Shown: in pieces, positions 1 to 64,000 of the stretch
How the letters are laid out: every line of letters starts with the position of its first letter
Position numbering within the stretch: position 1 is the first letter of the stretch
Assembly: GCA_964016885.1 (NCBI GenBank)
Contig: OZ024742.1
Coordinates: 173,972,001-174,036,000, forward strand
Direction of reading: 5' to 3'
From: Eledone cirrhosa
Taxonomy: Eukaryota
DNA: 64,000 nucleotides
The notes under the pieces: model-generated
What the model was told of the DNA's origin: nothing
The model's input: the letters and a program-made list of their open reading frames with translations, nothing else
Database searches by the model: none
Translations under genes and position numbers: made by a program

Positions 1-201
1 CATGCACTTCAATTGCAAGCACACTTCTTTAGTATGTTCCTTTCAGAATAACACTACAAGCAAATGAATATGTGGTAATGAAGAATCCTTGTTGGATAGT
101 TTATCAATATAGACGTAAGGGAAAGTCCCTCGTCTATTTACCATTTTCGTAAGTGAGAGGATAGGTACTCCATAGAATTATAACAAGTGAGTGGGTGTGT
201 G

Positions 202-634
202 TGTAGACAAGATAATAACCACAACAAGAGTTCTATTCAACAATGTAAATAAGGATGATGTTTATTTTGTCTATTATGTGTTTGTTATATTACAAATGAA
301 ACAACATACCAATATAGACGTGATCAGTTGAAATGAAGGCAACGTATTACGATTGTCGTGGGTCACCAATGTAACGCCCACGTCTGGGTCACCAATGTGA
401 CGGGACCAGTAAAGTGAAATTGGTTATGAGCCAGTACTCGGCCAACACTATCCTTGTGGTTTCGGCATAGGAGTTCAGTGTATTGACATCTGTGTGATGT
501 CGTGGTCCAAAGGCTGTCTCCGTGGCTTGTCTGAGAAAGTAATACTGCTGCTTACTTAAATAGTGTTCTCAACCAGGCGGAGACAACTAGGTCTGGTCCA
601 GTACCGACAGGGGGGCGTAAGGCGTCTTACTACA
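202..634 (-). mobile_element. Probable solo LTR (Gypsy/BEL-like)
   Basis: Termini TGTAG (202) ... CTACA (634). On the minus strand a TATA-like CTATTTAAG (~556-563) and an AATAAA ~60 nt before the 3' end. No target-site duplication found. Confidence 0.5.
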
Positions 635-684
635 AATATATAAGCCCAGCAAAAATGTGTTTCCTTTTGTTTTGGATGATATGC

Positions 685-733
685 ACACCTTCTGATGAGG
701 GTCTAATTAGGCCCCAAAATAGATTAAATGTGT
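685..733 (+). ncRNA. Degenerate minimal hammerhead ribozyme motif (Penelope-like terminus)
   Basis: ACACCTT-CTGATGA-GGGTCT/AATT/AGGCCC-C-AAAA (GAAA lost)-TAGATTA-AATGTGT. Stems I and II pair. Followed by ~75 nt and then (TA)n. Confidence 0.45.
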
Positions 734-809
734 TTATCATTTTATTCAATTTACAGGGAAATTTGTATTTTCTGGAATGTGTACATGCCTACGTATTACA
801 TATGGAAAT

Positions 810-933
<124 letters not shown>

Positions 934-1639
934 CGCACACACATTAATCCAGTCTCAGTTACCTTCTCTGTATAGACACAGATATAACTTTATTATCACT
1001 TCGGCAGCTAGCATAATTTGTAATAAATAAATATATATACGTATATATATATGTAGAAGGGACATATTAATAACTCATAACATTGCTTGTATCCATATAT
1101 AAAGATTTTGGCGGTGAATCAAGTGAATAGTCTAACATGACAGTTTGTAACACCATATGTTAATAACATATTTTATGTTGCAGAATTTGTTATTGAAAAA
1201 CTACAGAAAATGTTCTAAATCTGGAAGAATGTTCCATAGTTAATAGTTTAAAAGGTCAGCATTGCAAAGAACAAACTTTTAGTTGATAATAGAGACCACA
1301 GAATCTTAGTCCCATGTGAGAACTGGCTCTGCTTTACATGTTATTTAGATTCTCAGTTTGTTTTAACTATTATAGAGAACTTATGAATTTAGAGTAAAAT
1401 TTTCTGTCATTTTTTTGTCATCTTATTTCTAATTTGTTGTTAATTTAATTTTTCGAAGTCATCAGAATGTGGCCATGCTTTGTCAGTAAATTAAATGGCC
1501 TTAGTCAACCATATTTCTCCAGTACTTATTTTTCAATTTAGGAACTTATTCTATCAATCTCATTTTGTCAAAAACCTAAGTTACCGGATGCAAACACATA
1601 AAAAACATAAACACAGAGACACAACAACATACATAGCTA

Positions 1640-1987
1640 CATCATCATCATCATCATCATCATCAGCATCATCATCATTTTACGTCTGCTTTTCCCTGCT
1701 TTGAAGGGTGGGATGGGAACTCATTAAATTGGCTTGATTTCTACAGCTGGATGCCCTTCCTAACACCAACCTCATTTACAGTGAGTGCTGGGTGCTTTTT
1801 TGCCGTGGCACCTCCACGACCACTTTGCAGTGGAATTATATGGACCCCAGTCCCTATCATCTCATTTCTACAGCTGAGTAAACTGGAGCAATGTGAAATA
1901 AAGTGTCTTGCTCAAGGAAACAACACATCACCCGGTCTGAGAATTGAACTCACAACCTTTCGATTGCAAGGCCAATGCTCTAACCAC
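1640..1987 (-). mobile_element. tRNA-derived SINE family B (CORE-like centre, RTE-type tail)
   Basis: Minus strand: GTGGTTAGAGCATTGG..GAGTTCAATTCT (A/B-box like), CCTTGAGCAAGACACTT..CTGTAGAAATGAG centre, tail GGTTGGTGTTAGGAAGGGCATCCAGC..(GAT)n. Confidence 0.88.
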
Positions 1988-1998
1988 TCTAACCACAC

Positions 1999-3582
<1,584 letters not shown>

Positions 3583-3593
3583 TGTATATATAT

Positions 3594-4053
3594 TTTATGT
3601 CTGCTTTTCTCTGCTTGCAAGGGTGAGATGGGTCCTATTCAGCACAGCATCTCTCCACTTGTCATGGTCCTTCGTCATCTCCTCTATGAGCTTCAGTGAT
3701 CTGAGGTCTGCTCTCACCACCTCCGCCGATGTTTTTTGTAGACTTCCACTACTAATTCTTCCTTCAACTGGCATTTCTTCGCACTTCTTCACCCATCGGT
3801 CATCCTCCATGTGCATCACATGTCCATACGATCGCAGTCTCCTCTCTTGCACACTACATTCTATCCCTCTCATACACAGTTTCTCTCTCAACACATCCAT
3901 GCTCGGCCGTTCATGCACATTGACATGGCACATCCAACAGAGCATCCTTGCCTCATTTCTCTCCAGCCCTCGCATATCCTCTGCAGTTGATGCCCATGTC
4001 TCACTACCATGCAGCATCGCGCACCTCACACAGGCATCATATAACCGGCCTTT
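3594..4053 (-). mobile_element. RTE LINE 3' fragment (second subfamily)
   Basis: ORF 3595..4164 has [36 protein letters not shown], the typical RTE ORF2 C-terminus. Confidence 0.9.
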
Positions 4054-4225
4054 TGTAAATGTGGTTGGTGTTAAGAAGTGCATCCAGCTATAAAATAAAC
4101 TGCCAAAACGGTTCCATGCGAGCGAGACATTGTCTCCCGACCATTCCTGCATAAAATGGAACAAAACCGCCTAACCCATGCTAGCATGGAAGATGGACGT
4201 TAAACGATGATGATGATGATGATGA
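4054..4225 (+). mobile_element. RTE/SINE 3' tail fragment
   Basis: GTGGTTGGTGTTAAGAAG..AACCCATGCTAGCATGGAAGATGGACGTTAAAC(GAT)n; joined head-to-head with the preceding fragment. Confidence 0.8.
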
Positions 4226-4644
4226 TATATATATATATATATTAGAAAATATATAGCTTTCACCGTATTTTTGAATAAAGGAATTTTAGCTTGATAACAG
4301 GGTTTAGAACCCTCAGATAAATGGAAAAAGATGAGTATTGACGTACATATATATATATATATATATGTATACATATATATGTGTGTGTGTGTGTTGTGTA
4401 CCCCTGACTATATTTATGTTAGTGTCTTCGTGTTTATTTTCAACAAAAGTGATCAATAACATATGTACCAGGCATGAAAACACTAATTCTGTTTGACTAT
4501 TTCCTTTCCCAGGAGTGCCCTAGCATGACTGCAATCTAGTTGAAGCCAGGAAAAGAATAATAGAATAATTTAGAAGAAAAGATAAAATATTATTTGTTTT
4601 TATGAAAAAAAAGGGGGCGAATCTGAAATATATATATATATATA

Positions 4645-4962
4645 TCATCATCATAATCATCATTATTTTACGTCAGCTTTTCCCTGCTTGCAAGGGTGGG
4701 ACGGGAACTGATTCTGGCTTGATTTCTACAGCTGGATGCTCTTCCTAACACCAACCTCATTACAGTGCAACCTCAACGACCAATTGCAGTGGAATGATAG
4801 GCACCCCAGTCCCTATCATCTCATTTCTACAGCTGAGTAAGCTGGAGCAATGTGAAATAAAGTGTTTTGCTCAAGGAAACAACACATCACCCGATCTGAG
4901 AATTGAACTCACAACCTTTCGATTGCAAGGCCAATGCTCTAACTACTAAGCCATGTGCCTCC
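4645..4962 (-). mobile_element. SINE family B
   Basis: Same head, centre and tail as 1640-1987; begins GGAGGCACATGGCTTAGTAGTTAGAG on the minus strand. Confidence 0.88.
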
Positions 4963-5002
4963 ATGACTGCATATATATATATACATATATATATAAAGAA
5001 AT

Positions 5003-5268
5003 AATTGTTTCTACTTTTAGCACAAGGCCAGCAATTAACCAGTGCTTTACTGGTACTTTATTTTATCGACCCTGTAAGGATGAAAGGCAAAGTTAACCTC
5101 GGCGGGATTTGAACTCAAAATGGCAAGGACCGTAACACTATACGTCAAAGCATGGCGTCCGACCCTCTACCAATACTGCCAATCCACCGCCCTCTCTAAA
5201 GAAATAATTGTTTCTACTTTTGGCACAAGGCCAGCAATTATCCAGTGCATTACTGGTACTTTATTTTG
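5003..5268 (-). mobile_element. tRNA-derived SINE family A (full copy 5003-5191 plus a 3' fragment)
   Basis: Minus strand: GGCGGTGGATTGGCAGTATTGG (A box), GAGTTCAAATCC (B box), GCCTTTCATCCTT..GTCGATAAAATAAAGTACCAG centre, end AGAAACAATTATT. TAAAGAAATAAT is duplicated on both sides. Confidence 0.88.
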
Positions 5269-6140
5269 TGTGGTAGGATCTATTAATTTTGCCACAATAT
5301 ATTTCTGAGGCAGAGAATTGACAGAGTCATTAAAACAGCTAGAATGCTTTGCAATATACATTCCAACTCTCTGCACAACCTGGATTAAAACCCCACTGAT
5401 TTCAACTTTGCTTTTCATCCTTTCGAGGTTGATAGATAAACTATCAGTACAGTACTGGGATCAATTATATCTTTCTATCTCTTTTTCACTTCCACTCTAT
5501 TTCTATGTAAAAAAATGGCTATGTACAGACTTAGTGAGGGGATGGTTTCTGTGAGGTTTAAAGTACCCAAGATATGCTGTCTGTCACAATGGTGAGCCTA
5601 CAAATCCATCAGGAGTTACAGGTACATACATATATACATGATGGCTGCACCCTCGTTATCGAGTATGGTCATTGCACGTTATACCATTATTAATAATTAT
5701 TAATTAATTCTATTGTGTAATGAAGATATTTTTTAAAGTGAGGAAAAACTGTTAACTGAGCCAATCCCACTCTCTGAGCGACAGTAGCTATAACTCGAAA
5801 AGAAGAAAAGATCAACATCATCGATAACTACTGAGCCACAGGTTTTATATCGGACTCATCCCAGTTTCCTGAGTCGCCTTCTAGAAGAATGCCCTGACAA
5901 AGGCTAGGGGCCCTTCACTCCCAGTGGTTTAACCGTGCGATCGGGTGTCCAGCCCGACTTTTTCTATGTCCCCATGCATATACATACACATGCACCCATG
6001 TATATACACATATACATATACATACATACATACTTCTGGTTTGATCATATTGGATTTTATATGCAGGTATACAAAGAAATGATCAAATTCCTTCTTTTTC
6101 TTATTAAGATGATAACATTATTAAATGTCTGAATTAATCA

Positions 6141-7805
6141 CGCCGAGGTTCACTTTGCCTTTCATCCTTACGAGGTCGATAAAATAAAGTACCAGTAATG
6201 TACTGGGTAATTGCTGGCCTTGTGCCAAAAGTAGAAACAATTAGTAAATGTCTGAAGAAAGGAATATTTCTCGTATTATAATTTATTATTATCAAATAAT
6301 CATGAAATAGTATAAAGGTGCCTAGTCTAATAATTACATTGCTGGACTTATAATGATGATGTAGGTTAAATACTTTGACCAGGCAGTGAATTGTGTTCTT
6401 GAGCAAAACACTTCAGTTCACATTGCTCCAGTATACTCAGCTGAAAATGAGTACTAACAGCAGTTGGGGTTAACAGTGGGATGGACTGGCATCCTGTCCT
6501 GGGTATAGTTTTCTAATCTCAGTCACTTAATGCATATGAAAATAGTTTAAGCTCATTATTATGACTTGAGACACATTTAACTTCTTTTCTTAATAAACAT
6601 CCAGAGTGGAGGATTGGTAGTGTCTTTAGAGCTCCTGACAAAATGATTTGTGGTATTTGTCCATATCTTTATGCTCTCAGTTCAAATCCTACTAAGGTTA
6701 AATTTATCTTACATTTTTCCTGTGTCAATAAAATAAAGTACCAATCAACTACTGTGCTCAAATTAATTGACTTTCTCACGCACTTCCTTCAAATTGGTGG
6801 TCTTATGCCTACATTTGAAACCATTATCTAATAGGGCGGTGGATTGGCAGTATCGGTAGAGGGTCGGACACCATGCTTTGATGCATAGAGTTACGGCCCT
6901 TATCATTCTGAGTTCAAATCCCGCCGCGGTTAACTTTGCCTTTCATCCTTACGGGCTCGATAAAATAAAGTGCCAGTAATGTACTGGGTAATTGCTGGCC
7001 TTGTGCCAAAAGTAGAAACAATTAGTAAATGTCTGAAGAAAGGAATATTTCTCGTATTATAATTTATTATTATCAAATAATCATGAAATAGTATAAAGGT
7101 GCCTAGTCTAATAATTACATTGCTGGACTTATAATGATGATGTAGGTTAAATACTTTGACCAGGCAGTGAATTGTGTTCTTGAGCAAAACACTTCAGTTC
7201 ACATTGCTCCAGTATACTCAGCTGAAAATGAGTACTAACAGCAGTTGGGGTTAACAGTGGGATGGACTGGCATCCTGTCCTGGGTATAGTTTTCTAATCT
7301 CAGTCACTTAATGCATATGAAAATAGTTTAAGCTCATTATTATGACTTGAGACACATTTAACTTCTTTTCTTAATAAACATCCAGAGTGGAGGATTGGTA
7401 GTGTCTTTAGAGCTCCTGACAAAATGCTTTGTGGTATTTGTCCATATCTTTATGCTCTCAGTTCAAATCCTACTAAGGTTAAATTTATCTTACATTTTTC
7501 CTGTGTCAATAAAATAAAGTACCAATCAACTACTGTGCTCAAATTAATTGACTTTCTCACGCACTTCCTTCAAATTGGTGGTCTTATGCCTACATTTGAA
7601 ACCATTATCTAATAGGGCGGTGGATTGGCAGTATCGGTAGAGGGTCGGACACCATGCTTTGATGCATAGAGTTACGGCCCTTATCATTCTGAGTTCAAAT
7701 CCCGCCGCGGTTAACTTTGCCTTTCATCCTTACGGGCTCGATAAAATAAAGTACCAGTAATGTACTGGGTAATTGCTGGCCTTGTGCCAAAAGTAGAAAC
7801 AATTA
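6141..7805. repeat. 781-bp tandem duplication (~2.1 copies) bounded by SINE-A copies
   Basis: 6141 aligns with 6922 and 7703. ORFs at 6643 and 7424 are identical except one residue. SINE-A (+) at ~6141-6242, ~6834-7023 and ~7615-7804. Confidence 0.95.
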
Positions 7806-8671
7806 TGTAATAGTTGCTATATAAACACTAATATGCACATATCTGTCAATACAGGAAAGTTCATGCCATTACATTAACATCTCCAGTAGCAGTAGTAGTA
7901 CAGAATTTAACTAATCAAATCACATGTCTGAATTTGTAGAACCAGCAAACCAATTGGTAAATAAACAGTTAAATGAATAGACATAAAGTATTTTTTGTTT
8001 TGGTTTTCACATACTAAAAGCAAATATGAACAACAGAGAAAACAAACTAAACTAAATAAGAAAGAGATATGTTATATGCTGTTAAGTATATTGAGAATAG
8101 TAATGTTGATGGCCAGCTTCCTGTGACTGAATCTGAAAGTGAAAGTAGAAATGAAAAAAAAAAGGGAAAAAGAAATTTAAAAAGAGTAAAAAAAAAGCTT
8201 CAATTGTCAGTTGAGATGTACTCATTACGAGTAATGTTACAAGAAGTTGAGGACTTAATACAAAACAATAGCTCATTATCAGTATTGAGGTGAAATAACA
8301 TTCATTGCATGTCACATAAGATTGATTTGTTTGTTTTTTACATGGGATTCACAATATTTCTTTCACACGCAAGAAATACACTGATAATTATTTTACAATG
8401 TAATTGTTGTTATGGTTGTTGTTCTTCTTCTTGCAATTCCTGTGTATTTATTTGTTTGTTTGCTTTATTTTGTTATTTGTGATTCTTTGGTTTGGAAATG
8501 AAACCTCATTCTGATCTAATTTATTTACAAAAGCAAAACAGAAGAAAAACTAAGCTGGCTTAGTGGTAGTAAAACTGTATTTACTAAGCTAGTATAAGCT
8601 GACTTGTTGGCTTCAATTCATGGCTATTCTTCACCCCACAAGACATTTAATATACATAAACATATATATAT

Positions 8672-9126
8672 ATCATCATCATCATCATCATCATCGTTTA
8701 ACGTCCATCTTCCACGCTTGCATGGGTTTAGAGGGGAATTTTCCCACTTGAGGCAAGATTGGTTGACTTGCTCGTATAGGACTGTCTGGCAGGTTTTCTA
8801 TGGCTGGATGCCCTTCCTAACACCAACCACGTTTACAGTGTGGACTGGGAGGTTTTTACCGTGTTACCTACACGGCCACATTACAGCGTGGACTGTGTGT
8901 TTTTTTTTGTTGTGACACCTACACAACCTCATTTGTTTCGGCCTGGATGTTGTGGTACCAACATAACTTTACATTGAAAGGGGTGATGTGGATGGAGTGG
9001 GGGTTGTGGGACGGGGGTGTATTTTTGTTAGAGGTGCCTATTGACTGTAGGTTTCGCTTTGACTTAGGCAAGGCAGGTCTGTATTACTGTGTAGCGCCAA
9101 AGATCTCGGTCCAGTGACATTGTCTT
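8672..9126 (-). mobile_element. RTE LINE 3' end (PHD-RTE family)
   Basis: Matches 13940-14400 (3' UTR and last codons); (GAT)n tail; both ends touch TA-rich sequence. Confidence 0.9.
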
Positions 9127-9161
9127 ATATAAATATATAAATATATATATATACATATATA

Positions 9162-9334
9162 TCATCATCATCATCATTATCGTTTAATGTCCATCTTCCA
9201 CCCTAGCATGGGTTAGACAGGATTGTCCCACTTGAGGCAAGATTGGTCGGGTGACCATGTCTCACTTGTATAGAACTGTATAAGCAGGCTTTCTACGGCT
9301 GGATGCCTTTCCTAACACCAACCACATTTACAGT
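9162..9334 (-). mobile_element. RTE 3' tail fragment
   Basis: GGTTGGTGTTAGGAAAGGCATCCAGCC..GGACATTAAAC(GAT)n on the minus strand. Confidence 0.75.
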
Positions 9335-9559
9335 ATATATGCAAGCATGGAAGAATTGTCGCTAAACAGAAATGATGATGAATGCTGATGTATATCTTTT
9401 AGGGTTACCACATGATTCATGAACTGAGTGATATGTTTTTTGACAGAATGTCTGAAGATTTTTTTATGGTTCAGGAAATGGCTTTTGAACTCAAACATTC
9501 CTATATAGGTCCAGGCTTCAGTTTAGTTGTTCTGGTTATTTGAGGGCACTTTTACTTCA

Positions 9560-9735
9560 TATATTCCATATTGTATGAATTTGTTTCCTATATCGTTTCT
9601 TAGTGGAATGACTTCACAGATAAAATTTCAATTCAGTCTTATTTAATTTCTTCGTCCAGTTGGTTCTTGCCTCATTCCTTCTTCTTCCTTCAACATTACC
9701 AATATTTGGATGACAGCCAGATCCTACTACTGAGA
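9560..9735 (-). mobile_element. Decayed R4/Dong 5' ORF fragment
   Basis: Reverse complement (..GAAGAAGAAGG..AGAACCAACTGGACGAAGAAATTAAATAAGACTG..TATAGGAAA) resembles 53570-53735. Confidence 0.65.
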
Positions 9736-9950
9736 CAGGGAGCACTTGCTGTGTGGGAGTACTTCACATGCAACTCCAGCCTCCTTTTATATGAACTACT
9801 TAGGTTTGACATTTAAGCACTCATAAAGAGGATTAATGAATTCAACATTGCACTAACATCACTGGATTTTTGATAAGGTATATATGATAGTTATCATTAT
9901 TACCAATAAACATTGTATACAGTGTATATATATATATATATAATTGTAAT

Positions 9951-10230
9951 AATTGTTTTTACATTTGGCACAAGGCCAGCAATTACCCAGACTGGTACTT
10001 TATTTTATCGACTCCGTGAGGATGAAAGGCAAAGTTAATCTCAAAGGGATTTGAACTCAAACCGTAAAGGGACGTAACTATGCTAGAAAGCATGGCGTCC
10101 AACCCTCTACTGATACTGCCAATTCACTGTTGTAATAATTGTTTCTACTTTAGGCACAAGGCCAGCAATCACCCAGTACATTACTGGTACTTTATTTTAT
10201 CGACCTCGTAAGGATGAAAGGCAAAGTCAA
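9951..10230 (-). mobile_element. Two adjacent SINE-A copies (second is 5'-truncated)
   Basis: Family consensus match. The second copy is flanked by the duplication ACTGTTGTAATAAT. Confidence 0.88.
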
Positions 10231-10560
10231 CTGTTGTAATAATATTGCCAGAAATAATAACAGAACACACTTACTGTTTGGTTGGTTTTCGCTTCTGTAT
10301 CTTTTATATCGCCATAGTTAATTTATTTGGCAATCAATGTTTATCATTGATTGATCAACAGTTAAAAATACAGATATAAATATATATATATATATAGTCT
10401 ATCAAAGTTCTTTCCTTGCACATCTTCAACATCATCAGTAGTACTATTATTATGTTCCCTCCTATTGTATTGTGTATGTGTTCGCGTTTGAGTGTATGTG
10501 TTTTGTATAACAATATTTGTTTCGACACACGAATTCATATAAAAACTTGCAAAACAAATA

Positions 10561-10904
10561 TGGGATGACAAATTATTGTTATAGGTAATCCAGTTAGAGG
10601 TTGTGAGTACTCTGTATTATGGATAGCTTTAACGTAGGGTGTTGTTTGACTCAACAAGAGTTTTCCTTAGTTAGGTGGCAAGTTTACGGGAATTCTTATG
10701 CAGGTTAATCTTGGAGTAATAATAGTGAAAGAGTGAAGAATAACATGGCCAACAGTACAAAAAGGGTTTTATTTACAGTATTAACAATTGTTTCATTGAT
10801 TAGGATGTCTAAAGGTTGCTAATCACTCAAAGTTGTGTCACTCAAGCTTAAATACAGTGTATGCCTAATCAAATCATCGGAATAATTATTCTTCACTCTT
10901 TCAC

Positions 10905-10906
<2 letters not shown>
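10561..10906 (-). mobile_element. Hammerhead-bearing fold-back element (Penelope-like terminus), short-arm copy
   Basis: Homologous to 23060-23563. 21-bp inverted repeat 10723-10743/10886-10906. Minus-strand motif 10779-10884: TATT-CCGATGA-TTTGATTAGG...CCTAATCAAT-GAAA-CAATTG-TT-AATA. Confidence 0.7.
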
Positions 10907-10935
<29 letters not shown>

Positions 10936-11623
10936 TACTACTTTATTGATCAGAAAGATGTTATAATTTAGAATTTTAACCTCCATCTTCATTATAGTTT
11001 GGAGGTGTCTACAGTCACATACATAAAACGCTCTACTTCCTGACATCATATTTTTGAGACAATATCTTGAGAGATACCTTGACATATTTCCTTACTGTAT
11101 CTTTATTTATTGCATACCAATTTTTCGAACGGTATTTCTTTAAAACAAGGTATTAATTTAAATGCACTATAGCTAATATAGCTTTCACAATCTCATTCAA
11201 ATTCATCTAACTCATTTTAAATCCTCAATATCTTCTATCACAAATTACTTTTTCATAACACCCTGTCCTCCTAATTCCATTTCAGTTTCCAGTTTTGTGA
11301 CATTGATCTACAATAATTTAAAATAACTCTAATTAGAAAAGAAATGTTCGATATAATCAATTTATATTTTTAGCATTGATTTGAAATTTATCTATGCAGT
11401 TAATTTTAAATTTTGTCCATAATGCATTCTAATAAACAAAAATATAGTTGTAAGCATATCTGAAGAGAAAGGACATTTATTTTATCTTCAATATGTTCTG
11501 GGCTTGGTGTCACTGTATAGTCTTCAAGGCCTTGTATTTTTATCATGATGTAAGAAGCATCGCTGAAGAATTAAAAAATGTATTGTATAATCTGATGCAG
11601 CAAGAATGCTCATTTACCATAAA

Positions 11624-11806
11624 CAGGTAAAATTCTGTTATAACGAATACTATTATAACAAATTTTTCAGTGTAACATATTTTTTTTCAATCCCCCGAGT
11701 CAATAGCAGATGCTTTATTTGTTTAAGTCGATCTCATTATAAAGAAATTTTTGTTACAACAATTTTTTTTATAACCCATGAATTTTTTTATAATGGAATT
11801 TCACTG
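11624..11806. mobile_element. Tc1/mariner (Tigger/pogo-like) MITE
   Basis: Imperfect TIRs CAGGTAAAATTCTGTTATAA / TTATAATGGAATTTCACTG followed by TA; internal TATAAC subrepeats. Confidence 0.62.
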
Positions 11807-13939
11807 TATGCTATATAAGCTGAGAAATATGTGACAAATAAATTAATAGTGATATGTGGTTGACTTATATTCAAGGTCAATATTTCACCTGCTTTCAACA
11901 ACTTCAAAATTCTAGGTAAATGAGGTGCTAAAGTTTTTCCCCTTTGGAAGTGAATTATCATTTTAAATGTGACTATTACACTTGTTTCATTTTCAACATA
12001 ATCTCATACTTTCTATAGTTTTTTTTTATATGTTTTAAATAAATATGGCCTTCAAAATGGTCGGAAATTTGGTAAAAAAAATCATTACACAATGGAGTTA
12101 TGAAACAAAAACTATACTCTAAATGACGCTTAAAACATTTTAAGTATCAAAATATTAAATCTTCATAAGGATTTCAAATCCGCACCAGTTTAACATCATG
12201 TGTCAATTACCTGCTTTGGCTTATCAATGCGGTTTGGAATTTTGCCTATTTCTCAGACATAGAATACGGGGTTGGCTTATATTTGGATCAGTTTATATTT
12301 GATTATAGATGGTTATGCAATTTGGCGAACAATTCTGTAGTTGTTGAATTCACCAAAGAGAAAAGAACTGATTATCAGATTAGACCAAGGAAACCATGTT
12401 TCTTTTGGTCTTCCCATTGCTGATACTATCCAACAGTAGTAAACACTGGCAGAACAGAGCAGGATTTGAACTCAAAATATACAGGCCCAAGTTTACTATC
12501 TAATTCTTTAACAATTCTGCCAATCTACAGCTTCTGGACTGGTACTTATATATTGGCCCAAATGGAAGAAAAGCAACGTTGGTTTTGGTGATGAATGAAC
12601 ACAGAGTTCAGTTATCCAGTTAAATGGTCGTTCATGCACAGATATGTCTGGTATGCTATGGACTATTCAAAGACAAGATGGTTGATTTGGCAGAGTCAGT
12701 AGAGCGCAGGATATTTTTGGCAGGTCTCTGTGTTCCAAATTCAAATCCTGCTGAAATCCACTTTCCCTTTCATCATTTTGGGATCAATAAAGAAAGCATC
12801 AGTCCAGTGCTGCTGTAGCCTTTATTTTCCCAGGTGCCACATATATGGTGTTCCACTGGATCAAATCAAAGACTGTTGAGAAGATATATGTGTCTGCTTA
12901 TGAATATAATATCACTTAGCACCTTTATTGAAATTACGGGGGTTAACACAAAATCATATTCAATTGCCACTAACAGCTGTAGATTCCATTCAAGATAATA
13001 TATGATTGTGACCAAGATATGATTATCTAAACAATTCTTAAAAGAAAACAGATCTAAGAAGGACATCAAAACTCATTCAATTGTTTATGCACACACACAC
13101 ACATATGCATATATATATACGCATATACATACACTCAAATGTTCATGCATATATACATACATACATAAATGCATACATATATACATACATAAATACATAT
13201 ACATGCAAACATATAATACTTATGTAGTCTTATTTTTTCTCAAAAAAGTATTACAATTAGGACAGATTCTATAAAACAATTACGTAGTTTTCATTTTGAG
13301 CGCTGGTTGAAATAGAAAATATCATATGTCTATTTTTACAATAGCATAGCTCATAGTAAATACACTTCAATTGTCTTTCATCTGTATTGTCAAGAGAACC
13401 AACTCTATAATTACTCTAATGATGAACTTGTTTGTATTGTAACCATGGGGACACCAATTTACAGCATGGCAAGCTTACATATTAAATATGGGCCACATTC
13501 TTTAGTAAATATGATCAAAGTCTGAATTACATGTGTTATATATAATGACAAATTACTATCATCGAAGGTGGGTAATATTAAATTATTGAACAATTATATT
13601 TGTAGCTATTGTTTGAATTACAAAAATATAAAAGAAAATACTATTTTAAATCAATATTCTATAGGTTTCTCTTTGTTACATTTCCTAATCTATATATATT
13701 TGTTATTTCAATAGTGTTCTATATATTTCACAGCCATAGTATTTCAATATCAGTATTTGATAAATGCCGAGTAAACAGCTGATAAGGTGGTGGATTGACA
13801 AAGTTGTCTGAATGTTGGATAGAATGCTTTGCATTATTCAACCTGTTTTGTGTGGTCTGTGTTCAAATCCCACTAAGATCAATCTTACATTTCTTTCTCT
13901 CAATACTGGGACTAATTCTCTCACTCTCTCTCTATATAT

Positions 13940-16080
13940 ATCACCACCATCATCATCATCATCATCGTTTAACGCCCATCTTCCATGCTTGCATGGGTTT
14001 GGACTGGAGTTTTCCCACTTGAGGCAAGAGTGGTTGTCTTGCTCGCATAGGACTCTCTGGCGGGTTTTCTACGGCTGGATGCCCTTCCTAACAGCAACCA
14101 CATTTACAGTGTGGACTGGGAGGTTTTTACCGTGTTACCTACACGGCCACATTACAGCGTGGACTGTGTGTTTTTTTGTTGTGACACCTACACGACCTCA
14201 TTTGTTTCGGACTGGATGTTGTGGTACCAACATAACTTTACATCGAAAGGGTGGTGTGGATGGGGTGGGGGTAGTGGGACAGGGTGTATTTTTGTTAGAG
14301 GTGCCTACTGACTGTAGTAGGTTTCACTTTGTACTTAGGTAAGGCGGGTCTTCTCTATTACTGTGTAGCGCACAAGATCTCGGTCCAGTGACATTGTCTT
14401 GGAGAGGTGTAAGTGTGTGAGGTCGGAATTTATCAAGTCGTCCCAGCTTTTTCTGGGTCTGCCTACTCCGTGGCTACCGTCTATTTTTATTGCCCTGCAC
14501 TTTGTTATACAGCTGTCGGCTTTCATGTGCATCACGTGACCATACCAACGTAGTCTCCTCTCGAGTAAACAACATCTGATCCCTCTTATTTCTAATTTTT
14601 CCCTTAGTTCGTTTATACTTTGCCGTTCACGTATATTACTATTACACATCCAGCGGAGCATGCAAGCTTCGTTCCTCTCTAGTCTGCGTATATCCTCTGC
14701 ACACAATGCCCAGGTCTCACTGCCATGTAACATTGCTGTTTGTATGCAGGCATCATACAGCCTGCCTTTCATTTTTAGAAAAAACCCTTTAGCGGCTCTC
14801 TGAACTTTTTCCATCCAGTTCTGACTCTAGCTACTGTACTTTCAGAGCACCCTCTACTACTGCTGATTTTGTCATCCAAGTAACGGAAGGTGTCCACTAT
14901 TTCTATAGAACCATCTGTGCAATGGAATTAGCTAGTATTCAGTGGGCACTTGCTGCTACTTATTGCACCAGAGCACCGGCCACATATAAAACTATGTTCT
15001 TAGTTAGATTACCTGTGATCCCACTACATCTTTTATGCACCCATACTTTGCATTTGGGACATAAAATGGAGTTTCTACCTACTGCTTTCCTACACACTAA
15101 GCATGGCCATTTCCCGGATGGAACCAGTGCCCTATTTTCCTTCCTACAAACTGGAACTTTAGTCTTGGACAGGTTAATTTTAAGGCCTTTTGATTCTAGG
15201 CCATGCTTCCATGTTTGGAATTTCTTCTCTAGTTCAGCCATTGATTCAGCTATGAGCGTTAGATCATCTGCGTATAGGAGTTCCCATGGGCAGCCGGTCT
15301 TGAACTCCACTGTTATAGCCTGAAGGGCAATAATAAATAGTAGGGGGCTAAAAACGGAGCCCTGATGAACACCAACTCTTACGCTAAACTCTTCACTATA
15401 TTCGTTGTTAATTCTAACCTTGCTGACTGTTTCTTTATACATCGCTTGTATAGCTCTCACAAGCCATTCATCAACACCTAGTTTTCTAAGAGCCCACCAG
15501 ATAATGGAACGGGGGAACTCTGTCAAAGGCTTTCTCCAAGTCGACAAAACTAAGAATAGGGGTTTACTTTTAGCTAGGTACTTCTCTTGTAGTTGTCGTA
15601 CAATGAAAAGAGCGTCTGTGGTATTTTTACCTGACACAAACCTGAACTGCATTTCATCTAGATCAATTCGCTCTCTGATTAGTTGCGCAATTACTTTTTC
15701 AGTGACCTTCATGACCTGGTCGATTAATTTAGTGCCTCTATAGTTACCCCTATCTAGAGCATCTCCTTTACCCTTGTAGCAGTTAATGATGCTGCTGCTA
15801 TGCCAGTCCTTCGGAACAACCCCATTCTGTATGACTTGGTTTACTATCCGGGTGACCATGGTGTGTCCCACCATTCCAGAAGCTTTCAGCATTTCAGCAA
15901 CTATTTCCGAAGGCCCAGCCGCCTTACCCGTCTTCATATCTTTGATTGCCTTACTTATTATACTACCTTCGACTAACACTGCTGGTCCCTCTATTGGATC
16001 GATGTGGGGGGGGACTGTCTTTCTCCCATTTATTCTCCTCATTTAGTAGCCTTTCGTAGTGACACTTCCAAGCTACCTTC
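13940..16080 (-). mobile_element. RTE LINE, 5'-truncated, frameshifted (PHD-RTE family)
   Basis: ORFs 14960..16042 and 14335..14814: GKAAGPSEI, NYRG, QFRF, GVHQGSVFSPLLF, LYADD, HGSETW, RLRWYGHV, GRPRKSW; (GAT)n tail. Confidence 0.96.
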
Positions 16081-17600
16081 TTATCATGATATATATATCA
16101 TACTCTAGAAAACATTGGTAATATTCAGAAATGAAGAGGGATTGTTTATAACATATTCAAATGCCAATGCTGTATGTCGGAATGAGTCCCTTATGATCTA
16201 ACATGAGTTCAGAACTCTTGCAAGAATATATACAAACAGCTGATATCTAAATATTCTGTTGCAGTTAAGGTTAAGCCATTTAACGTGTTGCATAATAATA
16301 CAGTTGAATGAATACATGAGAATGTAATCTGGTTATTGTCTGTATGTAATATGTGTGATACTTTAGTCACCCAAGTATCCCTATTGTTACGGAATGGGTC
16401 ATTGACGATTTTATTTTAATTTCATTCAAAAGGGACAACCATACTACCTTTGAAATTGAAAGGTAATTATTAGTTGCAAGTATCATTGGACATGAGTGCA
16501 TTGGGAAGTAATCTCATACACATTCCCTGACATTACCTAATAACAATTTCAATGAGATAAAATTTAACTTTCTCATGTACAAAGCACTTCAATGGCAATC
16601 TTATTCAACGAAGTGATGCTCTCATGCCTCAAAAACGCCTGTAATTACATCAGGAAATAACTCGTTTGCCACATGCTTGTTGTAATGATTGCCTCAGCAA
16701 GTCACTGGCAAAACTAATGTTTAAAGACATGTGGCATCCTTCTATTATATTTAAATAATTCAATGTTCAGTTGGGATTAATTCTAAACTGTATATTTACT
16801 TGTCAAACATAATTGCATATAGGAATATAAAAGAACTGAGCTCAGGGTTATTTTAAGGTAAAAAGGATTGCAACAAATTGGACTTGACATAAGAAGAGAT
16901 AAAGATAGGAAAAAAAATTTTAAGTGAGAAATATATAGGGAAAGGAAATGAGTCTCCTTAAAGAAAAGTGTAAACATGTCTTACAGTAAGTAACACATAG
17001 ATATCCCAAAACATAAAAACGTGAAATATATATATGAGGTATTTGAGAAAAAACTTAGAAGATATAATTTTAAAATATTTTTAAATTTTGAGAATGTTTT
17101 AAAATTGTCTGTCATTTTGTATTTTAGATTAATGTTGACATACTATGGACAGTAATGAACATACACATGTTAAAATAGACCACAAATTACAACGTCGGAT
17201 CACAAACCACTCTTAAAAATGTAATGCAAATTTTATGCGACCACCATATGATCATTTCTTGTCTACAGTTCAAAGGAGGCGCTTATCCAACATTGAAAGC
17301 TCCAGAGATTTGACCCAACAACTTTATAATAGCTAGCAGAGGTAATAATATAATAATAGAGAGCAAATAAATTCTGCAATTGATGTAGTCTTTTTCTATA
17401 CTCTACTTTGTAAAGGATTATTAAGGTGAGTAGTTACATTTATTAAAAACATTTGAGGTAGCTCCAAAATAAAATTCGCAAAGTTTTTCTGTAAATACCT
17501 TATATTCATAAACTTAAAAGTTAAACTAATAGTGGTCATCTGGCAGGAATCATACAATAACACTTAACATTTAAGGATCTATTATATGTAGCTAACTCCA

Positions 17601-17784
17601 GGTGGTGGATTGGCAGTATCGGTAGAGGGTCGGACGCCATGCTTTCCAGCATAGTTACGTCCCTTTACGATCTGAGTTCAAATCCCGCCGAGGTTGACTT
17701 TGCCTTTTATCCTTACGGGGTCGATAAAATAAAGTACCAGTAATGCATTGGGTAATTGCTGGCCTTGTGCCTAAAGTAGAAACA
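17601..17784 (+). mobile_element. SINE-A, full length with 20-bp TSD
   Basis: TSD ATTATATGTAGCTAACTCCA at 17581-17600 and 17785-17804; A and B boxes intact. Confidence 0.93.
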
Positions 17785-18655
17785 ATTATATGTAGCTAAC
17801 TCCATGTCCTGAATTTTCAAGCTAGGAAGATTTGTTTCCATCATTAGAATATGAGTGTACTTGTTTAGTTGTTTTATGTAATTATATAATCTTACCTTTG
17901 CATGTATTAGAACTATATATATATATATATAATTTCATTTTCTTATCCTTACTAAAAGCTACATTGTCTGCCATGTTAGGTAATGTGGAATAATATATAA
18001 ATTTGGGGAGAGCTCTTCAGCTGTGTGGCAAACATAAAAACCTACCTAGTGTTGGAGCAATGATAAAATGCACTCAGCAGAGTGCAGGTCTCTATGTAAA
18101 CAAGATGTAAGACCACTTGACTAAGTCAGTGAAGACCTGTTCAACCATTGCTATCAAGGAAAATGGATAATAAATGAAGATAATGATGATGTGGTGTTAA
18201 AAACTGTTTTATGTGTACATATACAGGGAAGAGTTAAACATTAACTGAATGAGAACACAATACATGCGAGAAAAACTATAAATTTTAGATTGTGCAGAAA
18301 CAGCTACTACTGACTTTGAAAATCACCACTGCCACATACACACAATAATATGTAGATGTGTGTATGTGTGTGTGGCGTGGGTGGGGAGGGGGGGGGGTAT
18401 AAAGACGTGACTAAAGACAAAATATGCTTTCTCTCCTCTTTACCCTTTGCTCAATTTTCATTTTTGTTTTGTCTGTCTTCATTTTTCTCCCTTTTTCCCT
18501 GCTTCTTTTTTTCCAATGAATGTCTGGCATGTAAAACACCAAGACTATTTTCTAACTATATCAATCATCAAATTAAAATACCATTATTGCATTGTATTGA
18601 TCACCTGCATTATTTTTGCTTGTTGACTTATATACATATACACATATATATATAT

Positions 18656-18686
<31 letters not shown>

Positions 18687-19186
18687 CCATTACTGTAAAG
18701 TGGTTTTGTTTCTTACACGACTGCTTTACAATGGGGACTGGGTGTTTTTTGTTTTGTCACCGACACAGTGGACAGAAATGAGAGGATGGATTAGGGTGTG
18801 TGGGGTGTATATTAGGTTAAGAGGTGCCTACTGACAGTAGGTTTGTATGCAAGGGGAGGCAGGTCTTCTGCATAACTGCAGAGCGCCATACACACACACA
18901 CACACATATATATATATATGTGTGTATATAGTTTTGAAAAGAAGCAAACATGGCTAAGTCTTAAGAATATGAATTCAAAATGCGAGTCTGCAGAGGAAAA
19001 AGACAATGGAAAACATGCCTTTGTCCCTACCTGTTTTGTTATGTCCCAATGCTCACTGGAATGAATGGCATCAAACTGGTAAGACCCCACTGCCCCACTC
19101 TCCCCCAGGGCAACTGGCCTGCATCATGGACTGTATGCTCTGTTTTCCATGTCACCTTCACCACTAATATATATATATATAAATAT

Positions 19187-19368
19187 ATAGGAAAAGAGAC
19201 AGGATCCCGATGGCAGAGCACCGGGTATTTCGACCTAGCTGTCAAAACAGCCGTAGCTCAGCTGTTGGGGTCCTGACTCTTTTCATATTACCCATTTACT
19301 ACCCTAAGTATTGAGTACTCTGGTGCATTATGCTCCACCTGGTTCGTTACCACACTTCCTTCATTACA
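19187..19368 (+). mobile_element. Fold-back TA-flanked element, diverged homologue of 21806-21983
   Basis: Imperfect palindrome GAAAAGAGACAGGATCCC...GGGGTCCTGACTCTTTTC, then the shared tail ATTACCCA..AAGTATTGAGTACT.TGGTGC.TTATG.TCCACCTGGTTC.TTACCACA. Confidence 0.7.
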
Positions 19369-19528
19369 TACATATATATATATCATATTATATTATATAA
19401 AGCATAAATTAAAGTTTTAGCGGCAGTAGGGCAGATAACAATCAAATTGTTTGAGGCGGTTAACACATAAAGTGTGACACCTTGAATATATCAACTAGAT
19501 GTATGTAGCCATAGTATATAACCAAAAT

Positions 19529-19917
19529 AATTGTTTCTACTATTGGCACAAGGCCAGCAATTACCCAGTACATTACTGGTACTTTATTTTATCGACCCCG
19601 TAAGGATGATAGGCAAAGTTAACCTCGGCGGGATTTGAACTCAGAATTGCAAGGGCCGTAACTCTATACGTCAAAGCATGGCGGCCGACCCTCTACCAAT
19701 ACTGCCAATTCACCGCCCTATATAACCATAATTGTTTCTACTTTAGGCACAAGGCCAGCAATTACCCAGTGTATTACTGGTACTTTATTTTATCGACCCC
19801 GTAAGGATGAAAGGCAAAGTCAACCTCGACGGGATTTGAACTCAGATCGTAAAGGGACGTAACTATGCTGGAAAGCATGGCGTCCGACCCTCTACCGATA
19901 CTGCCAATCCATCACCC
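19529..19917 (-). mobile_element. Two tandem SINE-A copies
   Basis: Two full copies; TATATAACCA(T/A)AAT occurs at ~19514, 19719 and 19918. Confidence 0.9.
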
Positions 19918-19942
19918 TATATAACCATAATAATAATAAATA

Positions 19943-20056
<114 letters not shown>

Positions 20057-20471
20057 GGACCGAGACCTTTGGCGGTACTCAGTAACAGAGAAGACCCGCC
20101 TTGCCAGTAGGCATCTCTAACAAAATACACCCCGTCCCGCCACCACCCCCACCCCATCCACACCACCCCGTTCTATGTAAAGTTATGTTGGTGCCGCGCC
20201 ATCCAGGCCGAAACAAATGAGATCGTGTAGGTGTCACGACAAAAAAACACACAGTCCATGCTGTAATGTGGCCGTGTAGGCAACACGGTAAAAACTCCCA
20301 GACCCACACTGTAAATGTGGTTGGTGTTAGGAAGGGCATCCAACTGTAGAAAACCTGCCAGACAGTCCTATGCGAGCAAGACAATCACTCTTGCCTCAAG
20401 TGAGACTACCCCCGTCCAAACCCATGCAAGCGTGGAACACGGACGTTAAACGTTGATGATGATGATGATGA

Positions 20472-20476
<5 letters not shown>
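20057..20476 (+). mobile_element. RTE LINE 3' end (PHD-RTE family)
   Basis: Matches 25266-25820; ends in (GAT)n then (TA)n. Confidence 0.9.
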
Positions 20477-20507
<31 letters not shown>

Positions 20508-21154
20508 ATGAAAAAGTCAGTATGTGGTGTGCGTTAATATTATATCATTTCTTGATTACTTTTTACTGTGATATATATTTCCTTGGTGTAGATTATGTAA
20601 TAAATATGACCTCATCAGACAGCTATTTTCTAATGTTTTGTTCAAAGTGGGATATGTCCCAGGCTGGACTTAATGTTACTGCTCCAATGCCCAGCTCTTA
20701 CAATAGGTACATAGTATATCTATGAGAAATAAGAGGCAGTAACAAGGATTAGTGTCTGGAAGAAGAGCATTTGGCTGTAAAGCATTATCTCAAATAAATA
20801 CATCTAGACCTAACATAAGTCATCATGGAATAGTGTATGTAAAAGCGCTGATATATATATATATATATATGCATGTATGTATACATTTATATCTATATAG
20901 GTTTGTCTGTATGTAATCACATATGTGTGTATAGACATTAATTTATGCATCCATGTGGGTTAGAAAAAGAGGTGTAAATCACATACCTAAAGGGCTCATG
21001 GCACCAATAAAATATTCAAGTGTACTCATACCAACTTCCAATCGGATACTGAAAGGTCATACTCCCATGCTGATGTTACTTGAGCAAATAACATAAATTC
21101 ATTATCGCATAGAAACAGTTACACATCACGTATATGGAATATACACACTCACAG

Positions 21155-21157
<3 letters not shown>

Positions 21158-21228
<71 letters not shown>

Positions 21229-21243
21229 CATACATACATATAT

Positions 21244-21339
<96 letters not shown>

Positions 21340-21340
21340 T

Positions 21341-21397
<57 letters not shown>
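21158..21397. repeat. (TA)n microsatellite
   Basis: Direct reading. Confidence 0.97.
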
Positions 21398-21775
21398 ATG
21401 TTTATCACATCCTGCATGCTGCTTCAATAGCATATGAACACATACAAGCTAGGAACTTCAACGTGAAACTGTTGCCTGCTAAATATTTCACAAAATATAA
21501 TCTATGTCTCCGTTCTCAAGGGAAATCAACTTCTTTTCCATGTGTTCTTGTGACTTGAAGCAGTGTTTTGCCTGCAATTTCCTTTATCGTACGCAGAAAC
21601 TGAAATTAGCGTTAATATTAGAGCTACACCAGGTGTTCCAAATATTCAAACACATTCAGTTAATATTGGTATATATATATATATACACACACATATATAT
21701 ATTCATATATATATATATAGTAGAATAATCGAGTATCGAAAAATCGACGCACGAGTTCACGATAAACAAAATTTG

Positions 21776-21805
<30 letters not shown>

Positions 21806-21810
<5 letters not shown>

Positions 21811-21983
21811 AACCAGTAAGACCCCGACAGCTGAGCTCAAGCCGTTTCGACGGCTAGCCGTCAAAACGGCTTGAGCTCAGCTGTCGGGGTCTTACTGGTT
21901 CCTATTACCCACTCTACTACCTCAAGTATTGAGTACTTTGGTGCGTTATGGTCCACCTGGTTCCTTACCACATTTCCTTTGTT
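21806..21983 (+). mobile_element. Fold-back element: 100-bp palindrome plus unique tail, TA-flanked
   Basis: 21806-21905 is self-complementary with one mismatch, centred on GACGGCTAGCCGTC; homologue at 19187-19368. Confidence 0.8.
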
Positions 21984-22006
21984 ATATATATATATATATA
22001 TATATA

Positions 22007-22360
22007 TGGGGGCACATGGCTTAGTGGTTAGAGTATTGGCCTTGCAATCGAAAGGTTGTGAGTTAATTCTCAGACCGGGTGATGTGTTGTTTCCTTGAGC
22101 AAGACACTTTATTTCACATTGCTCCAGTTTACAGTTTACTCAGCTGTAGAAATGAGATGATAGGGACTGGGGTCCCTACCATTCCACTGCAAAGTGGTCG
22201 TGGAGGTGCCACGGCAAAAAAGCACCCAGCACTCACTGTAGATGAGGTTGGTGTTAGGAAGTGCATCCAGCTGTAGAAATCAAGCCAGAATCAGTTCCTG
22301 TCCCACCCTTGCAAGCAGGGAAAAGTGGACGTAAAATGAAATGATGATGAATGATGATGA
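22007..22360 (+). mobile_element. SINE family B, full length
   Basis: GGGGCACATGGCTTAGTGGTTAGAG head, CORE-like centre, RTE-like tail, (GAT)n. Confidence 0.9.
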
Positions 22361-22370
22361 TAGATACACA

Positions 22371-22527
<157 letters not shown>

Positions 22528-22544
22528 GTATGTATCTATATTAA

Positions 22545-23032
22545 TAGTGAGACACTAAGCAGGCTTTGTTTACAAAAGGCTAGTGAATTAGAACATTAGG
22601 TAGTAATATGTGTTTATGCGGTATTTGATTAAATAGAATTAGTCTGTCAGTTGGCATTTTTTAAAAACGCTCTGAATGAAAAAAATGATGAGTATTGACA
22701 TACATAGTACCATTACACCAACACACCACCGATTCTTCCTTCCATTCAGTTAGAAGCTATATAACCATAGCAGGTATATATATGAATATCAGTAAGGAGA
22801 CACAAAGCAGGCTTTGTTTAGAAATGGCTAGCGAATTTGAAAGCTAGATAGTAACATGTCTGTTATTCGCGATTTTTTAAAACCCCACAAACCCAGCAAA
22901 TCAAAGCTGTGGGTTTGTGTCCCATGTACATCACTACTCATCCTCTTTTCTATTCAGAAGGTTCTTTAAAATCCCAACTAACAGATTAACTATATTTCCT
23001 CAAATACGGCATAAGCACATGTTACTACCTAA
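22545..23032. repeat. Direct plus inverted repeat cluster of an unclassified family
   Basis: 22548-22612 resembles 22797-22860 (direct). 22596-22705 resembles the reverse complement of 22923-23032. Related sequence at ~4262-4348. Confidence 0.7.
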
Positions 23033-23059
23033 TTATATATATAAATATATATATATATA

Positions 23060-23563
23060 TGGGATAACAAGTTATCGTTTTAGGTAATCAAGTTAGAGGT
23101 TATAAGTACTCTGTACTATGGATAGTTTTAACATATAGTGTTGTTTGACTCAACAAGAGGTTTCCTTAGTTAGGTAGCGAGTTTGTGAGAATTCCCATGC
23201 AGGTTATTCTTGAAGTAAATAGTAGTGAAAGAGTGAAGAATAACATGGCCGGCTGTACAAAAAGGGTTTTATTTACAGTATTAACAATTGTTTCATTGAT
23301 CAGGTGAGTCTAAAGGCTGCTAATCACTCGAAGTTGCATCACTTGACCTTAAATACAGTGTGTGTCTCTGATCAAATAATCAGAATACTGTATTCCTAGC
23401 ATTCCGATGATTTGATCAAAGACACACACTGTATTTAAGGTCGAGTGATGCAACTTCGAGTTATTAGCGGCATTTAGACTCACCTGATCAATGAAACAAT
23501 TGTTAATACTAGAAATGGAACCTTTTTGTACAGCCGACCATGTTATTCTTCAGTCTTTCACTA
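23060..23563. mobile_element. Hammerhead-bearing fold-back element with ~165-bp inverted arms
   Basis: Arms 23223-23389 and ~23398-23563, each with a hammerhead motif (minus 23276-23390; plus 23398-23510). (TA)n on both sides. Confidence 0.78.
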
Positions 23564-23572
23564 TATATATAT

Positions 23573-25820
23573 AGTGTCACTATGAAAGGCTACTAAATGA
23601 GGAGAATAAATGGGAAAAAGACAGTCTCCCCCACATCGACCCAATAGAGGGACCAGCAGTGTTAGTCGAGGGTAGTATAATAAGTAAGGCAATCAAAGAT
23701 ATGAAGACGGGTAAGGCGGCTGGGACTTCGGAAATAGTTGCCGAGATGCTGAAGGCATCTGGTACGGTGGGACACACCGTGGTCACCCGGATAGTTAACC
23801 AAGTCGTACAGAATGGGGTTGTTCCGAAGGACTGGCGTAGCAGCATCATCGTAAACTGTTATAAGGGTAAAGGAGATGCCCTAGATAGGAGTAACTATAG
23901 AGGCATTAAATTAATCGACCAGGTCATGAAGGTCACGGAAAAAGTAATAGCGCAACTAATCAGAGAGAGAATTAATCTAGATGAAATGCAGTTCGGGTTT
24001 GTGTCAGGCAAAAGTACCACAGATGCTCTTTTCATTGTACGACAACTAGAGGAGAAGTACCTAGCTAAAAGTAAACCCCTATACTTAGCTTTTGTAGACT
24101 TGGAGAAAGCCTTCGACAGAGTCCCCCATTCCATTATCTGGTGGGCTCTTAGAAAACTAGGTGTTGACGAATGGCTTGTGAGAGCTATACAAGCCATGTA
24201 TAAAGAAACAGTCAGCAAGGTTAGAATTAACAACGAATATAGTGAAGAGTTTAGCGTAAAAGTTGCCATCCATCAGGGCTCTGTTCTCAGCCCCCTACTA
24301 TTTATTATTGCCCTTCAGGCTATAACAGAGGAGTTCAAGACCGGTTGCCCATGGGAACTCCTATACGCAGATGACCTAACACTCATAGCTGAATCAATGG
24401 CCGAGCTAGAGAAGAAATTACAAACATGGAAGCACGGCCTAGAACCAAAAGGCCTTAAAATTAACCTGGCTAAGACTAAAGTTCTAGTTTGTAAGAAAGA
24501 AAATAAGACGGCGGTCCCTTCCGGGAAGTGGCCATGCTCAGTGTGTAGGAAAGGCGTAGGTAGAAACTCCATTTTGTGTCCCAAATGCAAAGTATGGGTG
24601 CATAAAAGATGTAGTGGGATCACAGGTAAGCTAAATAAGAACATTGATTTTACATGTGGCCGGTGCTCTGGTGCAATAAGTAGCAGCAAGTGCCCACTGA
24701 ATACTAGCTCTTTCAACTGCGCAGAGGGTTCTATAGAAATAGTGGACAGCTTCCGTTACCTGGATGACAAAATCAGCAGTGGGGGAGGGTGCTCTGAAAG
24801 TACAGTAGCTAGTCAGAACTGGATGGAAAAAGTTCAGAGAGCTTATACCACTATTAGCCGCTAAAGGGTTCTCCCTAAAAATGAAAGGCAGGCTGTATAA
24901 TGCCTGCATACGAACAGCAATGTTGCATGGCAGTGAGACCTGGGCATTGTGTGCAGAGGATATACGCAGACTAGAGAGAACGAAGCTTGCATGCTCCGCT
25001 GGATGTGTAATAGTAATATACGTGAACAGCAAAGCATAAGCGAACTAAGGAAAAAATTAGAAATAAGAGGGATCAGATGTTGTTTACTCGAGAGAAGGCT
25101 ACGTTGGTATGGTCACGTGATGCGCATGAAGGACGATAGCTGTATAACAAAGTGCAGGGCAATAAAGATAGACGGTAGCCACGGAATAGGCAGACCCAGA
25201 AAAACCTGGGACGAGCTGATAAATTCCGACCTCACACACTTACACCTCACCAAGACAATGTCACTGGACCGAGACCTTTGGCAGTACTCAGTAATAGAGA
25301 TGACCCGCCTTACCTAAATACAAAGTAAAACCTACTACAGTCAGTAGGCATCTCTAACAAAATACACCCCCGTCCCACCACCCCCACCCCATCCACACCG
25401 CCCCTTTCAATGTAAAGTTATGTTGGTGCCACAACATCCAGGCCGAAACAAATGAGATTGTGTAGTGTCACGTCATAAAAACACACAGTTCACGCTGTAA
25501 TGTGGCCGTGTAGGCAACACGGTAAAAACCTCCCAGCCCCACACTGTAAATGTGGTTGGTGTTAGGAAGGGCATCCAGCAGTAGAAAACCTGCCAGACAG
25601 TCCACGCTGTAATGTGGCCGTGTAGGCAACACGGTAAAAACCTCCCAGCCCCACACTGTAAATGTGGTTGGTGTTAGGAAGGGCATCCAGCTGTAGAAAA
25701 CCCGCCAGATAGTCCTATGCGAGCAAGATAATCACCATTGCTTCAAGTGGGAAAACCCCCGTCCAAACCCATGCAAGCATGGAACATGGACGTTAAACGT
25801 TGATGATGATGAATGATGAT
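23573..25820 (+). mobile_element. RTE LINE, 5'-truncated (PHD-RTE family)
   Basis: ORF 23659..24864 with QFGF, FVDLEKAFDRV, QGSVLSPLLF, LYADD and C4HC3 finger; frameshifted C-terminus to 25317; 3' UTR with a 112-bp internal duplication; (GAT)n tail. Confidence 0.97.
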
Positions 25821-25907
25821 ATATAAAACCAACCAAACAGCGAGTGTGTCCTGTTATTATTTCTAGCAATATTATTAGAACAATATGACCCCTCCCAAGT
25901 ATAACAA

Positions 25908-26258
25908 TGGAGGCATATGGCTTAGTGGTTAGAGCATTGGCATTGCAATTGAAAGGTTGTGAGTTCAATTCTCAGACCGGGTGATGTGTTGTTTCCTTGA
26001 GCAAGACACTTTATTTCTCATTGCTCCAGTTTACTCAGCTGTAGAAATGAGATGATAGTGACTGGGGTCCATATCATTCCACTGCAAAGTGGTCTTGGAG
26101 GTGCCACAGCAAAAAAGCACCCAGCACTCACTGTAAATGAGGTTGGTGTTTGGAAGGGAATCCAGCTGTAGAAATCAAGCCAAAATCAGTTCCCGTACCA
26201 CCCTTGCAAGCATGGAAAAAGCGGACGTATAATGAAATGATGATGATGATGATGATGA
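25908..26258 (+). mobile_element. SINE family B, full length
   Basis: As 22007-22360. Confidence 0.9.
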
Positions 26259-26262
26259 TATA

Positions 26263-26332
<70 letters not shown>

Positions 26333-26333
26333 A

Positions 26334-26678
26334 AGGCGCATGGCTTAGTAGTTAGAGCATTGGACTTGCAATCGGAAGGTTGTGACTTCGATTCTCGGAC
26401 CGGATGATGCGTTGTGTCCTTGAGCAAGACACTTTATTTCATGTTGCTCCAGTTTACTCAGCCGTAGAAATGAGTTGCGACATCACGGGTGCCAAGCTGT
26501 ATCGGCCATTGCCTCGCCCCTTGGACTTCATCGGTGGCGTAGACAGGGGAGACTGGTATGCATGGGCGACTATTGGTCTTCCACAAACAAACTTGCCTGG
26601 ACTTGTGCCTTGGAGGAAAACTTTCTAGGTGCAAATCCAATGGTCATTCGTGACCGAAGGGGGTCTTTACTCTTTTTT
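26334..26678 (+). mobile_element. tRNA-derived SINE family C (head and centre as B, different tail)
   Basis: GGCGCATGGCTTAGTAGTTAGAGC..TTCGATTCTC..CCTTGAGCAAGACACTT; distinct tail ending GACCGAAGGGGGTCTTTACTCTTT. Confidence 0.8.
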
Positions 26679-27479
26679 TATATATATATACATGGGCTAT
26701 GCTACTCTAATTGTTTGGCATTCAGTAGCAACTATTAGGGTCCTATCTAAATTCTCTTAATTATACATATGTGTATATATATAGGTGTGTGTATGTGTGT
26801 ATGTTCATATATACATATCTATATATGTGTGTATGTTTGTATATATATATATATATATATATATATGTGAGTGTGAGCATATAAATATATATGTGTGTAT
26901 GTGTGTTTATTTATATTAAGTAAGAAGAGGAGAGAGAGTTTTACATATTCCACTTCATTTTATACATCTTATGTCACACCTGTTATGTACAAGTTACCCA
27001 CTTGTACCCAATCTTTCTGGGATAGCTTTCTTTTAGCTCTCTTTGAAGTGAGACTGGTTATCATGCTACCCGTGTATCTAGTTTAAGATACTTAAACAGT
27101 GCCCAAAACACATAACTAATTAGCTTGGTCCATATCTAATAACCAGAGCCCAAACCACATAACCACTTAACTTGGTCCACATCACTTAAAGAGTGCCCAA
27201 ACCCCTTAACAAGATCTTTGGTTTAGTAATGGAAGCTGATATTGGTAAGTAAATACTTAATTCTCTGGGAGCCATGATGCATGTCCACAGTCACATTCTC
27301 CATTGCTGTTTACTCCAGTAACATCATAGCATTCTTTTAATGTGGAGTCATAATAATGGTTTGAAATTTTGGCACAAGGCCAGCAATTTTTGAGAAAATA
27401 GGAAAAAGTCGATTAAATTGGCTCCAATACTTGACTGCTACTTTATTTTATCAATCTCAGATGGATGAGATATGGTGAC

Positions 27480-27800
27480 ATGATGATGATTGTAAAGATG
27501 CTGGTAATGATGATGATGATGATGATGTTGGCAGTGGTGGTGAGAGGAGGAAGAGGAGGAGCAGGAGGAGAAGAAGAAGAAGAAGAAGACGAAGACGAAG
27601 ACGAAGAAGAAAAAGAAAAAGGAAAAGGAAAAGGAAAAGGAAAAAGAAAAAGAAAATGAAAATGAAAAAGAAAATGAAAATGAAAAAGAAGAAATGAACA
27701 AAAGATAAAATGATGAAGAAGTAGAAGTAGGAGTAGAGAAAGAATAAAGTAAAACAGATGGAAAAGAAGGTGACATAGTTGATGAAGGTGAAGATGTCAT
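27480..27800. repeat. Compound purine-rich simple repeat (GAT, GGA, GAA, GAAGAC, GGAAAA)
   Basis: Direct reading. Confidence 0.9.
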
Positions 27801-27910
27801 AGTTGAGCACATGTATGGCTTCTTCTGTTATTAAATTAAAGTGTTTGGATGGTGAGATTATACTGACTTTTGATACCATACATCTTAATAAGCTTTACAT
27901 ATTGAATTAA

Positions 27911-28094
27911 CCCTTTAGCATTTAAACTAAATATCCGGCCAGAATTCTCTCACCTTTTTCTGTTCAAACCGGTTGTAACTGGCCAGTTATACAGATATTA
28001 AGGTATTGTTCTCAAAATAAATAGTATCAAAATCTTGTACGTTCGATATTATGTGAGATAATTGTAAATATAGAGTAATATGAATGCTAAAGGG
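27911..28094. mobile_element. piggyBac-type MITE
   Basis: TIRs CCCTTTAGCATT / AATGCTAAAGGG with TTAA on both sides; inverted partial copy at 34058-34260. Confidence 0.82.
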
Positions 28095-28435
28095 TTAAAT
28101 ACATTGCTCTGAACCTTTGAAAAATATGAAGGGATTAGGAAAGAAAAGGGAATTTCATCCCTTTTTATATGTAGCCAATGGAAATTGTCAAGATGATGAA
28201 ACTGTAATAGTAGAAATGTAAAAGGTCAAGGTAGCATTTGAAGTCAAAGTATATTAAAACCTGAATAAATGTGTGATTCAGTAATGCAACACACAAACAT
28301 ACACACACACACACATACATACAGACACACACACACACACACACACATACACACATATATATATATATATATGCGTGTGAGTGTGTAAGAAGTAAACAGA
28401 ATTAACAAAGCAAATAACACAATACAATAAAGCCG

Positions 28436-28469
<34 letters not shown>

Positions 28470-29235
28470 TTAACGTCCATCATCCACACTAGCATGGGTA
28501 AGATGGGCCTGTCCCATTTAGAGGTAAGTTGGGTCGGGTGACCATGTGTCAATCATATACGACTGTTTCTGGCTGGTTTTCTATGGCTGGATGCCCTTCC
28601 TAGCCCCAACTACATTCATGGTGTCTTTTACATCACCACTTTACAGAGTGTGCTGGGCACTTTTTGCTGTATCACCACCACAACAACTTTACAGCGTCGG
28701 CTGGTGGGCTTCACTGGATGCATATACTTTGGCCTGTCCTGGAGGGGGTGTATGGGAGGGGGTGGGGCATACTGTATATATGCTTTGGCTCGTGCTTGTG
28801 GTAAGTCGGATCTTCTGTATTACTGCATATCACCAGAGATCTCAGCCTTGTGTCATCATGTTTGAGAGATGTAATTGGGCAAGGTCTACTTTTATCACCT
28901 CATCCCAAATCTTCCTGGGTCTCCCCACTCCAAGGCTTCCATCGACTTTGAGCTCTCTGCTGTTCTTTATGCAGCTGTCATCCTTCATACGCCTCACATG
29001 TCGATACCAACACAATCTTCACTCCTGCATACAGCATTCGATACCTCGTATGCCTAGTTTCTCTCTCAGTTCATTTATCCTTCACTGTTTTCATATACTA
29101 CTATTACATATCCATTGGAGCATGCAAGTTTCAATTCTTTCCAATCTATGCAAGTCTTCTGTACACAGCACCCTCATCTCACTACCATATAACATACTTA
29201 TTTGTATGCATGCATCATACAGTCTGCCTTTCATT
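28436..29235 (-). mobile_element. Older RTE LINE 3' fragment
   Basis: Decayed homologue of 14335-14780 ([20 protein letters not shown]) with 3' UTR and (GAT)n tail. Confidence 0.85.
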
Positions 29236-29265
29236 AGTTTAATGCGTGAAATAATAGGAAGAGAG

Positions 29266-29301
29266 TCTTAACGTTTCAGACACTAGTCCTTCATCTGAAG
29301 A
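29266..29301 (-). ncRNA. Degenerate minimal hammerhead motif (Penelope-like)
   Basis: Minus strand: TCTT-CAGATGA-A-GGAC/TAGT/GTCT-GAAA-CG-TT-AAGA. Palindromic ACGT stem III; core U4 changed to A. Confidence 0.5.
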
Positions 29302-29596
29302 TAGAATCAGAAATAAAAGATAAGATTGAAAGATAGAGAGTAAGAGGAGGAAGGAAAGCAAAACAAATTTAAAGAAATCACACATGCATATTCAATCAGC
29401 CATATATACAGGGGCCAGCTATTGAAGAATCAACATCATATGTCCAGCCTACCCTCTGTATCAGGAAAAGAAAATGTTTCTCAAAGAAATTATTGGATTT
29501 TTCCAAACTTAAAAGGTCTGTTATGAACTTTCATTCCTTTATAGGTTTCGCTGTCTGAAGAATTCATGCTATCATAATGAATAGTCTTCAGGGAAA

Positions 29597-30738
29597 TCTG
29601 AGTATAATGGCGTATAATGCAGGCGGACGGCATCCCAGTGAAGCTGCTTCGTCTCATACAAGGCTACCACCGGTCGACTCGGGCTCGAGTGAGGGTCTAT
29701 GGTGGGGAGACGGAGTCGTTCGATGTTGGGACCGGTGTTCAGAAGGGGTGTGCGCTATCGCCAACTCTCTTTAACTACGCCATTGACTACACTCTCAACA
29801 CAGCGCTCCGGGATTACCCGGGCGTAGAGGCCGGGAGAGGGGTCGTGGTGATGGACCTGGCCTATGCGGATGATATTGTGCTGATGGGCACTAATGGGAC
29901 AGATGTACAAGGTGCTCTCGAAAGGGTGCATACTGCAGCCGCCGTTGTTGGTCTACGAATCAATGCCGCCAAGTCGAAAGTCATGATGTCACTGGTCTTA
30001 CCTGATGCCTGGCAGCCAATATCTTTTGAGGGCGTGGACCTGGAGGATGTGGAGTCCTTCATTTACCTGGGCTCAACAGTGGTTCCAATGGGACAGGGCA
30101 CAGCCGAGGTCAAGCATCGCATAGGTGCTGCCAGATCCACTTTTGGGCGCCTCCAGCAGTGTCTGTGGTACAGAAGAGAGATCATCTCGGTGACCAAAGG
30201 GCGAATCTACCAGGCCGTCGTTCGCACTATCCCCCTCTATGGCTGTGAAACATGGCCTATAAGGGTAGTCGATCAACGAGGACTGGAGATCTTCGACAAT
30301 GACAGTCTCCGCCACACTTTTCGCTGCCGACACGTTGATCGGGTACCTACCGCCAGTCTTCGTCTTCGCCTGAAACTACGACTCTTTCCTTCAGTGCTTA
30401 TGCAATGGCACTTGAGATGGTTTGGTCACGCAGCCCAGCGCCCTGAGGGTGAACTGATCCGCGATGTTCTCCTCCCACCTCCACTCCCTAATTGGTGCAA
30501 GCGCGTTGGCGGGCAGCTGAAGACCTGAGCAACAACGATCAAGGAGGACTTCTTCGAACTATCAGGTCCGCATGGAACCGTGCCGATGGAACCATGACTG
30601 GCTCGCTATCTCCAGTGACCTAGCCTGGGACCATCGTGCATGGGTTGCCATGGTTCGGGATGCCATCAGGACAAGGGAAGAGGCCAGTTCAACCCATCCA
30701 GGGTGAATGTTGACACAAGTACAAGGACAGGTAAGTAA
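29597..30738 (+). mobile_element. GC-rich RTE-clade LINE, 5'-truncated (distinct family)
   Basis: ORF 29617..30528: GVQKGCALSPTLF, DLAYADD, GLRINAAKSK, FIYLGS, YGCETW, LRWFGH, GGQLKT; tail ACAAGT/ACAAGG/GTAA. Confidence 0.93.
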
Positions 30739-30837
30739 GAGAAATCAAAACTATAATAAAGGAAGGTCTGCGGGATTGCGTACGGTTTATTTTTTTTTAT
30801 CCCGTTTGTAAAATAAGTTGGATTACTTTGAATAAAT

Positions 30838-30933
30838 AATTGTTTCTACTTTTGGCACAAGGCCAGCAATTACCCAGTGCATTACTGGTACTTTATTTGA
30901 TCGACCCCATAAGGATGAAAGGCAAAGTTAACC
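30838..30933 (-). mobile_element. SINE-A, 5'-truncated, with TSD
   Basis: CTTTGAATAAATAAT is duplicated on both sides. Confidence 0.85.
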
Positions 30934-31516
30934 TTTGAATAAATAATGAATGAATATTACATAATTTATCTACTCAATTTCGTAAACAAAATTAATTTCG
31001 TAAAAATAAATAATTTCAAATTGACTTCTTTTCAAAGTTGCACGTCAGGTGCCACTACTTCAACTACCATATACATAGAAAGAGAGAGTTTGTGATGAGA
31101 GAGATAGAGAGATTATGACTTTCTTGGTATTCAGTTGGATCAGTTAGAGATGTTTGCTTCTGACAGACTCGCTGGAAGGACTCTGGCCCCACAACCCTGT
31201 CAGAAATATGTGGGCGAAGAAGAAGATATTGTCAATTTACTTTTCAATTTACATATATCTATATGCATATATATTTGCGTATAATACCAATAAGCAGACT
31301 ACATGTGCTAGCAGAAAACCGACTGAGGGTGGTTTTTCTGCTAGTATATATAATGGATTTTAAATAAGCCTGAACCAACCCAATATGGCCTCAGGTCTTT
31401 TATTGATATATATACACACACACACACATATATATATACATATTGGATTTTTATACCCTAAACGAAACAATGTATTTCATAGTGTGTGTAGTATTCTGGT
31501 CAGCAGGTATTGAAAT

Positions 31517-31667
31517 AATTGTTTCTACTTTTGGCACAAGGGCAGCAATTACACAGTTCATTACTGGTACTTTATTTAAACAACCCCATAAGGATGAAAG
31601 GCAAAGTTAACCTCAGCAGGATTTGAACTCAGAATGGTAAGGGCCGTAACTCTATGCGTCAAAGCAT
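31517..31667 (-). mobile_element. SINE-A, 5'-truncated
   Basis: Family consensus match including B box. Confidence 0.85.
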
Positions 31668-32209
31668 AAAAATCAGCAAACAAGAAGTGAATTTTTCTTT
31701 GACACAAGATTCATCTGTGTGTAAATCAGAAAAGAAAAGGTATAGTTTAAATAATGGAAATCTAATACAGGGACAGAAGAATATCACATTTTTATTGAAC
31801 CCTAAATCAGCAAATTTACAAAGAAAGTTTGAACTGCAATAGGAATGTGATCTTGAAATCACAAAATATATATTTATTCCCCAGGAGAAAGTTAAAGCAT
31901 GGCTGATATGCAAATTTTTGATGTACAATTTAAACAATGCAAACCAAAATGGTTTTGAAGAGATAAGCAAAACATTTACAGAGAAGTGAGCCGTTTGTTG
32001 CCTTATTTCCTGTAAAAGACATTGCTTTATAATGTTCAAAGAATTGAGAATATGAAAGGATTTAATAGCATTGCTATATTTCATATTATCTAGTTTTGGA
32101 AAATAACTACACAAATGTTCTTACATACAATTATGATGGGAGGTTTTTAGATAAATATAAACACATCAAGACAAACAGTTATGTATTATAAAACCAGTGA
32201 TGGCTTCAG

Positions 32210-32778
32210 GTGATTGGTATTATGATGTATAGATTATTTAACATTATGATGTATACATAATTTGGTATTATGACATGTAGATTGTTTAATATTAGGACAT
32301 GGAGATTGTTTAGTATTATGACATGTAGATGATTCAGTGTTATGACATGTAGATTATTCAGTATTATGACATATAGATTATTTGGTATTATGACATGGAG
32401 ATTATTTAGTATTATGACATGTAGATTGTTTGATATTATGAGATGGAGATTGGTGTTATGATGTAGATTAAACAATTATGACATAGAGATTATTTAGTAT
32501 TATGACATGTAGATTGTTTGATATTTTGAGTTGGAGGTTGGTGTTATGATGTAGATTAAACAATTATGACATAGAGATTATTTAGTATTATGACATGTAG
32601 ATTGTTTGATATTATGAGTTGGAGGTTGGTGTTATGACGTAGATTAAACAATTATGACATGGAGATTATTTAGTATTATGACATGTAGATTGTGTGGTAT
32701 TATAACATGTAACTTGGTGTTATGATGTAGATTATTTGGTAGTATGACATGTAGATTGTTTGGTATTATGACTTGTAG
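32210..32778. repeat. 24-bp minisatellite with an 88-bp higher-order unit
   Basis: Unit approximately AGATTATTTAGTATTATGACATGT; ATTATTTAGT recurs at 32401, 32489, 32577 and 32665. Confidence 0.92.
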
Positions 32779-33719
32779 AGCAGAATCCCCCAAGCAAAAA
32801 TAAGTACAAGCATTTTGTTGAAAAATATAAGAAAATGAAAATCTACATAAAAAAAGAAAATGAAAAACACATTTATGACATGTGGCTATAAAAGAAAGAG
32901 GAGACATCGTATTCAGAAAAATTAATGGAAGGTCACGAGAGGAAAATACAATCACCTACATTAAGGAACTTTTTCCACTCAATTCAGGAAATGTCCCTTC
33001 TCTCTGGTTCCTGGATGAGGAACTCAGGTCAAGAGAGACCCATCCTGTACACAAAATTCTGGCAAGTGAATTGTTTGTTACTGACAGAATTGGTGAAAGA
33101 AAAACGTTTATTCTTTTTATTTTTTATCTCATAATATTTAGGAAAATGTGTGTAAGTGCATCATAGTAGTTGTTTTTTGCAGGAACATTGAATATATTCA
33201 AGTTAATGTCAATGTCATAGGACATTACTTTTTTTTATGTTGAATGCCTATGTCATGCTGACTAATTAAATTTGTTTTCTTTATTGTTGTTGTTTTTTCC
33301 TATTTTGTTGCATTCAATTTACTTTCTCGGTAGGCAATTTTCTTTCTCAGTTGTGTGTCTGGCTGGTAGCCATATTAATTTGAATGTAAACACAATAAGA
33401 TGAAGTTCAAAATGTCCTAATATGACATATTTTGTTTCTCCCATGGTACAGGAGGGATGTCTAGAGAATTCCAGAATGATGTTTGGAAGAAAATATCTGA
33501 AAAGAATTCTTTCTTCAGTTATACTTGGTAAAAAATATAAATTCTGTGATTCAAGAGGACACAAATTTGTCTATAACAAAAACATCATCAATAACAACTT
33601 CAACAACAACAATAATGAGAGCAACAGCAGAAAGAGTAACAACAATAACAGAACAATATATATATATAACTGAAATATAAGGTGCAGAGAATCTGGAATC
33701 TGAAGTTAGAAGAGTAGAT

Positions 33720-34052
33720 TGAAGATGTTGGCTATTGAAGTGAATTTTCTGACTCTACAGAAAGATTGTTTCCTTGACACAGCAGGAACCATAAGAAAGG
33801 TGTATGATATACCCAAGGCTGCAGTAGAAAGAAGTTGGAAGTGTTGGTTGAAGATGGTGGATTTGTGAGATAAATTTCTTTACTCTACATAAAGCTTGTT
33901 TCATTGACACAGCAAAATCCATATGAAAGGTAATATCCTACCCAAGGTTGCAGTAGATAGAAATGTAAACGGTTGTATAGAGTTGAATTTCCTGACTCTA
34001 CAGAAGGCTTGTTTGTATAGTATAGCAATAATGATAAGACAAGTGCTATATA
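33720..34052 (+). repeat. Three decayed tandem copies of an R4/Dong-like 3' end
   Basis: Unit reads LQKDCFLDTAGTIRKVYDI then AGGCTGCAG; compare LQKACLLGTARTLRYVLNI* then GGCTGCAG at 56621-56688. Confidence 0.65.
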
Positions 34053-34057
34053 CTTAA

Positions 34058-34260
34058 CCCTTTAGCAATTACATTACTCTATATATATTATCATATTTTC
34101 ACAGTAAAGTCTTTACTTCACATAATTATCGCACATAATATCAAAGCTACAAGATTCTGATACAATTTATTTTGAGAACAATACATTAACATCAGTAAAA
34201 GTGGCCAGTTACAGCCAGTTTGAACAGAAAGAGGTGAGAGAATTATGGTTAGATATGGCC
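34058..34260. mobile_element. piggyBac-type MITE, partial
   Basis: TTAA-CCCTTTAGCA terminus; interior is the reverse complement of ~27935-28094. Confidence 0.7.
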
Positions 34261-34835
34261 GACACACGACAGCTTGATATCTAGCAATCCAAATACTAGC
34301 AGATGTACAATAAAAGTCTGAGCAAATGGAAGAAATAATAACGATGATGGTTTCTAATTTAGGAACAAGGCTGGCAATTCGGAAGTAGTGGAAAGTCGTT
34401 TATGTCAACCTCAGCTTAACTTGTACTTTATTTCATCAACTCTGTGATGGAAGAAAGCAAAGTTCACTTTGATGAGATTTTAACTTACTATTCTAGAACA
34501 ACACTCACAAGGTAGTTTTTTCAATGATCTAATAACTCTGTCAATTCTCCACCCTTCCTTTTGATTATAATATTCCTAATAAATTAAGTAGCTTTCTGAA
34601 AGGTGACAGACTGAAAAATAGTGGGAGGATTTGATGAATGCACTTGATATACACTCTTCCAGGTAGTCTTGATCAGGTTTTTGCTGACTAGGTTCTTCCT
34701 TCTGCAATCCCAGGGAAATCCTCATATTTTTAAAATATGCATACAACATAGACAGTAATATAGACATGCAGAGAAAAACCTAACTACTTGCAAACAGTTG
34801 CACAATTCTCTCTCTCTCTTTTTCTTTTTATACAC

Positions 34836-34894
<59 letters not shown>

Positions 34895-35692
34895 CATATA
34901 TATATATATGTGTGTGTGCGTGTGTGCGTGTGTCATTATCTTTTACTACCATTATCTCTACATCTATTACTATTATTACTATGACAACCAACTATCTGTT
35001 CTACTATATCCTGGGAAGAGGAAAGATTTCATTCACAAGATAAGGATAAAATCTAAGAAAAGCTTTGCCAATAAAGATAACCTCTGGTCACCTCTGATTC
35101 AAGATTTTACCCTAAGTAATAATAGAATAACCTTAATTTAGTTGATCATATCAACCCTAGTATTTTTACATTTTTTAACTTGGATGAATGTTTTATTGAT
35201 TAGGTTTATCAAACCCATAAATGCATGTCATAAAAACAGACAAACACACAGAAACACATATATTGATAACAGTTAAACATGCATGGTAAGCCTAAACTGA
35301 AATGATTCATTTGTATAAAGTGAAAGATATAACAGGAAAAAAAAAATATATATAAATATACATATATATATTATATATACTCATACATGTGGCTTAGTGG
35401 TTAGAGAATTGAATTCACAAATGTGAAGTTGTGAGTTCAATTCCCGAACAGGAACATAGTATCAGTAAAGTTCAATAGAAACATTGTTTCCTTGGTTTGA
35501 TTTGTCGAGTTCCAGCCCACTGAATAAATGACTGAGGCTAGATCTTGTCAATTGACTCAATATATATCTATATCAATCTACCACTTTCTCTCTCTCTATA
35601 TATATATGCAACACACCAATCAGTAAATAATGATGTAATTGGGTTCAAGCACTCAATGACATATGTCTTCCATGCTGGAGTATACATAGAAT

Positions 35693-36103
35693 AATGATTC
35701 CTACAATAGGCACAAGGCCAACAATTTTGGAGGAAAGGGGAAGTCGATTAAATTAACCCCATTGTGTTACTGATACTTTATTTTATCGACCATGTTATGA
35801 TGAAATGCATAGCTAACTTTGGTGGGATTTGAACACAGAACGTAAAGGGCCGTAACTCTATGTCACTAAACATGTTGTCCGACACTCTACCAATTCACCA
35901 CCCTAGTATACATAAAATAATTGTTTCTACTTTAGGCACAAGGCCAGCAATTATCCAGTGCATTACTGGTACTTTATTTTATCGACCCCGTAAGGATGAA
36001 AGGCAAAGTCAACCTCGGCGGGATTTGAACTCAGATCGTAAAAAGACGTAACTATGCTGGAAAGCATCGCGTCTGACCCTCTACCGATACTGCCAATCAA
36101 TCC
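35693..36103 (-). mobile_element. Older SINE-A relative followed by a younger SINE-A
   Basis: The younger copy (35919-36103) is flanked by the duplication CCTAGTATACATAAAATAAT. Confidence 0.87.
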
Positions 36104-36499
36104 TAGTATACATAAAATAATGATAACTGCGAAGGCCAGTTATAGATATTCATATTTCATTTTATTCCTAATCTGCCGTAATACATATTTCTGTGGCATT
36201 CATGAGTACATAATTTATTTATCATGTAACCATCAACATGATTTCATGAGACCACATTATAAGAAATAGGATTGTTTTGTAACTTTCCTTCTTAAATATA
36301 AGCTATTGACAAGGGTACAGACAGCTTCAATGTTTCTTCATTCACATTCCATAACCTTATGACTTTCAGTTGTTCACAAGCATGCAAGTGGGGGACTGGT
36401 TAACTACCCACCTATCCCCTTCCCTCTGCAAATAATTTACAACTTGCTAAAAGTTTCTGGAACAAACCATCCAGGCTTATATCATAGTCCTTTACCTTT

Positions 36500-36630
36500 C
36501 ACAGTTGGTGCACATGAAATGATAAAAAACGGAACTGAAAAATATTTGGATCAGATACATGGGATTCCATCATTACAAGAGATACAGATAATAATGCTAA
36601 CAGGCACTTTCCATGTCCTATTGATTTAAA
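36500..36630 (+). mobile_element. R4/Dong-like C-terminal fragment (second family)
   Basis: VGAHEMIKNGTEKYLDQIHGIPSLQEIQIIMLTGTFHVL resembles the IGALG..LQK..L.GTA terminus of RLE LINEs. Confidence 0.6.
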
Positions 36631-36653
36631 AGCCTGGCAAAGATATGAACTGT

Positions 36654-37821
36654 TGTGGGTTCCTTCACCACAAATGACACACCAAGGCCTTCTGCCCTCG
36701 ACAATTACGGTGAGGTCTATTACCTCTGGGATCTCCTCAATGCTTTTTTGGTCCGCTTGGATCAGGAGCTCCATCCCAGATCCGGACCAGTTCTCCTCCT
36801 GCTTTTCTTTTGCTATTTCGATTATCTTAGTGTTGGCTTCGATGCCGGCGAGGACGGCAGTTATTAGCCAGGGAATTTTGATGGCCGGTGGAACGTGGGT
36901 GACCCTGATCTTTACGATTCTCTGGCCACAATAGCTTGGGACGAGTGTGAAGTCGTCACTTCTTAATGGGGCCATGGAGTGTTCTCTAGCCTCCTCTGGT
37001 GTTTCAAAGAACACGTCAACGGTTCCATACTTCTACCCACTCGACGCGATTTTATATTAATTTTTCGATAAGACACGGTGCATAGGCGCCGATGCTCCAT
37101 TTTATTAGGTGTGGGGGGGGGATGACCATGTACCCATCTTTCTTTACCATTTTTTTGGCTTCTTTTAATTCCTCCTGAGTTACCTGAAATGCTTCGCACT
37201 GTTTTGCTACTCTGGCAAAACTCAGGGTGGTTTTCTTAATGTCATTGTTGCTGTTGTTGTTATCGTTATTTTTGTTATTATTAATTTTAGTTTCAGTTGT
37301 GGTGGTGGTGGCGTCAGTGGTGTTCGGTGTGGAAGAGTTCATTTTGGTTGAATTAATTTCGGTATCACGAGTTAATTTATTTTTTCTTTGGTTTCTGTTG
37401 TCGCGGTGTGGTGGGGGGTGGGGGTGGCGCCTTTAACACCTGCAGTAATGGCGGGAAATGAATATCTGCCTGAGACAAATTTAAAATATTGCTAATGCTT
37501 ATATATTTAGTGTTAGCAAACGTATTAATATTTACAATGGTGGTGTCGGTGTGAGGTGTTAGTTTGTGAGGAAGGCTGTCAGCTTCGTGTGGCTGTGAGT
37601 CGTCCATGTTTTTTTCAAAGAAAGTTTTTTTTTTATAATTATAAAAATTTAAATTTTGGGCTCAAGGCCCCAATCTTTTTGAGTGTCCTTTTCGGAAAAC
37701 AATGTATGTGCACTTATATACAGTTAACGATAAACATTTTCCATAAATGGCAATTTTAAACAAACGAAAACAACAAACTTTTGCGGAGCTCACGATGAAA
37801 CGATTTACTACGTAGGTCGCC
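36654..37821 (-). mobile_element. Tx1-like LINE 5' part (5' UTR and ORF1)
   Basis: Homologous to ~61300-62545; starts GGCGACCTACG right after (ATT)n; truncated inside the zinc knuckle. Confidence 0.92.
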
Positions 37822-37845
37822 AATAATAATAATATTAATAATAAT

Positions 37846-40403
37846 ACTTTCTTTATTAACCACAAGGGTTTACATAAAGTAGACATTAAGGACAGTACAG
37901 GACAATACAGGACGGTACAAAAGGGCATTTCTGCGTGTAAAAAAAAAATAAAATCACAGGATGTAATAATAGAACAATGAAAAAATTCCCCCTATGGGGG
38001 GGAGATTCCGAGGGACATTTGTGGAGAAAGCCCATTAAAAAGCCACAGTGACCCTAACCACCAGGGCAAGTGCCCTCTCCCAGTTTTCCACCTTTAATTT
38101 ACAGACACATACTCAGAGTAGGCCCATTCACTTGGGCCAATCTTGCTTCTCTCACACATCTTTCAACAAAAGGCTGGGAAGAGAGCACTTCCCTCTCTAC
38201 CCTAATTTTCCTTTACAAATGAAATTTGAAAAAGTTAATCAGGGCATCATTGAAGAGGTAAGTGCTCGTCTTCAGCCCTTTCAAATGTGTCCACCATACT
38301 ATCTCTTTCGCCATGGCCACTAGACAGATAAACATTGCCTGCCCTTCCCGGCTAAAGGAAGAGGGCGGGGCAATCCTTACAATGGACTCAGCTGATAGCT
38401 GGATCCGTCCCACACGCGACAGCAGGTGTTCGACATAAACCTACAAGTCAGCAATGCTCGGACACTGGACAAGTGCGTGCAGGACGGTTTCGTCACCCTG
38501 CGCGCATCTCTTACATGCCCGGCTAACGGCACCTCCATGCCTGTAGAGTTTATACCGAACTGGCAAAGCTCCTCGGTAGCACTGCCAGGCCTGTGATTTC
38601 TGGAAGTTGTCCATAGGCACCAGCCCGAAAATTCTTCCGAAGAGATTGGCTAATTGATTTTCGTCGACGCCTATACTTTCCCCAAGTACTTCGTTGATCT
38701 TCCCTTCCACTAATCCTCTATAGAACGCCAAGGTGGAGTTTCCACCAATCACAGTGCCTGATTGGTCCAGGGCTGTGAGCGCCTGAAGACATTCCAGTCT
38801 CAAAGCGTCCCTCTCGGTCTTCGCTTGACCCAGGACTGCAGCTCCGTCAAGGAGACGAGCTGGGGAAAGACGCGTCTAGCAAACGGTGACCACACCTGAT
38901 CACCGTCGAGGAAGATGTGGAGATGTCGTAGCCTGAGCGCGTGTCTGCGCATCATCAGCCAAGGCAGGCCCAGCCCTCCACGAAGCGGGTGTTGACAGCA
39001 GATGGACCGCATGACAATCGGAGCGCGTCCCTTCTACAAAAAGCAAAAGAGAAAACGCTCCAGCGCAGTCAGGCGAGGCTTAGGACAAGGTACGACGGTG
39101 AGGCGGTAGTAGATGACGGACGCGATATACGTGTTAGCCACCTCCGCTCGACCTGTCAGGGATAGCTTCCTCTCCGCCCATTTCTGGGTGAGAGAAGCCA
39201 CCCTGCTCGTCACCTCGTCCCAGTCTTTGTCCGTCTGGAGATCCGGACCGAACCAGACACCGAGCAATTTAACTGGTCCGTCCGTCCAGCGCCTGACGAC
39301 GTTGTTGGACGGCATGGTCCTGCCTCTCCAGGTGCCGAGCTGCAGGCTCACTGACTTTTCCTGGTTGAGCATTGTTGCTGTCACCGCTTCGTATTCTCTT
39401 AGTGTAGTGCCGATCGCCTCGATGTGTTTGGCGTTCGACACCACTACGGTGACATCGTCCGCATATGCTGACACGGATCTTCCGCATCCTAGTTCGTGCA
39501 GGATCCCCCTCAACGTGTCCAGTTTGTGCAGTAATGGCTCGAGAGTCAATACGTACAGAGGGACGAGAGGGGACAACCTTGGCGGACTGATCGCATGATG
39601 TTGAACAGTTCCGAAAGCTGACCGTTCACTCTCACCACAGAGCCGATGTCCCTTTGCATGGCAGCGATCCAGCCTCTGAATATGGGCCCAAAGCCGGCCG
39701 CCCTCATGAGTGCCGCCAGATAACGATGGTCGACCCTATCGAAAGCTCTCGACTGATCTAAATTGATCAAGGACCCACCCGTGCCAGGTTCCCTAGCTAC
39801 CCGATCCATGATATACCGCATGAGGTGGAGGTTGTCGTGGATGGATCTGTTAGGAATGGCACATGTCTGCGCCTCTCCTACCAGACCACCAACGACAAGC
39901 ACCAACCTCTTTGCTAGCACCTAGGCCAAAATCTTGAACTCTGTATATAGAAGAGTTAAGGGCCTGAAATTATCTATGTTATTCTCCTTTTTCGAATTCT
40001 TTTTCAGTAGCGCCACCGCTCCTCGGCTCACAGAGCTGGGAATTCTCCCGTTCTGTTGCCAGTTGCAGTAGACATCCGCCAAGAGGCCTCCGTACAAGTC
40101 TGACATCTGTACGTAAAGTTCATAGGGAAGACCATCCTCACCCGGCGATTTACCCCTTGTGCAGCCAGTCATTGCCTCCCATACTTCAGCTGCTGTCATC
40201 GGCTTTTTACAATACTCCGCCTCAGTGGCAGAGATCCGCAGCAGTACGTCGAGGTAGACACTAAAGTCCATCCCTCGATCCGGCCTGCCGCTGTCCCCGA
40301 ACAGCTGAGCGGAGTGTCGCTGAAAAGCTTCACACATTTGCCCGGGATCGAGTAGCATGTGCCCGTCCTGGTCCACTAGAGAGCGGATCGTGGCTTTGTT
40401 GCC
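37846..40403 (-). mobile_element. Tx1-like LINE 3' part (disrupted ORF2 and 3' UTR)
   Basis: KSPGEDG, NFRPLTLL, DQSRAFDRV, VRQGCPLS, AYADD, CKRC..ETVLHALVQC; homologous to 56773-59318. Confidence 0.95.
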
Positions 40404-40553
40404 GCTTTTTGGAACACTTCAAACGGCTTGCTTGCTGGGAACAGCAAGAACCCTCCGATACATCCTGGATGTCTGAGACTGCAGGTAGTGGGTTGATATT
40501 CATTTCAACAAACTTTCCAGTTAAATAACATCAATGACTGAGACTCAAAGTAC

Positions 40554-40585
<32 letters not shown>

Positions 40586-40598
40586 CAATAATAATAAT
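40404..40598 (+). mobile_element. R4/Dong 3' end fragment plus (AAT)n
   Basis: Matches 56607-56754, then (AAT)n at 40554-40598. Confidence 0.9.
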
Positions 40599-40611
40599 CG
40601 TTAAAAGTTAA

Positions 40612-43429
40612 AAGATAAAAGAAACAACAGCTAAGGAAAACAAGGCGAGGAACCATCACCAATGCAACAATATCCTCAAAGCAACCGCAAATTTGGTGAA
40701 AAATTACTTGGTATAAAAAGAAGATGAAACAACAAACAAGAAAGATCAGAACATTGGTGGAAGAAACGACTGAATGGTCAAATCAGGGAAATGAGAAAAG
40801 ACATTGGAAAGCTTGAGTTATACTGAATGCGACATTACAAAACATAGACACAAAAGATAGATTGAAAATAAAATACTAAACTAGGGGAAAAGAGCTAAAT
40901 GTTATCATAGAGGAACTGAAGCAACGCATTTTAGCAAAAAGTGCAAAGATTAGGCAGTATGAGAACAGAGCTAGTCAGTATAGACAGAACCACATGTTTG
41001 AGAACAACCAGAAGATGTTGTTTGAACAGCTTGAAGGGAAAGAAAAAGGTAATGAGTTGATCCCTGAGGTTGAACAGACTAAGACATTCTGGACAGGAAT
41101 ATGGGAGCAGGATGTTAAACATAATAGTCAGGCAGTGTGGATTGAGGCAGGTCAAAAGGAGTTAGTGAACAAGCACACCAACAACCTGATTTGAGTATCA
41201 CAGTTGAAACTCTTAGAGAGCAGGCCAAAAAACTAACCAACTGGAAATCACCAGGCCCAGATGGTGTGCAAGGATATTGGATAAAAAATATAACATCCCT
41301 CCACCCAAAACTGACAGCCATGTTCAATGACTGCTTGATGTCATGTAAAGTACCAGAGTGGTTGACAAAAGGTACCACAGTTCTAGTGATGAAAGGCCGA
41401 ATCAAGGGTAATAACGTTACCAACTATAGACCTATCACATGTATGTCCGTAATGTGGAAACTGTTAACAAGCATTGCGTCTGAGGAAATATACTATCACC
41501 TCCAAATAAACAACTTATTACTGGACGAACAGAAAGGATGCCGAAAGAAGTCCCATGATACAAAGGACCAGTTACTTATTGATAAGATGGTAATGAGGAA
41601 TTGCAAAAGGAGGCATACTAGTCTTACCATCAGATGGATAGATTACAAAAGGGCATTCGTCATGGTACCTCATTCTTGGATAACCAAAAGCCTAGAGATC
41701 TTCAAGGTTGCAGACAATATAAGACAGCTATTAAGTAAAAGTATGAAGTCCTGGTAAACAGAGCTAACATCAGGTGGAGAATCCTTGGGAGGCGTGAAGA
41801 TCAAGCGAGATATCTTCCAGGGAGATAGTTTGTCCCCTTTGTTGTTTGTCCCTACCTTGATACCCCTGTCTGTCATATTACAAAAAGTGAGAGGAGGATA
41901 CAAACTGGGAAGAGCAGAGCTTACCATCAACCACCTCCTCTTTATGGATGATCTTAAACTTTTTGGGAAGAGTGTGAAGGAGTTGAATCTACTTGTTGAC
42001 ACTGTCCGTATTTTCGGCAATGATATTTGTATGGAGTTTGGCGTTAATAAGTGTGCAGTCCTAGTGATGAAGAGGGGTAAATTGAGCAGAAGCAATGGAA
42101 TCCAGGTATCAGCAGGTGAGATGGTAAAGGAAATTGACACTGAAGAGGGATACAAATATTTAGGTGTTCTGTAGGCACATGACATCAAGAACAAAAAATG
42201 AAGGCATTGATAAGATCTGAATACCTAAGGAAAGTAAGGAACATACTAAAATCACATCTAAATAGTAGGAATGTCATAAGTGCAGTAAATTCCCAAGCTG
42301 TGTCTATTATTAGGTACAGTGTGGGAATTCTGAAATGGAATGTTGCTGAACAAAAAGAAATCGATAGGAAGACTAGGAAGCTAATGACTATCTACAACAT
42401 GTTCCACAAGAGGAGTGATGTTGATAGACTCTACTTAAAGAGATCTGAAGGTGGAAGAGGTCTTATCAGCATAGAGGGCAGTGTTCAGATGGAGAAAAAC
42501 AGCCTGCACAAATATGTGGCTGACAGTAGGGAGACAATGCTTAAAGTTGTAGTGAAGGAGAAGACAATAGACCAGGGGATATCCAAGGAAGAAATAACAA
42601 CAAGGAGGAAGAGCAACCTTCATGAAAAACCCCTTCATAGCACCTTCTTTAAGAAAACGAAATTCAGAGATCCACAGGTATGGAACTGGTTAAAAAGATT
42701 AGACCTTAAAAAAAGCTACAGAAGGAAGGCCAATGGCTGCGCAAGAGCAAGCCTTCAGATGAAGTGGCTGAAACACCATATTGACAAGGAGGAGGCTAGC
42801 TCAATGTGTAGGATCTGTAGAGAGAGAGAGGAGACTGTGGCTCACATTGTATCCGAGTATAAACACCTAGCCCAGACTCAATATAAAGGCTGGAGACATG
42901 ATATGGTAGGCAAGGTGATCCACTGGCATCTATGCAAACTAAACAATTTACCACATTCTGAGAAGTGGTATGAGCATAAGCTAGAGTCGGTGATAGATAA
43001 CAATGAGGTGAAGGTGTTATGGTATTTGAGGATACAGACGGACAAGAAATTAGAACACAATAGGCCTGACCTGGTGGTTTTTGACAAGGAAAAAAGATTG
43101 TGCCTGATTGTAGATGTAGCCTGCCCATTTGACACGAGAGTACAAGAAAAGGAGAGGGAGAAAATTAACCGATACCAGGATTTAAAGAAGTGGGAGTTAA
43201 ATGGCATGAGATTAAGGTCGTCCTGATTGTCATAGGCACACTAGGTACTATCTCAAAGAGTTTCCAAGGATGGTTAAAGAAGATTAGTCCAGCCCAGTTT
43301 TTTGGAACACTTCAAAAGGCATGCTTGCAGGGACAGCAAGAACCCTCTGTTATGTCCTGAATGTCTGAGGCTTTCCAGTTAAATAACATCAATGACTGAG
43401 ACTCAAAGAACAATAATAGTAATAATAAT
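40612..43429 (+). mobile_element. R4/Dong-like RLE LINE, 5'-truncated and decayed
   Basis: KSPGPDG, NYRPITC, EQKGC, IFQGDSLSPLLF, LFMDD, YKYLG, GGRGL, CRIC..ETVAHIVSE, RHD, RPDLVV..DVACP..KEREKINRYQDL; ends in AAT repeats. Confidence 0.95.
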
Positions 43430-43600
43430 GTTTCTAATTTTGGCACAAGGCCAGCAATTACCCAGTGCATTACTGGTACTTTATTTTATCGACTCTGTAA
43501 TGATGAAAGGCAAAGTTAACCATGGCAGATTTGAACTCAGAATGTAAAGGGCCATAACTCTTTGCTGCAAAGCATGGTATCTGGTGTTTTATCGATCCTG
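43430..43600 (-). mobile_element. SINE-A inserted at the Dong (AAT)n tail
   Basis: Family match; its 3' end abuts AATAATAAT. Confidence 0.85.
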
Positions 43601-43860
43601 CGAAAATAATAATAAGATGATATAATATAAGGGGGATAACATTATTAAAATACTTATATACACACCTGCTTACACACACACACACTTGTACACATACACA
43701 TATATACATAATACATACAAACACATATATGTACATGTACAAATCAACCCACGTGCAAATGTATAATAAAGTTATGACCAGAGATAAGTAATAGCTGGTA
43801 CTGATGCACATAAAAGAAATTATTACATGACATTAATACATTAAATTAAAATAATTATTA

Positions 43861-44038
43861 ATTGTTTCTACTTCTGGCACAAGGCCAGCAATTATTCCAG
43901 TGTATTACTGGTACTTTATGTCATCGACCCCGTAAGGATGAAAGGCAAAGTTAACCTCGGCGGGATTTGAACTCAGTCCGTAAAGGGATGTAACTGTGCT
44001 GCAAAGCATGGCGTCCGACCCTCTACCGATACTGCCAA
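43861..44038 (-). mobile_element. SINE-A
   Basis: Family match; AATTATTAAT on both sides. Confidence 0.88.
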
Positions 44039-45399
44039 TTATTAATAATAAATAAACAGAAAAACAATAAAATAGATATATAGGATGGGCTTCTGCAGTT
44101 TCTTTAAACCAAACTTCACTCAGAAGGCACTGGTCAACCTGAGGCTATAATAGAAGAAAAAGTTATTTGCTCAAGGTGCCATATATGAGGAGTGAACATG
44201 GAAACATATGATTTGAAATGAATTCCTTTACCACACATCCATACATGTACCTACTTAAATAGAAAAACATGTACATGTAGAATATTATGAGATCAGTTCA
44301 GATAAAAGAACATAATTAGGTGTAAAAAATATTCACTCTACTACTTTTGTTTCAACTCATACCCTGTATACATTGTAGTGATTTTTCATCTTTAAATAAT
44401 AAAAAATATGTTTGGCAAATTTAATTAACACAGTGGCTCATTAAATGAAAATAATTCAAGTTAAATTAATTAAAAATGATTATTTTTATGTTTGAAAACA
44501 GTAAATTATCTCTAATGTTTCTTAACAAGTTTGTTCTCTGATTGTTAGAAAGTTAATTTCACCATAGAAAAATAGTTCATACTGTTTTATATCCATTTTT
44601 CTGGGCTGGCATGCATGAAATGATGTTTGTTTATGTGTGGAGTTGCTTTTATATAAGAGGATGTTTGATATAGAGGGATGGTTTAATATAAATGTACGTT
44701 TGACATAGATGGGTGCATTAAAGAGATGTATGATTTATAATAGCTTCATCTATCATATAACTGGATGACTTTCCCAATGACCCATGAAATGAAATGAGCT
44801 CTTTTTTTTAAGTAGTTAAATATACTAAGGAAAGGAGTGTTGTGCGTTTTTTAACCCTTCTTTTGTTGTGATATTTCTAATAAAAGACACATCTATGATT
44901 ATCAGATAATGTTTTAAATAACCAAGGATTTTGAGGGATTTAGTAATATAATTAACTTGCACATTATTTATTTGTTGTTTGGAATATAATTTAATATAGA
45001 CTCTCATATGAGATCATGACAGAAGCTTTTTAGATAAATATAAACACTTTAAAATAAGCAGCTTTGTATCATTGAACAAAGGCCAGTTTCATGTGGGCCA
45101 GTACTAAACGTGATAAGAAAGACAGAATACAGTATTTAAGTAATATTTTAACAGAAATCACATGTGATTGATATTACATCAAAACATTATAACATAAGCC
45201 ACTTTTTCATAGAAAACATGATTGTCTGTTTAAGGAGTTTGCTTCCTAACCATGTGGTTCTAGGTTCAGTCCCACTGTGCAGCAAGTTGAACATCTGTTT
45301 CTTTTACTATTGGTTAGGATTGACCAATGTCCTATATTTAGAATATGGTAAATGAAACTGTAGAAGTCTCTCTCATATATACATATAAAGATGTATATA

Positions 45400-45578
45400 C
45401 AGTGCTGGATTTAGGACAAATTAGGCCCTGTGCTAATTAAGTTATGAGGCCCCTTTACTTGGACCCTGATTTAGGTAGGCAAGGTAAAAAAAAATATTTT
45501 GTCACTAATATGGGCCTTCCTTGGGCAATGGGTGACTGTGCTTATGCACACCTAAGCACAATGGTAAATCCAGCTCTC
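45400..45578. mobile_element. hAT-like MITE (decayed)
   Basis: Imperfect TIRs CAGTGCTGGATTTA / TAAATCCAGCTCT; internal GGCCC subrepeats; no clear TSD. Confidence 0.5.
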
Positions 45579-45670
45579 TCTGTGTACATATATATATATA
45601 TATATACATAATCAGAGAATATTTACACAAGGTCTTATTAGTTTAGACATCTGGGGAAAAGGAAAAAGTA

Positions 45671-45925
45671 ATCATCATCCTTTTACGTCCACTTTTCCCT
45701 GCTTGCAAGGGTGGGACGGGAACTGATTCTTGCTTGATTTCTACAGCTGGATGCCCTTCCTAATACCAACCTCATTTACAGTGAGTGCTGGGTACTTTTT
45801 TGCTGTGGCAATTCCATGACCACTTTGCAGTGGAATGATATGGGCCCCAGTCCTTATCATCTCATTTCTACAGCTGAGTAAACTGGAGCAATGTGAAATA
45901 AAGTCTTGCTCAAGGAAACAACATC
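45671..45925 (-). mobile_element. SINE family B, 5'-truncated
   Basis: Matches centre and tail of 1670-1925. Confidence 0.87.
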
Positions 45926-45948
45926 TGATGTTTCTCCATCATCAGAAA

Positions 45949-45996
<48 letters not shown>

Positions 45997-46200
45997 TATA
46001 CACTTTCATTTTATATTCATCCTTTCTACATTTCTCCGGAATATAATTTATACTCGTTGAGCAAACCTGCACGTACGCTGTTCATCTCTAACGTAACGAT
46101 ATATTATCACTACATTATTGATAACCTGAAATCTTATTAATCTCCTATACAGTTGAGCAACTAATTCAGCATACGCCTCTAAAATGGAAAGGCACCAATT

Positions 46201-47628
<1,428 letters not shown>

Positions 47629-47652
47629 TATATATATATATATTAATTTAAA

Positions 47653-47781
47653 ATATTAACAAAATAGATATTCTTGTGATCAATTATATTTTATTATACA
47701 TATTTCAGAGGTACTGAGTTAATAAAATATAATTGCATAATAAAATATAATTGATCACAAGAATATCTATTTTGTTAATAT
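47653..47781. repeat. 45-bp perfect inverted repeat in a TA-flanked segment
   Basis: 47653-47697 is the reverse complement of 47737-47781. Confidence 0.9.
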
Positions 47782-47886
47782 CTTAATTTAATATTACTAA
47801 CTCTGGAAAACCTCTTAACTGTTGAGTGCTTCCAATCTATTGTAAAACTCATTCTTTGATGTATTCATTGAACCTTGTTTAACTTT

Positions 47887-48163
<277 letters not shown>

Positions 48164-51100
48164 CTGCTTTTATGTTTGTGTCAATGTTTATGTCAGGTAA
48201 CTTTGATAATAAGCACTAGACTTGAAAAATAAGTAATGTGGTCAATATGATCAGGTAACTCAAAGTGGTGTCACAGCATACCTACATTCTATTGACTGAA
48301 ACAAAGGCAACAATGTGTCCACTGCTGATGCTATCTTCCACTCACCAGTGTCAAAAAGAGGCAAGATTTGAATTTAAAACACATAGATCTATATCAGATA
48401 CCAAAATCAAATGCTTTAACAATTCTGCCAGTCCACCACCCATGGACTGGTACTTTATTTTATTACTATTTAGTATAGCTTTCTAAGAAAACGTGAGTTG
48501 TCACTTAGCATAAAAGTAACACACATTGGTTTCAAGAGATACAGAGTTTAATTTTCCATAGTTGCCACTGACTACTCTTTTCCATCTCTATATCTACCTG
48601 ATATTTGGAGCTATTATTTATAGCGATCAACTGTCATTACAGTTATTTTCTGTATTTGGAATTCTCGCATTTTCAAATTTAAAATAAGCTAGAGCTTTGT
48701 GAATTCAGAAGATTTAAACATCATAGTATTGTTCTCTGGGTTGTTTTTCCTTATTGACTTTTCAGACAGACACACATATACATATGTAGCTTCCACTGTA
48801 AGGTGGCTGTGCTCATACCAAGACAAAATAGGACCCAATTCACTCTGTAATGTGATTGTACTGGTGACATGACTAAAACCATCCACTTCACCCTGGAAGT
48901 TGGTAGTGCTGGTGTCATAAGAGCGCTCTCAGTATATGCTCTAAAGTTGTTGTCATTAGGAAGGAAGACATACTGCCATAGAAAACTAGGCCCAAAACAT
49001 ACCATATGAGCAAGACACCTTGCAGTCTAGCCTCATAATATGACAGCTTGTTCAACCCATGCAAACATGGAAAATAAATGCTAAACCATGTTGATGATGA
49101 TGCTGATGATGATAATGATAATTATGATGGGAAGGTGATTATGGCAATGATGATGGTTGTCGTGGTGATGATGATGATGATATAATCCATGAACATAGTG
49201 TTGTTAAAGCAAAGTGATGGAACTCAAAATTACTTATTCCACCCATAAAAAATTGGTTTATATACTAATGCAGTATATTCCTAAGGTTGTAAACAAAAAA
49301 GTATTCATGATATGAAAAAATGTTGAGATCAAAATTTTATTGTTTTATAGAGCCTTAGTCTCAATAAAACATTGAGAAAAACTCTCTAAAACAACATCAT
49401 CTGATAACGATTATAATGTAAAGTAGTGAAATATTATTTCCTGATTTTTATGGAAATATAATAAACAAATATGTATAATTTTTTTCATGGTTGTTTACAT
49501 AAAGGACCAATGTTTCTTTTTTTATATTACAAGACATTACTTTATGTTGCTAATCTGCATTTGGTTATTTCATAACAAAAAACAGAGGAGAAAAAATGTT
49601 TGATCATTAGGAGATAAGTGCCTGTTTACCAGGCAAATATTTTTAATTTCAGAACAAAACCTGCATTCTAATAAAGGAAATCAGTTAGATTCTCTCTATC
49701 CTCCACCTCAACTTTGTCTTAGAAAGTTAGTGGAAATATTGATGGAGAATAAATGCTGAACAATATGCAATCACCGGGAGATTTTAGCAAGCTACAAGTA
49801 AAGACAACCATGAAACAGAAGCAGATAGTATCAAATTATTAGATTATCAGAGCAGAGAAATAAAGAGTGCTAATAGCTTGTAGATAAACAAGGCATATAA
49901 TTATATAAAACCCATCCTAAATATCCTACCTGACATCTAATTTACTAAAATGTTATGTTGGGCTTATTGTTTCAGTCATTTAAAACATGAATATTTACAT
50001 AAATTAAACAATTTTAATATTATTCATGACATTACTCAGCAGCTGCAGTAGCAGTAGTAGTAGATATTTGAGGAGAGTGGGACATGTTTCAAACACATCG
50101 TTATGCAAGTTTCAAATTACTGAATTTATCTTATTCTTCGCCTATAACTCCTGAAAGTGTCAAAGAGGCGCTGTCCATTACACAGGGCTAATCTTTCATA
50201 TTTTAAACTTGGGGGTGACCATCCTTCAATAATTAGTCGAAAAACTGATCTCTTCTAGATTATAGAGAGAAAGAGAAAGAGTCGAACTCAGTATTGTACT
50301 GGTACTTATTTACTCAGATTGCAAGGACGAGAAGCAAGTTTGACCTGGCTTCTTCAGGACTTTGTTTATACAAAAAGAAATTAGTTTTCTTATTTTCTAT
50401 TTTGGCTTCTTAACAGATTGAAACTTTTGAATGACCATCCTTTTTATCTATCATTGAAATATAGCTTTTGAATATCCGTAATAATTTAATTCATAAATAT
50501 TATTTTTCCTGTATAACAATATCACTTCATTGTCTGTGTGGGTGATAAGAGATGCTAATTACAAAAGTGAAAGTTTCTTGTATGCCCCCAAGATTTCTAA
50601 TTAATCTTTTTCTTTTAATTGTAAAAATTAAAACATAACTTGTAAAAAATAAATACAAACGCAGACACAATGAATGATGACAGTTACAAGCACAAACATT
50701 GACACTTTGGAAATTACATAGAGAAAAACACATTTGTGATATAAAAAGAGACACTCGTGATAGCCAAATGAGTTTCATAAAAAAGATTAAATAATAATCA
50801 ACTTTGCTATTGCAGTGAGAAAATCAAGCATTCAACATAGGCCAGGTATTTTATAAATAAAAGAAGTGGGCGTTTTTTTACAAAAAGAGAGTCTACCTCT
50901 CTACCCAAGGACCTTATCAAAGAAAAGTCTTAACAGAAAAGTAATGAGAAGAAGTGGTTTCAGTGAATCTTCAAATCAGCAATTAAAATAAACCCAGTCC
51001 ATTATCCCATTTAATATAAACCTGCACAAAATCCTCTCTGGTTCTATAAAAAATAAAATACCCCTTTTAAAGGATTCCTATTTTAATTAAAATCTTCCCA

Positions 51101-51995
51101 CATAATTATATATAATGACTTTTTGTTATATTACAAATACCATCTGAATAATAAAATAATTTTAGTAAATCTCTTCAAAGTTTTTATCTATTAATTCAAA
51201 TAGAGTGTATTTTATTAGAACTATTGTAATAGAAAGGTTAAAGTAGAGATGTTTGTGGTTTTTTAAACCTAGAACAAGACAATGCAATAGACCAAGCTGG
51301 TGCACTACAAATGTTCCCATTGGATTATACTGCAATAGTGAATTAGTGTTAGACTTACAATTATAATGTTGTGGGTTTGAATCCTAGACTGGGTTGAGTG
51401 TTGTATTCTTGAGAAATATATTTAATTTCACATTACACCAGTATTACTAGCTGAAAATGAATTTAATCCTGTGAGGGACAGGTGTCCTGGCCCAGGGGAA
51501 GTCTTACACTCTCAGCTGCTTAGCACCTAGGAAACTAGCATAAGCACTGGACTAATGAGCCTCTGGGTGTTAGACAGACAATAGACTTATGCAGTAATAT
51601 GTGAGGCAGCACCATAAATATATGATGACTAGTAACATTGGTTCTCATGCTGAACCTTTTTTTCATGATGATGAGTAACATTGGTTGTCATGTTGAACCT
51701 TGGATCATGAGGGCCAGTAACATTGCCTATCATGATGAATTTTGGTTCATCATAAATGTTATGACATGGTATGGAAAAGTGGTGAGTGCAGAAGTGTACA
51801 GGGTCGTGCTAGAGCTCTACAACCACAGTTTAAATAGATAAATACTAGGTTTTCAGAAGGGAAAAATAACCTGCTAGAGACTAACTTCTTCTCCAAAGGA
51901 AGAATCATTTCTCATTTTCTTAATGATATAGGGAAACAAGATAGGTAAGAGTTAACAAACAGATGTTGAACTCAATGTCTTTCTATTTTAGTACA

Positions 51996-51996
<1 letters not shown>

Positions 51997-52085
<89 letters not shown>
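51997..52085. repeat. (AAT)n microsatellite
   Basis: About 30 uninterrupted units. Confidence 0.98.
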
Positions 52086-52086
<1 letters not shown>

Positions 52087-53360
52087 GGGAAGAAGACGCA
52101 CGTGGTGGATAGAAGGTCATGAAATCGCTCCCGTAAGTTTTTGATTTTTAACATATTTAAACCAATTGTGAAATAACAATTCTTAGTACAAATGATACAT
52201 AAAGCACCAGACTCAAGTCGGAGAAAAATTCGGATCCATAATATATTGTTATATCGCTCAAATATTCAATTTTGTATTATACATTTTATATTCAAAAAAG
52301 AAAATGGTTATAAATAGAAGAAAACCCCCTCTGTCTACACTATATAGAACAGCAAAATAACAGCAATTTCACCAACACCAGAAACTAGATACACCACCTA
52401 CACCATCACCCCTCTGTGTACACTAAATACAACAGCCAGATAACGGCAATTTCACCACCACCACCACCAATCCCAGCATAATAATAATAATTACTATTAT
52501 TATTGTCTCAAGTTTTAACAAAATGTTTAATTCCAATATTAAGAAAATATGTCAACACATATATTAAACATACGCGACAAACGCATAGATACACAGATCA
52601 AACACAACTACAGTCTATTCAACAAAACTCAGTAACGACAACGCCATCACTATAGTCACCGCCGCCACCACTCCTTCATTGCTACCACCGCTATTCCCCC
52701 ATTACCTTCTGTTAACTTACGAAAGTGGAAGGTGGCGGTATCACTAGACAATATTAATAAACAATATTAATATTTAATTTTGGATCAGGAATGTTAGAGT
52801 CGAAAAGGAGGAAAATGGCAAATGACTAAATAGCTAAATAGCTAAAGATAATTTCACCTCCAACACCACCACCACTACCACGCTAAAAAACTCTGCCTCA
52901 ACCTCTATTTCTACTTCAACTTCAACACCATCACTACAGTACTACGATCACATCACCACCACCACTGCCTCATTATCGCTACCGACGCTATTCTCTCCCA
53001 CTACCTCCTGCTAGGTACTACTAGCACAACACCACCATCACCAGCACCACACTGCCTCATTATCACTACCACCGCTATTCTCTCCCACTACCTCCTGCTA
53101 CATCGTAGTGTCCCCACTAAAAGAGGAAGGCATCAAAATATATAAATAGACTGAATTGATTACCCGGTCAAAATAAAAAAAAATAAATAAAAATCAAAGT
53201 AGCACAGCAACAACGAAAAACGTAAAGAAAAGAAAAATGAAGAGAAAAACAAACAGACGGACAGAGAAGGGAAGGGAAAAACTAAGTCAGACATTCAACC
53301 ATTACATTACAATGAAACTTATGCTTATTCATTTTTGGGGGTTTTTTTGCCTGTTTGTTT

Positions 53361-56300
53361 GTTTATTTATGTTCGTCTACAGCGTGATAATGCCACACAA
53401 AAATCACCGGGAGTGACGAAATCACCGGTGGTTATGTAACCATACATTCGCCAATCCTCGATAAGAGTGTTTAAATGTCGAACCTAAACAGTTTGAATAA
53501 CGGTGAAGTGGAGACTAGAATGTCATGTGACAGACTCTCACCTGATAGGTTCTCCCTGGCTCAGCAGCAGGGAACTGGCTGTCAACCAAATACTGCTGGT
53601 GTCGGAAGAAGAAGAAGAAGGAAAGGGACCAGAACCAACTGGACGAAAGAATTGAATAGAACTGCTATGCAATGTTACCTGAAGAGTAACCCCAAGGAGA
53701 AAGGCTATAGGAAAAGGATGCATAACATCTGGAACGAGATTGGTCTATTTAACTTAGATGAACAAAAATTGGCCGGGCAGGCTCGGGTAATAAGAACTAA
53801 TGGGTGGATAAGTGAGCTGGAACTGGAGGAACTGAGCAGAGAGATTAGCTTGGAAATGGAGAGTGGAGTATGCCAGGCAAACGAGCCAGTGGGAAATGAA
53901 GGTGAAGAGGTCGAGAGAACGGAGGAACCATCCGAAGCAGACAATGATCTGAATGCTGAAATAAATAATACCTGGAATAGAGATACGGCCACTGAGGAGA
54001 TGCATGCTGACGGGCTAGGACAAGATTTGGTTGATATCCTAAACTTAGTGGTAGATGAATTGAACAATGATAGTGGGAAACATATGAACCTAAGATTTGT
54101 AGACAGGAAACAGTTAAAAGAAACAACGGCTAAGGTAAACAAAGTCATCCCATACCTTGAGGCGAGGAGCCTTCACCAATGGAACAATATCCTCAAAGCA
54201 ACAGAAAATACGGTGAGGAAACTACTTGGTATGAAAGCGAGAGGAAACAGCAAACAAGAAAGACAGCGCCTTGGTGGAAGAAACGACTGAGTGGTCAAAT
54301 CAGGGAAATGAGAAATGACATTGGAAATCTTGAGTCCCTACTGAATGGGACACTAAAAAACATAGACACTAAAAATAGACTGGAAATAAAGTACAAAACT
54401 AGGAGGAAAAAGCTAAATATTATCATAGAGGAACTGAAGCAACGCATTGTAGCAAAGAGTGCAACAATCAGGCGATACGAGAGCAGAGTCAGACAGTATA
54501 GACAGAACCGCCTGTTTGACAACAACCAGAAGATGGTGTTTGGACAGCTTGAAGGGAGAGAAAGAGGCAATGACTTGATCCATGAGGCGGAACAAACTAA
54601 AACATTCTGGAGAGGAATATGGGAGCAGAATGTTGAACATAATGACCAGGCAGTGTGGATTGAAACAGTACAGAAGGAGATTAGTGAACAGGCACACCAA
54701 CAAACTGATTTGAGTATCACAGTTGAAACTCTTAAGTGGCAGGCCAAAAAACTAACCAACTGGAGATCACCAGACCCAGATGGTGTGCAGGGGTATTGGA
54801 TTAAAAATATAACATCCCTCCACCCAAAACTGACAACCATGTTCAATGACTGCTTGATGTCAGGTGAGGTACAAGAGTGGTTGACAAAAGGTACCACAGT
54901 TCTGATAATGAAAGACCGAATCAAGGGTAATGGTGTTACCAACTATAGACCAATCACATGTCTGTCCGTAATGTGGAAACTGTTGACAAGCATTATGTCT
55001 GAAGAAATCTACCATCACCTCCACACAAACAACTTGTTACCGGACGAACAGAAAGGATGCCGAAAGAAGTCCCGTGGTACAAAGGACCAGTTACTTATTG
55101 ATAAGATGGTAATGAGGAATTGCAAAAGGAGACACACTGGTCTTGCCATGGGATGGATATACTACAAAAAGGCATTTGACATGGTGCCTCATTCTTGGAT
55201 CACCAAAAGCCTGGAGATCTTCAGGGTGGCAGATAACATCAGACAGTTGTTGGGCAAAAGTATGAAGTCCTGGGAAACAGAGTTAACATCAGCTGGAGAA
55301 TCCTTGGGAAGCGTGAAGACCAAGAGAGGTATCTTCCAGGGAGATAGTCTGTCCCCTCTGTTGTTTGTCCTTGCCCTGATGCTCCTGACCAGTATACTGC
55401 AAAAAGTGAGAGCAGGATACAGGTTGGGAAAGGGAGGGCTTACCATCAATAACCTCCCCTTCATGGACGATCTTAAGCTCTTCGGGAAGAGTGAGAAGGA
55501 GTTGGATGTGCTTGTTGACACTGTCCGTATTTTGACCAATGATATATGTATGCAATTTGGTATTAGTAAGTGTGAAGTCCTTGTGGTGAAGAGGGGTAAA
55601 TTGAGCAGAAGTAACGGAATCCAGGTACCAACAGGTGAGATGATAAAGGGAATTGACACTGAAGAAGGATACAAGTATTTGGGTGTTCTGGAGGCTGATG
55701 ACATCAAGAACAAAAAAATGAAGGAATTGTTAAGAACTGAATACATTCGGAGAGTAAGGAGCGTATTGAAGTCACATCTGAACAGCAGAAATGCCATAAG
55801 CGTAGTAAATTCCCGAGCTGTGTCTATTATTAGGTACAGTGCGGGAATTCTGAAATGGAATGTTGCTGAACAAAAAGAAATGGATAGGGAGACTAGGAAG
55901 CTATTGACTATCTACAACATGTTCCACAAGAGGAGTGATGTCGATACACTCTACTTAAGGAAATCTGAAGGTGGAAGAGGTCTTATCAGCATAGAGGACT
56001 GTGTTCAGATGGAGAAAAACAACCTACACAAATACGTTACTGATAGTAAGGAGCCAATACTCAGAACTGTACTGAAGGAGAGGACAATAGACCAGGGGAT
56101 GTCCAAGGAGGAAATAACAACAAGGAGTAAGAGCAGCCTTCAGGAAAAATTCCTTCATAGTACCTTCTTTGAGAAAACTGAATTCAGAGATCCACAGACA
56201 TGGAACTGGTTGAAAAGAGGAGACCTTAGAAAGGTTACAGAAGGAATGTTAATGGCTGCGCAAGAGCAGGCCCTCAAAACGATGTGGTTGAAACACCATA

Positions 56301-56772
56301 TTTACAAGGAGGAGGCTAGCCCACTGTGCAGGATCTGTGGAGAGAGAGAAGAGACTGTGGCTCACATTGTATCTGGTGGTTGTGACCAAAGAAAAAAGAT
56401 CGTTCCTGAGTGTGGATGTGGCCTTCCCATTCGACACGAGAGTGCAAGATAAGGAGAGGGATAAAATTAACCGACACCAGGACTTAAAGTGGGAGGAAAA
56501 AAGGATTTGGAACTGCCATGAAGTCAAAGTGGTCCCGATTGTCATAGGCGCACTAGATACTATCTCAAAAGGTTTCCTAGGATGGTTAAAGAAAATTGGC
56601 CCTTCACGCTTTTTGGAACGCTTCAAAAGGCATGCTTGCTGGGAACAGCAAGAACCCTCCGATACGTCCTGAATATCTGAGGCTGCAGGTAGTGGCTTGA
56701 TATTCATTTCAACAAACTTTCCAGTTAACTAACATCAATGACTGAGACTCAAAGAATAATAATAATAATAAT
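53361..56772 (+). mobile_element. Near full-length R4/Dong-like RLE LINE (inactive)
   Basis: Single ORF split by a frameshift (53475..54290 and 54179..56452); RT motifs GIFQGDSLSPLLF and FMDD; CRIC finger; ~218-bp deletion at 56373 relative to 42853-43070; ends with (AAT)6. 5' boundary uncertain. Confidence 0.95.
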
Positions 56773-57016
56773 GCTTTCTTTATTAACCACAAGGGTTTAC
56801 ATAAAGTAGACATTAAGGACAGTACAGGACAATACAGGACGGTACAAATGGGCATTTTTGCGTGTAAAGAAACAGAGGATGTAATAAAAATAACAATGAA
56901 AAATTTACCAATAGGAGGGAGACTTCCGAGGGACATTTGTGGAGAAAGCCCATTAAAGGGGCACAGTGAACCTGACCACCAGTGCAAGTGCCCTCTCCCA
57001 GTTTTCCACCTTTAAT

Positions 57017-60000
57017 TTACATACACATACTCAGAGTAGGCCCATTCACTCGGGCTATACTTGCTTCTCTCACCCATCTTTCACCAAAATGCTGGGAAGT
57101 GAGCACTTCCCTCTCTACCCTGATTTTCCTTTTCAAGTGAAATTTGAAAAAGTTAATTAGGGCATCACCGAAGAAGTAAGTGCTCGTCTTCAGTCCTTTC
57201 GAACGTGTCCACCATACTATCTGTTTCACCATGGCCACCAGACAGATAAAAACTGCCTGCCCTTCCCGGCTAAAGGAAGAGGGCGGGGCATTCCTCACGG
57301 TGGACTCAGCTGATAGCTGGATCCGTCCTACACGTGACAGCAGGTGTTCGATATAAATCCACAAGTCAGCAATGCTCGGACACTGGACGAGTTCGTGCAG
57401 GACGGTTTCGTCGCCCTGCGCGCATCTCGGACAAGCCCGGCTGACGGCATCTCCATGCCTGTAGAGTTTATCCCGTACTCGCAAAGCTCCTCGGTAGCAC
57501 TGCCAGGCCAGTGATTTCTGGAAATTGTCCATAGGCCCCGGCCCGAAAGTCCTTCCGAAGAGATTGGCTAGTTGATCTTCGTCGACGTCTAGAGTTTCTC
57601 CAAGTACGACGTCGCTCTTCCCCTCCACTAATCCTCTATAGAACGCCAAGGTGGAGTTTCCGCCAATCACATTGCCCGATGGGTCGAGGGCTGTGAGCGC
57701 CTGACGACATTCCAGTCTCAAAGCGTCCCTCTCGGTCTTCGCTTGACCCAGGACAGCACCTCCGTCAAGGAGACGAGCTGGGGGAAAATGCGTCTAGAAA
57801 ACGGCGACCACACCTGACCACCGTCGAGAAAGAGGTGGAGATGTAGCCTGAGCGCGTGTCTGCGCATCATCAGACACGGCATGACCAGCGCTCCACGTAG
57901 CGGGTGTTGACAGCAGATGGACCGCCTGACAATCGGAGCGCGTCCCTTCCACAAAAAGCGAAAGAGCAAACGCTCCAGCGCAGTCAGGCGGGGCTTAGGA
58001 CGAGGTACGACGGTCAGATGGTAGTAGATGACGGACGCGATGTACGCGTTAGCCACTTGCGCTCGACCTTTCAGGGATAGCTTCCTCTCCGCCCATTTCT
58101 GGATGAGAGAAGCCACCCTGCTCGTCACCTCGTCCCAGTTTTTGTCCGTCTGGAGGTCCGGACCGAACCAGACCCCTAGCAATTTAACAGGTCCGTCCGT
58201 CCAGCGCCCGACGACGCTGTTGAACGGCATGGACCTGCCTCTCCAGGTGCCGAGCTGCAGGCCCACTGACTTTTCCTGGTTGATCATTGCTCCTGGCACC
58301 GCTTCGTAGTCTCTTAGTGTAGTGCCGATCGCCTCGATGTGTTTGGCGTTCGACACCACTACGGTGACATCGTCCGCATATGCTGACACGGGTCTTCCGT
58401 ATCCTAGTTCGCGGGGGACTCCCTCAACGTCTCCAGTTTGTGCAGTAATGGCTCGAGAGTCAATACGTACAATAGGGACGAGAGGGGACATCCTTGGCGG
58501 ACCGAGCGCATGATGTTGAACGGTTCCGAAAGGTGACCGTTCACTCTCACCTCAGAGCAGATGTCGCTGTGCATGGCAGCGATCCAGCCTCTGAAGGCGA
58601 ACCCAAAGCCAGCCGCCCACAGGACTGCTGCTAGGTAACGAATGTCAACCCTATCGAAAGCTATCTACTGATCTAAATTGATCAAGGACCCACGCGTGCC
58701 ATGTTCCCTAGCTACCCGATCCACGATGTATCGCATGAGGTGCAGGTTGTCGTGGATGGATCTGTTTGGAATGGCGCATGTCTGCGCCTTTCCCACGAGA
58801 CCACCAACGACAAGCGCCAAGCTCTTTGCTAGCACCTTGGCCAAAATCTTGAACGCTGTGTTTAACAGAGTTATGGGCCTGAAATTATCTATGTTATCCC
58901 ATTTTTTCGGATCCTTTCTCAGCAGCGCCACAGCTCCTCGGCTCACACAGCTGGGAATTCTGCCATTCTGTTGCCAGTTGCAGTAGACGTCCGCCAAGAG
59001 GCCTCCGAACAAGTCTGGCATTTGTACGTAAAGTTCATAGGGTAGACCATCCAAACCAGCCGATTTACCCCTTGTGCAGCCAGTCCTTGCCTCCCGTACT
59101 TCAGCTGCTGTAATCGGCTTTTTGCAACACTCCGCCTCAGTGACCGAGAGCCACCGCAATCCGTCGAGGTAGACACTAAAGTCCATCCCTCGATCCGGCC
59201 CGCCGCTGCCCCCGAGCAGCTGTGCGAAGTGTCGCTGAAAAGCTTCACACATTTTCCCGGGATCGAGTAGCATACGCCCGTCGTGGTCCACCAAAGACCG
59301 GATCGTGGCTTTGTTGCCACGACGCGCCTCCGCCACTCGGGTCCATTGAACGGCTTTCATCCCCTCGTGTCTGAGAGCGCGCACCCTAGCTCTGACAACG
59401 CAGCCTTCGTGCTTTGCATTGAAGAATTGGTCAAGGGCCAATTTCGCCGCAAGTACGTCGGTCGCGATGCCTTTGCTAAGCGCCTCGTCTAATTTTCTAA
59501 CTAATTCTCCGTTTGCTTTATTTTTCTCTATTGCTAAAGCCTTACTAAACCTAATGGACTCTATTCTAATTGCTCTTTTCAGAGCAAACCACCACGTGTT
59601 GTTGACGATGGCCCCCGTCTACGCCCGCTTAACTAGTTCGCTAATTCGGTCTCTGTAGGCCTTGCGCGCTGGTAAGGACGCGTTTAGCTTCCAGTAGCCG
59701 AGTCCTCGTCTATGAAGCCTATCTAAGTGAAGCACACAGATCACGAATTTGTGGTCCGTGTAGCCAACTATCTTGAATTGTGGACAGCCTATGCTAGAGC
59801 TATCTATTTCCCTACAAAATACTCTATCTAGATATGATCTGGATGATCTATGCGATTTGTCCAAGTCCACAATGGCACATTCGGGAAATCCAATCGGTAC
59901 CTGTCAGACAGTTTAAAACGCCAGAGCAGGTTGGTGAGACTTTTGCACCCTCCTCCCCTATCCGCTGAACCCACACAGAGCTAGCGTGCATCTAAAATCC

Positions 60001-60445
60001 CGTTCCAGTCGCCCACTAACACTAAAGAGCGGGCGTTCCAAGAAAGGTCTCCAGACGCCGGAAGAAATCAGGCCGCCCTGCTCCTGTCCGGGCATAGACG
60101 GCCACTAGACTGAAAGCTTGCCCGTCTTCGCTGGTCACGCCTAGCACCACCAACTTACCTTCTGGGTCCAGGAAGATGGCGAGATCCAAACCTCTCCGAA
60201 AAAGCACAGCAACTCCTTCCCCCCGATCCCGGACGGCTGGGAGATGTGTACACATCATAGCCACCGAAGATCGGGGCGAAGGCCCGTGCTTCGGAGATTC
60301 GTGTCTCGCTGATGGCTACTACATCTATGTTTAGTGACCTGAGGTCGTTGAGCAGGTGGCCCTGCTTTCATGACGACCCCAAGCCACGCGCATTTATGCT
60401 GCCTATTCTGAGTGAGGTAACGTTGAGGAAGGATGGTTTCTCCAT
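57017..60445 (-). pseudogene. Tx1 ORF2: APE endonuclease, RT and CCHC finger (stops and frameshifts)
   Basis: From ATG 60445: GSINARGL..VAISETR, VAVYA, YLDRVF, TDHK, GYWKLN; KSAGLDG, NFRPITLLN, AYADD; CPRC..ETVLHELVQC. Confidence 0.93.
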
Positions 60446-62359
60446 CCTTTTCACTGCTTGTGGCCTCCTCAGGAAGGATGTCCTTATAAATCCTCCTGGA
60501 GAGTGTTTGTCGGAAGTCTCCGATGTCTTTGGGGAATTTTTGTTTTAGTATCGTGTACGTTTTCTGTGTGATGAGAGTGATTTGTATGTGTGGAGGTGGT
60601 GTGAACATTTGGGTTGTTGTGTAGTCTTTTTCTGTGATGCTGGTGTTGTGCTGGATGTAGTGTAATAATTGGTTGTTGTTCAAATTTAATGCTGTGTAGT
60701 GTGTATCGTTTTGGTTGTTTTGTTTTGTTTGCATTTGTTGTGGGTTTGTTTCTGTTTCGCTTTTTGGTGACTTTTGTGTTGTTGGTGATGGCGGTGTTGG
60801 GGTTAATGATGGTGATGGTGTTGGTGTTTGTGGTGATGGGGTTGGTGATGCTGGTGTGTATGGTGGCATATCTGTACTAACTCTCTTGTTTGATAGTTTA
60901 TTTGTTTACCTCTGTATTTTTTTTTGGGGGGGGGGGGAGAAGAGAATTTTTTTCTTTTTCGGTTTCTTTTTTTTCTTTTTTCCTGATACCGTTTCCCACT
61001 CCTCGTCGTCACAATCTGTCTCCAGTTGTGATAGGCCGGGGAGTGGAAAATCTTCCACAGGCGTTGGTTTTGGATGTGGCGTGGTGGATGGTGTAGGCGT
61101 TGGTGCTAGTTCTGGCGCGTTGGGTGGTGGTTGTGTTGTTTTTGCTATTGTTGCTGGGGTTGTTGCTGTTACAGTTGCTTCTGTTGTTGCTGCTACAGTT
61201 GTTGCTGCCATCTCTGCTGCTGGTGGTGTTGATGGTTGAGTCACTGGTGTGGGTAAGAGAGGTGGCTTCAACCTTTTAGCCTGAGGGCAGAAATCCCTTA
61301 GGTGGGTTCCTTCACCACAAACGACACACCTAGGCCTTCTGACCTCGACGATTACGGTGAGGTAGCTGCCATCAGGGAGGTCTATTACCTCTGGGATCTC
61401 CTCAGTGCTTTTTTGGTCCGCTTGGATCAGGAGCTCCATCCATGATCCGGACCAGTTCTCCTGCTTTTCTTTCGCTATTTCGATTATCTTGGTGTTGGCT
61501 TCGATGCCGGTGAGGACGGCAGCTATTAGCCAGGGCATTCCGATGGCCGGTGGAACGTGCGTGACTCTGATCTTTACGAGTCTCTGGCCACAATAGCTTG
61601 GGACGAGTGTGAAGTCGTCACTTCTTAATGGGTCCATGGAGTGTTCTCTAGCCTCCTCTGGTGTTTCAAAGAACACGTCCAAGGTCCCATATTTCTGCCC
61701 ACGTCTGATGTGGTTTTTGTTTGCCCACACATGTCCCAAAGCTTTTGGGATTTGGGACTGGGATGCCCGTTCCCCTCGGCGCGATTTTATATTAATTGTT
61801 CGATAAGACACGGTGCATAGGCGCCGATGCTCCATTTTATTAGGTGTGTGTGTGTGGGGGGGGGGGGGTAGGCTGACCCTGCTCCCATCTTTCTTTACCA
61901 TTTTTTTGGCTTTTCTAATTCCTCCTGAGTTACCTGAAATGCTACTCTGGCAAAACTCAGGGTGGTTTTCTTAATGTCATTGTTCTTGTTGTTGTTATCG
62001 TTATTTTTGTTATTATTAATTTTTGTTTCAGTTGTGGTGGTGGTGGCGCCATTGTTGTTCGGTGTGGAAGAGTTCATTTTGCTTGAATTCATTTCGATAT
62101 CACGACTTAATTTATTTTTTTCTTTTGTTTCTGTTGTCGCGTTGGTGGTGGTGGTGGTGTTTGTCGCGGTGGTGGTGGTGGTGGCGGCTTTAACAACTGC
62201 AGTCATTGGTAATGGCGGGAAATGAATGTCTGCCTGAGACAAATTTAAAATATTGCTACTGCTTATATTTTTAGTGTTGGCAAACGTAGTAATATTTACA
62301 ATGGTGGTGTCGGTGTGCGGTGTTAGTTTGTGAGGAAGGAGTGACTCTGAGTCATCCAT
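60430..62359 (-). pseudogene. Tx1 ORF1 (gag-like, frameshifted)
   Basis: ORFs 61895..62359, 60906..61901 and 60255..60869; zinc knuckle CVVCGEGTHLRDFC (CX2CX4HX4C); T/P-rich linkers; EWETVSGKKKK. Confidence 0.85.
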
Positions 62360-62545
62360 GATTTTTCAAAGAAAAATTTTGTTTGATAATTATAAAAGTT
62401 TAAATTTTGTCCTTTTCAGATAATAATGTGTGTGCACGTATATACAGTTAACAATAAAAATGTTCCATGAATGGCAATTTTAAACAACTGAAAATAACAA
62501 ACATTTCCGGAGCTCACGAAGATACGATTTACAACGTAGGTCGCC

Positions 62546-62563
62546 AATAATAATAATAATAAC

Positions 62564-62600
<37 letters not shown>
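62546..62600. repeat. (AAT)n microsatellite
   Basis: Direct reading. Confidence 0.97.
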
Positions 62601-62601
<1 letters not shown>

Positions 62602-62609
62602 GTTCATAT

Positions 62610-63420
62610 TATACATGCCACATGGAGAGAGAGACAAATGAAAGATACAGCTCACCTTGAGGAACAAACATGGGAAAATATAACAGTTGAACGTTTTGCT
62701 CTTAGAAAAACCAGCAAATGGAAATCCCCAGGTAAAGACAAAATACCAAATTTTTTGGTGTTAGCCCAACTTTACAATGAAATGGTTAAGGAGCCAGAAA
62801 ATATACCATCATGGCTAGTTAACAGCATTACATTCCCACTTCCGAAGAATGATGAGACAAACAATCCCAAAAATGACAGACCGATAATTTGCTTGACCAC
62901 AATGTATAAAATGTTAACATCAGTCCTAACTGATCGGGGGAATGTGATAAGAGAACTTGATCAACAGGAAACTTACAAATATCTAGGTACTTGTGAAGGA
63001 GACGGAATCAAGCACTCGACAATGAGGGAAAGGATAAGGAAGGAATGTTACCACAGAGTAAGAGCAATCTTAAGAACGGAATTGAATGCAAGGAATAGGA
63101 TCGATGCCATAAACACGCTTGCCATACCAGTAGTAACCTACAGTTACAATGTCATCAACTGGTCAAGCACAGAGATCCGTAGGCTCGATACAAAAATTAA
63201 AAAATTCTTAACCATGCACAGAATACATCACCCTAAGGCAGATACAGATAGAATATATCTTCCCAGGAAAAAAGGAGGACGTGGGTTAATCCAGTTAGAC
63301 ATTGCGTTGAAAACTGCAACAATTGGATTATCTACATATCTAAGGGAATCACATCATTGGATGATCAAACTCGTTTTGAAACACGAAAGCATCAAAATAT
63401 AATACTCCATTACAAAAGAT
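62610..63420 (+). mobile_element. R4/Dong-like LINE fragment (different family) lacking the RT core
   Basis: WKSPGKDKI..RPIICLTTMYKMLTS joined directly to ELDQQETYKYLG..GGRGL; the QGD and xDD motifs are absent. Confidence 0.88.
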
Positions 63421-63424
63421 GCAC

Positions 63425-64000
63425 ATACTTGAAAAAGATCAAATCGTATCATGTCAGAATCAACCCAGCTAAATGTGTGTTTGGTACAGCTTCACTGGAA
63501 TTCCTAGGACATCTGATAGATTCAGAAGGCATTCGACCTCTGCCATCTAAGGTGGGAGCGATTCAGCGAATCGCACCCCCCGCCTCATTGAGGCAGTTAT
63601 GTCATTTCTTAAGATTAATCAACTTTTATCGTCGTTTCATCCCTAACTGTGCGGATAATTTGTTTCCCTTGACATAGTTGTTAAAGGCTGCGAAAAAGAA
63701 AGATGCTCCCATTTCACTTTCTGTCGATGCTTTGCAATCTTTTGAATCCGTCAAGACTGAAATAGCTCAAGTATCATTTCTAGATTTTCCTTTTGCGAAT
63801 GCGAGGCTATCCTTAACTCTCGATGCGTCCGATCATGCTGTCGGAGCAGTCTTGCAACATACAATCAACCACCAGTTTCAACCACTGGCGTTTTTCTCAC
63901 GCCAACTAAAACCAGCAGAGCAACGTTACAGTACTTTTGACAGAGAGCTTTTAGCAGTTTATCTTGCTGTGAGACACTTCCACCAACTTGGCGGGAGTTC
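63425..64000 (+). mobile_element. Ty3/Gypsy pol fragment (RT C-terminus and RNase H), runs off window
   Basis: INPAKCVFG..LEFLGH..NFYRRFIP, a stop at 63675, then TLDASDHAVGAVL..PLAFFSRQLKPAEQRYSTFDRELLAVYLAVRHF. Confidence 0.93.

What the first reader, a model, noticed from the sequence alone, without database searches (positions are those of the whole stretch)
23060..23563. TA-flanked fold-back element with two back-to-back variant hammerhead ribozymes
Seen: ~165-bp inverted arms, each reading stem I - core - stem II - GAAA - CAATTG - UU - stem I. Plus arm: AGCATT-CCGATGA-TTTGATCA..~66 nt..TGATCAAT-GAAA-CAATTG-TT-AATACT. Minus arm: CAGTATT-CTGATTA..GAAA-CAATTG-TT-AATACTG, followed by AATAAA. 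Unusual traits: U4C core, U-U at the stem II base, a long stem II insert, and a palindromic ACAATTGT stem III. Both 3' ends face (TA)n and the arms are unequal in length. Known: PLE pseudo-LTRs and retrozymes carry hammerheads, minimal ones with palindromic stem III can act as dimers, and PLE insertions often have inverted termini. Inference: a non-autonomous, microsatellite-targeted PLE/retrozyme system shared by several families here (0.7, 2.2, 10.8, 19.2, 21.8, 29.3, 47.7 kb). No PLE ORF is in the window.
Basis: partly seen in the sequence, partly recalled or inferred. Interest (0 to 1): 0.78.

Follow-up and report, generated by a model that had tools for sequence, protein, structure and literature searches.

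The report
Back-to-back ribozyme ends of Penelope retrotransposon
The fold-back is two inverted terminal pieces of a protein-coding, (TA)n-inserting Penelope-like retrotransposon; each carries an enlarged, likely self-cleaving hammerhead motif, and a third of the sampled copies stop about 31 bases below a TATA box, likely marking where the element's RNA begins.

Summary
The motif and arms are real. They are not a retrozyme or a non-autonomous family: other copies run upstream into an RT + GIY-YIG ORF with the Hydra-clade PLE signatures (DKT, RWK, CxCX5C, CxxC/CxH). The long arm's extra 165 nt is the element's 5' UTR, the known PLE 'tail'. U-U at the stem II base, cleavage after U and a palindromic stem III are normal for published Hydra hammerheads. 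Two traits are unusual: a 66-nt loop II and a U4C core fixed in subfamilies A, B and D; the others keep CUGANGA with N7 varying. The minus-arm CTGATTA is decay. New population evidence: 30 of 66 at-risk copies end within 13 nt at the 5' strand of stem I, 31-32 nt below a TATA box (P 5e-29). Only 5 of 88 end at the predicted cleavage site (P 0.011). 37 of 42 inverted pairs combine one short-ended and one tail-ended arm. Best model: twin priming on both strands of (TA)n, with run-off at the transcription start. Cleavage and the start site are untested; no RNA data were available.

The parts
23035..23060 (.). (TA)n target microsatellite, left
23061..23224 (-). 165-nt 'tail' = start of the element's 5' UTR, read through from the pLTR end; second priming site at 23061
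   Evidence: the same sequence lies 53 nt above the ORF ATG in L054
23225..23390 (-). pLTR arm 1 (subfamily B type): predicted start site/stem I, hammerhead, AATAAA, short 3' end
23283..23294 (-). GAAA core, palindromic stem III ACAATTGT, U17; predicted cut between 23283 and 23282
   Evidence: Hydra hammerhead table
23377..23383 (-). core CTGATTA; G8U is a departure from the family core, likely inactive
23301..23358 (+). loop II insert; on the strand opposite to the ribozyme it reads CAG|GTGAGT...TTAAATACAG| (55-nt GT-AG intron-like, unverified)
23391..23395 (.). junction filler TATTC, a repeat of the arm start forming GAATAC-T-GTATTC
23396..23561 (+). pLTR arm 2: stem I 23396-403/23505-512, core CCGATGA (U4C) 23404-410, stem II 23412-419/23484-491, GAAACAATTGTT 23493-504, short 3' end 23561
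23562..23573 (.). (TA)n target microsatellite, right
10562..10904 (-). second copy of the family (subfamily D): tailed arm starting at stem I plus a 21-nt inverted short end; compensatory stem II TTGATT/AATCAA

Best explanation
The element is a head-to-head pair of terminal-repeat (pLTR) fragments of a protein-coding Hydra-clade Penelope-like retrotransposon inserted in (TA)n, likely made when the element's enzyme primed two cDNAs on the two strands of the microsatellite and both ran off the RNA's 5' end. Shown: family, ORF, clade motifs, two 3' ends, the 5'-end hotspot and the TATA spacing. Inferred: a TATA box in the 3' UTR of an upstream tandem unit starts transcription at the A of CCAGT, the first base of hammerhead stem I. 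The GIY-YIG domain would nick both TA strands, and the RT would start at two internal sites (pLTR end and tail end), as shown in vitro for an anole PLE. cDNAs that reach the RNA start give 167-nt and 330-nt arms, which join back to back. The hammerhead is a genuine inherited motif, predicted to cleave slowly and only as a dimer or with protein help. Most inserted cDNAs came from RNA not cut at that site.
For: ORF upstream of the motif with RT and GIY-YIG, 576 aa open in L049. Hydra motifs DKT, RWK, CNCHLPDKC, CRLC, CRH; 139 homologs. 5' ends in 92 copies sampled by a tail pattern: 30 of 66 at risk in -110..-98, expected 1.8, P 5e-29; seen in subfamilies A, B, C and D. TATAAATA or TATATATA sits 31-32 nt above the A of CCAGT in most upstream-intact A and B rows. 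Two other families also cluster about 29-33 nt below a TATA-like box; in one of them the cluster lies inside loop II, not at stem I. 37 of 42 inverted pairs are short+tail and none is tail+tail; about a dozen have non-overlapping arms like twin priming, e.g. L064 2-169 and 166-330. Across 7 subfamily majority rows, core/stem III/U17/stem-II-base change at 0 of 19 columns apart from U4 and N7, against 35 of 64 in loop II and 16 of 53 in the tail (Fisher P 0.006 for all ribozyme columns). 5 pairs change on both sides, 1/500 shuffles. A sister Hydra family has the same GAAACAATTGTT with a canonical core, 7574 matches vs 3 control. In vitro two-site initiation, cutting of both strands and a protein-assisted HHR: PMC11167929.
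Against: No RNA data, so the start site, cleavage and any poly(A) use are unobserved. Sister family E has the same 5'-end cluster at stem I (26 of 92 in -44..-29) but no TATA box 31 nt above it. The window arms differ at a 2-nt subfamily marker (GT vs AG) and are 91.5% identical, where most pairs agree; a single RNA does not explain that without later mutation or conversion. The hammerhead fold costs 4-6 kcal/mol over the ensemble and stem III is barely formed as a monomer. U4C considerably decreases activity in vitro (PMC3088659). Covariation rests on few events among related sequences. Ends were machine-called and can shift a few nt through microhomology; at least one (L095) was miscalled.
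Confidence: 0.7

Rival explanations
1. The 5'-end hotspot is structural: RT stalls, or the nascent cDNA folds back and self-primes on leaving stem I, making the inverted arm (self-priming model proposed for rotifer PLEs).
For: The hotspot coincides with stem I in this family and in families E and G. Junction palindromes exist, e.g. GAATAC-T-GTATTC in the window. Arms usually share private variants. Self-priming was hypothesised in PMC3846280.
Against: In family F the cluster lies in loop II, below a TATA-like box and away from stem I. Half of the hotspot copies (15 of 30) have no inverted partner. Arms often start at different offsets or do not overlap at all.
Confidence: 0.15
2. A non-autonomous 330-nt retrozyme/SINE-like master, starting at stem I, was amplified by a PLE in trans.
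For: Many copies are short units beginning at stem I; a solo pLTR under a host promoter could act as a secondary source.
Against: Each subfamily has both short copies and copies continuing into the 3' UTR/ORF with the same diagnostic bases. No tandem arrays of the unit were seen among the fetched loci. The ends do not sit at the cleavage site, as they would for retrozyme monomers.
Confidence: 0.08
3. The hammerhead in the U4C subfamilies is a dead relic, and the region is kept only for promoter or protein-binding reasons.
For: U4C is fixed in A, B and D (81 of 100 listed copies). Loop II is 66 nt long. Only 5 of 88 ends fall at the cut site. HHR mutants do not impair insertion in vitro.
Against: All other core positions stay fixed through A, B and D, and stem II shows a compensatory change in D. 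There is a small excess of ends at -3..+3 (P 0.011). U4C viroid variants remain infectious.
Confidence: 0.3
4. A TIR DNA transposon (MITE).
For: Long inverted arms in TA.
Against: The arms are unequal, junctions vary from copy to copy, single arms are common, and the sequence is the 3' UTR of an RT gene.
Confidence: 0.01

Closest known systems
Hydra-clade Penelope-like elements (Craig et al. 2021, PMC8557442; incl. Hydra-1_Obim)
   Same: C-terminal GIY-YIG, DKT, RWK, CxCX5C linker, CxxC/CxH, (TA)n insertion, 3'-terminal type I hammerhead with ctgaNga-t...t-gaa, 3-4 bp stem III, cleavage often after U, inverted 5'-truncated copy.
   Different: Not Hydra-1_Obim: its listed hammerhead and protein differ, compared by eye. 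Loop II is 66 nt against 3-10 nt in the listed Hydra rows. CCGAUGA occurs in no row of that table. The tail is 165 nt against the 30-40 bp described. The unit is roughly 3.3-3.5 kb (estimate), with a 520-750 nt 3' UTR above the ribozyme.
Minimal/dimeric PLE hammerheads (Cervera and de la Pena 2014, PMC4209133)
   Same: Located in pLTRs, long helix II, palindromic helix III, dual motifs 100-700 bp apart on opposite strands already noted, low activity.
   Different: U.U rather than G10.1-C11.1 at the stem II base; large structured loop II; U4C.
Poseidon from Anolis (Frangieh et al. 2024, PMC11167929)
   Same: Two internal RT start sites bounding the tail, both strands cut in AT-rich DNA, uncleaved RNA as the main template.
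   Different: Different clade. There the hammerhead overlaps the ORF start; here it ends about 280 nt above the ATG. They found no RNA reads ending at the cut site, whereas here 5 of 88 genomic ends fall there.
Adineta vaga EN+ Penelope pLTRs (PMC3846280) and D. virilis Penelope promoter (PMC2377424)
   Same: Putative TATA + Inr in the pLTR, inverted pLTRs with junction palindromes; promoter in the pLTR followed by a short intron.
   Different: The passages read give no population map of 5' ends against the TATA box. PMC3846280 favours self-priming; the data here favour two primed cDNAs.
Non-LTR retrozymes of metazoans (PMC7229834; search listing and abstract start only)
   Same: Type I hammerhead in a short repeated unit.
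   Different: Here the unit is part of an RT-coding element, is dispersed and inverted, and does not begin at the cleavage site.

Membership tests
Penelope-like element (EN+) | single ORF with RT and GIY-YIG endonuclease | tested here: met
   L049 576-aa frame with FDI, MGSSDS, RDD, VYLC...IIGS; L054 gives the N-terminus. Pfam copy gave no family for it; many homologs carry PF26215.
Penelope-like element (EN+) | pLTR partial tandems, inverted 5'-truncated copy, optional tail | tested here: met
   42 head-to-head pairs; tail = 5' UTR
Hydra clade | DKT instead of DKG, RWK motif | tested here: met
   EDKTL and IRWKA in L054
Hydra clade | CxCX5C linker, C-terminal EN with CxxC and CxH | tested here: met
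   CNCHLPDKC 436, CRLC 534, CRH 562 (definition)
Hydra clade | (TA)n insertion preference | tested here: met
   3' ends abut (TA)n in most rows
Hydra clade | phylogenetic placement with reference Hydra RTs | not tested
   reference proteins were only read in the supplement; no tree with them was built
Type I hammerhead ribozyme | core CUGANGA + GAAA + NUH | tested here: inconclusive
   met in subfamilies C, C2, O1, O2; U4C in A, B, D and the plus arm; G8U in the minus arm
Type I hammerhead ribozyme | helices I, II, III with covariation | tested here: met
   93.9% paired, 5 pairs with two-sided change, 1/500 shuffles; helix III never changes to another pair type, so it is uninformative
Type I hammerhead ribozyme | match to Rfam hammerhead models | tested here: not met
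   no hit at E<=5; the 66-nt loop is the likely reason (inference)
Type I hammerhead ribozyme | site-specific self-cleavage | not testable with these tools
   indirect only: 5 of 88 ends at -3..+3, expected 1.3, P 0.011; family E shows no clear cluster there
Retrozyme | non-coding unit bounded by cleavage sites, tandem arrays, circular RNA | tested here: not met
   linked to an ORF; ends cluster about 107 nt above the cut site; circles not testable
TIR DNA transposon | fixed, equal terminal inverted repeats around an internal region | tested here: not met
   variable junctions, unequal arms, solo arms

The most novel reading that the evidence does not exclude
Penelope-like elements replicate through an LTR-like strong-stop step. 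RT primes in the upstream pLTR, runs to the capped RNA start (the first base of the hammerhead) and must jump to the downstream pLTR to copy the ORF; the thousands of back-to-back ribozyme pairs would be failed jumps. In these families loop II has been expanded into a control module: it holds the TATA box and start site in family F, and possibly a 55-nt opposite-strand intron in this family. That module would decide which of the two ribozyme copies in a transcript can cut.
Probability: 0.25. Interest if true: 0.75.

Novelty: new variant of a known kind. Interest (0 to 1): 0.46.

Why it matters
How PLEs form their inverted ends and what their hammerheads do are stated open questions (PMC8557442, PMC11167929, PMC3846280). 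This genome holds thousands of copies from several families, so insertion junctions act as a record of RT start and stop sites. They point to run-off at a TATA-defined RNA start and to twin priming rather than fold-back, and they give a weak in-genome sign of cleavage. The family also offers a natural series for bench work: a canonical core and a U4C core on the same 66-nt loop, a loop-less natural copy (L177), and a compact sister ribozyme with the same stem III. The window element itself is a decayed, ordinary insertion.

Tried and rejected
Rfam scan: no ribozyme hit, only microsatellite noise. MFE folding of single arms was uninformative. My strict hammerhead scanner missed both window arms and found only the 10.8 kb copy plus one unrelated hit. 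The Pfam copy gave no family for the ORF. RNA evidence: no RNA holder listed; runs X1, X2 and X4 are contigs of unknown type, and the joints listed showed no skip matching either candidate intron (tables were cut), which is no evidence either way. Sense-strand intron in subfamily A (AG|GTAAAC...CCTTTAG|, 56 nt): the donor is absent from B, C and D, and no copy with that junction was among 3 short-loop copies; rejected as unsupported. Opposite-strand 55-nt intron: 1 of 3 short-loop loci matches it exactly (L177, both arms), but the other two are microhomology deletions and subfamily D lacks the donor; kept as a weak lead. CpG decay as the source of canonical cores: it explains the scattered TG copies in A/B (11 TG and 7 CA of about 104, within the range of other CpGs) but not whole subfamilies C and O. 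The first family-E end mapping used references containing inverted junctions and was redone. The DNA search for the 21.8 kb family returned nothing because common words are skipped; incidental copies were used instead. The bacterial promoter scan is irrelevant here. The tree of 127 pLTR rows was mostly unresolved and unrooted, so the direction U4 to C4 is not shown. Earlier findings: none. Literature: 'hammerhead'+'U4C' gave 1 paper; 'Penelope-like'+'hammerhead'+'Octopus' gave only PMC8557442; searches listed no paper I read that maps PLE 5' ends to a TATA box. Subscription papers and Repbase were not searchable.

Full report
Observation. The two arms and all quoted motifs are present at the stated places. 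The long arm (23061-23390, minus) and the short arm (23396-23561, plus) meet head to head across a 5-nt filler, and both 3' ends touch (TA)n. The window lies in a 3.0-Gb assembly. It is probably an octopod cephalopod, an inference from recalled repeat types and from Argonauta proteins among the best named homologs.

Family and identity. The arm has 1585 first-look candidates (40 scored), and a 29-nt tail pattern has 949 exact matches. In other copies the sequence continues upstream through a 520-750 nt UTR into the end of an ORF. A search with its last 90 residues scored 150 places at 81-100% identity. [quoted passage not shown] DKT, RWK, CxCX5C, CxxC and CxH are the features by which Craig et al. 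define the Hydra clade (section read). All ORF copies seen are broken or partial; the youngest subfamilies are about 3.3% from their majority row. In L054 the last part of the 165-nt extension of the long arm lies 53 nt above the ATG, so the extension is 5' UTR read through from a tandem unit, the PLE 'tail'.

The ribozyme. CCGAUGA is the master state of subfamilies A, B and D: 81 of the first 100 listed of 343 matches (hand count). Subfamilies C, C2, O1 and O2 have CUGANGA with N = U, C, G or A on the same long loop. Across seven majority rows, core, stem III, U17 and the U.U pair change at 0 of 19 columns, loop II at 35 of 64 and the tail at 16 of 53. On 23 chosen copies, 5 of 16 pairs change on both sides (1/500 shuffles; slid controls 0-2); relatedness can inflate this. 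Stem II has pairing probabilities of 0.83-0.99 over most of its pairs in the A and B copies and the plus arm, but not in the minus arm or L050. The full hammerhead fold lies 4-6 kcal/mol above the ensemble in all eight RNAs folded, including the compact sister. A sister Hydra family (E) carries the same GAAACAATTGTT with a compact canonical core: 7574 matches against 3 in the control. Perreault et al. note that a U10.1-U11.1 mismatch occurs naturally and that U4C lowers activity but allows viroid infectivity (passages). I put activity of the C4 version at about 55%, slow and assisted; the minus arm (G8U) is probably dead.

Where copies end. I took the first 100 of the 949 tail matches on contig C1, dropped 8 that were near-identical duplicated blocks, and mapped the 5' ends of the remaining 92 against two natural references. 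30 of 66 copies that reach that far end between -110 and -98 relative to the predicted cut (expected 1.8 from the rate inside the ribozyme; P 5e-29). 5 of 88 end at -3..+3 (expected 1.3; P 0.011, one of the windows tested). The hotspot centres on CCAG-TATT, and a TATA box starts 31-32 nt above its A in most upstream-intact A and B rows. Of the 30, 15 join an inverted partner, 9 join TA and 6 join other sequence. For family E, 92 ends from 90 regions taken from the first 100 of 4543 matches gave 26 in -44..-29, again the 5' strand of stem I, but without a TATA box at -31. For the 21.8 kb family (F), about 17 of 37 incidental rows end at -44..-36, inside loop II and 29-31 nt below a TATA-like box. 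For the 2.2 kb family (G), 12 of 29 end at -45..-36, about 29-33 nt below TATAAATA (overlapping loci may repeat a copy). F separates the hotspot from stem I, which favours a transcription start over a structural stall; E counts against the universality of a TATA box.

How inverted pairs are built. Of 42 head-to-head pairs among all fetched loci, 37 pair a short-ended with a tail-ended arm, 5 are short+short and none is tail+tail. About a dozen have non-overlapping arms that meet near or beyond the pLTR end. This fits the in vitro finding that a PLE protein cuts both strands and starts RT at two sites bounding the tail (parts 1-2 of 4 of PMC11167929 read). Arms usually share private bases, pointing to one RNA or one source locus; the window pair is an exception at one 2-nt marker. 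Copies that continue above the start site (36 of 66) need a read-through tandem transcript, a circle or a strand jump; these were not distinguished.

Comparison and novelty. PLE hammerheads, dimer-type stem III, opposite-strand pairs, TA targeting, tails and putative TATA/Inr in pLTRs are in print. What I read: PMC4209133 parts 1-2 of 4; PMC8557442 passages, section 11 and supplement parts 1, 2 and 52 plus one search; PMC3846280 and PMC2377424 passages. An Octopus repeat annotation has no occurrence of 'hammerhead' or 'Hydra' in its main text. Not found in what I read: this family, a 66-nt loop II with a U4C core in a PLE, a promoter inside loop II, or a 5'-end map of this kind. Repbase and unsearched supplements may hold the family.

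Verdict. A real feature, correctly seen, of a known class. It is a new variant whose value lies in the copy-population evidence on PLE mechanism. Interest 0.46.

Noticed in passing
window 21786-22005 and 19167-19388; L006, L090, L002: Family F: same short+tail inverted design. Its hammerhead has a U3-A8 core (TTGAGAA/TTGACAA), a ~45-nt loop II holding a TATA-like box and the 5'-end cluster, and stem III ACGGCT/AGCCGT with a palindromic loop; the 5' ribozyme copy of a transcript would lack its core.
   Followed up: partly
L180-L299 (e.g. L202:1492-1560): Family E: Hydra-clade element with a compact hammerhead CCGAG-CTGA(A/G/T)GA-T-CC..GG-T-GAAACAATTGTT-CTCGG, at least 7574 copies, many back to back, 65-nt tail.
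   Followed up: yes
window 2146-2345 (-): Family G hammerhead with a 4-bp stem III and 8-nt loop, TATAAATA about 30 nt above; C3 is mutated in the window copy.
   Followed up: partly
window 29233-29305 (-): Hammerhead family with CTGATGA-A-GGAC..GTCC-GAAAC-GT-T (2-bp stem III), decayed core in the window copy.
   Followed up: partly
window 47640-47890: Inverted short+tail pair of a family whose fuller copies (L059, L184) show CTGATGA with a ~40-nt stem-loop II; the window arms are cut below the core.
   Followed up: partly
window 689-730 (+): Single CTGATGA-GGGTCT-AATT-AGGCCC-CAAA hammerhead-like relic; no relative among the fetched loci.
   Followed up: partly
L177:1491-1570 and its inverted partner: Both arms lack exactly the 55 nt that read as a GT-AG intron on the opposite strand; only this locus matched the junction pattern genome-wide.
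   Followed up: partly
window 9394-9612 (-): Decayed GIY-YIG fragment of another Hydra-like family, best E 2.9e-7.
   Followed up: partly
window 23573-25603 (+), 14050-16066 (-), 46349-47634: 5'-truncated LINE copies about 92% alike; the one next to the finding has an open RT frame from 23602 (RTE-like by recall) and starts right after the (TA)n.
   Followed up: no
window 37825-42853 and 54109-59318: Multi-kb repeats 86-90% alike with rearranged blocks, GC-rich and strand-skewed; unidentified.
   Followed up: no
window 22529-23033: TA-flanked element next to the finding with 66-nt inverted arms and an 83-nt internal direct repeat.
   Followed up: no
window 32217-32779: Minisatellite with 24-nt and 88-nt periods.
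   Followed up: no
many loci, e.g. L002:2790-2950, L016, L023, L065: Different TA-targeting families are stacked in the same microsatellites, one inserted in the TA flank of another.
   Followed up: no
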